Source: an uncultured delta proteobacterium (GTDB lineage Bacteria > Desulfobacterota > Binatia > DP-6). From it: a stretch of DNA of 64,000 nucleotides. The stretch covers positions 384,001 through 448,000 of the forward strand of contig CAWFFN010000005.1 of NCBI GenBank assembly GCA_963815115.1, written 5' to 3'. Below, piece by piece: positions 1 to 64,000 of the stretch (its first letter is position 1; each line of letters begins with the position of its first letter). The position numbers were made by a program, and so were the translations under genes. A model generated the notes under the pieces. The model saw only the letters and a program-made list of their open reading frames with translations. It did no database searches and was not told where the DNA came from.

Positions 1-774
1 GTGGATGGACGTGAAGCCGAACCAGTTCTGGCGGATGCCGCGTTCCGCCATCTGGCGGTACAGCGACACGGTGCGCTCGTGCGACAGCTTGCCGTGGCCG
101 TAGAAGTTCTCGTCGCTCCAGATCATGCCACGATACTGCCCCTTGAACTCCTCGAGCTCGTCGAGCAGGTCGTCGACGGGGCGTTCGCGATATTTCCGGC
201 CCTGGAAGAGCGGGATGAAGCAGAACTCGCAGGTGTACGGGCACCCCGCCGACGCGATCGCCGCCGTGAAACGGTAGCCGTACTTGCGCCGCAGGAACTC
301 CCGGTCGGGTCGGATGTCCCGGAGGATGGACAGATCGTGCAGCCCGCCGTCGTAGTGCGGCTGGAGCTCCCCGCGCTCGAAGTCCCGCACCAGCCTGGGC
401 CACGCGGTGAACGCCTCTCGCGTGCAGATCGCATCCGCGAAGGGCCGCGCCTCCTCCGGGTAGGAGGTGGCGTGCCAGCCGCCGATGGCCACCGGGATCC
501 CCTGCGCCCGGCACGCCGTGGCGATCTGGTAGGCGCGCGGCGCCTGGTGGCTCATCGCGGTGATCCCCACCAGATCCGCGCCGTCGAACGTGATGCCGGT
601 CCCGTCCGCGGCGAGGGCCTGCTCCTTCATCTCGTCGATGATGTCGACCTCCCAGCCCGCGGGCGTGAGCGCCTTCAGGTAGGCGAGGCCGAGCGGCATC
701 TGCGTCAGGACCGAGACGTTCTCCTCGCCGACGTTGCCCGGCGGATGCGGGCTGATGAGCACCAGGCGCTTCAT
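1..774 (-). CDS. Cobalamin-binding radical SAM enzyme (third paralog), 5' part; runs off the left edge
   Basis: Missing from the ORF track because it has no stop in the window. Hand translation from ATG 774 (TGATG overlap with the upstream stop) gives MKRLVLISPHPPGNVGEENVSVLTQMPLGLAYLKALTP...GGWHAT...ASAGCPYTCEFC...DENFYG...NWFGFTSIH, with a CxxxCxxC motif and collinear with the two upstream paralogs. Confidence 0.93.
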   Translation of the reverse strand, partial: MKRLVLISPHPPGNVGEENVSVLTQMPLGLAYLKALTPAGWEVDIIDEMKEQALAADGTGITFDGADLVGITAMSHQAPRAYQIATACRAQGIPVAIGGWHATSYPEEARPFADAICTREAFTAWPRLVRDFERGELQPHYDGGLHDLSILRDIRPDREFLRRKYGYRFTAAIASAGCPYTCEFCFIPLFQGRKYRERPVDDLLDELEEFKGQYRGMIWSDENFYGHGKLSHERTVSLYRQMAERGIRQNWFGFTSIH

Positions 775-2315
775 CAGGCTTGCCCCACCGGCTGCTTGGC
801 ATGCACGTTCTTGTAGATCGACATGAGCTTGGCCCGCTGCGGATGGTTGAAGTCCTCGAAGGCGAGCGGCACCGCGACCTGCGCCGGATTGGCCTCGTGG
901 GGGTACGCACCCGAGTCGTAGAGCTTGTGTAGCTCCATCAGGTTGGCCTCGAAGACGACCTTCCAGTCGAGGTTGATGCGGTAGGCGAACATCGAGTTCA
1001 CGAGGTTGCCGGTGGCGGCGTAGGTCTGCTTGAAGCGCTCGCGCAGCTTCTCCTTGCCGTAGATGTTGTCGTACACGTAGGTGAGCCCCTCGATGAAGCG
1101 CTCGAGCGACATGTTCTTCAGCCGATGCACGAGGTGACCGGAGTTGTAGTAGTACCAGTCGTACGGGAAGTTGGTGCGGAAGATGCGCTGCTCGCTGCTC
1201 AGGCGGTCGAAGAGCTCGGTGCGCACCATGGGCGTGTAGATGCCGAAGGTGCAGACGTCCATTCCGGTCTCCCAGACGGCGTCGACGACCTGCTTGAAGG
1301 TGTCTTCCTTGTCGAAGTCGGTTCCGAAGATCACCGAGCTCCACACGATCAGCCCGTGCCGGTGGAGGTTGCCGAAGCAGTGCCGGTAGCTGTCGAGGAA
1401 CGAGGTCGAAGCCTTCTTGGCGATGCCGATGTTGACCGACTTGTGCATCTTCTTGAGCGTGTCGTAGTCGAGTGACTCGATGCCCATCAGGATGCCGAGG
1501 CAGCCGCTCTTCGCCATGTAGTCGAGCACGACGTCGTCCTGGGTGACGTTGAGCGACGTGAAGCCGAACCAGTTCTTCTTGAGATCGCGCTCCGCCCACC
1601 CCTTGAAGAGCTTGCGGCAGCGTTCCTGCGAGTCGGGCGTGTAGCCGTAGAAGTTGTCCTCCGCGAGCATGAGCCCGCGGTAGTCGGTGTGGGCGAGCTC
1701 GTTCCAGACGTCCTCCGGCGGGCGCTGGCGGTACTTGCGGCCCTGGATGAAGGGGACACAGCAGAAGTCGCACTTGAACGGGCAGCCGCGGGTCGTGATG
1801 ATCGACGAGTACTTGTAGCGGTACTTGTCGCGCAGCCACTCCCGGTCGGGGTGGATGTCCCTGAGCTCCTCGAGCGGCGTCGGGCCGCCGTGGTAGGTGG
1901 GCTGGAGACGCCCGCCATCGAAGTCGGCGAGCACCTGCGGCCACACCCGCTCGGCCTCGCCGATGACCACGCTGTTCACGTGGGCGCTCGCCTCCTCCGG
2001 GAGAATGGTCGCGTGGGCGCCGCCGGCGACCGTCGGCACGCCCGCCTTGCGACACGCCTCGGCGATCTCGTAGAGCCGCGGCACCTGGTAGGTCACGGCC
2101 GTGATCCCGACGAGGTCGGCATGGCCGAAGGTCAGGTTGCCCTGCGCGTCGACGGCCCGCTCGAGGGTCTCGTCGATGACGTCGACCTCCCATTCGTCGC
2201 GCGGCGTCAGCGCGGCGATGTAGGCGAGGTTGAGCGGCATCTGCACGATGACCGAGATGTTCTCCTCGCCGAAGTGCTTCTCGGGATAGGCGTTGATCAG
2301 AACGAGTCGCTTCAT
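774..2315 (-). CDS. Cobalamin-binding radical SAM enzyme, 513 aa
   Basis: C-terminal part of ORF 774..3512. True start MKRLVLINAYP at 2315 behind an AAGGGAG RBS. B12-binding N-terminus (MPLNLAYIAA...GGAHAT), TTRGCPFKCDFC cluster motif, EDNF and GIES motifs. Confidence 0.94.
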   Translation of the reverse strand: MKRLVLINAYPEKHFGEENISVIVQMPLNLAYIAALTPRDEWEVDVIDETLERAVDAQGNLTFGHADLVGITAVTYQVPRLYEIAEACRKAGVPTVAGGAHATILPEEASAHVNSVVIGEAERVWPQVLADFDGGRLQPTYHGGPTPLEELRDIHPDREWLRDKYRYKYSSIITTRGCPFKCDFCCVPFIQGRKYRQRPPEDVWNELAHTDYRGLMLAEDNFYGYTPDSQERCRKLFKGWAERDLKKNWFGFTSLNVTQDDVVLDYMAKSGCLGILMGIESLDYDTLKKMHKSVNIGIAKKASTSFLDSYRHCFGNLHRHGLIVWSSVIFGTDFDKEDTFKQVVDAVWETGMDVCTFGIYTPMVRTELFDRLSSEQRIFRTNFPYDWYYYNSGHLVHRLKNMSLERFIEGLTYVYDNIYGKEKLRERFKQTYAATGNLVNSMFAYRINLDWKVVFEANLMELHKLYDSGAYPHEANPAQVAVPLAFEDFNHPQRAKLMSIYKNVHAKQPVGQA

Positions 2316-2326
2316 CGCGTCTCCCT

Positions 2327-3775
2327 TCAGTGCGCCGTGGCGGCGGTGCTCGCGCTGCCCACGCTCACTCGCTCGGCGGGGTAGGCGCCCGAGTCGTAGA
2401 GGCCGTGCAGGTTGCGGAGAATCTGCTCGAACACGCGCTGCCAGTCCTGGCCGACGCGGTACGCGAACAGCGCGGTGCGCGGGTTGCCGGTCGCCTGGAG
2501 CGAGCGTCGGAACCGGGCGCGGAGCGCCTCCTTCGTGTACAGGTGATCGTAGACGTAGTGCATGCCCGTGATGAAGTCCTCGAGGGTCATCTTGTCGAGC
2601 TTGTACGTCACGTGATCGGTCCCGTAGTGGAACCAGTCGTTGGGGTAGTTGGTGCGGAAGACGCGGCCCTCGCCGAGAAGGCGCTTGTGCATCGGCGTAT
2701 TCGGCAGCGGGGTGCTGATGCCGTAGGTGAGCACGTCGAGGGAGTTCTCGAGAATGTAGTCGACCATGCGACGGAAGCAGTCCTTGTCGTCCCCGTCCGC
2801 GCCGAAGATGACCGAGCCCCACACGATCATGCCGTGATCGTGGATGTTCTTGATCGAGTCGGCCATGCGGTCGACTCCGAGGCGGAGGTTGACGTCCTTC
2901 ACCATCTTCTTGAGCACGTCCTCGCTGTTCGACTCCAGGCCGATGAGGAATCCGAAGCAGCCCGATTTCGCCATGGCGTCCAGCATCACCAGGTCCTGGC
3001 CGGTGGCGAGGGTCGAGAACCCGAACCAGTCCTTCCACATCTTGCGCTCGACCATGCCCTGGAAGAGCTGGCGCGCCCGCTCGTTGGCTCGCTTGCTGTA
3101 GCCGTAGAAGTTGTCCTCGGCGAGCATCAGGCCCTTGTACTTGGTCGCATCCATCTCGGCCCAGACGTCCTCCACCGGCCGCTCCCGGAACTGGCGCCCC
3201 TGGAACACGGGAACGCTGCAGAACTCGCAGCGGAACGGGCATCCCTTCGTGGTGACGATCGACGAGTACTTGTAGCCGTACTTCTCGCGGCAGAACTCCC
3301 GGTCCGGGTGGACCCGGCCGACGAGCTCGAGGGAAGGCAGCCCGCCGTCGTAGAGCGGCTGGAGGTCGCCGCGCGCGAAGTCGTCGAGGATCGACCGCCA
3401 CGTCAGCTCGGCCTCGCCGGTGCACACCGCGTCGGCGTGGCGTTGCGCCTCTTCGACCATCGCCGAGACGTGAATGCCGCCCATCACCACCTTCATGCCG
3501 CGCCGCCGGCATGCGTCCGCGATCTGGTACGCCCGCGGGCTCTGGTAGGTGAGCGACGTGATGGCGACGAGGTCCGCGTCGAAGATCGGCTCGCCGCGCT
3601 CGTCGAGCGCGAGCTCGATGGTCTCGTCGACCAGGTCACGCTCCCATTCGTCCTGCGGCGTCAGCGCGGCCAGGTAGGCGAGATTCAGCGGCATCTGCAC
3701 GATCACGGAGATGCTCTCCTCGCCGTGTCGCTCCGGCGGATGGGGGTTGACGAACACCACCTTGCGTCGATCCAT
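2327..3775 (-). CDS. Cobalamin-binding radical SAM enzyme, 482 aa
   Basis: C-terminal part of ORF 2327..4717. Start MDRRKVVFVNP at 3775 with an AGGAGGGAG RBS. Motifs MPLNLAYLAA, GGIHVS, TTKGCPFRCEFC, EDNF, GLES. Confidence 0.94.
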   Translation of the reverse strand: MDRRKVVFVNPHPPERHGEESISVIVQMPLNLAYLAALTPQDEWERDLVDETIELALDERGEPIFDADLVAITSLTYQSPRAYQIADACRRRGMKVVMGGIHVSAMVEEAQRHADAVCTGEAELTWRSILDDFARGDLQPLYDGGLPSLELVGRVHPDREFCREKYGYKYSSIVTTKGCPFRCEFCSVPVFQGRQFRERPVEDVWAEMDATKYKGLMLAEDNFYGYSKRANERARQLFQGMVERKMWKDWFGFSTLATGQDLVMLDAMAKSGCFGFLIGLESNSEDVLKKMVKDVNLRLGVDRMADSIKNIHDHGMIVWGSVIFGADGDDKDCFRRMVDYILENSLDVLTYGISTPLPNTPMHKRLLGEGRVFRTNYPNDWFHYGTDHVTYKLDKMTLEDFITGMHYVYDHLYTKEALRARFRRSLQATGNPRTALFAYRVGQDWQRVFEQILRNLHGLYDSGAYPAERVSVGSASTAATAH

Positions 3776-3789
3776 GCGACACTCCCTCC

Positions 3790-5265
3790 TTACGCTAGCG
3801 CGGTCGTCCCGGCGTTGCCGTGGACTGCTCGCGGCGCCGCCGGCTCCCGCGCGGCGATCCGGTTCGCCACCCGCCAGCCGGAGGCGACCACCGCACACAC
3901 ACCGGGGCCCGGGATGGTCCAGTGACCGGTGAGGTACAGATTCTCGATCGGGGTCTCGTGCGCCAGGCGCCGCATCCCCGACTGCTCGGGAATCACGGCC
4001 CAGCCGTAGGGCGCACCACAGAAGTTGCTCGTCCGCTCCGCCCCGGTCGGGGGATGTGCGACCGTCATCACCTCCACGTGGCGCCGCAGCCCCGGAACGA
4101 AGTCCTCGATGCGGTCGAGCACGTCGCGCACCTTGGTCTCCTGCACGGCACGCCAGTCGCCCGCGGCCTCCTCCTCGGGCGCGAGCGAGGCGACGACGGT
4201 CATCGTGTGGTACCCCGGCGGGGCCATCCCGGGCTCGATCTGCGTCGGTGAAGAGACGTAGAGCCAGGGTCCGCCCAGCTCCTCGGAGAAGAAATAGAAG
4301 CCGCGCGCGAGGCGCTCGGGTTGGCAGCGCGCGCTCACCCCGAGGTACAGGAGCACGAACGGCGAGCTCGCGCGCAACGTCCGCAGTCGTTGCGCGTACG
4401 CCGGGTCCACGGCGCCGTCGAGCAGGCGGAAGAACGTCTGTGCCGGGTCGATGTTCGAGACCACGGCGCCGGCCGCGATCTCGCGTCCATCGGCGAGCCG
4501 GACGCCCGCGGCCCGCGTGCCGTCGAGCAGCACGTCGCGCACGGCCGTCGAGACCAGCAGGTCGCCTCCGCTGGCGACGAACCTCGCCGCGATGGCGTCG
4601 GCGAACGCCTGGGTGCCCCCGCGGGGATAGTAGGCGCCGTCGCGCCAGTAGTTGACGATCATCTGGCACATCCCGACCGCCGAGAGCTCCTGGGGAGGCG
4701 ATCCCAGGTAGCCCCACTGCCCCGACAACCCGAGCTTGAGGCGGGGATCGTCGAAGAAGGCGTCGAGCATCTCCGCGAACGTCGAGTCCTGGTAGCGGAT
4801 CAGCGTCGGGCTCTCCCGGCGCTCATCGAGCAGCGCGCGATAGAGCTTGACGATCTCGGCGAAGAACGCGTCGATGGCGCGACGCTCCCGGGGAAAGCGC
4901 TCCGCGAGCAACGCCGCGAAGGCATCCAGCCTCGTCGGAACCGGGAGCGACCAGGACGGGAAGACCAGCGTGTCCATGGGGTCGAGGCGCACGAAGTCGC
5001 ACTCGATCCCCAGAGCACGCAGGCAGCTGCCCACGATGCTCAGGCGGCCGCACCCGCTGATGTGGTGCACGGCGACGTCGAACGTGAATCCCTTCTGCGT
5101 GAACGACGAGCAGCAGCCGCCGGGCTGGGCGCTGCGCTCCACGATCAGCGTCCGCTTGCCCCGCTGCGCGAGCTGCGTGCCGCACACCAGCCCGCCGATA
5201 CCGCCGCCGACGACGACGGCGTCGTAGTCCCCCCGTACCTCGACTCGCGCGGTCCGGCCGTCCAT
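3790..5265 (-). CDS. Phytoene desaturase (CrtI)/retinol saturase-like FAD-dependent oxidoreductase
   Basis: N-terminal VVVGGGIGGL...ERSAQPGGCCSSF dinucleotide-binding motif and C-terminal ENLYLTGHWTIPGPGV motif. Confidence 0.9.
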   Translation of the reverse strand: MDGRTARVEVRGDYDAVVVGGGIGGLVCGTQLAQRGKRTLIVERSAQPGGCCSSFTQKGFTFDVAVHHISGCGRLSIVGSCLRALGIECDFVRLDPMDTLVFPSWSLPVPTRLDAFAALLAERFPRERRAIDAFFAEIVKLYRALLDERRESPTLIRYQDSTFAEMLDAFFDDPRLKLGLSGQWGYLGSPPQELSAVGMCQMIVNYWRDGAYYPRGGTQAFADAIAARFVASGGDLLVSTAVRDVLLDGTRAAGVRLADGREIAAGAVVSNIDPAQTFFRLLDGAVDPAYAQRLRTLRASSPFVLLYLGVSARCQPERLARGFYFFSEELGGPWLYVSSPTQIEPGMAPPGYHTMTVVASLAPEEEAAGDWRAVQETKVRDVLDRIEDFVPGLRRHVEVMTVAHPPTGAERTSNFCGAPYGWAVIPEQSGMRRLAHETPIENLYLTGHWTIPGPGVCAVVASGWRVANRIAAREPAAPRAVHGNAGTTALA

Positions 5266-5269
5266 CGCG

Positions 5270-6496
5270 TCAGCCCGTCGGGCAGGCCGAGAGCAGCAGG
5301 GCGGCGCAGTGCCCGGAGTAGGAGGAGGCGGTGACGAGCGCGCGGGTCACCTCCATGCGCCGCGCCACGTTCGGGACGCAATCGACGGCGCACGCCTCGT
5401 CCGCGACCCGATGGTTGATCGTCGGAGGCACCACCTGCTCCGTCAACGCCAGCAGCGCCGCCGCGGCTTGGAGTGAGCCCGACGCGTCGAGACACTCCCC
5501 GCACATGGACTTGATGGCGCTCACCGGCGGGCACGACGCGTCGCCGTCGAAGGCGGCGCGCAGGGTGCTGGCCTCGAGCCGGTCTCCCCCGGGGGTGGAA
5601 TTGGCGCCGCTGAAGACGCACCAGCCGTCCGGGGACGCGGGCGGCGTGCGCCCGAGCGCAGCGCGGATGACCCGACGGCCGTTCGCCACCGGATCCCCGC
5701 CACGCGGCCGGAAGCCGTTCCCGTATCCGGTGACCTCGCCGTAGATCCGGGCGCACCGCTCACGGGCACGCGACAGCGGCTCGAGGAACAGCAGACAGCT
5801 GCCCTCGCCCAGCACGACGCCGTCCCGGCGACGGTCGAACGGGGCGCACAGTCCGCTGCCGGAAAGCGCGCCCGTCCCCGCGAAGCCCCGGTAGACGTCT
5901 TCGCCGAGACCGAACACGCCCCCCGCCAACATGGCTCCCGCCCGACGCAGCCGGAGGAAGTCTGTGGCGTACCCGAGCGCGTCGAGGCCGCTCGTCTCGC
6001 CCGTGGCGATCGTCGCGTTCGGGCCCGTCACCCCGAGGAGAATGGAGACGCGGCTCGCCGGCGCGTTCAGCACCGTGTTGGGAAACTCCATGGGGTTCAC
6101 GTACGCCGGGCCTTCTCGCAGGGCCTCCGTGTCGAACGCGGCGATGCTGCCGATGCTCCCGTAGGTCGAGCCCACGGCGATGCCGGTCTGGTCATCCCGC
6201 ACGGGAGCCTCGCCGCCCTGCAGGACGCCGGCGTCCTCGAGCGCGAGCTTGGCCGCGCACGCGAGCAGCAACGTGGTCCGATCGAAGTGCCGGATGCCCT
6301 TGGTCCCGATGAAGGGCGCCGGCGAGAACTCGGCGATCTCCCCGGCCAGCCGGCTCCGGCCGTTCCCGGGGTCGAAGAGGGAGAGGGGACGAAGACCGGA
6401 GGCACCTGCCGCGAGGCTGCGCCAGAACGCCTCCCGCCCTGCGCCCAGGGCGGAGACGACCCCAAGACCGGTCACGACGATACGTTCCACGATCAC
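5270..6496 (-). CDS. Non-catalytic FabF-like ketosynthase (chain-length-factor-like)
   Basis: KS fold (RIVVTGLGVVS, PFDRRRDGVVLGEG). The Cys position reads TGETSG (Glu); the His motifs are replaced by SGANSTPGGD and KSMCGECL. GTG start overlaps the fabF stop (GTGA); GTG 6490 is an alternative start. Confidence 0.88.
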   Translation of the reverse strand: MIVERIVVTGLGVVSALGAGREAFWRSLAAGASGLRPLSLFDPGNGRSRLAGEIAEFSPAPFIGTKGIRHFDRTTLLLACAAKLALEDAGVLQGGEAPVRDDQTGIAVGSTYGSIGSIAAFDTEALREGPAYVNPMEFPNTVLNAPASRVSILLGVTGPNATIATGETSGLDALGYATDFLRLRRAGAMLAGGVFGLGEDVYRGFAGTGALSGSGLCAPFDRRRDGVVLGEGSCLLFLEPLSRARERCARIYGEVTGYGNGFRPRGGDPVANGRRVIRAALGRTPPASPDGWCVFSGANSTPGGDRLEASTLRAAFDGDASCPPVSAIKSMCGECLDASGSLQAAAALLALTEQVVPPTINHRVADEACAVDCVPNVARRMEVTRALVTASSYSGHCAALLLSACPTG

Positions 6497-7731
6497 CCCT
6501 CGAACCGGCGCAGGACCAGGCAGCTGTTGTTCCCCCCGAAGGCGATCGCGTTGTTGAGCGCGACGGTGAGCGACCGCCTGCGCGCTGCGTTCGGCACGTA
6601 GTCGAGATCGCAATCCGGATCGGGCGTCTCGTAGTTCATGGTCGGCGGTACGACCCCGTGGCGCAGCGCCAGCACCGAGGTGATCGCCTCGATCGCACTC
6701 GCCGCGCCCATCGTGTGACCGATCATCGACTTGGTCGAGCTCACGCAGAGCTCGTAGGCGTGCCGCCCGAAGACCCGCTTGATGGCGCGGGTCTCCACCT
6801 TGTCGTTCACGGGCGTGCCCGTGCCGTGGGCGTTGATGTAGTCGACCTCGGCGGGCGCGATGCGCGCCGACTCGAGCGCCAGCCCGATCGCACGGCTGAT
6901 GCCGTCCCCCTCCGGGTCCGGCGCCGTCATGTGGTGGCCGTCGGCGCTGATGGCGTATCCCAGCATCTCCGCGAGAATCGGCGCGCCCCGGGTGAGGGCC
7001 CCGTCGAGGGACTCCAGCACGACGATGCCGGCGCCCTCGCCCACCAGGATGCCGCGCCTCCCGCGATCGAACGGCTGGCACCGCTCCGGCGCCACGGAGC
7101 CCAGCCGGGCGAACCCGGTGAACGCCACCCGGGAGAACGGGTCCGTCCCGCCTGCCAGCATCGCGTCCGCCCTGCCGAATCTGATGGCATCGAAGGCCCA
7201 GCCGATGCTGTAGTTCCCCGCCGCGCAGGCGGTGGGAATCATCACGTTCGGACCCGAGAGGCCGAGCCAGTGCGCGATGTGGGCGGGAATCATGGCGGCG
7301 GGATGGTGGCGCAACGTCTGCCACGGGATTGCGTCCTCGCCGTCGGAGACCCTCGCCTGGTCCGCCTGTTCGAGAATCTGGATCTCGCCGCACGTGGTCC
7401 CGACGGACACCCCGACCGTGGCCTCCTCGTTGCCGCCACCGCCGAGCCCGGCATCGGCAAGGGCCAGGTGCGTCGCGGCCACGGCCAGCTGCGAAGCGCG
7501 CCCCATCCCCGAGGGCGGCGGCGCCCCGACGATCCCTTCGAAGTCGAAGTCGTGGACCTCGCAGCCCTGGTGGACCTTGTAGCGCGAAGTGTCGAAGCGC
7601 TCGATCTCCGTCACCCCGGAGGCGCCGGACAGCGCGGCCGGCCAGAAGCGCTCGCGCCCGATCCCGATGGGGGTGACCATGCCCACACCGGTTATCACCA
7701 CGCGGCGGGCGCGCTGGCCCCCGTCGGTCAT
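6493..7731 (-). CDS. fabF: 3-oxoacyl-ACP synthase II (active ketosynthase)
   Basis: Intact Cys-His-His triad: PTACAAG, NAHGTGTPVND, KSMIGHTMGAAS; C-terminal AFGGNN. Confidence 0.93.
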   Translation of the reverse strand: MTDGGQRARRVVITGVGMVTPIGIGRERFWPAALSGASGVTEIERFDTSRYKVHQGCEVHDFDFEGIVGAPPPSGMGRASQLAVAATHLALADAGLGGGGNEEATVGVSVGTTCGEIQILEQADQARVSDGEDAIPWQTLRHHPAAMIPAHIAHWLGLSGPNVMIPTACAAGNYSIGWAFDAIRFGRADAMLAGGTDPFSRVAFTGFARLGSVAPERCQPFDRGRRGILVGEGAGIVVLESLDGALTRGAPILAEMLGYAISADGHHMTAPDPEGDGISRAIGLALESARIAPAEVDYINAHGTGTPVNDKVETRAIKRVFGRHAYELCVSSTKSMIGHTMGAASAIEAITSVLALRHGVVPPTMNYETPDPDCDLDYVPNAARRRSLTVALNNAIAFGGNNSCLVLRRFEG

Positions 7732-8195
7732 CCTGGTCGATGCTCCCGGAGCGTATCGAGCCCGCGGCGATCCACCGCCGCGAACGTCAGCTTCGCCCTG
7801 GCCACCGGCTCGCCCTCGACCAGCGCCACCCCCCGCACGATGGCGGCGGTGGAGATGACCTTCTCCGCCACGACGTCGAAGAGCAGCTGATCCCCCGGGG
7901 TGACGGGCTTCAGGAACCGCGCCTCGACCGCACCGAGCAGGAAGACCTTGTCCGCATGTTGCGGCTGGTTACCGGCTCGGAAGAGCAACAGCCCGCATTG
8001 GGCGAGGGCTTCGACCATCACGGTGCCCGGCATCAGCGCAAGATCCACGAAGTGTCCCGGGAAGAAGTACTCGTTGCCGGTGACGTTCTTGAGGCAACGG
8101 ATGCGTTTGCCTTCCTCCAGCTCGAGAACGCGGTCCACGAACAGAAACGGGTAGCGATGGGGGATCAGGCGCGTGATCTCGTCGAACGAGATCAC
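7728..8195 (-). CDS. fabZ: 3-hydroxyacyl-ACP dehydratase
   Basis: IPHRYPFLFVDRV, FFPGHF...MPG...EALAQ and PVTPGDQL motifs; 4-nt overlaps with both neighbours. Confidence 0.93.
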   Translation of the reverse strand: MISFDEITRLIPHRYPFLFVDRVLELEEGKRIRCLKNVTGNEYFFPGHFVDLALMPGTVMVEALAQCGLLLFRAGNQPQHADKVFLLGAVEARFLKPVTPGDQLLFDVVAEKVISTAAIVRGVALVEGEPVARAKLTFAAVDRRGLDTLREHRPG

Positions 8196-8467
8196 AGAGC
8201 GGCCTCCAGCTTCCCTTGCTCCCGCAGCATCTCCTTCACGAGCGTGATGGCAGCGCTGAGCGTCGTCACATCGACGATGCGTTCCTCCGGCACCTCGATA
8301 CGATACTTGCGCTCGAGGGTGGCAACGATCTCGAGCGCGAGCAGCGAGTCGAGCCCGACCTCCTCGAAGAGATGGCTGTCACGCTGCGCCCACAGCTCCT
8401 CCTCCGGCTTCTCGGAGACCTCGGCCACGACCTCGGTCACGGCGCGCTCCACGTTGTCTGCGTACAT
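8192..8467 (-). CDS. Acyl carrier protein (ACP1), 91 aa
   Basis: Acidic small protein with the phosphopantetheine motif LFEEVGLDSLLALEIV. Start MYADNVE at 8467 (or GTG 8470) after GAGGAGG. Confidence 0.92.
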   Translation of the reverse strand: MYADNVERAVTEVVAEVSEKPEEELWAQRDSHLFEEVGLDSLLALEIVATLERKYRIEVPEERIVDVTTLSAAITLVKEMLREQGKLEAAL

Positions 8468-8664
8468 CACCGTGCTTGACCTCCTCAGCCTCTGCCCGCT
8501 GATTCGACCTGCGACATGCCCGCAGAGTGCGTCCCTCTCGGAACCCACGTGTGGCGTGCGGACCCCGAATGGTCTGTGCGTGTCGCCTTGGAACCGGCCC
8601 GTCTCCGTTAACCCGCGATCCACGCATGGTCAAGCAGTTCTCGATTTTCTGGAACGACCCCAAA

Positions 8665-8681
8665 CTTGGAGTGTCTCTAAG
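8665..8681. promoter_or_regulatory. Imperfect palindrome, candidate TetR operator upstream of the ACP-FabZ-FabF-rSAM sub-operon
   Basis: CTTGGAG-TGT-CTCTAAG (one mismatch) overlaps the TetR stop codon at the edge of the only sizeable (~200 bp) intergenic gap of the cluster. A minus-strand TTGACC-N17-TAACGG lies at ~8632-8604. Confidence 0.4.
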
Positions 8682-9312
8682 AACGTGCCCCCGTCCGCCG
8701 GCGCTGCGGGCGGCGATCGGTCGTGTCGATCGCGGACGGGGCGACACCCGACAGGAAGATGGCCGCACCACGGTGCAGGCGCTCGGTGAGCGGCTGACCG
8801 CCGTCGCCGTGCAGCCATCGCAAGATGATGGCGTAGTAGGTCCCGATGAAGATGTCCGCCAGCTCGTGCGGATCGTATTCGGTGCTGACCTCGCCCCGGC
8901 GCTGCCCCTCGTGCAAGAGCGCCGCGCTCAGGTCGGAAAGGATGCGTTCGGCACGCACGTTGCCGAAGTTCAGAGCGCTCCGGGTGAACAGCGTGCGGTA
9001 GAACCGCTTGTCGGCCTGCAGCCCCCGCCCCATCGCCTCGAGCAGGCGCCTCACCTTCTCCGCCGTGGGGGCGTCCCGCCGCGCCTCGTGCTCGAGCATC
9101 TCCTGGTATCGCCCCACGGTGTCCTCGGCAGCCTGCTGCAGGATGGCGTCCTTGCTCGGGAAATAGTTGAAGAACGTCGCCTGGCTGATCTCCAGCTGTC
9201 CGATGATGTCGTCGATCGTCACCTCGTCGAACCCACGCTCCATGAAGAGCTGGATCGCGTTGGCGAGGATCTTACCGCGCAGCTTGTTCTTCTTCTCGGC
9301 CCGTAAGCCCAT
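8677..9312 (-). CDS. TetR/AcrR family transcriptional regulator
   Basis: N-terminal HTH: LFMERGFDEVTIDDIIGQLEISQATFFNYFPSKDAIL. Confidence 0.93.
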   Translation of the reverse strand: MGLRAEKKNKLRGKILANAIQLFMERGFDEVTIDDIIGQLEISQATFFNYFPSKDAILQQAAEDTVGRYQEMLEHEARRDAPTAEKVRRLLEAMGRGLQADKRFYRTLFTRSALNFGNVRAERILSDLSAALLHEGQRRGEVSTEYDPHELADIFIGTYYAIILRWLHGDGGQPLTERLHRGAAIFLSGVAPSAIDTTDRRPQRRRTGARS

Positions 9313-9354
9313 TTTCGCCTTCCGTGGTTCTCCGCCCGCGAGCGATCGCCCGAA

Positions 9355-10599
9355 TCACGGCTCGAACCGTCGCACGACGAGCGTCGAGTTGTTTCCTCCG
9401 AAGGCGAAGGAGTTGCTCAGTGCCGTCCGGATCTCCTGGCTGCGGCTCGCGTTCGGCACGTAGTCGAGGTCGCAGTCGGGATCGGGCACGTCGTAGTGCA
9501 GGGTCGGGGGAACCACCCCTCTCCGCACCGCGAGACAGCAGATGGCCGCCTCGAGCGCAGCCGATGCCCCGGCGGTGTGGCCCACGATGGACTTCGTCGA
9601 GCTCACCGGGATCGCGTGGGCGCGCGCGCCGCACACCCGTTTGATGGCGAGGGTCTCGATGTGGTCGTTCAGGTACGTCCCGGTCCCGTGGGCATTGATG
9701 TAGTCGACCTCGTCCACGCCGATTCCCGCGTCGTCCAGCGCCCGCTGCATCGCCAGCGCCATGCCGTGGCCGTCCGGATCGGGCGACGTGATGTGGTGCG
9801 CGTCGCAGCTGGCACCGAACCCGGCGATCTCCGCAAGCGGCTCCGCCCCGCGGGCGACGGCGGAGCGGAGCGTCTCGAGGACCAGGAAGGCGGCCCCGAT
9901 GCCCGGGGTGAACCCCATGCGCTCCTTGGTGAACGGCCTGCACGGCTGCGGATCGATCACCCCGAGGCGATATGCCCCGACCAGCCCGGATGCCTGGATG
10001 GCCTCCCACCCTCCCGCCAGCATGCAGTCGGCCTGCCCGGTGCGCAGCAGGTCGACCGCGTGCCCGAGGGCGAAGTTGCTCGAGGCGCACGCCAGGGAGA
10101 ACACCATGCTCGGACCACGCAGCCCGAAGCGGCGGGTCAGCAGCCGTGCCACCGCGGGAAACGGATAGGCGGCGAGCGTCCCGGCGGGCAGGTCGGGGAG
10201 CCCCCCGGCGCGGCGGCGGCGCACGAGCTGCTCGAGGAGGCCGAGCTGGCCGAAGTTGCTCCCCAGCGAGAGCCCCACGGCCGCCCCGTCGCGTTCGAGA
10301 CCGGCGTCCCGCAGCGCCTCTCGGGCGGCGATCACGGGTTGGGCCGCGAAGAGCTCACCATCGGCGAGCGCCACGTCGTGCGCGGACGCGTAGGCGTCGA
10401 TCTCCTCGATCGCGGGTGCCCCCACGTATCCGGTGTACTCGCCCGGGTCGAAGCCGTAGCGCGCGAACGTGGCCGCGAGCTCCGCCGCCGGTCGCAAGCT
10501 CGTCCTGCCCTCCACGATGGCGTTCCAGAGCGGCGCCTGCCCGATCCCGGCGGGCGAGACGATGCCCATTCCCGTCACGATGATGGGTTGGCCGTCCAT
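9355..10599 (-). CDS. FabF-like ketosynthase (second active KS)
   Basis: Triad intact: SLACASS, NAHGTGTYLND, KSIVGHTAGAS; C-terminal SFAFGGNN. Confidence 0.92.
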   Translation of the reverse strand: MDGQPIIVTGMGIVSPAGIGQAPLWNAIVEGRTSLRPAAELAATFARYGFDPGEYTGYVGAPAIEEIDAYASAHDVALADGELFAAQPVIAAREALRDAGLERDGAAVGLSLGSNFGQLGLLEQLVRRRRAGGLPDLPAGTLAAYPFPAVARLLTRRFGLRGPSMVFSLACASSNFALGHAVDLLRTGQADCMLAGGWEAIQASGLVGAYRLGVIDPQPCRPFTKERMGFTPGIGAAFLVLETLRSAVARGAEPLAEIAGFGASCDAHHITSPDPDGHGMALAMQRALDDAGIGVDEVDYINAHGTGTYLNDHIETLAIKRVCGARAHAIPVSSTKSIVGHTAGASAALEAAICCLAVRRGVVPPTLHYDVPDPDCDLDYVPNASRSQEIRTALSNSFAFGGNNSTLVVRRFEP

Positions 10600-10609
10600 C
10601 CGGCTCCTG

Positions 10610-11344
10610 TCATTCGAGAAGATCGACGAGCTTCTTCTTCACGAGCGGGCGCGAGACCAGCGAGGCGAACAGCTTCGCCTCACGCTCCGCGTCCACCTCG
10701 TTCACCAGCTCCAGGGCGGCGAGGGCCGCAGCCGGCTCCGCGCGCGCGATCGCGCCTGCCAGCCTGCGCGTCTCCTCGGCCACCTGATCCGGTGCGACGC
10801 ACCGGTTGACGAGCCCGATGCGATGAGCCTCCGGCGCGCTGACCGTCTGCCCGCTCAGGATCATCTCGAGCGCCTTCGCGCGTCCGACGAGCCGCGCCAG
10901 GCGGCCGATGCCGCCCAGAGCCGGCACGAAGCCGAGCGACAGCTCGGGAAACCCGAAGCGCGCCCGGCTTCCGCACACGCGCAGGTGGCAGGCGAGCGCG
11001 ATCTCGAGTCCCCCGCCGAGGCAGAGCCCGTTGACGGCCGCGATGAACGGCTTCGGGAGGCCGAAGAACTCGTCGAGCAGCGCGCGGCCGGCCCGGGCCT
11101 GTCGCTCCGCCTCGTCGGCGGACGGAAAGCGTGCGATCGCACTCAGGTCGCCGCCGACGGAGAACACCCGGGGCAGGCCGGTGACGATGACGACGCGCAC
11201 GGTGCTCGCGGCGACGATCGGCCGCGCCTCCTCGAGCTGCGCGAAGAGCGCCGGGGTCAGCGCATTCACGGGCGGGTTGTCGAGCCGCACGACGGCCGTG
11301 CTGCCCTCGACCACCGTCTCGACCAGCCTCCGCGGATCAGCCAT
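10610..11344 (-). CDS. Enoyl-CoA hydratase/isomerase (crotonase) family protein
   Basis: LDNPPVNAL, FSVGGDL, AVNGLCLGGGLEIALAC and FGFPELSLG, with both catalytic Glu positions present. Confidence 0.92.
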   Translation of the reverse strand: MADPRRLVETVVEGSTAVVRLDNPPVNALTPALFAQLEEARPIVAASTVRVVIVTGLPRVFSVGGDLSAIARFPSADEAERQARAGRALLDEFFGLPKPFIAAVNGLCLGGGLEIALACHLRVCGSRARFGFPELSLGFVPALGGIGRLARLVGRAKALEMILSGQTVSAPEAHRIGLVNRCVAPDQVAEETRRLAGAIARAEPAAALAALELVNEVDAEREAKLFASLVSRPLVKKKLVDLLE

Positions 11345-12506
11345 CGTCCCTGCGCACGCGCTCCAGCAGGGAGCGCGTGGGTTGGTAGCGACCGCCGAGG
11401 CTCGCCTCCAGCGCGGCCAACCTGGGCTCCAGGAGCGTCGGGTCGAGCTCCCGGATCTTCTCGAGCGGGCCCTCGTCCGTTCCGACGACCTCGCGCAGGA
11501 TGGCGTCGATCTCGTCGCGCTCGCCCAGACCCTGGGTGAGACAGCAGAGATACTCGTCGATGAGTCGCAGCCAGATCCGCCCGGGGATGTCCTCTCCCGG
11601 CTCGGGCCGCGGCGCGACGTCCGATTCCGCGAGCAGGGCGAGCAGACGCGGGTTCGCTCCCCGACCCCGGTCTCCGTACAGGAAGATCCCGCTCTTGCTC
11701 TTCCGTCCCAGGTGGCCCTCGGCGCGCAGCGTGCTCAGGATGCGGCGGACGCCGCCGTCGTCGGCGGCCAGCGAGGATCCCTCCCCGGTGAAGACGTCGA
11801 GGGCGACGTCGATGCCGACGAGATCGAGTGTCGACAGCGGGCCCAGCGACATCCCCGCGTCCGTCATCTGCGCGTCGACGGCGGCAGGGGCGGCGCCTCC
11901 CGCGCACACGGCCAGGCCCTCCGCGATGTAGCCCGCGAGGAGGCGATTCACGACCGAGCGCCGGACCACGAAGGGGCGCTTGCCGAGCGAGCGACACCAG
12001 GCCGCGATGTCCGCCACCGCCGACGGCGCCGTCCGCGAAGCGGGAATGATCTCGACCACCGTGGTCAGCCTGACGGGCGCGAGGAAGTGCGTGCCGACGA
12101 AACGCGCCGCGGCGGGAAGACCGTCGCCGAGCACCTCCAACGAGAGCTCGGACGTGGTCGAGGTCAGGATGGTGCGCTCGGGACAGGCGCGCGACAGCTC
12201 CGAGAGGACCCGGCGCTTGGCGGTCGGATCCTCCGCGACCGCTTCCACGGCGATGTCGACGTCCCGAAAGTCGGAAAGGTCCTGCGTGACGCGTACCCGA
12301 TCGAGGAGCTCCGCCACCGTCGAGGCCGCCAGCCGGCCGTGGTCGCGTCGCCGCTCCAGCCGCCGGCGGACCCCGGCCCGGAAGGCCGCGCCCGATTCGG
12401 GCCGCCGCGCGAACAGCGTGAGCGGCATGCCCCGGTCGGCCAGCAGATCCGCGAGACCGCCGCCGATCTGTCCGAGGCCGACGATCCCCACCCGCTGCCT
12501 AGTCAA
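11337..12506 (-). CDS. 3-hydroxyacyl-CoA dehydrogenase family protein
   Basis: VGIVGLGQIG Rossmann motif, EAVAED...K, GTHFLAPV, GPL...DLVGIDV, LGRKSKSGIF. TTG start overlaps the ACP2 stop. Confidence 0.88.
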   Translation of the reverse strand: MTRQRVGIVGLGQIGGGLADLLADRGMPLTLFARRPESGAAFRAGVRRRLERRRDHGRLAASTVAELLDRVRVTQDLSDFRDVDIAVEAVAEDPTAKRRVLSELSRACPERTILTSTTSELSLEVLGDGLPAAARFVGTHFLAPVRLTTVVEIIPASRTAPSAVADIAAWCRSLGKRPFVVRRSVVNRLLAGYIAEGLAVCAGGAAPAAVDAQMTDAGMSLGPLSTLDLVGIDVALDVFTGEGSSLAADDGGVRRILSTLRAEGHLGRKSKSGIFLYGDRGRGANPRLLALLAESDVAPRPEPGEDIPGRIWLRLIDEYLCCLTQGLGERDEIDAILREVVGTDEGPLEKIRELDPTLLEPRLAALEASLGGRYQPTRSLLERVRRDDG

Positions 12507-12825
12507 TCTCGACCTCGCCCCGGAGGATCCGCGTGATCAGGTCGATCAGCTCTCCCAGCGTCTCCACCGGGTTGCGGCGCCCGAAGCGCGCCAGCTTCCG
12601 GGTGTCGACCGTGATCTCGTACTGTCCCTGGAGCTCCTCGAACAGGGCGAGGAAGAGCAGCGAATCGAGCCCGAGATCGTCGAACAGGTGCGCCTCGTCG
12701 CGCATCTCGGCGATGTCGCGTTCCAGCTCGTCGGCGAGGAAGCGCTTCACCTGCGCGCTCACCTGCGCACGCTCCGCGGAGCGCGCGGGGCCGCCGACGT
12801 ACGTCGAGCTGCTCTCGTCCGACAT
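12499..12825 (-). CDS. Acyl carrier protein (ACP2), 108 aa
   Basis: HLFDDLGLDSLLFL motif; start MSDESSS at 12825 after GGAGGA. Confidence 0.9.
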   Translation of the reverse strand: MSDESSSTYVGGPARSAERAQVSAQVKRFLADELERDIAEMRDEAHLFDDLGLDSLLFLALFEELQGQYEITVDTRKLARFGRRNPVETLGELIDLITRILRGEVEID

Positions 12826-12841
12826 GGGTCCTCCTGCGCGT

Positions 12842-14065
12842 CTACTGGAGCGACTCGCTCCTCCTGACGACGAGGCTCGCGGCGCGGTCGCAGTCGAAGC
12901 TGTTGACGACCGCGGTCCGGACCGCATGGGGCACGCTGCGACCGCGCACGTGCGCCGGCACGATGCAGTCCGGGTCCTCGTCCTCGCAGTTCACGGTCGG
13001 CGGAACGCGGTCGTGCTGGGCGGCGAGCAGACAGGCGACGACCTGGAGCATGCCGGAGGCGGCGCCGGCATCGCCGAGCATCGACTTGATGGCGCTGGTG
13101 CGAAGTCGGCGCGGCTCGGCGGCGAACAGCCGCCGGAGCGCCATGGCTTCACCGCGATCGCCGGACGGGGACGAGCCGGCGCCGGCCGCGACCCAGTCGA
13201 CCTCGTCGGCACCGGTGCCGGCCGCCGCCAGAGCCCGCTGCATTGCCTCGGCGATGGCCTCTGCCGTCGCGAGGACCTCCTCGCCCGTCTCGACGGGCAC
13301 GCTGCCGTACCCCGCGACCTCGCCGTACACCCGGGCACCGCGGCCCCGCGCGGCCTCGGCGCTCTCGAGGACGAGGACTCCGCAGCCCTCGGCGAGGATG
13401 AGCCCGCGCCGCCGCCGGTCGAACGGACGCGGCGCCATGGTGTCTCCGAGCACGCCCGTGCGCCAGAACCCCTCGACGAGGGGCGGAGACAGCACCTCGA
13501 GGCCGCCGACCAGGAGGGCGCGGGCGCGCCCGCAGCGCAGCGCGGTGAGTCCGTGCTGGAGCGCGTCCAGCGACGAGGTGGCGCCGTTGGTCACGGTCGT
13601 GTTGAGACCCCGGATGCCGAAGCGAATCGCCAGATTGCCGCCGGCGATGTTGATGAACAGGTTGGGAAAGCGCAGCGCATTCGTGCGCTCGCCCGGCGAG
13701 AGCAGGCTCTCGTAGAAGCCGACGCAGTCCCCGACGTTGCTGAAGCTCGATGCGACCACCACCCCGATGTCCTCGGCCGCGTCGGGAGAGATCTCCAGGC
13801 GTGCGTCCCGCCGCGCGAGCTCGGCCGTGCACAGGAGGAGCCGGGTCGCGTCGTTCAGGTACTTGAGCCCTTTCGACCCGATGATGTCCTCGGGCCGGAA
13901 CTCGCCGAGCTGCCCCGCGTAGCGATAGGCCTCGGGCAGCGCCTCGAGCCCTGCGATCGGCCTCACGGCGAGCCGACCTTCGGCCAGACCGTCCCAGAAG
14001 GCGTCGCGACCGACGCCGAGCGGACTGATCACTCCGATGCCCGAGATCACGACGCGGTCACCCAT
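12842..14065 (-). CDS. Non-catalytic FabF-like ketosynthase (second chain-length-factor-like protein)
   Basis: KS fold (RVVISGIGVISPLG, RPFDRRRRGLILAEG). The Cys position reads NGATSS; the His motifs are replaced by AGAGSSPSGD and KSMLGDAG. Confidence 0.88.
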   Translation of the reverse strand: MGDRVVISGIGVISPLGVGRDAFWDGLAEGRLAVRPIAGLEALPEAYRYAGQLGEFRPEDIIGSKGLKYLNDATRLLLCTAELARRDARLEISPDAAEDIGVVVASSFSNVGDCVGFYESLLSPGERTNALRFPNLFINIAGGNLAIRFGIRGLNTTVTNGATSSLDALQHGLTALRCGRARALLVGGLEVLSPPLVEGFWRTGVLGDTMAPRPFDRRRRGLILAEGCGVLVLESAEAARGRGARVYGEVAGYGSVPVETGEEVLATAEAIAEAMQRALAAAGTGADEVDWVAAGAGSSPSGDRGEAMALRRLFAAEPRRLRTSAIKSMLGDAGAASGMLQVVACLLAAQHDRVPPTVNCEDEDPDCIVPAHVRGRSVPHAVRTAVVNSFDCDRAASLVVRRSESLQ

Positions 14066-14068
14066 GGA

Positions 14069-15436
14069 TCAGTACCGCTCCCGCTCGTCCACGAGGCGGC
14101 GCAGCTTGCGCTCCTGGAGCAGCGCCCCGCGCGGCACCGCGGTGAACCGGAGGTCGAAGAGCCCGAGCTGGTAGTCCTTCCACGTGGTCTCGAACTTCGC
14201 GCGCAGCACGTCCTTGAACCGCTGGGCGACCTCTGCCACGTCGCCGCCGTCGAGCTCGAGCCGCAGCTCGCACACGTCCTGGTGCCCGTCGCGCCGGATG
14301 GCCACCTGCCAGGTTCCCGACGCCTGCGGGACGTCGTTCAGGATGGCCTCGAACAGCGCGGGGTGTACCCCTTCGCCTCCCAGCATGACGATCTCGTCGC
14401 TTCGGCCCCGCAGCGGTGACAGCCGCCGCGTGACGATCCCGCAGTCGCACGGCTCGGAGACGAGCCTGGCGACGTCGCCCACGCGGTAGCGGATGAGCGG
14501 CATGGTGGTGCGATCGAGCGTGGTGAAGACCACTTCGCCATTGCCGTCCGCGTCCGGGTCGACGATCTCGAAGAGGAAGCTGAACTCGTTCAGGTGGTAT
14601 CCGGACCGGAACCGGCACTCCATCCCACCGGCTCCTTCCGTGCACCCGTAGCACATGAACATGCGGGCGCCCCAGACTTCTTCGATGAACTGCCGCGAGC
14701 GTTGCGGCAGGCCCTCGCTGGCGCCGACGATCAGCCGCAGCGGCGAGGCCCCCTGCTCACGCGCCAGCTGGGTGAGGCGGAGGATCCACGACACGTCGCC
14801 GATCAGCACGTCGTAGCGATGCTCGGCCAGACGCCGGTAGACCTCGGCAGGGGGAATCTTGCCGGGAAAGGCGCCGAAGGCACCGAGCTTGGTGACGGCG
14901 CGGGCGAACCAGGGACCGCCGTTCCAGTAGTGGTAGTCCGAGGTGCTGATCACACGGTCGCTCGGGCGAATCCCGACGTGATAGAGGCCAACGGCCATGA
15001 GGCTGGTCGCCGCCTCCACCTCTTCGTGCGAGTAGTATATCGTCTTCCTGCGCTGGGCCGTGCCGCTGGTCTCGTAGAGCACCTGGGGAGGTCGGCAGAG
15101 GAAGTCTTCCGCCGGATGGTCGAGGAGATCCTGCGGCGTCGTGAACAGGTCGCCCAGCTCGGCCGGATGCGACACGGTCGCCGGGTCGACGCCGTGGCGC
15201 TGGAAGAGCCGCCGGTAGAACGGCGAGTGGCGGGCGGCGTGGAGCAGCGTCCGCCGGAGCTTCCAGGCCTGGATGCTGTGCAACGTCGCCGGCGAGCTGG
15301 CGCGTGCGGCGAGGCGGTAGGCGGCCTCGACGGACCGTCCGTTGACCAGGCTCGCCACCGTGCTGGCCACCCCGCCGACGATCCAGTGTCGCCACATGGG
15401 CTCTCCACGCCGCGCCGGCGCGGGCTGGGCGGTCAT
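14069..15436 (-). CDS. Phenylacetate-CoA ligase (PaaK)-like adenylate-forming enzyme
   Basis: SPFYRR, ETSGT, YGCTEG, MPLIRYRVGD and GRSDE motifs. Start placed at the ATGA overlap (15436); ATG 15397 is an alternative. Confidence 0.85.
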   Translation of the reverse strand: MTAQPAPARRGEPMWRHWIVGGVASTVASLVNGRSVEAAYRLAARASSPATLHSIQAWKLRRTLLHAARHSPFYRRLFQRHGVDPATVSHPAELGDLFTTPQDLLDHPAEDFLCRPPQVLYETSGTAQRRKTIYYSHEEVEAATSLMAVGLYHVGIRPSDRVISTSDYHYWNGGPWFARAVTKLGAFGAFPGKIPPAEVYRRLAEHRYDVLIGDVSWILRLTQLAREQGASPLRLIVGASEGLPQRSRQFIEEVWGARMFMCYGCTEGAGGMECRFRSGYHLNEFSFLFEIVDPDADGNGEVVFTTLDRTTMPLIRYRVGDVARLVSEPCDCGIVTRRLSPLRGRSDEIVMLGGEGVHPALFEAILNDVPQASGTWQVAIRRDGHQDVCELRLELDGGDVAEVAQRFKDVLRAKFETTWKDYQLGLFDLRFTAVPRGALLQERKLRRLVDERERY

Positions 15437-15783
15437 CGGGGCGACCCCCGCTCCCAGTAGTTGACGGTTGCCGTGGCGAGCGCGAGGGCGTCGCCGAGCG
15501 CGCACCGCTCCGAGCGCAGGACCGCGACCCACTCGGGCCGGAAGGTCCGATCACCCGGCCCGAACCGCTCCCAGACCGCGGTCATGCGCTCGGCCGTCGC
15601 GTCCGACTCGGCCTCGACGAGGTCGTCCCGCTCGGCCACGAGCTGGAGCCCGCGGATCGCCTCGTCGATCTGCAGCAGCTCGGCCTGCGCGAGCGCGCCG
15701 GCGCGCATCGCGGCCAGGCAGATCAGCGCAAAGAGCACGAGGTCGTGCTCGCCCTGCGCGGCGGCCTGATCGCGATTCGGCAT
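15433..15783 (-). CDS. Hypothetical protein, 116 aa
   Basis: C-terminal part of ORF 15433..17313 (MPNRDQAAAQGEHDLVLFAL...). It exactly fills the gap between ino1 (5 nt spacer) and the ligase (ATGA overlap). No family recognised. Confidence 0.7.
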   Translation of the reverse strand: MPNRDQAAAQGEHDLVLFALICLAAMRAGALAQAELLQIDEAIRGLQLVAERDDLVEAESDATAERMTAVWERFGPGDRTFRPEWVAVLRSERCALGDALALATATVNYWERGSPR

Positions 15784-15788
15784 GTCGC

Positions 15789-16958
15789 TCAGGTGCGGCT
15801 GCGCTCGGTCGCCTCGATCCAGCGTTCGAGCATGCTGCGCTGCCGGAACAGATCGTGCTCCGGGCGTGCATCGACGCCGTTCACGATCGGATGCTTGAAG
15901 AAGAGCGACAGCTGCTCCTGCGGCCCGGCGGCCCCGGCGCGCGCGGCCCGGTCGAGCAGGCGCGCCGCATCGATCGCGAGCGGGGCGGCCAGCACCGAGT
16001 CCCCGCCCAGGAGATTCACCTTGAGCTGCATCGGGACACCGCAGAACCCGATGAAATCGATGTTGTCCCACGATTCCTTGAAGTCGCCGCGCGGGCCATA
16101 GTACCGGATGTCGACGATGTGGTTCTCGACCGGGTAGCCGAGGATGGCGTCCAGGACGCCGAGCTTGTTGTGGAGCTTCTCCACGGCGCGCTGCGGATGC
16201 GAGAGATTCTCGCCATCGGCGTTCCCGAGGTAGTTGGCGCTGATCCAGCCACGGACCTGGAGCCCGCGCAGCGCGAACATGGGTGCGAGCACGGTCTTCA
16301 GCAGCGTCTGACCGGTCTTGCCGTCCTTGCCGCAGAAGGGCGTGCGCTCGCGTCGCGCCAGCGCACGCAAGGCCGGCAGCTCGGCGCTCACGTTCGAAGT
16401 GAAGTTCAGGTACGGAATCCTGTTCGAGAGCGCCAGCCACGCATACACCATCGACGGTGTGATCGCGGGGTCGTCGGTGAGGAGCGCCCGCTCGAATGCG
16501 TCGAGGTCGTCGTGGACGTCGGATGCGACGGGCGTCTCCACCGCGGGCAGGACGTCGACCAGGACCAGGTCGTGGCCGCCGGCGCGGAGGGTTCGCAGGT
16601 GCTCGCGAGCGCTGCGCAACGCGTCGGCGCGGCGTCCGGCGATTGCGGGCAGCGGGCGCGTCTGCTCCAGCTCGGCCGCCACGGTCCGGACGAGCTCCGG
16701 AGGCACGACGCCCTTCTCGCGCACCGACTCCACCAGCGGCCGCGTGTCGAGGTCCCAGCCCATGACGTGGATGGAGGAGAGCGGCGCGAGCCCGAGTCGG
16801 GTAGCGGGCGACGTGGCGGGCCCCGAGCCGGGCGGCCAGGGAAGCTCGGTCAAGAGTCCGGCGGGGTCGGCGTGACGCTGGAGCCCCGCGAGCCCCGCGG
16901 CGATGGTGGTCCCGATGCACCCCGAGATTCCCGCTACGGCGAGCGTCAGCCCCTTCAT
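15789..16958 (-). CDS. ino1: myo-inositol-1-phosphate synthase
   Basis: GWD, GKDGKTGQTLLK, NYLGNADG, EKLHNK, GDFKESWDNIDF, GGDSVLAAPLAID and FFKHP motifs; start MKGLTLAVAG at 16958. Confidence 0.88.
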   Translation of the reverse strand: MKGLTLAVAGISGCIGTTIAAGLAGLQRHADPAGLLTELPWPPGSGPATSPATRLGLAPLSSIHVMGWDLDTRPLVESVREKGVVPPELVRTVAAELEQTRPLPAIAGRRADALRSAREHLRTLRAGGHDLVLVDVLPAVETPVASDVHDDLDAFERALLTDDPAITPSMVYAWLALSNRIPYLNFTSNVSAELPALRALARRERTPFCGKDGKTGQTLLKTVLAPMFALRGLQVRGWISANYLGNADGENLSHPQRAVEKLHNKLGVLDAILGYPVENHIVDIRYYGPRGDFKESWDNIDFIGFCGVPMQLKVNLLGGDSVLAAPLAIDAARLLDRAARAGAAGPQEQLSLFFKHPIVNGVDARPEHDLFRQRSMLERWIEATERSRT

Positions 16959-17170
16959 CCACCTGTCCCGTCTGGCTTCGCTTCTCCGCTTCCGAACGAC
17001 CACGGCCGCGTCCCTGCCAGCGGACCCGGCCCTCGTCTCCCGGCGCACCTTGCACGCGGTGATGGGTATTGGCAACACTCGCAGGCGGGGGATGAGACGG
17101 TCGGGCGGAGGAGGGCGAGCCGGCCGTCGGTTTCCGGGCCTGCTGGGCTTCTGGTATCAGCCAGGCCAGC

Positions 17171-18113
17171 ATGGGCGAGTCGGCGGGGGTGGATCTCCAC
17201 GGGCTCGCGCGCTCCTTCGGTGAGGTCGAGGCGGTGCGCGGCGTGTCGCTGCACATCGACGAAGGAGAGACCGTGGGGCTGCTGGGTCCCAACGGCGCGG
17301 GCAAGACCACCACGCTCTCGATGCTGGCCGCCCTGCTTCCGCCGTCGTCGGGTGACGCGGAGATCTTCGGAGCCAGCCTGCGCCGCGAGGCGTGGACGGT
17401 GCGCCGCCTGGTCGGCCTCGCACCCCAGGACGTCAGTCTCTATCCCGAGCTGACGGCGGACGAGAACCTGCGCTTCTTCGGCCGGCTCTACGGCCTCGGC
17501 GGAGCGCGGCTGCGGGAGCGCGCGGACGAGCTGCTCGACCTCGTCGGCCTCCTGCCGCGCCGCCACGACCGGGTCGCGACGTACTCGGGAGGCATGAAGC
17601 GCCGGCTCAACCTCGCCTGTAGCCTGCTGCATGCGCCCCGGCTGCTGCTGCTGGACGAGCCCACGGTGGGCGTGGATCCCCAGTCGCGGGACAGGATCTT
17701 CGACGCCATCCGGGAGCTGGCACGACGTGGACGGACCATCCTCTACTCGACCCACTACATGGAGGAGGCCGAGCGCCTGTGCGACCGCATCACCATCATG
17801 GACGAGGGACGCCTCGTCGCCGCCGGGACGCTCGGCGAGCTCCTCCAGATCCCTCGGCATGGGAGAGATCATCGACCTGATCGGCCTCGGCGAGGAGCTC
17901 GGCGACGGCCAGCTGGCGTCGATCCCCGGCGTCACCAAGATCGAGCGGAATGAGCGCTCGACCCGCATCTTCGTCGAGAGCGCCGCGCGCGCGCTCCCGG
18001 CGATCGCGGCCGTCGTGGCCCGGGGCGGCGAGAGACTCCGGGGCGTGCAGATCTATCCCGTGGACCTCGAGCGCGTCTTCTTGCACCTCACCGGGAAGCA
18101 CCTGCGGGACTGA
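17171..18113 (+). CDS. ABC-2-type exporter ATP-binding subunit, with an apparent +1 frameshift at ~17851-17853
   Basis: Walker A GPNGAGKTT, YSGGMKRRL, LLLLDEPT. The typical C-terminus (DLERVFLHLTGKHLRD) lies in the next frame; removing one C from ATCCCTC joins the two. Confidence 0.87.
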
Positions 18114-18121
18114 CGACGTCG

Positions 18122-18724
18122 ATGCGCGCGATCGGCCGCACCACCGCCCTGGCGGTCCTGCTCGCCTGCGCGGCGTACGGCGACGTCGCGCCGCCGGGCG
18201 GCGCCGTGGACGCGGTCCGTGACACGCTCGCGAAGGCGCGCACCGTCGTGCTGACGTCCGACTCTCACGAGCAGAAGCTCGAGGCCCTGCACGACCTGGC
18301 GCGCCATCTGATGGACACCCGCGCCATGGGACGCCGGGCGATCGGCCCGCGGCTCGCGGAGCAGTCCGAGGCGCAGCAAGAGGAGTTCCTGAAGCTCTTC
18401 GACGAGCTGATCGTGCGGTCCTATCTGCAGAAGCTGCTCTTCTTCCGCCAGCCGCGCTTCGCCTTCGGCAAGGAAGAGACCGGGCAGGACACGGTGATCG
18501 TGCACACCCGCATCGTCACCGACAAGGACGAGTTCTTCGTCGACTACGAGATGCACCAGCGCGACGGCGCGTGGGTCGCCTCGGACATCGTCGTCGAGAA
18601 CATCAGCCTGGCGCAGAACTATGCGCAGCAGTTTCAGGAGCTGCTGCGAACGCGTTCCTTCGACGCGCTGCTCGAGCTGATGCGTGGCAAGGTGGCGGGG
18701 CTCCGCGCCAAGAGCGACTCGTGA
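18122..18724 (+). CDS. MlaC/Ttg2D (HpnM-like) periplasmic lipid-binding protein
   Basis: Signal peptide; D..AMGRRAIG, QQEEFLKLF, VDYEM...W...DIVVENISL..NY..QF pattern of the MlaC family. Confidence 0.87.
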   Translation: MRAIGRTTALAVLLACAAYGDVAPPGGAVDAVRDTLAKARTVVLTSDSHEQKLEALHDLARHLMDTRAMGRRAIGPRLAEQSEAQQEEFLKLFDELIVRSYLQKLLFFRQPRFAFGKEETGQDTVIVHTRIVTDKDEFFVDYEMHQRDGAWVASDIVVENISLAQNYAQQFQELLRTRSFDALLELMRGKVAGLRAKSDS

Positions 18725-19812
18725 GCCTGCTCGCCATCGCGCTGAAGGACCTCAGGCTCATCGCCCGGGACCGCGTCGCGCTCCTCTTCACGGTCCTCGT
18801 GCCCATCGTCGTGATCACCATCGTGGCCGAGACCCTCGGCGGACACGCCGGCGGGTCGATCGTCCTGCCGGTCGTGAACGACGACGGCGGCCCGGTCGCG
18901 GAGGTGCTGACCGAGACACTCCGCAAGCACGTCGAGGTGATGGAGGTCGACCGCGCCCGGGCCGAGGCGCTGGTCGGGAGCGAGAAGCGCGCCGCGGCGG
19001 CCCTCGTGCTGCCCGAGCGTCTCAGCAAGCGCTATCTGGGCGGGCAGCCGTCGACCCTCACGCTCCTCACCGATCCGGCGAAAGGGGCCGAGGTCAACAC
19101 CCTGAAAGCCTACCTCATGCTCGCCGACAGCGAGGCAGCGGCACTGGCGGACCCGCTCTCGGAAAAGCTCCTGGTACTGGACGAGCACAACCTCACCGGC
19201 ACGCGCCTCACGACGTCCTCCTTCGAGCAGAACGTCCCCGGGTTCAGCGTGATGTTCGTGCTGATGAGCATGCTCTTCGGGGTCGCCTTCGGCCTGCGCG
19301 ACGAGCTCGACTGGGGTACGGTCACGCGGCTGCGGATGGCGCCGATCGGGCGCGGCACGCTGCTCGGCGGCAAGCTGCTGGCGCGCTACGCCGTCGGTGT
19401 GGTGCAGATGCTCCTCCTCTTCGTGTTCGGCCACTACGCGTTCGGCGTCTCGCTCGGTCCGTCGATCCTCGGCTTTCTGGCGCTGACGCTCGTGGTCGTC
19501 TTCTGCATGACCTCGTTCAGTCTTCTCGTGGCGACGTTCGCCCGCACGCGGGAGCAGATCATTCCGATCGGTCTCACGGTCGTCATGCTGGTGTGCGCCA
19601 TCGGAGGGTGCTGGTGGCCGCTGTTCATGGAGCCCCGGTGGCTGCAGCAGGTTGCCCATGCCACGCCGACGGCGTGGGCGATGGACGGCCTCAGCGACCT
19701 CATTCTGCGGGATCGGACGCTGCTGGGGATCGCCCCCACCCTGGCCGCGCTGCTCGCCTATGGTCTCGTGTGCCTCGGCCTGGGAGCCCGGCTCTATCGG
19801 CTCGGGGACTGA
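18721..19812 (+). CDS. ABC-2 type transporter permease
   Basis: GTG start overlapping the MlaC stop. AIALKDLRLIARDR N-terminus, periplasmic loop, VPGFSVMF, GGCWWP, WLQQVAHATPTAWAMDGL; about 6 TM segments. Confidence 0.9.
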   Translation: MSLLAIALKDLRLIARDRVALLFTVLVPIVVITIVAETLGGHAGGSIVLPVVNDDGGPVAEVLTETLRKHVEVMEVDRARAEALVGSEKRAAAALVLPERLSKRYLGGQPSTLTLLTDPAKGAEVNTLKAYLMLADSEAAALADPLSEKLLVLDEHNLTGTRLTTSSFEQNVPGFSVMFVLMSMLFGVAFGLRDELDWGTVTRLRMAPIGRGTLLGGKLLARYAVGVVQMLLLFVFGHYAFGVSLGPSILGFLALTLVVVFCMTSFSLLVATFARTREQIIPIGLTVVMLVCAIGGCWWPLFMEPRWLQQVAHATPTAWAMDGLSDLILRDRTLLGIAPTLAALLAYGLVCLGLGARLYRLGD

Positions 19813-19832
19813 GCGTCGCCGGCGTCGCAGCG

Positions 19833-20939
19833 TCAGTGGGACGCCCGGCGCCGGAGCACTCTCTCGACCGCGGGCGCGAGCGCGGCCGCCACGCGGCGGC
19901 TTCCCTCCGCGGTGGGATGGAGTGAATCGAGGAACTCGTCCGGGCCGAGGAGGTCGTGCAGGTCGACGTACTCGAACCCGCGCGCCGCGCTCTCGGCGCG
20001 CAGCCACTCCAGGAACTCGGTCAGCCTCGCCGTGGAGGTCCGGAGGTTGTAGCAGGCGCCGCTCGGCTCGTGATTCACGGGCCAGTGCGCCACGACCACG
20101 TCGATGCCGCGCGTCCGCCGCAGCTCCTCCAGGTAGGCGAGGACGTTCCAGCTCGCCCACGCCTTGTCGCGTTCCTCGTTGGCCAGCGTCGTCGCGCAGT
20201 CGTACGTCGCGGGTTTCCGAGGCGGCGGCTGTGCCGGCTCGTCGAACCGTCCGGTCAGGAGACGGATGCCGTCCTCTCCGCCCGCACGCACGATCGCCCG
20301 GGAGAGCGCCCCGAGCTGGCGCAGATGACCGGTCGCGAGCGATGTCCCGGGGATCCCGGAGAGCCAGAGATTGTAGCGCCAGATCGGCTCCTCCAACCCG
20401 GGCAGCGGGTCGTTCACGAGCGCCTCGACCGCCCCGGAGTTGTCCAGGAAGAAGTCGATCAAGCCAGGATACACGGCGGGCGCGACGTGGACGAACTCCG
20501 TGATGGTGAGCGGATAGACGATGACCGCGGGATCGTAGGGCAGGGCCGCGCGCACGATCAGGGCGTCTTGCAGCTGGTAGGTATTGACGAAGCCGAGGTT
20601 GAAGGCGCGCGCCGGGAGGCCATGCGCGACCAGCAGGCGGTCGAGCTCGGCGGGCACTGCTTGGTTCGCCGGGAGCGGGAACCCGAACGACACGCTGCTC
20701 CCGACGACCACGACGCGCTGCTCCTGCGGGCGATCGCGCGCGTGGCGGCAGAGCGTGTGCTGGCGCAGCAGGGGCGGGAGCCAGAAGACCTCGGGTGAGG
20801 GCAGCGGTTGCAGCCGCGCGCCGCCCTCGAACAGACCGGGCAGACACCAGCGCGGCGTCGCGGCCGCCGGTGACGACAGGAGACACGCCAGCGTGGCGAT
20901 CGCGACGAGCCCTGAGCGCGGGCGCTCAGAACGCGACAT
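19833..20939 (-). CDS. Exported SGNH-family protein (DltD/AlgJ/PatB-like acyltransferase candidate)
   Basis: Signal-like N-terminus, block I VVVGSSVSFG, block II FNLG and block V FLDSLHPTAEG; downstream of an MBOAT gene. Confidence 0.78.
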   Translation of the reverse strand: MSRSERPRSGLVAIATLACLLSSPAAATPRWCLPGLFEGGARLQPLPSPEVFWLPPLLRQHTLCRHARDRPQEQRVVVVGSSVSFGFPLPANQAVPAELDRLLVAHGLPARAFNLGFVNTYQLQDALIVRAALPYDPAVIVYPLTITEFVHVAPAVYPGLIDFFLDNSGAVEALVNDPLPGLEEPIWRYNLWLSGIPGTSLATGHLRQLGALSRAIVRAGGEDGIRLLTGRFDEPAQPPPRKPATYDCATTLANEERDKAWASWNVLAYLEELRRTRGIDVVVAHWPVNHEPSGACYNLRTSTARLTEFLEWLRAESAARGFEYVDLHDLLGPDEFLDSLHPTAEGSRRVAAALAPAVERVLRRRASH

Positions 20940-21051
20940 AGATGAAGGGAGGCGCATTCGGCTTCCAGAGCGCGAGCACCGCCAGCAGCATGAGGCCGTA
21001 GAGGACGACGCGGCCGGCGGCGCGGAGGAGACGGGTGCGGGACGGGTTCAT
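20926..21051 (-). CDS. DltX-like small membrane peptide, 41 aa, ending in FIYVAF
   Basis: MNPSRTRLLRAAGRVVLYGLMLLAVLALWKPNAPPFIYVAF*. ATG overlaps the MBOAT stop (ATGA). Basic N-terminus, one TM helix and a terminal FIYxxF hexapeptide. Confidence 0.85.
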   Translation of the reverse strand: MNPSRTRLLRAAGRVVLYGLMLLAVLALWKPNAPPFIYVAF

Positions 21052-22229
21052 CCGAGCGTGAGGAGCGTGGCGGTCTGGTGAAGAACGACCCGCGGCGGGT
21101 AGAAGAAGATGAGCCAGCCGTAGCTGACGAACCCGAAGCAGACGGCCTGGCGTAGGCGGTTGCGCACCGGACCGTCGGCGAACAGCCCGGGGCGGGTTCG
21201 CCGGAGCGCCGCTTCCCCCGCGAGCCCGGCCCCGTGGTACACGCCCCAGACGGCGAAGTGCCACGCGGCCCCGTGCCAGAGCCCGCACACCGCCATGGCG
21301 GTCAGCAGGTTGAAAGCGCGGTGCCGGCGGTTGCCGCCCAGCGGGACGTACACGTAGTCACGGATCCACGAGCTGAGGCTCATGTGCCAGCGACGCCAGA
21401 AGTCGCGCAGGCTGGTTGCGCCGTACGGCCGGTCGAAGTTCTCCGGGACGCGCAGCCCGAGGGTGCCGGCGAGCCCGATCGCCATGTCGCTGTAGCCGTC
21501 GAAGTCGTAGTAGATGCGGAGACCTTGCAGCACCGCCAGCATGGCGACCAGCCCCGACGTAGGGCTGGTCTGCTGCTCGATCAGCTTCACCCATTCGACG
21601 ATCAGGTCGGCGACGCAGACCTTCTTGAAGAGCCCGAGGACCACGCGGCGCACGCCCGACCAGAAGACGTCCGGACTGGGTCGGGCCAGCGTCGCGAGCT
21701 GGGGAACGAAATCCGGGAAGCGCTTGATCGGGCCGGCCGCCAGGGTGGGGAAGAAGAAGGCGAACACGGCGAAATGGAGCGGATTGCGCACCGGCTGCCG
21801 TCCCGTGACGCGGACCTCGTACAGGTAGTGGACGAACTCGAAGGTGAAGAACGAGATGCCGAGCGGAGCGGCCGGGCCCATCCAGCCGAGCAGGGGACGG
21901 GGAGGGTCGGTTCCGGTCCAGACCGCGAGATGGATAAAGGTGTCGCGGACCAGGTTCGAGTACTTGTAGGTCACGAGCGTTGCGACACAGAGGCAGATCG
22001 CGAACGCAGGGAGCGACCACCGGCCGACCCGCGTCGACGTGAGCGCCGCCGCCCAGGAGAGCGTCGCCAGGGTGGTGACGACCAGCACGCCGCCCACCCC
22101 GCCGAAGTGGAAGTAGAAGGTGAGGCTCGTCGCGAGCAGCCACCAGACCCGGAGCGCCTGCGGCAGGAGCAGGAAGCCGGTGACGGCGACGGCGGCGAAG
22201 GTCCAGAACCAGGGCTCGAGAAAGAGCAT
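21048..22229 (-). CDS. MBOAT family O-acyltransferase (DltB/AlgI/PatA type)
   Basis: PLGISFFTF, FFPTLAAGPIKR, IYYDFDGYSDMAIG, ENFDRPY, FWRRWHMSLSSW and GLWHGA (catalytic His). Confidence 0.95.
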   Translation of the reverse strand: MLFLEPWFWTFAAVAVTGFLLLPQALRVWWLLATSLTFYFHFGGVGGVLVVTTLATLSWAAALTSTRVGRWSLPAFAICLCVATLVTYKYSNLVRDTFIHLAVWTGTDPPRPLLGWMGPAAPLGISFFTFEFVHYLYEVRVTGRQPVRNPLHFAVFAFFFPTLAAGPIKRFPDFVPQLATLARPSPDVFWSGVRRVVLGLFKKVCVADLIVEWVKLIEQQTSPTSGLVAMLAVLQGLRIYYDFDGYSDMAIGLAGTLGLRVPENFDRPYGATSLRDFWRRWHMSLSSWIRDYVYVPLGGNRRHRAFNLLTAMAVCGLWHGAAWHFAVWGVYHGAGLAGEAALRRTRPGLFADGPVRNRLRQAVCFGFVSYGWLIFFYPPRVVLHQTATLLTLG

Positions 22230-22290
22230 GCGGTGGGGTGCCGGCGGCGCGGAGTCGTCGGGGCGCGCGACCTCGGGCGATCGCGGTGGC

Positions 22291-23502
22291 TCAGGCCGCG
22301 GGAAGCCGGTACAGCTCGGCGGCGTTGAGCCCGAGGATGCGTGCGCGTTCCGCGTCGGTGAGGCTTTTGGTCGCCGCGCGCAGCTCGCTCACCACGCCGG
22401 GTATCTTGGCGTCGGGGTGCGGGTAGTCGCTCGCCCAGATGATCCGGTCGGCGCCCACGAGCGGGCTCCGGGCCGTGAAGGCCAGCGTGGATTCGTCGGG
22501 ATCGAACGAGATCCAGCACTGGCGCCGGAAGTACTCCGATGGCTTCATCTTCATCCACGGAACGTCGAAGCCGAAGATCTCGTAGTGATGATCGAGGCGC
22601 TCGAGCCAGGGGACGATCCAGCCGCCGTTCGCCTCCAGGAAGATCACCTTGAGACGCGGGAAGCGTTCGAGGACGCCCCCGCAGACCATCACCGTCAGCG
22701 TCTCCATCATGTCGAACGGGTTCGAGATGGCCTGGCTGAAGAAGACGTTCGCCATGTTGCGGATCGGGCTGGCCTCGTCGGCGCGGTCGAAATCGGTTCC
22801 CTCCGCCTTGAACTGGTAGTAGCCGAGCGCGCGGCAGGCGCCTGGCATGTCCGGTGCGAGGAAGGGGTGCAGGCCGATCGGCAGATCGAGCTCCTGGCAG
22901 ACGTCCCAGATCGGGTCGTAGACCGGGTCGTTGAACTTCTTGCCGTCGACCGAGGGGTTGGGACGCAGGAACACGGCCACGTGACCACGCTCCCGGGCGC
23001 GCCGGATGACACGGACCGATCGCTCGACGTTCTGCTGCGGCACGGCGCCCACCGCGAACAGGCGCCGCGGAGAGGCGGCGCAGTAGTCGGTGAGCCAGTC
23101 GTTGTAGGCGTCGGCCTGCACCTCGGCGAACTCGTGGTCGCGGAGCGAGGGCAGCCCCAGCAGCATGGTCGGGTAGAGCACCGACTGCGAGATGTCGTCG
23201 AGGTCCATGTCGCGCAGCCGGGGCAGCGGCTCGAAGGCGCCGGAGCGGACGTCGGAGTAGCGGATCTCGCCGCGCCGGGCGCGATCGCGGTCCTCCGCCG
23301 ACATCCCGCCCGCCCCGGCGAGGGCCATGCCGCGGGTGGGACGCTCGTGGCCGTTGTAGCGCAGCCATTCGCTGCCGTCCGGCTTGACGACGATCTGCCA
23401 GATGCGGTCGCGGAAGCGTGCGGGCGCGCGCTCCGCCATGCCGGCCGGCGGCTCGAGCACGTGCCCGTCGGCGTCGACGATGCGGACTCCGTTCTGCGAC
23501 AT
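22291..23502 (-). CDS. Amidohydrolase family (amidohydro_2) protein
   Basis: IVDADGHVLEP, YNDWL..YC, GLHP, FLEANGGW and WASDYPHPD motifs. Confidence 0.9.
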   Translation of the reverse strand: MSQNGVRIVDADGHVLEPPAGMAERAPARFRDRIWQIVVKPDGSEWLRYNGHERPTRGMALAGAGGMSAEDRDRARRGEIRYSDVRSGAFEPLPRLRDMDLDDISQSVLYPTMLLGLPSLRDHEFAEVQADAYNDWLTDYCAASPRRLFAVGAVPQQNVERSVRVIRRARERGHVAVFLRPNPSVDGKKFNDPVYDPIWDVCQELDLPIGLHPFLAPDMPGACRALGYYQFKAEGTDFDRADEASPIRNMANVFFSQAISNPFDMMETLTVMVCGGVLERFPRLKVIFLEANGGWIVPWLERLDHHYEIFGFDVPWMKMKPSEYFRRQCWISFDPDESTLAFTARSPLVGADRIIWASDYPHPDAKIPGVVSELRAATKSLTDAERARILGLNAAELYRLPAA

Positions 23503-23542
23503 GGGGATCTCCTTGCGAGGAGCGCGGCGGTCGGCGCGCCAG

Positions 23543-24190
23543 TCAGCGAGCGTGGTCGCGCGGGTCGTCGGAGGTGAAGAGCTTCGCCAGCGCGGCCTTC
23601 AGGAACTGGCGCTGGCGCTGCACGGCTGCCGGGCCGCACGGGTCCTGCTGCGTCACCGCCTCGAACAGCGCGGCGCTCGCGAAGTAGCCGAAGATGAGCA
23701 GATAGAGCGCGGTGGCGAGGTGCGGCAGGTCGGCGGGCTGCCACGAGCCGCCGCGCTCCGCGAGCAGGTCCACTCCCTGCTGGTAGAGCGGCCGCAGCAG
23801 GCGGGGAACCGCGCTCGGCAGGTAGCGCCGATCCTCGAGCGCGGCGCGCTGGATCAGTCGCGGGAGATGCGGGTGGTCGGCCAGGTAGACGACCAGCCGA
23901 TCGACGACGGCTTCGCCGTAGCCGGCGGGCCCGGTCTCCTCGGCGCTCTCCGCGACGAGGGCGAGGATCGGCTCGAGGCCGCGCGCGAGCACGGCCTCGT
24001 ACAGCGCGCGCTTGTGGCGGAAGTGGTGATAGAGGCTCGCCTGGTTGCGCAGCCCGGCCTCGGAGGAGATCTCGCGCACCGACACCGCGGTGAAGCCGCG
24101 CTCCGCGAAGCGCCGCTCGGCGGCGTCGAGGATGGCGTCGCGCGTGGAGGGGGCGTCGGCGCCCCTGGCGGCAGCAGCGCGGCGACTCAT
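23543..24190 (-). CDS. TetR/AcrR family regulator
   Basis: TRDAILDAAERRFAERGF...LYHHFRHKRALY HTH. Confidence 0.92.
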   Translation of the reverse strand: MSRRAAAARGADAPSTRDAILDAAERRFAERGFTAVSVREISSEAGLRNQASLYHHFRHKRALYEAVLARGLEPILALVAESAEETGPAGYGEAVVDRLVVYLADHPHLPRLIQRAALEDRRYLPSAVPRLLRPLYQQGVDLLAERGGSWQPADLPHLATALYLLIFGYFASAALFEAVTQQDPCGPAAVQRQRQFLKAALAKLFTSDDPRDHAR

Positions 24191-24298
24191 CGCGACGACG
24201 CGTGCCCCTTGCGTGGGTGCTCGAGCGTGTCCGTCCGGTCGCGCATCGCCAAGGCCGTGGTTCTCTCTGACCCATTCGGGCTGGCTGCGCCAGCCGGG

Positions 24299-25960
24299 TC
24301 AGGTGCTCCCCGCGCCCAGGGCCGCCTCGGCGAACTGCTTCGCCCAGGCGTAGTCGGGTTTCCCGCTCGGGCTGCGCACGATCTCCGGGGCCGCGACCAC
24401 CGCCTTCGGCACCTTGTAGCCCGCCAGGTGCGGGCCGCAGTGCGCGCGGACGTCCTCCAGGCCGGGCGTCGCGCTGCCGGGACGCAGGGACACGACCGCC
24501 GTCACCTGCTGGCCCCAGCGCTCGCTCGGCGTCCCGACCACCAGGGCGTCCTCGATGGCGGGGTGGCTCTTGAGCACCCGCTCCACCTCCTCGACGAACA
24601 CCTTCTCACCGCCGGTGTTGATGCACATGGCCTCGCGGCCGAGGAAGAGGAGGCGTCCGTCGGGCAGCCAGCGCCCGCGATCCCCGCCCACCGAGTAGCG
24701 CACGCCGCCCACGGTCGGAAAGGTCTCCTCGGTCTTCTTCCGATCGCCCAGGTAGCCGAGCGGCAGATGTCCGGTCGAGGCGATCCAGCCCACGCCGTCG
24801 CTGCCGGGCGGCAGCACCCCTTGCCGGTCGTCGCGCAGCAGCACGGTGCCGTCGCGCGGCGGATAGGCGGGCAGGCCCGCGTGACCGCTCTCGGTGTCGC
24901 TCGCCATGGCCTGCAGGCCCTGCTCCGAGGCCCCCAGGCTCTCCAGCAGCAGCGTGCCCTCGGGCATCGCGGCGAGCAGCTCGTCGCGCACCGTGCGCGA
25001 GAGCACGGCCGCGGTGCTGGTGACCGCACGGATGGACGACACGTCGTGGGGACCTTCTCGTAGCGCCGCCAGGAGCGGCCGCGCCACGCCGTCGCCCGTC
25101 ACCATGATCGCGTCGCAGCGATGCCGCTCGACGGCGCGCCACACGGACTGCGGATCGAGCCGTCGCGTCTCCTCGGGCAGCACCACGGTGCCACCGCGAT
25201 GGAAGGAGTTGAACGCGTTCCACTGTCCGGCGCCGTGCATGAACGGCAGGCAGATGAGGGAGCGTCCGCCGATGCCGAGGTTCACGTGATCGCGCAGCTG
25301 CTCCTCGGTCTCCAGCCGCGGAAACCCGGGAAGATGGCCGCCGAGCCCGTTGTAGAAGACATCCTCGTGGCGCCACAGCACGCCCTTCGGCAGACCCGTC
25401 GTGCCACCGGTGTAGAGGACGTAGAGGTCGTCCGCCGAGTAGGGCAGCGCGGGCGGTGCGGCGCTCGCTCCGGCGAGCCAGGTCTCGTAGTCGACGGCGC
25501 CGGGCAGGAGCGGCTCGCCCGAGTCGTCGGCAACCTGGATCAGGTGGCGGAGCGAGGGAAGCCGCGCGCGGATCGCGGCGAGCGTCGGGGCGAAGGCCGC
25601 GTGGTAGATGACGGCGCGCGCGTCGCTGTTGGTGAAGACGTAGACCAGCTCCTCCGCCTTGTAGCGGTAGTTCACGTTGACGAAGGCGGTTCGGGCCTTC
25701 AGCGCACCGTACATGGCCTCGATCCACTCGGGGCCGTTGTAGAGGTAGAGCGCCACGTGATCCTGTCCGGACGCCCAGGGCTGGAGGTCGCGACGCTCGG
25801 TGCGGCAGCCGAGGCCGAGACCGCACAGCGCGCTCGCGATCCGCCGGCTACGAGCGGTGAGATCCCCGTGGGTGAGGACGCGGTCCCCCCACACGACGGC
25901 CTCCCGATCGGGAACCAGGCCGGCGACGCGCTCCTGGATCGTCCCGAGGTGCACGAGCAT
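24299..25960 (-). CDS. Acyl-CoA synthetase (FadD19-like)
   Basis: C-terminal part of ORF 24299..28171; start MLVHLGTIQE. Motifs NVNYRY, YTGGTTGLPKGVLWRHED, GASE, GD, INTGGEKVFVEEVE, RSPSGKPDY. Confidence 0.9.
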   Translation of the reverse strand: MLVHLGTIQERVAGLVPDREAVVWGDRVLTHGDLTARSRRIASALCGLGLGCRTERRDLQPWASGQDHVALYLYNGPEWIEAMYGALKARTAFVNVNYRYKAEELVYVFTNSDARAVIYHAAFAPTLAAIRARLPSLRHLIQVADDSGEPLLPGAVDYETWLAGASAAPPALPYSADDLYVLYTGGTTGLPKGVLWRHEDVFYNGLGGHLPGFPRLETEEQLRDHVNLGIGGRSLICLPFMHGAGQWNAFNSFHRGGTVVLPEETRRLDPQSVWRAVERHRCDAIMVTGDGVARPLLAALREGPHDVSSIRAVTSTAAVLSRTVRDELLAAMPEGTLLLESLGASEQGLQAMASDTESGHAGLPAYPPRDGTVLLRDDRQGVLPPGSDGVGWIASTGHLPLGYLGDRKKTEETFPTVGGVRYSVGGDRGRWLPDGRLLFLGREAMCINTGGEKVFVEEVERVLKSHPAIEDALVVGTPSERWGQQVTAVVSLRPGSATPGLEDVRAHCGPHLAGYKVPKAVVAAPEIVRSPSGKPDYAWAKQFAEAALGAGST

Positions 25961-25979
25961 GGGGGTCGGTTGGTACCCG

Positions 25980-25999
25980 GACAAACGTTTGTTTGTCAA
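25980..25999 (-). promoter_or_regulatory. Palindromic operator overlapping a TTGACA -35 box (copy 1)
   Basis: GACAAAC-GTTT-GTTTGTC-AA on +. The minus strand reads TTGACA-N18-TACCAA, 9 nt before the ATG at 25960. A near-identical copy is at 31715..31734. Confidence 0.72.
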
Positions 26000-26047
26000 C
26001 GCGCGGGCCCTTGTCGGCCCGGAGGGCAGGGAGTAGTCGATCGGGCC

Positions 26048-26965
26048 ATGGACGAGGAGGTGTGGCCCCCGCTGCCCTTCGACGACTGGCGGGACACCTG
26101 CGCCACGCTGCACCTGTGGACGCAGGTGGTCGGCAAGGTCCGGCTGGTCCAGTCGCCGTGGACGAACCACTCCTGGCACGTGCCGCTCTACGTCACCGCG
26201 CGCGGGCTCACGACCTCGACGATCCCGCACGGCGCGCTGACGTTCTCGATCGATTTCGACTTCATCGATCATCGCCTCCTCATCGAGACCAGCGCCGGGG
26301 GCGTGCGCATCCTGCCGCTCCAGCCTCGCAGCGTGGCCGAGTTCTACGCCGCGGTGATGGCGCTGCTCGACGAGCTCGGAGTCGCGGTGCGCATCCGGAC
26401 CATGCCCAACGAGATCCCGGACGCCATCCCGTTCGAGCGCGACCGCGAGCATGCCGCATACGACGCCGACAAGGCGCACCGTTTCTGGCGCGCTCTCGTC
26501 CAGATCGACCGGGTGTTCAAGGTGTTCCGGGCGGGCTTCGTCGGCAAGTGCAGCCCGGTGCACTTCTTCTGGGGCAGCTTCGACCACGCCGTGACCCGCT
26601 TCTCCGGCCGCCCCGCGCCGCCGCATCCGGGCGGCGTTCCCAACATGCCGGACTGGGTCGCCCGCGACGCCTACTCGCACGAGGTCAGCAGCGCGGGCTT
26701 CTGGCCCGGGAACGCCACCTTCCCGGAGGCCGTCTTCTACGCCTACGCCTATCCGGAGCCGCAGGGCTTCCGTGACGCCACCGCACGGCCGGCCGCGGCG
26801 CGCTTCGAGGGCACCCTCGGCGAGTTCGTCCTGCCGTATGCGGCGGTGCGGGGCAGCGACGACCCCGACGGCACGCTCCTCGCATTCATGCAGAGCACCT
26901 ACGAAGCGGCTGCGGAGCGGGGGAGATGGGATCGCGCGGCCCTGGAGCGCCAGGCGCCGCGCTGA
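26048..26965 (+). CDS. DUF5996-like conserved hypothetical protein
   Basis: C-terminal part of ORF 25121..26965. WRDTCATLHLWTQVVGK, NHSWH, SPVHFFWGSFD, AYSHEVSSAGFWPG, FYAYAYPEP. Confidence 0.82.
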   Translation: MDEEVWPPLPFDDWRDTCATLHLWTQVVGKVRLVQSPWTNHSWHVPLYVTARGLTTSTIPHGALTFSIDFDFIDHRLLIETSAGGVRILPLQPRSVAEFYAAVMALLDELGVAVRIRTMPNEIPDAIPFERDREHAAYDADKAHRFWRALVQIDRVFKVFRAGFVGKCSPVHFFWGSFDHAVTRFSGRPAPPHPGGVPNMPDWVARDAYSHEVSSAGFWPGNATFPEAVFYAYAYPEPQGFRDATARPAAARFEGTLGEFVLPYAAVRGSDDPDGTLLAFMQSTYEAAAERGRWDRAALERQAPR

Positions 26966-27031
26966 GCCTTGACCCTCGTTTCGCGCCCGGCCTATACCCA
27001 CGGCGTCCGAACGCAGGGAGGCGACCATAAG

Positions 27032-28123
27032 ATGGTACGAGGCGCGGTGCTCTACAATTTCAACGAGGCGCTCACGATCGATTCGCTGGAGCTGAAGGCG
27101 CCGCGTGCCGACGAGGTCGTGGTGAAGCTCGCCGCCAGCGGCGTGTGCCACTCGGACCTGTCCGTGCAGCAGATGAAGCTGCCGTTCCCGCCCCCGGTGG
27201 TGCTCGGACACGAGGGCGCCGGGATCGTCGAGGAGGTCGGCAAGGACGTCACCACCCTCGAGGCCGGCGACCACGTGGTGCTCTCCTGGGTCGAGGCCTG
27301 TGGCCGCTGCCACTACTGCGTGGCCGGCACGGTTCACCTGTGCGATCGCAGCCAGCAGGGGCTGATGACCGGCGAGGAGAACGTCTTCAGGAAGAACGGG
27401 ACGGAGATCGCTCGCATGGCGGGCGTCGGCTCCTTCGCGGAACGGACGGTGGTGCGCGCGACCGCCGCCATCAAGATCCCGGACGACGTCCCTCTCGATC
27501 GCGCCTGTCTGGTCGGCTGCGGCGTGATGACCGGCGTCGGTGCGGTGGTCAACACCGCCAGGGTGCGGCCGGGAGAGACGGTCGCGGTGTTCGGATGCGG
27601 CGGGGTCGGCCTGAACGTCATCCAGGGGGCGGCGCTGAGCGGGGCGTCGCGCATCATCGGCGTCGACCTCGCGAAGAGCAAGCTCGAGCTGGCGAAGCAG
27701 TTCGGCGCCACCGACGTGGTCGACGCGTCGGGGGGAGCGGACGCGCCCGGGGCGATCAAGGAGCTGACCGGCGGCCTCGGCGTGGACTACGCCTTCGAGG
27801 TGATCGGCGCGCCGGCGGTGATCACCCAGGCCTTCCTGTCGGTGAAGCGCGGCGGCAAGGCGGTGGTGGTCGGCGTGCCGGGCTTCGGCCTCGACGTGTC
27901 CGTGCCTGGCATCATGCTCCCGCTGGACGAGAAGTCGCTCGTCGGCTCGCTGTACGGCTCGGCCAACATGCGGCGCGACATGCCGAAGCTGCTCGACCTC
28001 TACATGCGGGGCAAGCTCAAGATCGACGAGCTGGTCTCGCGGCGCATCAAGCTCGACGACGTCAACGACGCGTTCGAGGCGATGGAGAAGGGCGAGGTCG
28101 CGCGCTCGGTGATAGTGTACTGA
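27032..28123 (+). CDS. Zinc-dependent alcohol dehydrogenase (class III-like MDR)
   Basis: GVCHSD, GHEGAG, structural Zn CGRCHYC...C, GCGVMTG, GCGGVG; GGGAGG RBS before ATG 27032. Confidence 0.94.
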   Translation: MVRGAVLYNFNEALTIDSLELKAPRADEVVVKLAASGVCHSDLSVQQMKLPFPPPVVLGHEGAGIVEEVGKDVTTLEAGDHVVLSWVEACGRCHYCVAGTVHLCDRSQQGLMTGEENVFRKNGTEIARMAGVGSFAERTVVRATAAIKIPDDVPLDRACLVGCGVMTGVGAVVNTARVRPGETVAVFGCGGVGLNVIQGAALSGASRIIGVDLAKSKLELAKQFGATDVVDASGGADAPGAIKELTGGLGVDYAFEVIGAPAVITQAFLSVKRGGKAVVVGVPGFGLDVSVPGIMLPLDEKSLVGSLYGSANMRRDMPKLLDLYMRGKLKIDELVSRRIKLDDVNDAFEAMEKGEVARSVIVY

Positions 28124-29094
28124 TGCCCGTGACCACGATCCGGCGACCGGGGAGGGTCGGGGTCGCGGCATGTCTCGTGGGCATCCTGCTCGCCGCCAGC
28201 GCCGGCGCCGACACCAAGCCGCCGAAGCTGCGTCGTCCCAAGGAGGGCATCCAGTTCACCGTCGGCCCGGTGACCGTCGAGCGCGGCAAGGAAGTCACCG
28301 AGTGCACGTACTTCAAGATGCCGAGCAAGCGCGACCTCGACGTCAACAAGGTCCAGATCAAGGTGAGCGGCGGCAGTCACCACGTCCACCTCTACCGGCC
28401 CCAGGACGCGAGCCTGGATGAACCTGACGGTCACGAGACCTGCAACTTCGCCCTCGACTTCAGCGTGTGGCAGCTCATCCTGGCGAGCCAGAGCCTGTCG
28501 CTCACCTGGCGCCTCCCGCCCGGCGTCGCCTTCCACTTCCGGGGGGACGAGCAGCTCGCCGCGCAGACGCACTTCGTCGACAACGGGCTGCTCGCCACGC
28601 CGACCGGCGAGGGCTGGGCGGTCTTCAACCTGTTCCGGATGCCGAGACGCAAGGTGAAGTCGTACGCCGGCGCCATCTTCGGCCAGGACCGCGACGTCGT
28701 GGTGCCGCCGGGCAGCTCGACCGCCACCACCCGCTGCATCTTCCCCAAGCCGGTGAAGCTGCTCGCGCTGACCGGTCATTTTCACTTTCGCGGCGTCGAC
28801 TTCACGGCGGGGACGTGGGATGGCTCCAGCGGCACGGAGATCTATCACCAGGTCGGGTACGAGCATCCCGCGTTCGTGCGTTTCACGCCGACCAACACGC
28901 CCACGATCACCGGCATCCAGTGGACGTGCGCCTACGAGAACCACGACGACGAGACGTACACCTTCGGGCCGTTCACGGAGCACAACGAGCACTGCAACCT
29001 GTTTGCGTTCTACTACCCGACCGAGGGCAATCACGAGACCATCACCTGCGTGCAGGAGAACGGCATCGTGACCACCACCGTCCGCGGCGGGTGA
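28123..29094 (+). CDS. Secreted copper type II (PHM/DBH-like) monooxygenase-domain protein
   Basis: TGATG coupling to the ADH gene; signal peptide. CuH-like SHHVHL and QTHF, CuM-like GHFHFRG and NEHCNLF (canonical DEMCN). Confidence 0.75.
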   Translation: MPVTTIRRPGRVGVAACLVGILLAASAGADTKPPKLRRPKEGIQFTVGPVTVERGKEVTECTYFKMPSKRDLDVNKVQIKVSGGSHHVHLYRPQDASLDEPDGHETCNFALDFSVWQLILASQSLSLTWRLPPGVAFHFRGDEQLAAQTHFVDNGLLATPTGEGWAVFNLFRMPRRKVKSYAGAIFGQDRDVVVPPGSSTATTRCIFPKPVKLLALTGHFHFRGVDFTAGTWDGSSGTEIYHQVGYEHPAFVRFTPTNTPTITGIQWTCAYENHDDETYTFGPFTEHNEHCNLFAFYYPTEGNHETITCVQENGIVTTTVRGG

Positions 29095-29104
29095 GCGTCG
29101 CTGG

Positions 29105-29986
29105 CTAGCAGGCGGCGAGCGCGCGCAGGAGCTCCTCGAGCGCGTGAGCCGCGTCGGCGACGTCGCGTCCGCGCGGCAGGCCGACGACCAGATCTTCCAG
29201 GCCCGCAGCGCGATAGGCCCCGAGGTCGCGGCGGAGCGCGGCGGCCGTGTCGCGGCGCCGGAGCGTGACGCGGACCGACGCCGGATCGCGGCCCCCGGCC
29301 TCGCAGCACGCCCGCAGGCGAGCCACGCGCGCCGCCATCTCCGCGGGCGAGAGGTCGATGCCGTGCCAGCCGTCGCCGTGACGCGCGGCGCGTGCCAGGG
29401 CGGCCGCGGAGTTGCCGGCGATCCAGATGGGCGGGTGCGGGCGCTGGACCGGTCGCGGGCCCGTGCGCACGGGCGGGAGCCGGTAGTAGGGACCGTCGTG
29501 CGACGCCGTCCCGCCCGCCCAGAGCGCGCGGCACACCGCCAGGTAGTCGTCGGTGCGGCGGCCGCGTCCGGCGAACGGCACATCGAGCGCGGCGAATTCC
29601 TCCGCCAGCCAGCCGGTGCCGACGGCGAGGACGAGGCGTCCGCCCGAGAGCGCATCGAGCGTCGCCGCGTGCTTCGCCGTGAGCACCGGATTGCGATACG
29701 GCATCACGTAGGCGCTCACCCCGAGCCGGACCCGACGCGTGTGCCCGGCGAGGAAGGCGAGGGTCACCAGGGGCTCGTAGAACTCCTCGATGATGCCGAG
29801 CCGGGCGGGACCCGGAGCGGCCTCGCCGCCGTAGGGGTACACGCTGCGCACGTCCGCCGGCGCGACCAGGTGGTCGCTGAGCCAGACGCCGTCGGCGCCG
29901 AGCCCCTCGGCGAGCTGCGCCAGCCGGACGAGGGCATCGGGCCCCGCCAGCGGGCCGTAGTTGGGGAGCGCGACGCCGATCCGCAC
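29105..29986 (-). CDS. LLM class (probably F420-dependent) oxidoreductase
   Basis: RIGVALP, VWLSDHLV, ATLDALSGGRL, GWLAEEF, PVQRPHPPIWIAGNS; GTG start inferred. Confidence 0.88.
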   Translation of the reverse strand: MRIGVALPNYGPLAGPDALVRLAQLAEGLGADGVWLSDHLVAPADVRSVYPYGGEAAPGPARLGIIEEFYEPLVTLAFLAGHTRRVRLGVSAYVMPYRNPVLTAKHAATLDALSGGRLVLAVGTGWLAEEFAALDVPFAGRGRRTDDYLAVCRALWAGGTASHDGPYYRLPPVRTGPRPVQRPHPPIWIAGNSAAALARAARHGDGWHGIDLSPAEMAARVARLRACCEAGGRDPASVRVTLRRRDTAAALRRDLGAYRAAGLEDLVVGLPRGRDVADAAHALEELLRALAAC

Positions 29987-30051
29987 CGTCGCGATGATGG
30001 CAGACGGCGCTGCTTGCAGTCGAGCCCGCTCCGGGCGCACCATCGCGCGCC

Positions 30052-30498
30052 GTGGCGACGGACGTCGAGGCCATCACCGCGCTGGTCATGTCGTACGCCG
30101 AGCGCATCGACGCGGGCGATCTCGATGGCGTGGCCGCGCTGTTCGCGCACGCCACCTGGCGCTCGTCGGTCCGGGCCGAGCCGCTACGCGGCGTCGCCGA
30201 GGTGCGGCGGGCCTACGACGGAGTGCTGCTCTATGACGGCGTTCCCGCGACCCGCCACGCCGTCACCAACCTCGTCGTGGAGATCGAGCCGCCGGATCGG
30301 GCGCGGGCGCGCTCGACCTTCACCGTCTTCCAGGCGCGGCCGGACTTTCCGCTCCAGGCAGTCATCTGCGGGCGCTATCACGACGCGTTCGAGCGCGTCG
30401 CGGGGAGCTGGCGCTTTGCGGATCGCCTGATCGTGCCCGAGCTGATCGGCGACCTGAGCCGTCACCTCAGGCCCGGGCCCGGACCTGCTCGGGCGTGA
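30052..30498 (+). CDS. SnoaL-like / NTF2 family protein
   Basis: [27 protein letters not shown]...WRFADR. Confidence 0.85.
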
Positions 30499-31697
30499 AG
30501 CGGATCGGCATCCGCTTGATGCCGTTGATGAAGTTCGAGCGCAGGCGCTCCACGGGTCCGGCCACCTCGATGTCGGGCAGGCGCCGCAGCAGCTCCTCGA
30601 ACATCACGCGGATACTCGAGGCGCGCCAGGTTGGCGCCGAGACAGAAGTGGGGGCCGATGCCGAAGGCGAGATGGTCGTTGGGCGTCCGGCCGACGTCGA
30701 AGCGGGCGGCGTCCGGGAAGACGTCGTCGTCGCGGTTGGCGGACGCGTAGAACAGGACCAGCTTGTCGCCCTCGCGGATGCGCTGCCCGCCGAGCTCGAC
30801 GTCGCGCGTGGCGGTGCGCTGGAAGAGGTTGACGGGCGTCACCCAGCGCAGCATCTCCTCGACCGCCGTCGCCAGCAGCCCGGGATCGGCCTGCAGGCGC
30901 GCGCGCTCCTCGGGATGCTCGATCAGGGCCAGGAGGCCGCCGGAGATGAGGTTGCGGGTGGTCTCGTTGCCCGCGACCAGGAGCAGCATGAAGAAGGCGT
31001 TGAACTCCTGGAGCGTCAGGCGGCTGCCGTCGACCTCGCCCTGCATGAGCTCGCTCGCCAGGTCCTCGCGCGGGTGGGCGCTCCGATCGGCGGCCAGCTC
31101 GTTGGCGTACATGAAGAGCTCGGCGGCGGCGATCTTCGGGACCATCGGGTCGGTCTGGTACTCGGGGTCGTCGTAGGCGATCATCTGGTTGCTCCACTGG
31201 AGCACCCGACGCCGGTCCTCGACCGGGACCCCGGCCAGCTCGACGATCACCCGCAGCGGCAGCTCGGCGGCGATCGCGTCGACGAAGTCGCACTCGCCGG
31301 CCCCCGCGACCTGATCGAGGATGCTCGTCGTGATGTCGCGAACGTGCTCCTCCAGCCGGCGGATCATGCGGCCGGAGAACCCGAGGCTCACCAGCTTGCG
31401 GTACTTGGTGTGGTCGGGCGGGTCGAGGTTGATGAGCATGTTGCGCTGCGCCTGGTATTCCTCCTCGTTCCAGGGCCGCATGATGGCGCCGCGGCGCTGC
31501 GAGGAGAACGTCTTCTGGTCGAGGGAGATGGCGAACAGGTCCGGGTAGCGAGTGATCGCCCAGAAGCCTGCGTCGTCCGGCCGCTCCTGCCAGCACACCG
31601 GCGCTTCGGTGCGGAGTCGGCGGAAGGCGGCATGGGGCGGCCCGTGGACGGCGTAGTGGTCCTGGTCGAGCAGGTCGGCATCGACACCCGTGGTCAT
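30467..31697 (-). CDS. Cytochrome P450 (CYP125/142-like), with an apparent +1 frameshift at 30614
   Basis: [24 protein letters not shown] and [13 protein letters not shown] heme motif. The normal tail [13 protein letters not shown]...[12 protein letters not shown] resumes if one base at 30614 is removed, ending at TGA 30469-30467. Confidence 0.9.
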
Positions 31698-31714
31698 CGC
31701 CTCGGATGTACGAG

Positions 31715-31734
31715 AACAAACGTTCGTTTGTCAA
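31715..31734 (-). promoter_or_regulatory. Palindromic operator overlapping a TTGACA -35 box (copy 2)
   Basis: AACAAAC-GTTC-GTTTGTC-AA on +. The minus strand reads TTGACA-N18-TACATC, 7 nt before the P450 ATG. Confidence 0.72.
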
Positions 31735-31770
31735 GAAAAAGGGCGATTATCCCAGAAAAAGAGGGGTCGC

Positions 31771-32667
31771 TCAGCCGTCGCGCTCGACGAATCCGAGCTC
31801 GTGGATGCCATACCCGGTGCGCCCCGCGTACCGGTAGCGGGTGATGGCGTCCTTGAGCGCGGTCCGCCCCATCCAGACCGGGCAATTCACCAGGACCTCC
31901 TCGCCCACGATCCGGTGCTCGCGGCCGTGCTCGTCGGTGAGGAGGGCGTCGACTCCCGTCTGCCGGGAGCCGTCCTCGGCCGTGCGCGGCTCGATCTCGA
32001 GCTGCTGGAGCGCGAGCAGCTCGCGGCCGTCCCACAGGCAGCCGATGCGGATGTCGAGCTGGTCCCCCAGGTCGATGCGCACGGCGTTGAACCAGAAGTC
32101 GTCTCCGAACTCGCCCGAGAGGTAGGTCCAGCGGTGGAACTTGGTCCAGTCGCGCTCGCCACCCCACGAGTGGTCGCGGTGCCCGACGCCCTCGAAGGGA
32201 TGGGAGACGCCGCCGAGCGTCACCGTGCCGGTCACGCGCCCGCCCTGCTCGATGTGCCCAGGGAACTCGTCGCTCGGCGGGGTGGGGTATTTGTAGGCCG
32301 GGCTGGTGGCGTTCCAGCGCAGGTCGAAGGCGGTCGGGCCGGCGTCGTAGCGCAGCCGGAAGCGCTCGAGCGGTTGCTCGATCTCCACGTGAAGCCCGGC
32401 CACCGTGAAGGCGTCGCCGTCGAGCGGCGGGGCCGGCGCGCGGTGCTCGGCGATGGCGTGGACGATCGCGCCCTTGTGGGTGACGAAGAGATAGAGATTC
32501 GCGTCGCCGCGCTGCATGTACATCCCGGCGCGCAGCACGACGCCGATCTCGCTGGCCGGGTCGTAGAGGGGAAACCAGTAGCTCTCGCTCCACAGCGGCA
32601 GCGCGGTGGGACCCGGGCGGTGGCGACGGTCGTCCTCGGGCGACGCCATGTGGCTCGTGCTCGCCAT
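31771..32667 (-). CDS. Conserved hypothetical protein (tocopherol-cyclase/AttH-like fold likely)
   Basis: C-terminal part of ORF 31771..33267; start MASTSH after AAGGAG. WSESYWF, HIEQGGRVTG, GHRDHSWGGERDW, GYGIHE. Confidence 0.75.
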   Translation of the reverse strand: MASTSHMASPEDDRRHRPGPTALPLWSESYWFPLYDPASEIGVVLRAGMYMQRGDANLYLFVTHKGAIVHAIAEHRAPAPPLDGDAFTVAGLHVEIEQPLERFRLRYDAGPTAFDLRWNATSPAYKYPTPPSDEFPGHIEQGGRVTGTVTLGGVSHPFEGVGHRDHSWGGERDWTKFHRWTYLSGEFGDDFWFNAVRIDLGDQLDIRIGCLWDGRELLALQQLEIEPRTAEDGSRQTGVDALLTDEHGREHRIVGEEVLVNCPVWMGRTALKDAITRYRYAGRTGYGIHELGFVERDG

Positions 32668-32669
32668 GC

Positions 32670-34052
32670 TCACTCCTTCCGGCCGAGCCGGCCGATCAGC
32701 TCCTCGTGCAGCATGAGCAACGTGAGATCGCCGCTGATGCGCAGCTTGCCGTCCATGAAGGCCTGCAGGCGGTCGAGTGTCCCGGCCTGGACCGCATGCC
32801 AGTCCGCCGCCTCGGCCTCGAGCGTGGCGTCCGGATCGTCGACGACCCCGCGATGGCGCGTGCCCTCGGCGCCGCGCACGACCACGTACCAGTCGCCTCC
32901 GCCCGCGCCGGAGAGCCGGAACTGGAGTCGGACGGGCGCGTCCGGCTGCCGCCGGCCGACGGTCGTGGTGAGTCGCGCCTCGCCCGGCGGCGGCAGATCG
33001 AGGAGGCGGGCGAGCGCCTGGGTGCAGACGTTGTTTGCCTCCCAGTCCGGAGCCGGCAGCGACGCGCCGATGGCGCGCATGCGGATGGCGACCCGCGCCA
33101 GGACGACGCCGTAGCGGAACGCAGCGAAGACCTCGTGCCAGTGTGCGTGCTCCACCGGGTGGCCGGTGAGCTCGGCATAGCGTGCGAGCGTTTCCTCCTT
33201 GCCCGGAATGCCCTCCAGATGGGGCCCCCCGTACCCCTCGTTGTTCGCCCAGTCGAGGAAGCACCACCAGCCGAGATCCGCCTCGGGATCGCCGAGAAAC
33301 GCCATCTCCCAGTCGAGCACCGCGACCACCTCGTCGGCGCTGAACATCAGGTTGGGCAGGCGGGAGTCGCCCCAGCAGAGCGCGATCCGCCGGGGCGTGA
33401 AGGCATTGGCGCGCAGCCAGGCGAGTGACGCGTCGAGGGTCGGCTGGGGTGGGCCGTCAGCGCGCACGAGGCCGAGGAAGTGATCCCAGTAGGCCAGCTG
33501 GAGGTCGAGCGCATCGCGGCCGCGCCCGGGCTCGCCGAGGAAGCCCAGCCCGTGCGCCCGCCAGTCGAGAGCATGGATGCGCGCCAGCATGTCGAGCCCG
33601 TTCCACCACACCCGCGCCCGCCGCTCGGGCGTGGCGTCGTGCACCCAGCCGAAGACGTGGTACGACGGCACCTCGGACGGCACCTCGCCCAGGACGGCGT
33701 CCATGACGTAGAAGGGGCTGCCGAGGACGCCGGGATCGTGCTCGAGCCAGCGCACCCGCGGCACGGGCACGCCGGTGCCGGCGAGCCGCGCCATCACGGT
33801 GTACTGGCGTTCGATGTCGTACTCGGGAAAGACGAGGAAGTCGGTCGGCTCGAGGCGGGCGACCAGGCGCTCGTGCCGCGGCTGCCCTCCGCTGCGGTAG
33901 GCGACGTCGAGGAGGAAGGTCTCGTTCGAGACGCCGGCCTTGGGCGCGCGCAGCGACGAGACCTCGACCTCGCTTGCATCCGGCAGGACGCGGGCAAGCC
34001 AGCCCGTCAGTCCGGTACGGACGCGTTCCAGGTCCCGCTGGCGTCCGAGCAC
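32670..34052 (-). CDS. APH/ACAD10-like phosphotransferase fused to a C-terminal SCP2 sterol-binding domain
   Basis: GVSNET, PFYVMD, LCWGDSRLPN, VLDWEMA; C-terminal QFRLSGAGGGDW...LQAFMDGKLRISGDL. Confidence 0.85.
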   Translation of the reverse strand: MLGRQRDLERVRTGLTGWLARVLPDASEVEVSSLRAPKAGVSNETFLLDVAYRSGGQPRHERLVARLEPTDFLVFPEYDIERQYTVMARLAGTGVPVPRVRWLEHDPGVLGSPFYVMDAVLGEVPSEVPSYHVFGWVHDATPERRARVWWNGLDMLARIHALDWRAHGLGFLGEPGRGRDALDLQLAYWDHFLGLVRADGPPQPTLDASLAWLRANAFTPRRIALCWGDSRLPNLMFSADEVVAVLDWEMAFLGDPEADLGWWCFLDWANNEGYGGPHLEGIPGKEETLARYAELTGHPVEHAHWHEVFAAFRYGVVLARVAIRMRAIGASLPAPDWEANNVCTQALARLLDLPPPGEARLTTTVGRRQPDAPVRLQFRLSGAGGGDWYVVVRGAEGTRHRGVVDDPDATLEAEAADWHAVQAGTLDRLQAFMDGKLRISGDLTLLMLHEELIGRLGRKE

Positions 34053-34064
34053 GGCGTGCGAGGA

Positions 34065-34991
34065 TCAGCGCAGTGCGGTGCGCAGGGCGGCCGCGGCTTC
34101 GGCGACCGATTGCTTCCCCTGGTCGAGCAGCGAGCCCATGGCGAAGAAGCCGTGGATCATGCCGTCGTACCGGTGCAGCGTCACGGGGACGTCGGCCTCG
34201 CGCAGGCGTGCCGCGTACGTCTCGCCCTCGTCGCGCAGCGGGTCGAACTCCGCCGTGATCACGAGCGCCGGCGGAAGGCCCCGCAGGTCGCGCGTGCGGA
34301 GCGGCGACGCGCGCGGATCGGAACGATCGCCGTCCCCCAGGTAGTGGTCGTAGAACCAGCGCATGCCGTCGAGCTCGAGGAAGTAGCCGGTGGCGTTCTC
34401 GCGGTACGACGGCGTGTCGTATCCCGCGTCGGTGGCCGGATAGACGAGAAGCTGGAAGCGCAGCGACGGGGTTCCGCGATCGCGTGCGAGCTGCGACACC
34501 ACGGCGGTCAGGGTGCCGCCGGCGCTGTCGCCACCGACGGCGACCCGCTTCGGATCGCACCCCAGCGTTGCGGCGTTGGCGACCGCCCACGAGGCGGCGG
34601 CGTAGCAGTCGTCGACCGCGGCGGGAAACCGGTGCTCGGGCGCGAGACGATAGTCGACCGCGAGCACCGCACATCCCGCCTGGTTGGCGAGGCTCCGGCA
34701 GACGTTGTCGTGCGACTCGAGCCCGCCCAGCACCCAGCCTCCACCGTGGAAGTAGACCAGGAGCGGCAGCGGGCCGCTGCCCTCGGGCCGGTAGAGCCGT
34801 GCGGGGATGGAGCCCGCCGGGCCGGGGACCGCGCGGTCCTCGACGTGGTGGACCGGATCGCCGGCGCCGACGAGCACGTTCAGCGATTCCATCAGCTGGC
34901 GCGCCTCGGGCACCGCCATCGTGTGGAGCGGTGGCGAGCCCATCGACTCCATCTGATCGAGGAGCATGCGTGCCTGGGGATCGAGCGGCAT
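34065..34991 (-). CDS. Hormone-sensitive-lipase family esterase (alpha/beta hydrolase)
   Basis: Start MPLDPQA; HGGGW, YRLAPEH, GDSAGG, DPLRDEG, HGF. Confidence 0.94.
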   Translation of the reverse strand: MPLDPQARMLLDQMESMGSPPLHTMAVPEARQLMESLNVLVGAGDPVHHVEDRAVPGPAGSIPARLYRPEGSGPLPLLVYFHGGGWVLGGLESHDNVCRSLANQAGCAVLAVDYRLAPEHRFPAAVDDCYAAASWAVANAATLGCDPKRVAVGGDSAGGTLTAVVSQLARDRGTPSLRFQLLVYPATDAGYDTPSYRENATGYFLELDGMRWFYDHYLGDGDRSDPRASPLRTRDLRGLPPALVITAEFDPLRDEGETYAARLREADVPVTLHRYDGMIHGFFAMGSLLDQGKQSVAEAAAALRTALR

Positions 34992-35059
34992 GGGCGCGGA
35001 GGATAGGTGCACGCGCGGACGGGCGTCAACCCCGCCGCGTGGGCACGCGAGGACGCCGA

Positions 35060-35815
35060 TCAGCGCAGGCCGGAGGCGCGGAGCTGCTTCAGGTCGGCGC
35101 GCTTCACGGCGCCGCCGTGCTTGCGCTCCTCGCTGCGATGCCCGCGACGATCCTCCCGCCGGAACGCCCGGCTCTTCGTCTTCGACCCGTAGGTCTGGCT
35201 CCACTTCCCGCTCCGGAAGATGATCTGGTATCCGCCGGAGAGGATCTGGAACGGCCGCTTCACCTTGCGCAGGTGATCGAAGCGCGTGGAGTTGGGCTTC
35301 CGGAAGACCTCGAAGTAGGACGGGTACACGAAGTCGGTCATGGGGACGCCCTCGACCTTGTAGCTGAGCGACTCCACCGGGTCGGCGGTCTCGTAGGCGT
35401 ACATGGTGCGCAAGTCGGGGCCGGTCGTCATCATGTTGATCGCCGGGTCGACCAGCATCTCCACCAGCTCGTGCGACGCCGACACGCTCACCAGGTCGCC
35501 GTTCTGGATGGTCGTGCGGACGAAGACCTTCGACAGCGGCAGGCCCTCCGGCGTGAGATCGTGGTAGGCGAGCGCGCCCGGCTGATCGGCGTCGTCGAGG
35601 AACACGACCGCCCAGGCGTTCTTCAGGAACCCCGTGGTCTTCACCAGCCGGGCCGGCGTGCCCCACACCGGCGCGACGTGCCTGTCGACGAACGTCTGCA
35701 TGGCGCGCACCAGCCTGTCGAGATCGACCCCGAGGGGCGTCTTCGCCTGGTTGAAGCACGCGATGGTCGGAACCTGGCCCTGCTCGAACGCGGCGCGAAC
35801 GCTGGCCTTTGCCAT
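35060..35815 (-). CDS. Hypothetical protein with a HExxE zincin-like motif
   Basis: Strong GAGGAGG RBS and typical codon usage; ALAYH, SHELVEMLVDP, ETADPVE; basic tail. Confidence 0.75.
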   Translation of the reverse strand: MAKASVRAAFEQGQVPTIACFNQAKTPLGVDLDRLVRAMQTFVDRHVAPVWGTPARLVKTTGFLKNAWAVVFLDDADQPGALAYHDLTPEGLPLSKVFVRTTIQNGDLVSVSASHELVEMLVDPAINMMTTGPDLRTMYAYETADPVESLSYKVEGVPMTDFVYPSYFEVFRKPNSTRFDHLRKVKRPFQILSGGYQIIFRSGKWSQTYGSKTKSRAFRREDRRGHRSEERKHGGAVKRADLKQLRASGLR

Positions 35816-35986
35816 GACGACCTCCTCGACGTGGTGGCCGTCTTTCTACGTCCATCTCGCTGCTCCAGTCAACGCAGCGTCCAGCGAGATACCCTGAATC
35901 GCAGCCTGAAAGCCCGGACCGCCGGGTCGCGCACGAGTACCTCCTGCGCTTGACAGCGGACGGGAAGTCGACGCAGGTCGCCGTCG

Positions 35987-37513
35987 ATGGGGGCCGACAT
36001 GTCCGGACGATGGCAGACGGCGGCAGGTGCGCTGACGCTCGTACTCGCCCTGACGGCTGCGCCAGCCGATGCCGCCGCGGGCCCGGGGCAGCGTTGCGCC
36101 TCGACGAAGATCGACGCGACGGCGAAGGCCGCGCTGTGCCTGCTCGCGCTCGACGCGCGGGCAGCGGATGGGCGTGCCGCGGATGCCACGGCGCTCCAGC
36201 GCTGCCGGGATCGCCTCGCCGACCCGGGCCGGGGCGCATTTGCCCGCGCCGATCTCCGCGGCGGCTGTGCCATGGGCGGCGATGCGGCCCCCGTCGAGGC
36301 GCTGGTCGAGGAGCTGGTGAACGACCTCACCGTGGCGCTCGCGGTCGGAATCCCGAGCGGCTGCCAGGCCGCGAAGATCGCGGCGGCCGGCAAGGAGGCC
36401 TCGTGCCTGCTGCGCCTCCGTGCGCGCGAGGCGGCGGGCCGGGCGGTCGACCCGGCGAAGGTCCAGCGCTGCAGAGAGAAGCTCGCCGGAGCGTTCGTGG
36501 GCGCCGAGGCCCGCGGCGGGTGCGCCACCACGGCCGATGCGGGCGCCATCGGGGGCCGCGTCGAGGCGTTCGCCGGGGCGGTCGTCGCTGCCGAGCCCGT
36601 CCTGGCGACGTGCGCGACGGCAGGCTGTCCCGCGCCCCTGCCGTGCGACCCGACGGCCGGGCCGTGCTGGGTTCCACCGGCGCGGAGTCGCTGGCAGTAC
36701 CAGCTCGAGGCGGCGCAGACCGCGGGGGGAGACTGCGCCTTCCCGGCCACGGGCGGCATCGACACCGACGTCGCCGCCGTCCCCTTCACCGGCGGGGGCG
36801 CGGTGCCCCCGGCGGTGTTCGACATCGATTTCCTGGTCGACCCGATCTGTGTGCCGGGGGGAGGCAACGACGTCGACAATGCGGCCGCGGTCGCCGCCAT
36901 CCACGCCGCCGGCGGCAAGGCGATCTGCTACCTCGACGCGGGCACCGACGAGCCTTTCCGCCCCGACCACCAGGCGTACCTCGACTTCGACGCCGCCTGC
37001 GGCGGCTGCCTGCTCGGCAGGTCGGTCGCCGGCTTCGCCGAGGAACGCTGGCTCGACATCGACGACGGGCGGGGCCAGCGCACCTTCGTCCTCGGGCGCG
37101 TCGCCGCGCGGCTCGCGCGCTGCAGGGCAGACGGGTTCGACGCGGTCGAGTTCGACAACGTCGAGGGCTATGCGAACCGGACGGGCCTGCCGCTCTCCCA
37201 GGGCGCGCAGCTTCTGTTCAACGCGGCGCTCGCCAATCTCGCGCACGCACACGGCCTTGCCGTCGCGCTCAAGAACGATCTCGAGCAGATCCCCGCGCTG
37301 CTGCCGTACTTCGACATGGCCATCGACGAGCAGTGCCAGGAATTCGACGAGTGCGACGCGCTGACGCCCCTGGTTGCGGCCGGCAAGCCGGTATTCCAGG
37401 TCGAGTATCGGTCGTCCGCCGCCGACGCGTGCCCGCCGGCCAACGCCGCCGGCCGCAACGCCATCCTGAAGGCGGTCGACCTCTTCGGCGTGCCGTGGAC
37501 GCCGTGTCGCTGA
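35987..37513 (+). CDS. Secreted GH114-like endo-alpha-1,4-polygalactosaminidase with an N-terminal Cys-rich duplicated domain
   Basis: Signal peptide; WQYQL, ICYLDAG, GFDAVEFDNVEGY, LKNDLEQ, EQCQEFDEC, KPVFQVEY. Start may be 35999. Confidence 0.82.
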   Translation: MGADMSGRWQTAAGALTLVLALTAAPADAAAGPGQRCASTKIDATAKAALCLLALDARAADGRAADATALQRCRDRLADPGRGAFARADLRGGCAMGGDAAPVEALVEELVNDLTVALAVGIPSGCQAAKIAAAGKEASCLLRLRAREAAGRAVDPAKVQRCREKLAGAFVGAEARGGCATTADAGAIGGRVEAFAGAVVAAEPVLATCATAGCPAPLPCDPTAGPCWVPPARSRWQYQLEAAQTAGGDCAFPATGGIDTDVAAVPFTGGGAVPPAVFDIDFLVDPICVPGGGNDVDNAAAVAAIHAAGGKAICYLDAGTDEPFRPDHQAYLDFDAACGGCLLGRSVAGFAEERWLDIDDGRGQRTFVLGRVAARLARCRADGFDAVEFDNVEGYANRTGLPLSQGAQLLFNAALANLAHAHGLAVALKNDLEQIPALLPYFDMAIDEQCQEFDECDALTPLVAAGKPVFQVEYRSSAADACPPANAAGRNAILKAVDLFGVPWTPCR

Positions 37514-37528
37514 GCGGGCGCCCGCCGT

Positions 37529-38362
<834 letters not shown>

Positions 38363-38377
38363 GTGGTCTCCCTCTGT

Positions 38378-39301
38378 TCAGCCGACGCGTCGCGAGAGCG
38401 CACGGCCGGCCACGTTGACGATCAGGACGATGACGACGAGCACCAGGGCCGCGGCCCAGGCGAGGTCGATCTGGTTGTCGAAGGGTGAGCCCGAGAAGTT
38501 GTAGATCAGCACCGCCAGCGAGGCCGTGGGCTTCATCAGCTCGCCCAGCGTCTTGGGGAGGAACTCCGGCGCCGAACGGCTGATCCAGTATTCGCTGAAG
38601 AGGGCGGTGAAGAGCAGCGGGGCAGTCTCTCCCGCCGCCCGGGCGACCGCCAGCATCACGCCGGTGGCAACGCCGGGCATCGCCGTGGGCAACACGACCC
38701 GCAGGACCACCTGCGTGGGAGTCGCGCCCATGCCGATGGCGGCCTCGCGCATCCTCGGGGGGACGCGCTTGATCGCCTCCTCTGCCGTCAACAGGACGGT
38801 CGGCAGCATCAGCAGCGCGAGCGCGACGCCGCCGGCCGGCGCCGAGAAGCCGCCGGTCACGACGACTACTGCGGCGAACGCGAAGACGCCGGCGAGGATC
38901 GACGGAAGGCCGGTGAGCACCTTGGCACAGAAGCCCACCGCGGCCGCGGTGCGCGTGTCGGGACCGAACTCGGCGATGAAGATGGCCGCCAGGATGCCGA
39001 AGGGCACGCTGATGGCGGCGGCGATCCCCACCATGACCACCGTGCCGACGATGGCGTTGCCGAACCCGCCTCCGGGGGCGAGCGCCGCCGGCGGAAGCTC
39101 GCGGAACGTCGCCATGCCGAGTGTCCTGCCGCCGCGCGTGATGAGCAGATAGAGGACGGAGAAGAGCGGGATCAGGGCGGCGAAGGTCATGGTCCCGGTG
39201 AGGACGCTCATGGCCCAGCTGAACAGCGAGCGCGGCCGCCGCAGCGAGCGCTCCATGTCGGAGAAGTCTTCCGTCGCCGGCGTCCGCGCCCCGTCGGTCA
39301 T
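38378..39301 (-). CDS. pstA: Phosphate ABC transporter permease
   Basis: GGGFGNAIVGT, LPSILAG, ARAAGETAPLLFTA. Confidence 0.95.
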   Translation of the reverse strand: MTDGARTPATEDFSDMERSLRRPRSLFSWAMSVLTGTMTFAALIPLFSVLYLLITRGGRTLGMATFRELPPAALAPGGGFGNAIVGTVVMVGIAAAISVPFGILAAIFIAEFGPDTRTAAAVGFCAKVLTGLPSILAGVFAFAAVVVVTGGFSAPAGGVALALLMLPTVLLTAEEAIKRVPPRMREAAIGMGATPTQVVLRVVLPTAMPGVATGVMLAVARAAGETAPLLFTALFSEYWISRSAPEFLPKTLGELMKPTASLAVLIYNFSGSPFDNQIDLAWAAALVLVVIVLIVNVAGRALSRRVG

Positions 39302-40386
39302 CGCAGGCCCTTCAGCGCGGCGTCGGCGCGCTGCACGATCGCGGTCCCGACCACGTTCACCGCCAGCGTGATCGCCAGGAGGACCAGCGCGGCATACATC
39401 AGCGCGCCGACCTCCACCCCGCCAGCCTCGGGGAAATGATTCGCCAGCAGTGCGGCCAGCGTGTTCGCGGGCGAGAGCATCGACCAGCTGATCACGTTCG
39501 CATTGCCGGCGAGCATGGCGAGCGCCATGGTCTCGCCCAGTGCCCGGCCGAATCCCAGGATGATCGCACCGAGGATGCCGGTCGAGGCGGTGGGGACGAT
39601 GACGGCGAGGATGGCTTCCCAGCGCGTCGCCCCGAGCCCGAAAGCCGCCTCACGAAGCTTCGGCGGCACCTCGACCAGCGCATCGCGGGAGACGGCGGAG
39701 ATCGTCGGCAGCACCATGATGGCCAGCACCAGCGAAGCCGGCAGGATGCCCGGCCCGCTCAGCGTGGTACCGAACCAGGGAAGCCAGCCGAGGTGGTCGT
39801 GCAGCCAGTTCGCCGGAGGACGGATGAGCGGGATCACCACGAAGATGCCCCACAGGCCGTAGACCACGCTGGGCACGGCGGCGAGGAGCTCCACGGTGGT
39901 CTTGAGCATGTCCTCGATCCAGCCCGGCACCGACGACCAGCCGGGTCGATCGCTCAACCCGACCGCTTTCAGCGCGGCGTCGAGCCCGGCGGCGAGGAAC
40001 CCTTCGCTCAAAAAGATCGCGATGGCGATGCCGAATGCGCTACCGATCGCGACCCCGAGAAACGATGTGTAGAGCGTGCCGTAGATCGCGGGAAGGATGC
40101 CGAACTGTTGCTTGTTGGCGTCCCAGGTCTGTCCGGTGAGGAAACCCGTCCCGTAGTCCCGCATCGCCGGGAACGCCGAGCGCGCGATGTCCCACACCAC
40201 GTAGAAGACCAGGGCCACGGCTGCCCAGGCGACGAGCCGCGTGCCGGAGCGGAAGATGCGGTCGTTCCAGATCTCGCTCGCGGAGGGCGGGCGCGAGATG
40301 GAGTCGGCTTCCGGCGTCGCATCCACGGTGGTCCGGGCGTCCACGTCCCACCTCGATGCCGGATCGATCTCCTCGGGATGGCCCAT
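39298..40386 (-). CDS. pstC: Phosphate ABC transporter permease
   Basis: ELLAAVPSVVYGLWG, GATRWE, GRALGETMA. Confidence 0.95.
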   Translation of the reverse strand: MGHPEEIDPASRWDVDARTTVDATPEADSISRPPSASEIWNDRIFRSGTRLVAWAAVALVFYVVWDIARSAFPAMRDYGTGFLTGQTWDANKQQFGILPAIYGTLYTSFLGVAIGSAFGIAIAIFLSEGFLAAGLDAALKAVGLSDRPGWSSVPGWIEDMLKTTVELLAAVPSVVYGLWGIFVVIPLIRPPANWLHDHLGWLPWFGTTLSGPGILPASLVLAIMVLPTISAVSRDALVEVPPKLREAAFGLGATRWEAILAVIVPTASTGILGAIILGFGRALGETMALAMLAGNANVISWSMLSPANTLAALLANHFPEAGGVEVGALMYAALVLLAITLAVNVVGTAIVQRADAALKGLR

Positions 40387-41432
40387 CAGGAGATCTGTTC
40401 GAGGGCTTTCGTGACCGCGGTGACGACGCCGGCCGGAAGCGGAATGTACCCGAGCTCCTCGCTGAACTTCTGCCCGTCAGTCAGCCCGTACTGGATGACG
40501 CCCTTGAGCGCGTCCTTGATCTTCGGGTCGGCGTACTTCTTGTACGCCAGCAGCCAGGTGTAGGTGACGATGGGATAGGCCGTCGCTGCGGCGGGATCCG
40601 GGATCCACGCCCGCAGGTCGGCCGGAAGCTCGACGCTCGCCAGGGCCGCCTTCTCGCTCTCGGGGTCGGCCTTCACGTACTTGTTGCTCTTGTTCTCGAG
40701 GGTCGCCATCGGCATCTGCGTCTGCTTGGCGTAGCCGTACTCGACGTAACCGACCGCCCCCGGCGTCTGCTTGATCAGGGCGGTCACTCCGGGGTTACCC
40801 TTGCCACCCACGCCGACGGGAAAGTTCACCGACTTGCCCATGCCCGGCCCGCCCTTCCACGCGTCGCTGATCGCGCTCAGGTGCTGGGTGAAGACGAAGG
40901 TGGTGCCGCTGCCGTCGGAGCGCGTCACGGGCGTGATCTTCAGGTCCGGCAGGGTGACGCCCGGGTTGGCGCTCGCGATCTTCGGGTCGTTCCAGCTGGT
41001 GATCTTGCCGAGGAAGATGCCGGCGTACGCCTCGCGCGACAGCTTCAGCTCCGCCGGACCTCCCGGAAGGTTGTATGCGAGGACGACGCTGCCGGCCGTC
41101 ATCGGGAGCAGGACGACGCCGTCCTTGACCGCCGCGATCTCCTCGTCGGTCATGGCCGCGTCGCTGGCGCCGAAGTTGACCAGGCCTTCCTGGAACTGCT
41201 TGACGCCGGCGCCGCTGCCGAGCGCCTGGTAGTTGATCTGAACCTCGGGGTGCATCTTGTTGTACTCGGTGAACCAGCGCTGGTAGAGCGGCGCCGGAAA
41301 GGTGGCCCCCGTGCCCTGCAACGTGACGTCGGCGGCCCGGGCGCTTCCGCCGCCGAGGCCGCAGGTCGCCACGATCGCGGCGACCGTGAGCAGCACACCC
41401 CGGCGGGCCGACTTCGAATCCCTCGTCTCCAT
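40386..41432 (-). CDS. pstS: Phosphate ABC transporter substrate-binding protein
   Basis: GATFPAPLY, GSGAG, FGASD, RSDGSGTT, GKGNPGV; start METRDSK after GGGGAGG. Confidence 0.95.
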   Translation of the reverse strand: METRDSKSARRGVLLTVAAIVATCGLGGGSARAADVTLQGTGATFPAPLYQRWFTEYNKMHPEVQINYQALGSGAGVKQFQEGLVNFGASDAAMTDEEIAAVKDGVVLLPMTAGSVVLAYNLPGGPAELKLSREAYAGIFLGKITSWNDPKIASANPGVTLPDLKITPVTRSDGSGTTFVFTQHLSAISDAWKGGPGMGKSVNFPVGVGGKGNPGVTALIKQTPGAVGYVEYGYAKQTQMPMATLENKSNKYVKADPESEKAALASVELPADLRAWIPDPAAATAYPIVTYTWLLAYKKYADPKIKDALKGVIQYGLTDGQKFSEELGYIPLPAGVVTAVTKALEQIS

Positions 41433-41592
41433 ATCTGCCTCCCCAACCAGCGTCCAGGTGGAACAACGGAACTGACGCTCCCCTCGCAGGTTCCGAGGGT
41501 TTCGGTCGCTCGTGCGAGACATCGGGACGGTCGGTTCCCGTACGCGTAGGCTCAAGTAGAGCACAGGGAGGCTGTGGCCGCGTTGCGGGAGT

Positions 41593-41610
41593 ATTACAGT
41601 TGTGTGTCAG
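41593..41610 (-). promoter_or_regulatory. Pho box
   Basis: The minus strand reads CTGACAC-ACAA-CTGTAAT, an 11-bp-period direct repeat close to CTGTCAT-N4-CTGTCAC, ~160 bp upstream of pstS in the right orientation. Confidence 0.7.
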
Positions 41611-41828
41611 CATCTGGCGGTGCCCACGGGCATGGCATGCGCAGTCGATCCAGGCTACCGGCGACGGTCGCGACCCGGCGCGGAATGCCCGACCGCACCG
41701 CCGGGGATCGCGTTTCCGGCGCTGGCGCGCCTGACGGCGACCCCTGGCGCGCGAGTTGCCGGCACGGCATTTGAAGGTGGCGGGAGGCGACGCTACGCTC
41801 CGGCTCCAGAGGAGCCCGGATCGCCGCC

Positions 41829-43468
41829 GTGACCGCCATGGCCTCAAGCGTGCCAGCGCCCGTGGGCGTGGTCGCCGGCGCCCGGCAGTTCGCCCGCTCG
41901 GTCATCATGGGACTGGTGGCCGTCGGGGTGATGACGCTCGTCGCACCCGTGCTCAGCTACCGGGCCGACGAGGCCACCATCCGGCAGCAGCTCCAGCTTC
42001 GCGTCTCGCGCGAGGCGCAGGCGTATGCCCAGGCGCTCCGGCTGTACTTCGAGCTCCTGCAGAACGACCTGGAGCGCCTCGCGCTGCGCCCGGAGATCGA
42101 TCTCTTCGACGGGTCGACCGCGCCGGAGCAAGTGCTGCTCGACGCCACGCATCGGGGCTCGGCGCTGTTCGGCGTCGGGGTCGCCGTCCTCGGACGCGAT
42201 GGCCGTCCGGTCTGGAGCGAGCCGAGAGACGTCCTCGCGCCGGCGGTGAGCGTGCGCAGCCAGCGCTGGTTCCAGGAGGTGCTGGCCCGCGGCGCGCCGG
42301 TGTTCGACTCCACGGCCGCACGCTCGCGGACCTTCGTCATCGGCGTTCCCATCACCAAGAGTGGCGGGATCTCCGGGGTGCTGGCCGGGTTCTTGAACGC
42401 GTCGTCCCAGCTCTTGCCGGGATGGCAGCAGCTTCTCGCCAACGACGACCTGCTCGTGATGAACGCGGCCGGCGATCTCCTGCTCCCCGAAAGTCCGCCG
42501 TCGTGGGCGCAGCAGGTGGACATGTCCGCGCTGATCGACCGGCTGCTCGCCGAGCCCGAGGGCACGCTCGTCGATCTCGGCGGCCGCCACGAGCTCGCGG
42601 CCGCGACGCTGATCGGGTCCACCGGCCTGCGCCTCGTGCTGGTCGCGAACGAGGATCGCGTCATCGCGCCCGCCCGGCGGCGGCTCCTGTGGCAGCTCGG
42701 CGTGACCGGCCTCCTGCAGATCGCCGCCGTCCTGCTGTTCTCGATGTTCTTCCGGCGCATCTACAATACCTTCCTGCGGGTGGAGGCGCGCGCGGCCGAG
42801 CAGGAGCGGATGGCGGCACTCGGCGCCGCGGCGTCGCTCATCGCCCACGAGGTGAAGAACTCGCTGAACGGGCTGCGCGCGGCGGCGGCCATGCAGGACG
42901 CCGACGGTGCCGGCGGGCTCGCCGCTCGCGCCATCCGGGGACAGACCGATCGCCTCGCACACCTCGCCAGCTCGCTGCTCCACTTCGGCGCGCCCGCCGA
43001 GCCACGCTCGATGCGCGCGCGCCTCGACGTGCTGGCGCAGGAGGCCGTCGACGGCCTGCGCGTGCTGCCCGAGTTCGACGAGGTGCGCCTGACGACCGAG
43101 CTGTCGCAGGCCGTGCCGGTGACGTGCGACCCCCTGCTGCTCACCACGGCGCTCGACAACCTGATCCGCAACGCCATCGAAGCCACGGTGGTGGCGAAGG
43201 ACCTGGGAGCCGTCGCGGAGCCCGCGGTGACCGTGGCCGCGGGGCAGTCGAACGGGCACGCCTACGTGGTCGTCGAGGACAACGCCGGGGGACCGCCGTC
43301 GGACATCGAGGCGCATCTCTTCGAGCCGTTCGTCACCTCGAAGCCCAAGGGGATCGGGCTCGGGCTCTCCATGGCCCGGCGGGCGGTCGAGCAGCAGGGC
43401 GGGTCGCTGTCGTTCGAGCGCAGCGCAGCCGGCAGCCGCTTCACCATCCGCCTGCCGGCGGAGGGACC

Positions 43469-43484
<16 letters not shown>
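41829..43484 (+). CDS. Membrane sensor histidine kinase
   Basis: Two TM segments flanking a periplasmic domain; H-box AHEVKNSL, NLIRNA, FEPFVTSK, GIGLGL. Start uncertain (41829 or 41838). Confidence 0.92.
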
Positions 43485-44821
<1,337 letters not shown>

Positions 44822-44842
44822 CGCCGGGGCCCCGGCAGCGAC

Positions 44843-44890
44843 TGCAAGTTCCTTTCAGCGGCAGGACGCGAGGACTGAAAGATTCTTGAA
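44843..44890. promoter_or_regulatory. Imperfect inverted repeat, candidate enhancer (UAS) for the sigma54 activator
   Basis: TGCAAGTTCCTTTCAG...CTGAAAGATTCTTGAA, AT-richer than the flanks, 50-100 bp upstream of the -24 box. Confidence 0.55.
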
Positions 44891-44941
44891 GCCGCGGGCC
44901 TCCGCCACGGCGGGGGCCCACCCGGGACGGCCAGCCGCAGC

Positions 44942-44956
44942 TGGCCCGAAGATTGC
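44942..44956 (+). promoter_or_regulatory. Sigma54 -24/-12 promoter
   Basis: TGGCCC-GAAGA-TTGC with exact GG-N10-GC spacing, just downstream of a sigma54 activator gene and upstream of the efflux operon. Confidence 0.75.
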
Positions 44957-44972
44957 GAATAGGGGGTGAACC

Positions 44973-46289
44973 GTGCCGTCCGCCATGCGCCTTCTCCAGA
45001 CCCTGCTGCTGCTCGCCACCCTGGGGTCGCCCGCGTTCGCCCAGGACGTGCCGGCGAAGCTCGACCTCTCCCACGCCCCGGGCGACGACGTCATCGCCCA
45101 GCTCCTGTGGACGCGCTCGCCCGACCTGGTGGCCGCGCGCGCCAAGATGGCAACGGCGCAGAGCGACGTCGTGCGCTCCGGGCTGTTGCCGAACCCCTCG
45201 CTCGACGCGTCGTGGAACACCATTCCGGTCGGTCGAACCAATCCGCCCGACCTGAACGACCGCCTCGACCAGGTTCCCAACTACGCCTTCTCGCTGTCGA
45301 CGCTGGTCGAGATCGCCAAGCGCGGCCCGCGGCAACGTGCCGCGCGCAGCGCGTTCGACGCCGCCCTGCTCGACGCCTACGAGCTGCTGCGCCAGCGCTA
45401 CTACGACCTGAACGAGCGCATCGCGGAGGTGGCCGTCGCCCAGGTCCGCATCAGCGCGCTCGGCGACCTCGTCGCCGACGCGCACGCGCTCAGCCAGCTC
45501 CAGCACGAGCGAGCGAACCGCGGGGACACTCCGGGACTGGACGCGGACCGGGCCGCGCTCGAGGAGGAGAAGTACACGGCCAATCTGAGCGACGAACGCC
45601 AGAAGCTCTCGGAAGCGCTGCTCGAATGCTCGCACGTCGCCGGGGTGCCGTGCTCGGCGTTCGCCGGTGCGGACCAGGCGTCGGCCTTCCTGACGAACGG
45701 CGTGCCCGTCCCGGAGAGCGATCCCGAGCGGCGTCCCGACCTGCGCTCGCTGGCGGCGCAGCAGGACAGCGCGCGCGCGTCGCTCGAGCTGGCGCACAAC
45801 CGGCGCATCCCCGACCCGACCTTCCGCCTCGGCTACCTGTACGACCAGTTCACCATCTCCGGGAACCAGCGCAACAGCATCTTTGCGGGCGTCACGCTGC
45901 CGCTGCCGGTGTTCGACCACGGTCAGGCCGACGCGCTCCAGGCGGTGGCGTCGGAGGATGCGGCGGGGCGCGCCCGCGAGCTGCTGCGCACCCAGGCGGA
46001 GCGCGATGCGACCGCGCTGGCAGCGCAGGCGCGCGACCTCGCTGCCCGGCGCCGGACGCTGTCGGAGACGAGCCTCCCGCTGGCGCGCCGCCTCGTGGAT
46101 ACGCTCGAGAAGGCCGTCCGCCAGGGCGGAACGTCGCAGACCGAGCTGCTGCTCGCGCGGCGCGGTCTGGGCGAGCTGCTGCTCGACTCCGCCGACGTCC
46201 AGCAGCAGTCGTTCCACGTCGCCGCGGCACTGGCCCGCAACGGACCGACCGGTCCTCCGCCACCGGCCGACCTCGCCCCCGCACTCTGA
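44973..46289 (+). CDS. TolC/CzcC-family outer membrane efflux protein
   Basis: Signal peptide; LLPNPSL, RRPDLRS, LPLPVFDHGQ; first gene of a CBA-type operon. Start may be ATG 44985. Confidence 0.88.
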   Translation: MPSAMRLLQTLLLLATLGSPAFAQDVPAKLDLSHAPGDDVIAQLLWTRSPDLVAARAKMATAQSDVVRSGLLPNPSLDASWNTIPVGRTNPPDLNDRLDQVPNYAFSLSTLVEIAKRGPRQRAARSAFDAALLDAYELLRQRYYDLNERIAEVAVAQVRISALGDLVADAHALSQLQHERANRGDTPGLDADRAALEEEKYTANLSDERQKLSEALLECSHVAGVPCSAFAGADQASAFLTNGVPVPESDPERRPDLRSLAAQQDSARASLELAHNRRIPDPTFRLGYLYDQFTISGNQRNSIFAGVTLPLPVFDHGQADALQAVASEDAAGRARELLRTQAERDATALAAQARDLAARRRTLSETSLPLARRLVDTLEKAVRQGGTSQTELLLARRGLGELLLDSADVQQQSFHVAAALARNGPTGPPPPADLAPAL

Positions 46290-46309
46290 AGACGCTGATG
46301 GGAGCCGAC

Positions 46310-47509
46310 ATGACCAACGCCACGAATGCCATGCCCGATCCGCTTCACGATCGACCTCCGGTGCCACCGAGCCCACCGCGCCGGCGCGCGCTCGCGGGCG
46401 TCGTCCTCGTCGGCGCGCTCGCGCTCATCGCCTGGTTCGCGCTGCGCGGCGGTCACGAGCCGCCCGCGGCGACGTCGACCCTGAGCGTCGCCGGCGACGC
46501 CATCACGCTCTCCGAGAACGCGCCGCAGTGGAACTACCTGGAGCTCGCGGTGGCGGAGGAGAAGCCGGCCCTGTCGCCGCCGCCCGCGCCCGGCCGGGTC
46601 ACCTTCGACGAGAAGCGCAGCGCGGCGGCGGGGAGCCCGCTGCCCGGTCGCATCGAGCAGGTCCAGGTGCGGCTCGGCGATCAGGTGAAGACGGGTGACC
46701 GCCTGTTCGCGGTGCGTAGCGGAGCGCTCGCCGACCTGGACCGGGACCTCGAATCGGCACGCAACGAGGTGGCGGCCAAGACGCGCATCGCGGAGCGTGC
46801 CCGGGAGCTGGTCGCGTTGCGCGCGGCGCCGGAGAAGGATCAGCTCGCGGCGGAGGAGGATCTGCGCCAGTCGCAGCTCGCGCTGCGCGCGGCGACTGCC
46901 AAGCGCGAGAGCCTGAACGCCACCATCGAGGGCGACACGCGCTTCTGGGTGACGGCTCCGCGGGACGGCACGGTGGTCGAGCTGGACGCGTCGGCGGGCC
47001 TCGAGGTCGGGCCGGAGCGCGACAAGCCGCTGCTGCGACTGTCCAACATCGACCAGGTGCTGGTGCTCGCCGACCTCCAGGAGCAGGACGCCTACGACCT
47101 CTCCGTCGGTGCGCCGGTGACGATCCAGACTCCGACCGGGGATGTGAAACGTCGCGGCGTGGTCGAGCAGATATCGCAGGTGGTCGATCCGCAGCGCCAC
47201 ACGGTCGAGGTCCGGGCGCGGCTCGACAACGCCGACCACGCGCTGCGCCCGAACGCCTTCGTCGAGGTCAGCCTGGCTCCCGACCCGGCGCGGCAGCGTG
47301 TCCGGGTGCCGGGCGAGGCCGTGGTGAGCGACGGCAAGCAGAACGTGGTGTTCGTGACCCACGACGCCGGACGTCTCGAGCGGGTTCCCGTCACGGTCGG
47401 CCGGCGCCGCGACGGCGAGGTCGAGCTGCAGGACGGCCTGGCCCCCGGCACGCGCTACGTCGCGAAGGGCGCCATCCTCCTGCTCAACCAGATCGACCTG
47501 TCGACCTGA
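46310..47509 (+). CDS. RND periplasmic adaptor (CzcB/CusB-like MFP)
   Basis: One TM segment; PGRVTFDE, PGRIEQVQVRLGDQV, APRDGTVV, VDPQRHTVEVR, LRPNAF. Start chosen by GGAG RBS. Confidence 0.9.
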   Translation: MTNATNAMPDPLHDRPPVPPSPPRRRALAGVVLVGALALIAWFALRGGHEPPAATSTLSVAGDAITLSENAPQWNYLELAVAEEKPALSPPPAPGRVTFDEKRSAAAGSPLPGRIEQVQVRLGDQVKTGDRLFAVRSGALADLDRDLESARNEVAAKTRIAERARELVALRAAPEKDQLAAEEDLRQSQLALRAATAKRESLNATIEGDTRFWVTAPRDGTVVELDASAGLEVGPERDKPLLRLSNIDQVLVLADLQEQDAYDLSVGAPVTIQTPTGDVKRRGVVEQISQVVDPQRHTVEVRARLDNADHALRPNAFVEVSLAPDPARQRVRVPGEAVVSDGKQNVVFVTHDAGRLERVPVTVGRRRDGEVELQDGLAPGTRYVAKGAILLLNQIDLST

Positions 47510-47517
47510 GCGACCGC

Positions 47518-50500
47518 ATGCTCGATCGCCTCGTCAGCTTCTCGCTGCGCAACCGCGCCGCGGTCATCGCCTTCACCCTGATCGTCGCGGTCTGGGGCTG
47601 GGTCTCGTTCCGCGCCCTCACCATCGAGGCCTTCCCCGATCCGACCGATACCCAGGTGAACGTGATCACCGTCTTCCCGGGGCAGCCCTCCGAGGAGGTC
47701 GAGCGCCAGATCGGGCTCCCGGTCGAGCGCGCGCTGAACGGCACCCCCGGTCTGGCGACCCTGCGCAATCTCTCGCTGTTCGGTCTGTCGTCGGTGACGC
47801 TCACGTTCAACGACGGCGTCGACGGACAGTGGGCGCGCCAGCAGGTGCTCGAGCGGCTGCGCGACGCCGACCTGCCCGACGGCGTGACGCCCGAGCTCGG
47901 GCCCTTCGCCACCCCGATCGGCGAGGTCTACCGCTACACGCTGCGCGGGGCCAAGGGCGATCCGATGGAGCTGCGCACCCTCCAGGACTGGGTGGTGCGT
48001 CCGGCGCTGATGCGGGTGAACGGCGTCGCCGACGTCGTCAGCTACGGCGGGCTGGTGCGCGAGATCCACGTCATGCCCGACCCGCTCAAGCTCGCGGGCT
48101 ACGGGCTCACGCTGGCCGACCTCGAGCAGGCGATCAAGGAGGGCTCGGTCAACGCCAGCGGCGGGGTGCTCGAGCGCGGCGCGGAGCAGTTCGTCATTCG
48201 CAGCCAGGGGCTCTTCCAGTCGCTCGACGACCTGCGCGCCGTGCGCGTCGCCACCAACGACGGCACGCCGGTGCTGCTGCAGGACGTCGCCAGCGTGGAC
48301 GAGGGCTGGGCGCCCCGCCAGGGCGTGGTGAGCCGCGGCACCGGCTACGACACCGTCGAGGGCATCGTGCTCATGCGCCGCGGCGAGAACCCCTCCGCCG
48401 TGCTGGAGCGGCTGCGCGACGCCGTGCAGCAGGTGAACGTCCGCCTGGCGGACGATCAGGCGTCGATCGATCCGTTCTACGATCGCACCGATCTGGTGGG
48501 CACGACGCTGCACACCGTCGGCCACAATCTCCTCGAGGGCGGCCTCCTCGTCACGCTGGTGCTCTTCGCCTTCCTGCTCGACCTGCGCGCGGCGCTCATC
48601 GTCGCGGTGCTGATCCCGCTCTCGCTCCTGGTGTCGTTCATCTACCTGAAGCTGCGCGGCCTGTCCGCGAACCTGCTCTCCATGGGCGCCGTCGACTTCG
48701 GCGTCATCGTCGACGGCGGCGTGGTCATCATCGAGAGCATCCTGACGGCGCTCGCGAGGGAGGAGCCCGGACAGCGGCTCGAGTCCGCCCAGGACATCGA
48801 CGACCGCATCCAGCAGGCGACGCGCTCCGTCGTGCGGCCGACGGTGTTCGCGCTCCTCATCATCATCGCCGCCTACCTGCCCATCTTCATGCTCCAGCGC
48901 GTCGAGGGCCGCATCTTCGCCCCCATGGCGAACACGGTGGTGGCGGCGCTGGTGGGCGCGCTGCTGTTCTCGGTGATCCTGGTCCCGGTCCTGGCCTCGC
49001 TGGCCTATCGCAGACGGCCGCGCCACCGGGAGTCGCCGCTGCTGCGCTGGGCGTCGCGCGCCTACGAGCCGACGCTGGCCTGGGCGCTCGGACACCCCTG
49101 GCTGACGCTCGGCGGCGCGGGCCTGCTGCTGCTCGGCACCGTCGCGCTCATGCCGCGTCTCGGCTCGGAGTTCCTGCCCGAGCTGAACGAGGGCGCGCTC
49201 TACGTCGACTTCACCCTGCCGTCCAACGTGTCGCTGTCGGAGGGCCGCAAGATCGTCCCGCGGCTGACGAGCATCTTCCTGGCCCAGCCGCAGGCGGACC
49301 AGATCATGTCGCAGCTCGGCCGCCCCGAGGACGGGACCGACCCGAAGCTGTCCAACAACCTGGAGTTCTTCATCAGGCTCAAGCCGCCCGCGGAGTGGCC
49401 GGCCGAGACCCGCTCGATCGGCCAGGTGATCGACTCGATGTCGCGTGCGACGGCGAGCGTACCCGGAGTCGAGGTCAACTTCTCGCAGCCGATTCGCGAC
49501 AACGTGAACGAGAACATCAGCGGGCAGTTCGGGCAGGTCGCCGCCAAGATCTTCGGTGACGATCTCGACGTCATGCAGAGGCAGGCGGAGCGGGTGAAGG
49601 ACGTGATCGCCACGGTGCCCGGCGTGGCCGACCTGGCGATCGTGAAGAGCGGGGAGGTCCCGCAGATCCAGGTGAATCCCGACCGCCTGGCGCTGGCCCG
49701 CTACGGCATGGCGCTGGGCGACTTCCAGCACGCCTTCCAGAACGCGGTGGGCGGCAGTCCGGTGGCGGACTACTGGGAGGGAGAGCGGCGGTTCGACGTC
49801 GTCACCCGCTTCCCGCTGTCGGCCCGCGAGGACGTCGAGGAGCTGCGCCAGCTACGCATCCCGGTGGCGGGCGGCGTGGCCGTCCCGCTCGACGCGCTGG
49901 CGAGGATCGACCTCGGCTACGGCCGCGCCTCGATCGGCCGCGAGAACGGGCGGCGCTACATCGGCATCCGCATGAACGTGCGGGGGCGCGATCTCGGCGG
50001 CTTCGTCGAGGAGGCGCGCGCCAAGGTGGCGGCCCAGGCCCCCAACCCGGCGGGGGTGCAGATCGAGTGGGGCGGCGAGTTCGAGAACAAGGAGCGCGCC
50101 ATGGCCCGGCTGGCGGTGGTCGTGCCGGTGGCGCTGGTGATCACGCTGGTGCTGCTCTTCAAGGCGTTCGACTCCTTCTCGCTGGCGGTGCTGACGCTGC
50201 TGAACGTGCCGTTCGCGCTGCTCGGCGGGGTGATCGGGCTCTACCTGGCGGGGATGCCGATGTCGGTGGCGGCGGCGGTGGGGTTCATCGCGCTGATCGG
50301 GCAGGCGTCGCTCAACGGGGTGCTGGTGCTGTCGGCGATCGCGGAGCAGCGTGAGCGCGGGGAGCGGCTGCGGGCGGCGATCGTGGGGGGGTGCCGGCAG
50401 CGGCTGCGGCCGGTGCTGATGACGGCGTCGCTGGCGGCGCTGGGGCTGGTGCCGGCGGCGATGAGCCGGGGGATCGGGTCGGAGACGCAGCGGCCGCTGG

Positions 50501-50652
50501 CGGTGGTGATCGTGTGCGGGACGCTGTCGGCGTGCGTGCTGACGCTGGTGCTGCTGCCGGTGATGTACCAGGTGTTCGCGCGCGCGACGGCCCGGGTCCA
50601 GCCGCGGCTGCGCGCGCACCGCGTGAGATTGGTGTCGGCGTTGAGTCGATAG
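47518..50652 (+). CDS. CzcA/CusA-family heavy-metal efflux RND permease (copy 1)
   Basis: IEAFPD, GAVDFGVIVDGGVVIIE (HME TM4), RLRPVLMTA, GSETQRPLA; 1044 aa. Confidence 0.95.
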   Translation: MLDRLVSFSLRNRAAVIAFTLIVAVWGWVSFRALTIEAFPDPTDTQVNVITVFPGQPSEEVERQIGLPVERALNGTPGLATLRNLSLFGLSSVTLTFNDGVDGQWARQQVLERLRDADLPDGVTPELGPFATPIGEVYRYTLRGAKGDPMELRTLQDWVVRPALMRVNGVADVVSYGGLVREIHVMPDPLKLAGYGLTLADLEQAIKEGSVNASGGVLERGAEQFVIRSQGLFQSLDDLRAVRVATNDGTPVLLQDVASVDEGWAPRQGVVSRGTGYDTVEGIVLMRRGENPSAVLERLRDAVQQVNVRLADDQASIDPFYDRTDLVGTTLHTVGHNLLEGGLLVTLVLFAFLLDLRAALIVAVLIPLSLLVSFIYLKLRGLSANLLSMGAVDFGVIVDGGVVIIESILTALAREEPGQRLESAQDIDDRIQQATRSVVRPTVFALLIIIAAYLPIFMLQRVEGRIFAPMANTVVAALVGALLFSVILVPVLASLAYRRRPRHRESPLLRWASRAYEPTLAWALGHPWLTLGGAGLLLLGTVALMPRLGSEFLPELNEGALYVDFTLPSNVSLSEGRKIVPRLTSIFLAQPQADQIMSQLGRPEDGTDPKLSNNLEFFIRLKPPAEWPAETRSIGQVIDSMSRATASVPGVEVNFSQPIRDNVNENISGQFGQVAAKIFGDDLDVMQRQAERVKDVIATVPGVADLAIVKSGEVPQIQVNPDRLALARYGMALGDFQHAFQNAVGGSPVADYWEGERRFDVVTRFPLSAREDVEELRQLRIPVAGGVAVPLDALARIDLGYGRASIGRENGRRYIGIRMNVRGRDLGGFVEEARAKVAAQAPNPAGVQIEWGGEFENKERAMARLAVVVPVALVITLVLLFKAFDSFSLAVLTLLNVPFALLGGVIGLYLAGMPMSVAAAVGFIALIGQASLNGVLVLSAIAEQRERGERLRAAIVGGCRQRLRPVLMTASLAALGLVPAAMSRGIGSETQRPLAVVIVCGTLSACVLTLVLLPVMYQVFARATARVQPRLRAHRVRLVSALSR

Positions 50653-53600
50653 AAGCGCGCTACGGAATCGAGAAGTGCTCGCTCAGGGGGGAGCGTGACA
50701 TGCTGGATCGGCTCGTCGGTTTCTCGCTCAGGAACCGTGCCGCGGTGCTGTTCTTCACGCTCGTGGTGGCCGCCTGGGGCTGGGTCTCGTTCCGCGCGCT
50801 GACCATCGAGGCCTTCCCGGATCCGACCGACACGCAGGTGAACGTCATCACGCTCTTCCCCGGGCAGCCCACCGAGGAGGTCGAGCGCCAGATCGGGTTG
50901 CCGATCGAGCGTGCGCTGAACGGCACGCCGGGCCTGTCGCGGCTGCGCAACCTGTCCCTCTTCGGCCTCTCCTACGTCACCCTCACCTTCAAGGATGGCG
51001 TCGAGGGGCAGTGGGCGCGCCAGCAGGTGCTCGAGCGCCTGCGCGACGCCGACCTGCCCGACGGCGTGACGCCCGAGCTCGGCCCCTTCGCCACCCCGAT
51101 CGGCGAGGTCTACCGCTACACGCTGCGCGGGGCGAAGGGCGATCCCATGAAGCTGCGCACCCTCCAGGACTGGGTGGTCCGCCCGGCCCTGATGCGAGTG
51201 GACGGCGTCGCCGACGTCGTCAGCTACGGCGGGCTGGTGCGCGAGATGCACGTGCTTCCCGATCCGCTGCGGCTCGCGACCTTCGGCCTCACCCTCGCCG
51301 ACCTCGAGCAGGCGATCAAGGCGGGCTCGGTCAACGCCAGCGGCGGCGTCCTCGAGCGGGGTGCCGAGCAGTTCGTCATCCGCAGCGAGGGACTCTTCCA
51401 GTCGCTCGACGACCTGCGCGCGGTGCGGGTCGCCACCAACGACGGCACGCCGGTCTTCCTGAAGGACGTGGCGACCGTGGAGGAGGGCTGGGCGCCGCGC
51501 CAGGGCGTGGTGAGCCGCAGCGCCGACTACGATACCGTCGAGGGCATCGTGCTCATGCGCCGCGGCGAGAATCCCTCCGCCGTCCTCGCGCTGCTCCGCG
51601 ATGCCGTGGAGCAGGTGAACGCGCGCCTCGCCGACGACGGCGCGAAGGTGCGCGCCTTCTACGATCGCACCGATCTGGTGGGCACGACGCTGCACACCGT
51701 CGGCCACAACCTCCTCGAGGGCGGCCTCCTCGTCACCCTGGTGCTCTTCGCCTTCCTGCTCGACCTGCGCGCGGCGCTCATCGTCGCGGTGCTGATCCCG
51801 CTCTCGCTCCTGGTGTCGTTCATCTACCTGCAGCTCCGCGGCCTGTCCGCGAACCTGCTCTCCATGGGGGCCGTCGACTTCGGCGTCATCGTCGACGGCG
51901 GGGTCGTGATCATCGAGAGCATCCTCACCAGGCTGTCGGCGACCGTCCCCGGGGAGCCCGCCGGTCGCTTCAATCCCGACGAGCGCATCCAGCAGGCGAC
52001 GCACGCGGTGGTGCGGCCGACGGTGTTCGCGCTCCTCATCATCATCGCCGCCTACCTCCCCATCTTCATGCTCCAGCGCGTCGAGGGCCGCATCTTCGCC
52101 CCCATGGCGAACACGGTGGTGGCGGCGCTGGTGGGCGCGCTGCTGTTCTCGGTGATCCTGGTCCCGGTCCTGGCCTCGCTGGTCTATCGCAAGCCGCTGC
52201 GCCACCGGGAGTCGCCGCTCCTGCGCTGGGCGTCGCGGACGTACGAGCCGACGCTGGCGTGGGCGCTCGGACACCCCTGGCTCACGCTCGGCGGCGCGGG
52301 CCTGCTCCTGCTCGGCACCGTCGCGCTCATGCCGCGTCTCGGCTCGGAGTTCCTGCCCGAGCTGAACGAGGGCGCGCTCTACGTCACCTTCACGCTGCCG
52401 TCCAACGTCTCGCTGTCGGAGGGCCGCAAGATGATCCCGCGGCTGACGAGCATCTTCCTGGCGCAGCCGCAGGCGGACGAGATCATGTCGCAGCTCGGCC
52501 GCCCGGAGGACGGGACGGATGCGACGCTCACCAACAACCTCGAGTTCTTCCTGAAGCTCAAGGAGCCGGCGGACTGGCCCCCGGACACGCGCTCGATCGG
52601 GGAGGTGATCGCCTCGATCTCGCAGGCCGTGGCGGTCGTTCCGGGCGTGGAGGCAAACTTCTCCCAGCCGATCCGAGACAACGTGAACGAGAACATCAGC
52701 GGCCAGTTCGGACAGATCGCCGTCAAGCTGTACGGCGACGACCTGGACGTGCTGCAGAACCAGGCCGAGCGCGTGAAGGACGTCGTCGCGACGGTGCCCG
52801 GCGTGGCCGACCTGGGAATCGTGAAGAGCGGGGAGGTGCCCCAGATCAAGGTGAAGCCGGACCGCGTGGCGCTGGCCCGTTACGGCATGGCGCTGGGCGA
52901 CTTCCAGCATGCCTTCCAGACCGCGGTGGGCGGCAGCCCGGTGGCGGACTACTGGGAGGGAGAGCGGCGCTTCGACGTCATCACGCGGCTGCCGCTGTCG
53001 ACCCGCGAGGACGTCGAGGAGCTGCGCCAGCTGCGCATCCCGGTGGCGGGCGGCGTGGCCGTCCCGCTCGATGCGCTGGCGAAGGTGGGGGTGGGATACG
53101 GGCGCGCCTCGATCAGCCGCGAGAACGGGCGGCGCTACATCGGCATCCGCATGAACGTGCGGGGGCGCGATCTCGGCGGCTTCGTCGAGGAGGCGCGCGC
53201 CAGGGTGGCGGCCCAGGCCCCCAACCCGGCCGGCGTGCAGATCGAGTGGGGCGGCGAGTTCGAGAACAAGGAGCGCGCCATGGCGCGGCTGGCGGTGGTC
53301 GTGCCGGTGGCGCTGGTGATCACGCTGGTGCTGCTCTTCAAGGCGTTCGACTCCTTCTCGCTGGCGGTGCTGACGCTGCTGAACGTGCCGTTCGCGCTGC
53401 TCGGCGGGGTGATCGGGCTCTACCTGGCGGGGATGCCGATGTCGGTGGCGGCGGCGGTGGGGTTCATCGCGCTGATCGGGCAGGCGTCGCTCAACGGGGT
53501 GCTGGTGCTGTCGGCGATCGCGGAGCAGCGTGAGCGCGGGGAGCGGCTGCGGGCGGCGATCGTGGGGGGGTGCCGGCAGCGGCTGCGGCCGGTGCTGATG

Positions 53601-53766
53601 ACGGCGTCGCTGGCGGCGCTGGGGCTGGTGCCGGCGGCGATGAGCCGGGGGATCGGGTCGGAGACGCAGCGGCCGCTGGCGGTGGTGATCGTGTGCGGGA
53701 CGCTGTCGGCGTGCGTGCTGACGCTGGTGCTGCTGCCGGTGATGTACCAGGTGTTCGCGCGCGCGA
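50107..53766 (+). repeat. Identical ~481-nt direct repeat (50107..50587 = 53286..53766) within the two RND genes
   Basis: Line-by-line comparison by eye found no mismatch over this block; offset 3179 nt. Confidence 0.85.
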
Positions 53767-53831
53767 TGGCGCGGCTGCGGCCCCGGCTGCGCCAGCAGCG
53801 CGTGCGGCTGGTGTCGGCGCTCGGGCGCTGA
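50700..53831 (+). CDS. CzcA/CusA-family heavy-metal efflux RND permease (copy 2)
   Basis: Start MLDRLVGFSL at 50700 after GGGGGAG; collinear and highly similar to copy 1; 1043 aa. Confidence 0.95.
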   Translation: MLDRLVGFSLRNRAAVLFFTLVVAAWGWVSFRALTIEAFPDPTDTQVNVITLFPGQPTEEVERQIGLPIERALNGTPGLSRLRNLSLFGLSYVTLTFKDGVEGQWARQQVLERLRDADLPDGVTPELGPFATPIGEVYRYTLRGAKGDPMKLRTLQDWVVRPALMRVDGVADVVSYGGLVREMHVLPDPLRLATFGLTLADLEQAIKAGSVNASGGVLERGAEQFVIRSEGLFQSLDDLRAVRVATNDGTPVFLKDVATVEEGWAPRQGVVSRSADYDTVEGIVLMRRGENPSAVLALLRDAVEQVNARLADDGAKVRAFYDRTDLVGTTLHTVGHNLLEGGLLVTLVLFAFLLDLRAALIVAVLIPLSLLVSFIYLQLRGLSANLLSMGAVDFGVIVDGGVVIIESILTRLSATVPGEPAGRFNPDERIQQATHAVVRPTVFALLIIIAAYLPIFMLQRVEGRIFAPMANTVVAALVGALLFSVILVPVLASLVYRKPLRHRESPLLRWASRTYEPTLAWALGHPWLTLGGAGLLLLGTVALMPRLGSEFLPELNEGALYVTFTLPSNVSLSEGRKMIPRLTSIFLAQPQADEIMSQLGRPEDGTDATLTNNLEFFLKLKEPADWPPDTRSIGEVIASISQAVAVVPGVEANFSQPIRDNVNENISGQFGQIAVKLYGDDLDVLQNQAERVKDVVATVPGVADLGIVKSGEVPQIKVKPDRVALARYGMALGDFQHAFQTAVGGSPVADYWEGERRFDVITRLPLSTREDVEELRQLRIPVAGGVAVPLDALAKVGVGYGRASISRENGRRYIGIRMNVRGRDLGGFVEEARARVAAQAPNPAGVQIEWGGEFENKERAMARLAVVVPVALVITLVLLFKAFDSFSLAVLTLLNVPFALLGGVIGLYLAGMPMSVAAAVGFIALIGQASLNGVLVLSAIAEQRERGERLRAAIVGGCRQRLRPVLMTASLAALGLVPAAMSRGIGSETQRPLAVVIVCGTLSACVLTLVLLPVMYQVFARAMARLRPRLRQQRVRLVSALGR

Positions 53832-53889
53832 GGGAACGCGGCGTCGTTTGCCTCCCGGCGCGCGTTTGCGCTAGCGACGCCGGGTGACG

Positions 53890-54990
53890 ATGGAATTCGG
53901 TCTCTTCTACGAGATTCCCGTGCCGCTTCCCTGGCACGAGCGGGCCGAGCGCGACGCGCTGCACGCCGTCGTGGCGCAGGCGGTGCGCGGCGAGCAGGTG
54001 GGGTTCACGCACTTCTGGACCGTCGAGCACCACTTCCTCGACGAGTTCTCGCACTGCTCCGCGCCCGAGGTGCTGTACGGCGCCGTGGCCGCGAAGACGA
54101 GCCGGCTGAAGATCGGCCACGGTGTCCGGCTGCTGCCCGCCCCCTACAATCACCCGCTGCGGGTCGCCGAGATGGCGGCCACGCTCGACTGCCTGTCCGA
54201 CGGACGGCTCGAGTTCGGCACCGGGCGCTCCGCGACGCGGGCCGAGCTGGAGGGGTTCGGCATCGACCCGGCCGATACCCGCGGCATGTGGGAGGAGGCG
54301 CTGGACGTCGTCGTGGGCGCGTGGACCAGCGACGTCTTCGAGTGGGACGGGCGCTACTTCAAGGTTCCGCCGCGCCGGGTTCATCCCAAGCCGCTGCAGC
54401 GGCCGCATCCGCCGCTGTGGGTCGCGTCCACCAGCCCGGACAGCCACGGGCTCGCGGGACGCAAGGGTCTCGGGCTGCTCTCCTTCACCATCGGAGTGCC
54501 CCCGGAGGAGCTCGCCGGCCGCATCCAGCTCTACCGCGACGGGCTCGCCGAGGCGAAGCCCGCTGGCAAGTTCGTCAACCCGCGCGCCGCCACGTTCACC
54601 ATGGTGCACTGTGCCGAGACCAACGAGGAGGCACGCCGCAACGCCGCCGAGTCGGTGGTCTGGTACCTGAGGAAGAGCACCGAGCTGATCGGCACGCTCG
54701 CCACCTGGCAGCACGAGCGCCAGCGCGAGCTGGGCACCTACGCCTACGCGGAGCTGCTGCGCGACCTCGACACCTCGCACATCACGTTCGACGTCCTCGA
54801 CGAGATGGGGGCGGTGATCGTCGGCGACCCGGAGCGCTGCCGCGAGCGTGTGCGCCGCTACCGCGCCGCGGGCTGCGACCAGCTCCTCTGCCTGATGAAC
54901 CCGTACCGCATCCCTGCGGACAAGGTCATGCGATCCATCGAGCTGTTCGGCGAGCACGTCATCCCGGCCTTCCGCGAGGCCGGGGCGTGA
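53890..54990 (+). CDS. LLM class flavin-dependent oxidoreductase
   Basis: MEFGLFYE, WTVEHHF, ATLDCLSDGRLEFGTGR, PKPLQRPHPPLW, SIELFGEHVIPAF. Start may be GTG 53884. Confidence 0.92.
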   Translation: MEFGLFYEIPVPLPWHERAERDALHAVVAQAVRGEQVGFTHFWTVEHHFLDEFSHCSAPEVLYGAVAAKTSRLKIGHGVRLLPAPYNHPLRVAEMAATLDCLSDGRLEFGTGRSATRAELEGFGIDPADTRGMWEEALDVVVGAWTSDVFEWDGRYFKVPPRRVHPKPLQRPHPPLWVASTSPDSHGLAGRKGLGLLSFTIGVPPEELAGRIQLYRDGLAEAKPAGKFVNPRAATFTMVHCAETNEEARRNAAESVVWYLRKSTELIGTLATWQHERQRELGTYAYAELLRDLDTSHITFDVLDEMGAVIVGDPERCRERVRRYRAAGCDQLLCLMNPYRIPADKVMRSIELFGEHVIPAFREAGA

Positions 54991-55841
54991 GCCGGCCGCC
55001 GCTCGCGCAGCTGCTGCGGCGGCTCGATCTCGATTCGCTCGCCGAGGACTGCTACCTCGGCCACACCGGACGGGGCGAGGGCCGCGTGTTCGGCGGCCTG
55101 CTCGCCGCCCAGGCGCTGGTGGCCGCGGGGCGCACCGTCGACGACGGCGTGCCGCATTCCCTCCATCTCTACTTCGTGCGCTCGGGGCGCCACGGGATGC
55201 CGATCACGTGGAGCGTGAGCCGCGTGCGCGACGGCTACTCGTTCGCGCTCCGCCACGTGATCGGCGAGCAGTCGGGGCAGGTGATCCTGACCCTGGCGGC
55301 GAGCTTCACGCGGCAGCGCGGCGGGCTCGCCCACCAGGATCCGGCCGTTGCGGTCCCCGCTCCCGACGAGCTGATCGACTGGGAGGATCTGCGGGTCCAG
55401 GTCCTCGGGCCGGGGACGATCCGCAGACCCGATGGACCGCTCGAGGTGCGCGACTGCGACCCGGCGAGCGCCGCGCCAGCGCCGGGTCGAGCCGCGCGCC
55501 GGACGCTCTGGATGCGGCCGCGCGGGGTGCTGCCCGACGCGCCCCTGCTGCATGCCGCCGTGCTCGCCTACGCCAGCGATCGCGGGCTTCTCAGCACGGC
55601 GGGGCGTCCCCACGGCCTCATGTGGGGCGTCGGTCTCGGAGCGAGCCTCGACCATGCCGTGTGGCTGCACCACCCCGTTCGCTTCGACGACTGGCTGCTC
55701 TATGCCACCACGAGCCCGGTGGCGTTCGCCGGCCGCGGGCTCGTGCACGGCGCGATCTTCCGGCGCGACGGCACCCGCGTGGCGTCGGTCGTCCAGGAGG
55801 GACTGATCCGCGTGCTGCCGCGCAGGCCCACATCCCAGTAG
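54987..55841 (+). CDS. tesB: Acyl-CoA thioesterase II
   Basis: GTGA overlap; RVFGGLLAAQAL, HSLHLYF, RVRDG, LAYASD, ASLDHAVWLH, SVVQEGL. Confidence 0.9.
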   Translation: MSRPPLAQLLRRLDLDSLAEDCYLGHTGRGEGRVFGGLLAAQALVAAGRTVDDGVPHSLHLYFVRSGRHGMPITWSVSRVRDGYSFALRHVIGEQSGQVILTLAASFTRQRGGLAHQDPAVAVPAPDELIDWEDLRVQVLGPGTIRRPDGPLEVRDCDPASAAPAPGRAARRTLWMRPRGVLPDAPLLHAAVLAYASDRGLLSTAGRPHGLMWGVGLGASLDHAVWLHHPVRFDDWLLYATTSPVAFAGRGLVHGAIFRRDGTRVASVVQEGLIRVLPRRPTSQ

Positions 55842-55911
55842 ACAAATTGCCTTGCTTGGTGCACAGAGCGCACCGGGGAGAGGGACGGGGGGACTGCGGA
55901 CGCGCGACCTG

Positions 55912-58900
55912 ATGACCGCCGGATCGACCCTTCCTGGTCAGGGGGATAGCCCGCGCCGCAGCGGGCCCGGTGGTGCGGTCGCGCTCGTCCTCGTCCTGCT
56001 GGGCGCGACGGCCGCTCACGCACAGACGGTGTCGTGCCCCTCGTCGGGGTACTGCAACCGATTCACCTCCACCACCAGCGGGGCCCTCACGTTCATCGGC
56101 AACACCCTCGGCCTGAGCAAGCGGAGCAACCAGAACAACCCCGGCACCAACGATTCGATCGGCGCCTTCACCACCACCGACAAGACCCAGGACGTGGGCA
56201 CCTATCCGAACGGAACGACGCTGACCTTCGCGCAGAACTCGTCGGCCGCCACCTTGAGCCTGCCGGCGGGAAGCACGGTGCTGTACGCCGAGCTGACCTG
56301 GGCCGGGAGCTACGCCTACGGGAACCAATTCGTCAGCGTGGCGCAGCGCAACGGTCCCGTCACGCTCGTCACCCCGAACGGCACCTTCAGCATCAGCCCC
56401 GATTCGACGTTCCAGCGCAACATCGGCACCGCGAATGGCAATGGGGACTGCATCTCGAGCGACGCATGCTTCTACGCCCGCTCGCAGAACGTCACGTCGA
56501 TGGTCCAGGCGGGAGGCAACGGCCCCTACACGGTCAGGGGCGTGCCGGGGACGGCGGCGCCCACCGAGGAATTCCTCAACTGTGCGGGCTGGACGCTGGC
56601 CGTCATCTACCGGAACTTCTCCCTGCCGGTGCGAAACCTCTCGCTGAGCATCGGCTCCGAGTTCGCGGGCAACCCGCCGGCGCAGGTGACTGGCTTCTGC
56701 ACGCCCGAGTCCGGCCCCCTCGACGGCCGGCTCGCGGTCAGCGCCATGGAGGGCGACGCCAACCGGAATGACGACCAGATGCGGTTCGGACGCACCCAGT
56801 CCCTGGGCAGCGGGGACAATCTCTCCGGCCCGAACAACCCGGCGAACAACTTCTTCGCATCGCAGATCAACGGCGACAACGGAGACCTCGTCACCAGCGG
56901 CACGTTCGGCACGCTGAACGCCAACCCCGTCACCGGCAACCTCGCGAACCCGGGGCGCCAGGGCTGGGACATTACCAACGTCGACGTCTCCTCGGAGCTG
57001 AGAAACGGACAGACCCAGGCATTCGCGCAAGGGACGAGGAACGCGTCCAACGTCTTTGCCGATCAGTACCTGATCACGGATCTCGGGCTGCAGATCAAGG
57101 TCGGCGCGCCGGCCTTCGGCTTCAACGTCAAGTCGGTCGACAAGGCGCAGGCCGTCGTCGGCGACACGCTCACCTACACCGTCAGGGCCGCCAACAGCGG
57201 CGCGATCGACGCCACCAATCTGGTGTTCACCGACGTGCCGCCGCCGGGGACGACCTTCGTCTCCGGGAGCTTCAAGAGGAACGGACTGGTTCTGCCCGGG
57301 GCCAACCCGGCTGCGGGTGTCAATCTCGGCACCGTGGCCGGCGGCGATACGGTGACCGTCGAGTTCAAGGTCCAGGTGACGTCGGTCCCGGCGAGTCCCG
57401 CAGCGGCCCAGTACGACAATGCCGCGACCTGGACCTACCAGTACGTGAGCTGCGCGGGCCAACCGACGCAGAACGGCACGTTCACCACGAACACCGTGAC
57501 GACCCGCATCGCGCGCCTCGAGCCGACGAAGTCGGTGTCCCCGATGGCCGCCGTGCCGAACCAGACCCTCACCTACACGGTCACGATCCCCAACACCGGC
57601 ACGGCCAGCGCCATGAACGTGACGCTCACCGACGCCATCCCGGCGGGCACCTCCTACGTCGCCGGCAGCACGACGCTCAACGGCGTCGCGGTGGCGGATC
57701 GCATCGGGCAGACGATGCCGTTCGCTCAGGGCGGCCCGGTGAACAGCCCGTTCGAGCCGGCCGGCCAGGTGAACGCCGGCGAAGCCGCCACCGTCCAGTT
57801 CCAGGTGAGAGTGAACGCGAGCACGACCGGGACCGTCACCAACACCGCGCTGATCGACCCGGACGGGCCCGGACCACAGCCGCCGATCAGCCGGTCGGTG
57901 GACACCCCGGTGACGCCGCAGGCGGACGTGGCGGTGACGAAGACCGGACCGGCCAAGGCCATCGCCGGCACCAACGTGGTCTTCACCATCACCGTGACCA
58001 ACCAGGGCCCGTCGAGCGCTACGAACGTCGTCCTGAACGACGCCACGCCGCAAGGCCTCACGTTCGTCTCCAACGCCGGCGATTGTATGAGCCTGTTCCC
58101 GTGCAGCTTCGGGACGCTGGCGTCGGGGGCCACCCGGACCGTCACCGCGACGTACTTCGTTCCTCCCGGCTACACGACGCCGGACCCGATCGTGAACCAG
58201 GCGACGGTGTCGAGCACGACGCCCGATCCCGCGCCCGGGAACAACACGGCGCAGGCGGCGGTCAGCCTGAACGCGCCCGTCGCGGCCCTGGCGGTGACCA
58301 AGTCGAACGGGGTCGCCACCGTGGTGGCCGGGACCACGACGACCTACACGATCACGGTGCAGAACACGGGACCGAGCGCCGTACCGGGCGTGCACGTGAC
58401 GGACCCGCTCCCGGCGGAGCTCACGAACGCGACCTGGACGTGCAGCGCGAGCGGCGGCGGGAGCTGCGCCGTGGCCAGCGGCACGGGGTCGATCGACACG
58501 ACCGTGACGCTGCCGGTGAACGCCGTCGCCACCTTCCTGCTGACGGCCACCGTGAGGCAGGACGCCACGGGTCTGCTCCACAACACGGTGACGGCGCAGA
58601 ACCCGCCGAACTTCGGTAGCCCGTCGAGCGCGACCGCCACCGACACCGACGCGATCATCGCCCAGGCGGACGTCTCGGTCACCAAGACCGGCCCCACGAC
58701 GGCCGTCGTGCCCGGCAACACGGTCGCCTACACGATCGTGGCGCAGAACAGCGGACCGTCGCCGGCGACGGGCGTCGTGGTCGACGACCCGGGGCCGCCT
58801 GGCCTCACCTTCGTCTCGAACGCCGGGGACTGCACGACGGCGTTCCCGTGCGCCCTGGGGACGCTGGCCCCCGGCGCCTCGCGCACCATCACCGCGACCT

Positions 58901-61900
58901 TCCTGGTGCCGTTCGGCTACACGACGCCCAACCCGATCGTGAACACGACGACAGTGTCCAGCGCCACGCCGGATCCCAACCAGGGCAACAACACCGCCAC
59001 GGCGCAGACGCCGGTCAACATCAACGCCGACGTGGCCGTCGCGAAGGTCGCCACGCCGACGAGCCTGCTGGTCGGCGAGACGGTGACGCTGTTCATCAAC
59101 GTGCGGAACAACGGTCCCAACCGTGCCAGCGGCGTCGTCATCACCGACGTCCTGCAGGCCGGCCTGAGCTTCATCTCGGCGTCGCCTCAGCAGGGCACGT
59201 ACGTGCCGTCCTCGGGACAGTGGTTCGTGGGAACCCTCGAGAACGGGGGCTCGGCGCTGCTCACCATCATGGCGGAGGTGACCCAGGCAGGGACGATCTC
59301 GAACATCGCCACCAAGAGCGCCGCCAACGAGCCCGACCCCAACACGAGCAACGACACCGCGGCCGCCTCGATCAATGCGGCGCCGGCGGCGGACATCGCG
59401 GTGCAGAAGACCGTCGACCGCTCGACGCCCGCGGTCGGGGAGATGGTGAGCTTCACGGTCACGGTGACGAACCAGGGACCGAGCGACGCCACGGGCATCG
59501 TGCTGCAGGACACCCTCCCGGCCGGGCTCACCCTGACGTCCTCGACGCCGTCGCAGGGAACCTACGTTCCGGGGACGGGCACGTGGAGCGTCGGTGACGT
59601 GGCGCTCGACGGGTCCGCGACGCTGACGCTGGTCGCGTCGGTGAACACGACCGGAATACTCGTCAACACGGCGCGCAAGACCGCGCAGGACCAGACCGAC
59701 CCGAACCCCGCCAACGATCAGAGCAGCGTCTCGCTCAACGCCACGACGCTGGCCGACATCCAGGTCACCAAGGCGATCAGCAACCCCGCGCCGGCGGTGG
59801 GCGAGCAGGTGACCTTCACGGTGACGGCGACCAACCTCGGCCCCAGCCCGGCCACGGGGGTCGTGCTCACCGACCAGCTGCCCGCGGGCCTCGCCTTCGT
59901 GTCGGCGACCCCGTCGCAGGGAACCTACGTCTCGGCGACGGGAGTGTGGACGGTGGGGAGCATCGCCGCCACCCAGTCGGCCGTGCTCTCCATCACGGCC
60001 CGCGTCACGCAGCCGGGAACGTTCACCAACACGGCGACCAAGACCGCGGCCAACGAGCCGGATCCGAACCCGGCCAACGACTCGGGGAGCGCCTCGGGAA
60101 CGGCGAGCCTGGTGGCCGACCTCACGATCACCAAGGCGGCCGGCCTGCCCGCGGTGGTCGCCGGCGGCACCGTCGACTACGCCATCACGGTCACCAACAA
60201 CGGTCCGAGCGACGTGACGGGCGCAGCGGTGGCGGATGTGTTCCCCGCTCCCACCCTTACCGGCGTCACCTGGAGCTGCATGTCGGCGGGTGGCGCGTGC
60301 GGTGCGGCGAGCGGTGCGGGCGACATCATGACCACCGTCGATCTGCCGGCGGGCGCCTCGGCCGTGTTCGCCGTGACCGGCTCGGTCGCGGCGGACGCCA
60401 CGGGCACGCTCGTCAACACTGCCACCGTGACGCCCCCCTCCGGTACGACGGATCCCAATCTCGCCAACAACACCGCCACCGCCAGCACGCCGATCCTGGC
60501 CTTGGCCGACGTGGCGGTGACGAAGGTCGGCCCGCAGAAGGTGATCGCCGGGAACCCGCTGGTCTTCACGATCGAGGTGACCAACAACGGCCCGTCGGTG
60601 GCCACCAACGTGACCGTCGACGACATGACGCCTCCCGGGCTGACGTTCGTGTCCAATACGGGCGACTGCACCACGCCGTTCCAGTGCTCCCTGGGGACCA
60701 TGGCGCCCAACACGAGCCGGATCATCACGTCGACCTTCATGGTGCCGGCCGGCTACACCACTCCCGACCCGATCGTGAACGTGGTGACCGCGATGAGCCA
60801 GACCGTCGACCCCGCTCCGGGGAACAACACGGCCCAGGCCGCGGTCAGCCTGAACGCGCCGGTGGCCGCGCTGGCGGTGACAAAGTCGGACGGGAAGACG
60901 CAAGGTGATAGCGGGCACCACGACCGTCTACACGATCACGGTGAGCAACCCGGGACCCAGTGACGTGACGGGCGTGCACGTGACGGACCCGCTCCCGGCG
61001 GCGCTCGTGAATGCGAGCTGGACGTGTAGCGCGAGCGGCGGCGGAAGCTGCACCGCTGCCAGCGGCACGGGATCGATCGACACCACCGTGGCGCTGCCCG
61101 TGGGCGCCGTCGCCACCTTCCTGCTGACGGCGACGGTCGCGCAGGACGCCCAGGGACTGGTGAGCAACACGGTGACGGCGCAGAATCCGCCGAATTTCGG
61201 CAGTCCCTCGAGCGCATCCGCCACGGATACGAACGTGGTGACCCGGCAAGCGGACCTGTCGATCACGAAATCGGGCCCGGCAACACCGGTGGTGCCGGCA
61301 AACCAGGCCGTCTACACGATCGTCGTGACGAATGGCGGTCCGTCGGCCGCGACGGACGTGGTGGTGACGGACCCGACGCCGCAGGGTCTCACCTTCGTTT
61401 CCAACTCGGGCGGTTGCACGACGCCGTTCCCGTGCGACCTCGGCGTGCTCGCGTTCGGTGCGCCGCAAAGACCATCACCACGACGTACCTCGTGCCCCCC
61501 GGCTACACGACGCCCAACCCGATCGTCGAGACCGCCACCGTGTCGAGCCCCGTCCCCGACCCGACCCCGGACAACAACAGCGCTACGGTGATGACGCCGG
61601 TCGACACGAACGCCGATGTGGAGGTGACGAAGTTCGTCGCGCCGACATCGGGCATCCTCGTCGGTGAGACCGTCACGTTCACCGTGGTCGTCCGCAATCA
61701 CGGACCGAACTCGGCGACCGCGGTGGTGATCACGGACGTCCTTCCGGCGGGCCTGATGCTCGTCTCGGCGTCGCCCTCCCAGGGCGCATACTTCCCCGGG
61801 ACTGGCGAGTGGGTGCTGCCGAGCCTGGCGCTGGACCAGGAGGAGGAGCTGGTGCTCCAGACCCTGGTGACGCTGCCCGGCGACATCACCAACCTCGCCG

Positions 61901-64000
61901 TCCGGACGGGCGGCAACGAGCCCGACCCCAACCCGGGGAACGATTCCGGCGCCGCCACCATCAACGCGGCGGCGGCAGCCGACGTCGCGCTCCAGAAGAC
62001 GGTGGATCGTGCCCAGCCGTCCGTCGGCGAGACAGTCGCGTTCACCGTGACCGCGACCAACCGCGGCCCGAGCTCGGCAACAGGTGTCTTCGTGGAGGAT
62101 ACCTTGCCGGCGGGGCTCACGCTGGTGACGGCGACGCCCTCGCAAGGAACCACCTACGACGCCGGAGCGGGCGCGTGGACGGTCGGGGATCTCGCGCTGT
62201 CGGCATCCGCGACGCTGACGCTGGTCGCGTCCGTGAACACGACCGGCGTACTGGTCAACGAAGCGAGGAAGACGGCGCAGAACGAGGTCGACCCGAACCC
62301 GCTCAACGACGTGGCGGAAGCGTTGATCAACGCCATCGCGACGGCGGATATCGGGATCGGCAAGGCGATCAGCACGCAGACGCCGGCGGTCGGCGGGGAC
62401 GTGACCTTCACCGTGACTGCCACGAACTTCGGGCCGAGCCCGGCCACGGGCATCGTGGTCACCGACCCGCTGCCCGCGGGCTTGACGTTCGTGTCGGCGA
62501 TGCCCTCGCAAGGCACCTACGATCAGACGAGCGGCGAGTGGACGGTCGGCGATCTGGCGGCCACGCGTACGGCCCTGCTCTCCGTCACGGCACGGGTGAC
62601 CCAGATCGGCCCGTTCACCAACACGGCCACCCGGACCGCGGGCAACGAACCCGATCCCAACCCCGACAACGACAGCGCCAGCGTGTCGGCCGTCGCGCGC
62701 CTCGTCGCCGACCTCTCCATCACCAAGACGGACGGTCAGACCACCGCCTTCCCCGGCCAGGTCCTGACCTACACGATCACGGTGCACAACGCGGGACCGA
62801 GCCCGGTGGTGGGTGCCTCGGTCACCGACACGTTCCCTGCGCAGCTGGGACCCGTCACGTGGACGTGCGCCGCGACAGCCGGCGGGAGCTGCGGGGCGGC
62901 CAGCGGGTCGGCGCCCATCGCGACCACCGTCAATCTGCCCGCGGGCGCCGACGCGACGATCCTCGCCACCGGAACCGTCAACCCGGCAGCCACGGGCATC
63001 GTGACGAACACGGCCAGCGTCCGCACCCCCGAGGGGACCAGCGATCCCGACCCGACCAACAACGACGACACCGACGTGACGGCCCTGACACCCTCGGCGA
63101 ATCTGGCCATCACCAAGAGCGGCCCGGCGAGCGCCATCGCGGGGGCGAACGTCGTCTACACCCTCGTCGTCACGAACGCGGGTCCCTCGATCGCGAACGA
63201 CGTGTCCGTGACGGATCCGACGCCCCCCGGGCTGGTCTTCCTGTCGAATGCCGGCGACTGTACGACGCCGTTCCCGTGCGCCCTCGGCGATCTCGGCCCC
63301 GGCGAGTCCCGCACCATCATGGCGACCTTCACCGTGGTGCCGGGAAGCATGCTTGTTCTCAACACGGCGACGGTGGCGAGTCCCACGCCCGACCCCAACC
63401 TCGACGACAACACCGCCGAGGCGACCCTGGTCGTCGTTCCGACGGCGGATCTGGCGGTCACCAAGACCGGTCCGGCAACGGCGACGGTCGATTCGACCGC
63501 GACCTATACCATCGGCGTCACCAACAACGGCCCGAACCCCGCACTCGCTGCCGTTCTCACCGATACCGTACCGGCCGGCGCCGAGCTGGTCTCGGCGACG
63601 GCGAGCCAGGGAGGCTGTACCGGCGCGACGCTGGTCACCTGCACGCTGGGTGCCCTCACGGCCGGGCAGTCGGTCACCGTCAGCGTGACGGTGCACATCC
63701 TCCCGTCGGCGACGGGCGCGCTCGTCGACACCGCCACGGTGAGCAGCCCGACGCCGGATCCCATGCTGTCGAACAACACCGCGACGGCGACGACGATCGT
63801 CAGGGCGCAGGCGGACCTCGCGCTCACGAAGGCCGTCAACCCGACCCAGGTGGAGGTCGGACAGGGCTTCACCTACACGCTCACGGTGACCAACAGAGGC
63901 CCGAGCCCGGCGACCGATGTGACGGTCACCGATGAATTGCCGGCCGGGGTGACGGTCGGAACCGTCGTGGCCTCACAGGGGACCTGTGCGCTCGCGGGAG
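55912..64000 (+). CDS. Giant secreted DUF11 (Ig-like) repeat surface protein, >2690 aa, with apparent frameshifts at ~60903 and ~61460; runs off the right edge
   Basis: Signal peptide (AVALVLVLLGATAAHA) and a ~350-aa N-terminal domain, then ~120-aa repeats ADxxVTK...YTITVTNxGPSxA...DPxxxNN. Reading goes frame 1, then ORF 60905, then frame 1 again from 61471, open to the end. Confidence 0.9.
57925..63099 (+). repeat. Two copies of a 7-domain super-repeat (~2.58 kb), followed by the start of a third
   Basis: Equivalent domain starts at 57925, 60508 and 63100; GCGGTCAGCCTGAACGCGCC recurs at 58258 and 60841 (2583 nt apart). Confidence 0.82.

Follow-up and report, generated by a model that had tools for sequence, protein, structure and literature searches.

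In a Binatia genome, and lying partly within the 64,000-nucleotide stretch of DNA analyzed here (the window), we describe an operon of ~23 kb that joins counterparts of anammox Cluster I and of the kuste2803-2805-type genes, its likely product being a specialized acyl chain chemically related to the product of the anammox clusters. The presence of full counterparts of both anammox clusters in a single non-anammox operon provides a new comparative handle on the ladderane pathway.

Pfam scans, inspection of start codons and a residue check upheld the gene order given in a preliminary description of this DNA, i.e., ACP, FabZ, FabF (KS1), FabFmut (CLF1), a flavoprotein (PDH) and then a trio of B12 radical SAM genes. 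All of these are encoded on the minus strand and are tightly packed, with 4-base overlaps among ACP, FabZ, KS1 and CLF1 and gaps of 4-14 bases onward to rSAM3. The first FabF was also correctly read as intact (Cys-His-His in KS1) and the second as lacking the triad (Glu/Gly/Glu in CLF1). However, the span of 1-8467 assigned to the operon was too narrow, as the co-directional cluster extends both ways, from rSAM4, ~6.4 kb beyond the left edge of the window, to position 16958 or 17078 within it (the MIPS-like gene). The features in the window are:

1-774, minus strand: 5' part of rSAM3, a B12-binding radical SAM protein (Pfam B12-binding, Radical_SAM and DUF4070; CxxxCxxC)
774-2315, minus strand: rSAM2, a B12-binding radical SAM protein (Pfam), divergent paralogue within the Cluster I rSAM family
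2327-3775, minus strand: rSAM1, the B12 radical SAM protein corresponding to that of anammox Cluster I (kuste3608 type; 57-63% identity to anammox copies)
3790-5265, minus strand: PDH, a CrtI/phytoene-dehydrogenase-like flavoprotein (kuste3607 type; Pfam Amino_oxidase, NAD_binding_8)
5270-6496, minus strand: CLF1, ketosynthase homologue without the Cys-His-His triad (amxFabFmut type; best PDB match 9s5h_C)
6493-7731, minus strand: KS1, intact ketosynthase (amxFabF2 type; PDB 9s5h_B), predicted to be active
7728-8195, minus strand: FabZ-type dehydratase (amxFabZ type; Pfam FabA; amxFabZ PDB entries best)
8192-8467, minus strand: ACP (amxACP type; Pfam PP-binding; Ser in GLDSL)
8677-9312, minus strand: TetR-family regulator within the operon (Pfam TetR_N), present in the same-genus loci L003 and L078
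9355-10599, minus strand: KSb, third ketosynthase of active type (Pfam; Cys-His-His intact)
10610-11344, minus strand: ECHa, crotonase-fold enzyme (Pfam ECH_1)
11337-12506, minus strand: 3-hydroxyacyl-CoA-dehydrogenase-like reductase (Pfam 3HCDH_N/3HCDH)
12499-12825, minus strand: ACP2, second carrier protein (Pfam PP-binding, 36 bits; ATG with AGGAGG upstream)
12842-14065, minus strand: KSa, third triad-less (CLF-like) ketosynthase homologue (Ala/Gly/Asp at the triad; 39% identity to CLF1)
14069-15532, minus strand: PaaK-like adenylate-forming ligase (Pfam AMP-binding, AMP-binding_C_2; true start probably 15397 or 15436)
15789-17078, minus strand: myo-inositol-1-phosphate-synthase-like (MIPS-like) gene, the operon's first gene (Pfam; probable start 16958)
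17171-19812, plus strand: divergent ABC ATPase, MlaC-like lipid-binding protein and ABC-2 permease (Pfam)

The rSAM3 gene crosses the left edge of the window and ends 668 bases beyond it (L001:17332-18774). When 10 translations were looked up in a public protein collection, eight, including rSAM2, were found letter for letter; the other two were an unrelated dehydrogenase and the ACP as called, whose start was picked by an AGGAGG-like site and is not represented there in exactly that form. ACP2 had been missed in the preliminary description. The ABC/MlaC transporter also adjoins the cluster in the same-genus genome G310 (81-88% identity), while no such transporter was seen beside the cluster in the loci of other lineages.

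In Kuenenia, Cluster I runs ACP-FabZ-FabF-FabFmut-PDH followed by one B12 radical SAM gene (Rattray 2009; Dietl 2023; Granatino 2026 preprint), an order that the preliminary description gave correctly and that agrees with the Kuenenia, Brocadia and Scalindua loci. The window has the same six genes in the same order, and the CLF lacks Cys-His-His in both. Among 80 related loci, fetched by PDH homology alone, the full six-gene ordered core was present in 63, nearly all from Brocadiales, and the arrangement is thus far beyond chance. Identity between window proteins and anammox Cluster I proteins was 43-63%. For KS1, the best match was the Cluster I gene in each of three anammox genomes (Brocadia, Kuenenia and Scalindua), at 56-58% against 45-46% for the next best; against the PDB, KS1 scored 544 bits with 9s5h_B, 348 with FabF and 326 with 6kxd, an entry family linked with the ishigamide ketosynthase (Granatino 2026 preprint). 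CLF1 scored 359 bits with 9s5h_C and 216 with the next entry; 9s5h_C is an amxFabFmut from Brocadia, as its 839 bits against the Brocadia pituitae gene show. The top five PDB matches of FabZ were all amxFabZ entries (8AYI, 7QV0, 8AYB, 8AYC and 8AYD; 155-165 bits), compared to 118 bits for the best ordinary FabZ, and the ACP matched 7auf (94 bits), 9s5i_E (82) and 7qv0_D (79), with ordinary ACPs at ≤33. PDH homologues fell into tiers of 81-91%, 44-60% and ≤39% identity; all organism-named members of the middle tier were Brocadiales/Planctomycetes, and a Desulfobacterales-labeled homologue reached 32%. PDH stayed below the cut-offs of the NCBIfam crtI_fam model (TIGR02734; 170 bits, cut-off 238) and the carotenoid isomerase model (174 versus 587). 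Judged by sequence, the likeness to Cluster I (kuste3603-3608) is true orthology, and these proteins belong to the anammox-specific types, not to the housekeeping paralogues.

Several features nevertheless set the window apart from Cluster I. The CLF1 triad positions read Glu/Gly/Glu, compared to Val/Asn/Glu (Brocadia and Kuenenia), Val/Cys/Glu or Glu/Asn/Asp in four anammox loci; two further paralogous rSAM genes follow the first; and the cluster is fused to a second anammox-type cluster and an upstream module.

This second cluster consists of rSAM3-KS2-CLF2-ECHb-FabG, the next five genes after rSAM2, of which KS2 onward lie left of the window. Its anammox counterpart is of the Kuenenia kuste2803-2805 type (B12 radical SAM, FabF and a triad-less "FabB"). 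The block follows the order rSAM-KS-CLF-ECH(-FabG) found in Brocadia pituitae (L101) and Scalindua sediminis (L102), and identities to the Brocadia/Scalindua copies were 57-59% for rSAM3, 51-54% for KS2, 39-41% for CLF2, 42-44% for ECHb and 57% for FabG. The signature of Kuste2805 is Phe/Asn/Asn/Cys/Lys/Glu (Rattray 2009 Table 2), and the Brocadia second-cluster CLF bears it as printed. Window CLF2 shares the Phe, Lys and Glu but has Ser/Ser/Ser in place of the middle Asn/Asn/Cys; in both CLF2 and the anammox second-cluster CLF, Phe replaces the triad cysteine and Glu the second histidine. In the concatenated trees, the window copies were sister to the anammox copies (99-100 SH-aLRT). In Brocadia, the two clusters share a chromosome but are >200 kb apart, whereas here the second directly follows the first. 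That the genes left of the window form this counterpart had gone unseen in the preliminary description.

All trees were built with a "quick" search and carry SH-aLRT support only; the PDH tree was rooted on distant CrtI-like proteins, and concatenated KS+CLF+rSAM trees, under LG+G4 and LG+C20, by reciprocal paralogue rooting. Every tree, that of the rSAM proteins included, recovered a monophyletic anammox clade (98-100) with the window's genus just outside it. Under the LG+C20 mixture, the window grouped with a Blastocatellia-labeled MAG (90), and this pair was sister to the anammox clade (97). Both the trees and the best-match margins place the window proteins with the anammox-specific paralogues, and not among ordinary FAS II enzymes, ishigamide or actinorhodin KS/CLF proteins or named class B methylases. 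The preliminary description had named grouping with ordinary enzymes of these kinds as what would overturn it; since the proteins cluster with the anammox paralogues, it is not refuted by its own test. The same data bear on another reading, in which the anammox likeness is generic and the operon a common highly reducing type II PKS, or a cluster resembling those for aryl polyenes, such as antiSMASH calls "ladderane". Such BGCs have been surveyed in many non-anammox phyla, and KS/CLF, ACP, KR and DH without an enoyl reductase follow the logic of polyene-forming type II systems. Yet all six genes of Cluster I and all five of the second cluster occur in anammox order, the margins over ishigamide and actinorhodin KS/CLF and over FabF are large, and PDH homologues beyond the clade drop to ≤39%, so that we consider this explanation very improbable.

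We then turn to the radical SAM proteins, all four of which (rSAM1-4) contain CxxxCxxC. The family forms a long branch of its own; within it, rSAM1 was sister to the anammox clade and rSAM2, 53% identical to rSAM1, occupied a separate branch. No NCBIfam model was reached by any of the four: they scored 51-73 bits with TIGR04072 (rSAM_ladder_B12; cut-off 360) and ≤76 bits with the HpnR, PhpK family, TsrM type and KedN5 family models (cut-offs 500-700), and the best solved structure for rSAM1 gave 48 bits only. One alternative, which we hold to be possible but less likely than not, is that these enzymes simply act as cobalamin-dependent C-methylases and yield a multiply methyl-branched unsaturated chain or polyene pigment with no new rings. 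The B12-binding and radical SAM architecture with CxxxCxxC is consistent with this, the best sub-threshold NCBIfam matches include the PhpK family, the MCR glutamine C-methyltransferase and HpnR, and tandem paralogues would suit repeated methylation. However, all scores were ≤76 bits against cut-offs of 251-775, models of the non-methylating BchE cyclase, AprD4 and HpnJ scored similarly, and the family's own long branch also speaks against this alternative.

Beyond the two anammox-type clusters, the operon adds the rSAM2 paralogue, a distinct fourth rSAM4 and the upstream module, which comprises the MIPS-like gene, the PaaK-like ligase, the third KS/CLF-like pair, the second ACP, the hydroxyacyl dehydrogenase and the crotonase. 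The PaaK-like ligase scored 139 bits with a PDB phenylacetate-CoA ligase and the MIPS-like protein 211 bits with a PDB inositol-3-phosphate synthase; in the Spirochaetales-labeled locus L065 their homologues were 63% and 64% identical, respectively. The earlier suggestion that an anammox candidate cluster includes a PaaK-like gene was not borne out: there was no counterpart in four of five anammox genomes and only partial matches of 32-36% in the fifth, and Rattray 2009 nowhere uses the word "phenylacetate". Similarly, a counterpart of the MIPS-like gene (42%) was detected in only one of the five anammox genomes searched. Because of these two additional genes and the greater number of rSAM copies, the product may differ from that of anammox bacteria.

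The host genome is a Binatia genome of 6.9 Mb and 70% GC, rated 100% complete. That the host is not an anammox bacterium, as had been supposed, was corroborated: the HZS_alpha domain of hydrazine synthase was not found in its genome but was found in a Brocadia positive control, and its named RecA relatives are Candidatus Binatia. With four haem-copper oxidase (COX1) genes, it is predicted to be aerobic-capable, and its relatives were found in runs labeled soil metagenome from 13 studies, mostly as small shares of words. CbiC was not found in the host genome, and cobalamin must therefore be imported; three cobalamin riboswitches show that the host deals with B12. No genus of the class other than the host's own was found to carry the cluster; two further genomes of that genus do, and complete six-gene cores also occurred in Acidobacteriota-, Spirochaetales- and Planctomycetota-labeled MAGs. 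Cluster I has been stated in print to be confined to ladderane-producing (anammox) bacteria. This exclusivity fails for the window's host, with no HZS_alpha, Binatia RecA relatives and genes outside the anammox clade, and for at least three other MAG lineages.

Two loci have labels at odds with their sequences: L078, labeled Actinomycetota, is 80-98% identical to the window, and L004, labeled Thermodesulfobacteriota, nests inside Scalindua in the PDH tree. Such misfits could hint at a binning or assembly artefact, with anammox DNA misjoined to a Binatia genome. However, the contig is 1.8 Mb long, with 70% GC, and carries the cluster 384 kb from its start, the GC of the cluster itself is 65-72% compared to 35-58% in Planctomycetota-labeled loci, two other same-genus genomes carry it (one flank being common to G310) and identity to anammox proteins is only 43-63%. 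An artefact is, accordingly, extremely improbable.

How might the operon work? For anammox KS/CLF proteins, a heterodimer, malonyl-ACP decarboxylation and a short-chain preference have been reported (literature on Cluster I). By analogy, KS1 and CLF1 would form a heterodimer that primes via malonyl-ACP decarboxylation and assembles a short chain bound to the dedicated ACP, each round being processed by FabG and the FabZ-type dehydratase. The cluster has three KS/CLF sets, two reductases and three dehydratase-type enzymes but encodes no enoyl reductase, and enoyl or polyenoyl intermediates are therefore likely, although saturation by an enoyl reductase of housekeeping metabolism is still conceivable. 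The flavoprotein would desaturate or isomerize the chain, the B12 radical SAM enzymes may close rings by forming C-C bonds or may C-methylate unactivated carbons, and KS2/CLF2 would afterwards extend the modified chain. The neighboring MlaC/ABC system would transport the finished lipid.

Whether such a chain would be a true ladderane, with concatenated cyclobutane rings, is a narrower claim. Both leading anammox candidate clusters are fully matched in this operon, whose genes form the closest outgroup to those of anammox bacteria, the ACP, FabZ and KS/CLF are of anammox-specific types, and the soil metagenome runs with relatives of this genome also speak for it. Conversely, the literature presents ladderanes as exclusive to anammox bacteria, and even there, the papers stress, the role of Cluster I in their synthesis is only inferred. 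Moreover, no ladderanes were found in Desulfotalea psychrophila despite synteny with other Kuenenia clusters (Rattray 2009), the window cluster has extra genes and different CLF residues, and it is hard to see what the proposed role of sealing the anammoxosome would be in a soil bacterium that is aerobic-capable. We thus consider it unlikely that the host makes ladderane fatty acids, and equally unlikely that soil Binatia and some Acidobacteriota- and Spirochaetota-labeled lineages make ladderane or close polycyclobutane lipids via this operon. If they did, the pathway would be older and wider than anammox, the anammox lineage having inherited or acquired it; ladderanes would no longer be an exclusive anammox biomarker; and the fused operon would name the gene set sufficient for ring formation, i.e., Cluster I plus the kuste2803-2805 block.

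The preferred reading, a specialized acyl chain related to the anammox product, can be set against other known systems. Highly reducing type II PKS such as that of ishigamide (Iga11/Iga12) likewise combine a KS and an inactive CLF with an ACP, ketoreductase and dehydratase and no enoyl reductase, and aryl-polyene clusters share this discrete KS/CLF logic. However, KS1 and CLF1 were not nearest to ishigamide-type KS/CLF in the PDB score comparison (for KS1, 326 bits with 6kxd versus 544 with amxFabF2), and ishigamide and aryl-polyene systems are not known to have a flavoprotein and B12 rSAM set, both of which are present here. The cispentacin type II PKS-like machinery, going by its NCBIfam names, sets a precedent in which a carbocycle is assembled on an ACP by KS-like and FabZ-like proteins; against the models for the AmcF/AmcG heterodimer and the FabZ-like AmcE (NCBIfam NF058662/NF058663), KS1 scored 255 bits and FabZ 105, below the cut-offs of 325 and 140. 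Anammox-like lipid genes had been noted outside anammox before, in the antiSMASH "ladderane" BGCs and in Desulfotalea psychrophila, whose clusters are syntenic with other Kuenenia lipid clusters (Rattray 2009). Those cases match other clusters or the KS only, whereas the window cluster matches all genes of two anammox clusters, at 39-63% identity.

The operon lies on a 1.8-Mb contig (C5, on which the window occupies 384001-448000) of a Binatia genome of 6.9 Mb (G000; 12 contigs, 70% GC). Genes were called from Pfam scans of long minus-strand frames, combined with inspection of start codons and ribosome-binding sites, and public records match eight of the ten translations looked up, with identical ends.

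Genes of the operon and the adjoining transport trio, in window coordinates
8192-8467, minus: acyl carrier protein (ACP)
7728-8195, minus: FabZ
6493-7731, minus: ketosynthase KS1, Cys-His-His kept
5270-6496, minus: CLF1, a triad-less ketosynthase homologue with Glu, Gly and Glu at the triad positions
3790-5265, minus: PDH, a CrtI-like flavoprotein
2327-3775, minus: rSAM1, a B12-binding radical SAM enzyme
774-2315, minus: rSAM2
774 leftwards, beyond base 1, minus: rSAM3, ending in L001, the region left of the window
12499-12825, minus: second ACP (ACP2), with an ATG start and AGGAGG upstream, between KSa and the hydroxyacyl dehydrogenase
17171-19812, plus: divergently transcribed transport trio of an ABC ATPase, a lipid-binding MlaC-like protein and an ABC-2 permease

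The cluster extends beyond the original coordinates: in L001, rSAM3 is followed by KS2, CLF2 (triad-less, with Phe/Ser/Glu), the crotonase ECHb, FabG and rSAM4, a fourth, distinct B12 radical SAM enzyme. To the right of the ACP lie, in order, a TetR regulator, KSb (an active-type ketosynthase), a crotonase, a 3-hydroxyacyl-CoA-dehydrogenase-like protein, the second ACP, KSa (the third triad-less homologue, with Ala/Gly/Asp), a PaaK-like ligase and a myo-inositol-1-phosphate-synthase-like (MIPS-like) gene. The same-genus locus L003 has an equal 330-base gap at the position of the second ACP. No enoyl reductase was found among the cluster's three KS/CLF sets, two reductases and three dehydratase-type enzymes. 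The preliminary description had read the core genes correctly, as judged from the recorded translations, the triad residues of KS1 and CLF1, and the CxxxCxxC motif found in all four radical SAM proteins. Elsewhere in the window, 25121-26965 encodes a DUF5996 protein and 26969-28123 a zinc alcohol dehydrogenase, and the plus strand has very long frames at 46720-63999.

The proposed homology of this operon to an anammox gene cluster is supported by synteny, identities, structure matches and trees. A search with PDH gave 134 matches among 8000 scored candidates. Among the best 120 of these 134, twelve full-length clusters stood at 81-91% and about 55 matches at 44-60%, every organism-named one in the latter tier being Brocadiales, Brocadia or Planctomycetes; below it, values fall to 39% or less. 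Outside the genus, the closest PDH sequences (P0013, P0014, P0017 and P0022) stood at 52-60%; a metagenome scan returned no contigs of these four and one further relative, L104, on a 3.5-kb contig of 76% GC. We also scanned one genome per species with a PDH-family alignment, which gave 82 relatives, of which 80 were kept. We found the full order ACP-FabZ-KS-CLF-PDH-rSAM in 63 of these loci; of the remaining 17, most are short or end inside the cluster. Titles that name anammox genera, Brocadiales or Planctomycetota belong to 71 of the 80. Against these loci, the window proteins showed identities of 43-52% for ACP, 48-56% for FabZ, 53-59% for KS1, 44-51% for CLF1, 44-51% for PDH and 57-63% for rSAM1. 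The shared six-gene locus is the published Cluster I, KustE3603-3608. Two titles fit poorly: L078, a same-genus copy titled Actinomycetota, shares 80-98% identity with the cluster of the window, and L004, titled Thermodesulfobacteriota, nests inside Scalindua; both are probably binning or labelling errors. Metagenome contigs hold further cores at 54-76% GC, versus 38-45% in anammox-type contigs.

In Brocadia, Kuenenia and Scalindua genomes, the top match of KS1 is the Cluster I gene (56-58%), with the second at 45-46% and the presumed housekeeping FabF at about 41-42%. Comparison with solved structures gave the same ranking: KS1 scored 544 bits with 9s5h_B, against 348 for FabF and 326 for an ishigamide-type KS; CLF1 scored 359 bits with 9s5h_C, against 216 for the runner-up; FabZ scored 155-165 bits with five amxFabZ entries, against 118 for ordinary FabZ; and ACP scored 94, 82 and 79 bits with 7auf, 9s5i_E and 7qv0_D, respectively, against at most 33 for ordinary ACPs. 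A score of 839 bits against the Brocadia pituitae gene identifies 9s5h_C as a Brocadia amxFabFmut. For rSAM1-4, no close match was found among solved structures.

Other candidate links to anammox bacteria found no support. The PaaK-like ligase, which the preliminary description had connected with another candidate cluster, was not found in Brocadia, Kuenenia or Scalindua genomes, and gave only weak partial matches in an Anammoxibacter genome. The MIPS-like gene was likewise not found in the former three, with one 42% match in another genome (G703), and rSAM4 has a single 37-38% homologue per anammox genome, which stands alone without synteny. None of rSAM1-4 reached an NCBIfam cut-off, with scores of 51-73 bits for TIGR04072 ('rSAM_ladder_B12') versus the required 360. 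A B12 radical SAM gene on another contig of the same genome (G000:C8:155090-156442) scored 342 bits with this model, for which anammox copies score 323-330; with only 31% identity to the Brocadia copy and no shared neighbours, it was rejected as a link.

The left part of the operon has an anammox counterpart of its own. The second-best KS matches in Brocadia and Scalindua sit next to genes for a CLF and a B12 radical SAM enzyme, in regions ordered rSAM-KS-CLF-ECH(-FabG), the same order as rSAM3-KS2-CLF2-ECHb-FabG here. Identities were 57-59% for rSAM3, 51-54% for KS2, 39-41% for CLF2, 42-44% for ECHb and 57% for FabG. The Brocadia CLF signature, Phe/Asn/Asn/Cys/Lys/Glu, equals exactly the Kuste2805 entry in Table 2 of Rattray 2009, and the region is thus the kuste2803-2805 cluster (cluster II), whose radical SAM protein Kuste2803 was singled out in that study as a cyclisation candidate. 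The third cluster of that study (kuste3335-3352 type) was not located in Brocadia pituitae through the other KS matches; these lay in an unrelated region or in the FAS II housekeeping cluster.

A Spirochaetales-labelled MAG (L065) and a Planctomycetota-labelled MAG (L077) likewise have the two clusters joined. On a Blastocatellia-labelled MAG contig of 50% GC (G695:C236, L167-L169), they lie 11.5 kb apart, within 24 kb, and in a Brocadiales-like MAG (L045/L088, on G700:C91), PDH-rSAM1 adjoins an oppositely oriented FabG-CLF2-KS2-rSAM3. That the clusters are fused, linked or adjacent in the Binatia genome and in the Blastocatellia-labelled and Brocadiales-like MAGs is gene-neighbourhood evidence for their working together. 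On G695:C236, Cluster I and the second block occupy 5813-12020 and 23597-29847; besides KS2-CLF2, the second block holds a DUF374 gene and two radical SAM genes, one of them rSAM3-like (65% identical) and the other 67% identical to rSAM1, and unrelated genes lie between (Uma2, MFS, molybdopterin oxidoreductase and Ser/Thr kinase). Genomes on the sister branches of L045/L088 have hydrazine synthase; the 1.9-Mb bin G700 shows none, which may reflect incompleteness.

All trees were built by 'quick' searches with SH-aLRT values as the only support, and several rows deviate in composition. In the PDH tree, rooted with distant CrtI-like proteins that did not separate cleanly on a single side of a branch, a Cluster-I-type clade (98) splits three ways, into a Spirochaetales/Acidobacteriota/Planctomycetota-PNC17 group, the group of the window, and an anammox clade (98) whose sister is a Blastocatellia-labelled plus a metagenome sequence. 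In the radical SAM tree, rSAM1 and the Blastocatellia copy are sister (94) to the anammox clade (100), while rSAM2 and rSAM3 are older paralogues and rSAM4 is a separate family. For concatenated KS, CLF and rSAM, the two paralogous triplets root each other, and both models (LG+G4, 37 rows; LG+C20+F+G4, 24 rows) agree: Cluster I of anammox bacteria forms one clade (100), whose sister (97) is the pair of the window and the Blastocatellia copy (90), and the cluster II triplet of the window branches as sister (99-100) to its anammox counterpart. We class the operon as the closest non-anammox relative of both anammox clusters, in fused form.

The host is not an anammox bacterium. HZS_alpha (PF18582) had zero matches in the Binatia genome, rated 100% complete, compared to two strong matches in the Brocadia pituitae control; none was found in the genomes of L065 and two further relatives (L066 and L067), and only a partial 35-bit match in that of L077. 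Among the best 120 RecA relatives listed, three are organism-named: two Candidatus Binatia at 84-85% and one 'bacterium'. The genome has four COX1 genes. CbiC, for corrin ring synthesis, was not found despite at least four cobalamin-type radical SAM genes; together with three cobalamin riboswitches (C5:839038, C5:842781 and C7:1134246), this suggests B12 uptake and salvage.

Within a class-level sample of 401 genomes, a close PDH occurred only in the window's genus, in two of its four other genomes, and two other genomes had homologues at 37-38%; across the phylum, 301 genomes gave none above 36-37%. Over the three rSAM genes at window positions 1-4000, GC is 65-67%, compared with 70-73% for the bulk of the window, and third codon positions are also poorer in GC there (0.77 for the frame holding rSAM1), a mild sign of foreign origin that fits this patchy distribution. 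All 22 public runs listed with matching words are labelled soil metagenome, the share of sampled words being 40% in one run, 5-12% in nineteen and next to none in two same-study additions; run X1 holds exact pieces of the window. One soil metatranscriptome contains contigs 90-93% like several cluster genes, which come from a relative and from a library that may hold DNA, and are only a hint that the relative's cluster is expressed. In all these metagenome and metatranscriptome runs, uncovered parts of the cluster carry no meaning.

In the same-genus genome G310, the stretch spanning rSAM4 through the ABC-2 permease is retained. Beyond it, neither the copper-monooxygenase-like and hydrolase genes on the left side nor the GDSL, MBOAT and amidohydrolase genes on the right side are kept. 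One G310 flank matches the Binatia genome about 15 kb further left by blastn. As conserved cluster members, transporter, GDSL, MBOAT and hydrolase genes were rejected: of these, G310 retains only the ABC/MlaC trio, and none was seen beside the cluster in other lineages. In another same-genus copy (L037, on G379:C1), the cluster is split into many frame-shifted pieces, a pattern that suggests indel errors of long-read sequencing and not decay.

In published anammox work, amxFabF2 pairs with amxFabFmut in a KS/CLF-like heterodimer, which decarboxylates malonyl-amxACP and appears to prefer C6-C8 chains, as does amxFabZ. From the observed parts list and kinship we infer, by analogy, the following route. 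KS1/CLF1, FabG and FabZ would make a short chain on the dedicated ACP, with unsaturated intermediates likely because the cluster has no enoyl reductase. The PDH flavoprotein could then desaturate or isomerise this chain, and rSAM1-3 could form C-C bonds or methylate unactivated carbons. Should these enzymes act only as methylases, the product would be merely a methylated chain, which we regard as possible but doubtful; true ladderanes, which the kinship with Cluster I might suggest, we consider an improbable product. In the proposed route, KS2/CLF2, ECHb and FabG would extend the altered chain, the upstream module (ligase, KSb/KSa, ACP2, dehydrogenase and crotonase) may supply a starter or second chain, and the MlaC/ABC system may serve lipid transport.

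Ladderane lipids were reportedly described in a 2002 Nature paper, and their biosynthesis is said to have been open since. In the literature, work is described as hindered by the lack of a genetically accessible producer and by a radical SAM enzyme never gained by heterologous expression; there, too, Cluster I is described as 'encountered exclusively' in ladderane producers (Dietl 2023) and 'unique to ladderane-producing bacteria' (a 2026 preprint). Surveys list antiSMASH 'ladderane' BGCs in many phyla with the shared genes not specified, and Rattray 2009 found other Kuenenia clusters syntenic with Desulfotalea, in which no ladderanes were found. Our literature search, covering main texts outside subscription journals, found no report of a complete Cluster I counterpart outside anammox bacteria, of a fusion with kuste2803-2805, or of either in Binatia. 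Cluster I is not exclusive to anammox bacteria, as complete copies occur in at least four non-anammox lineages. Either ladderane-like lipids are therefore wider spread, which would bear on their use as anammox biomarkers in soils and sediments, or the product of Cluster I is something else. The high-GC versions of an aerobic-capable bacterium present in soil-labelled runs add new candidates for expression, chiefly among the radical SAM enzymes. The joined clusters also define a testable gene set: their counterparts in Brocadia pituitae are separated by more than 200 kb of a single chromosome, whereas in the Binatia genome they form one operon.
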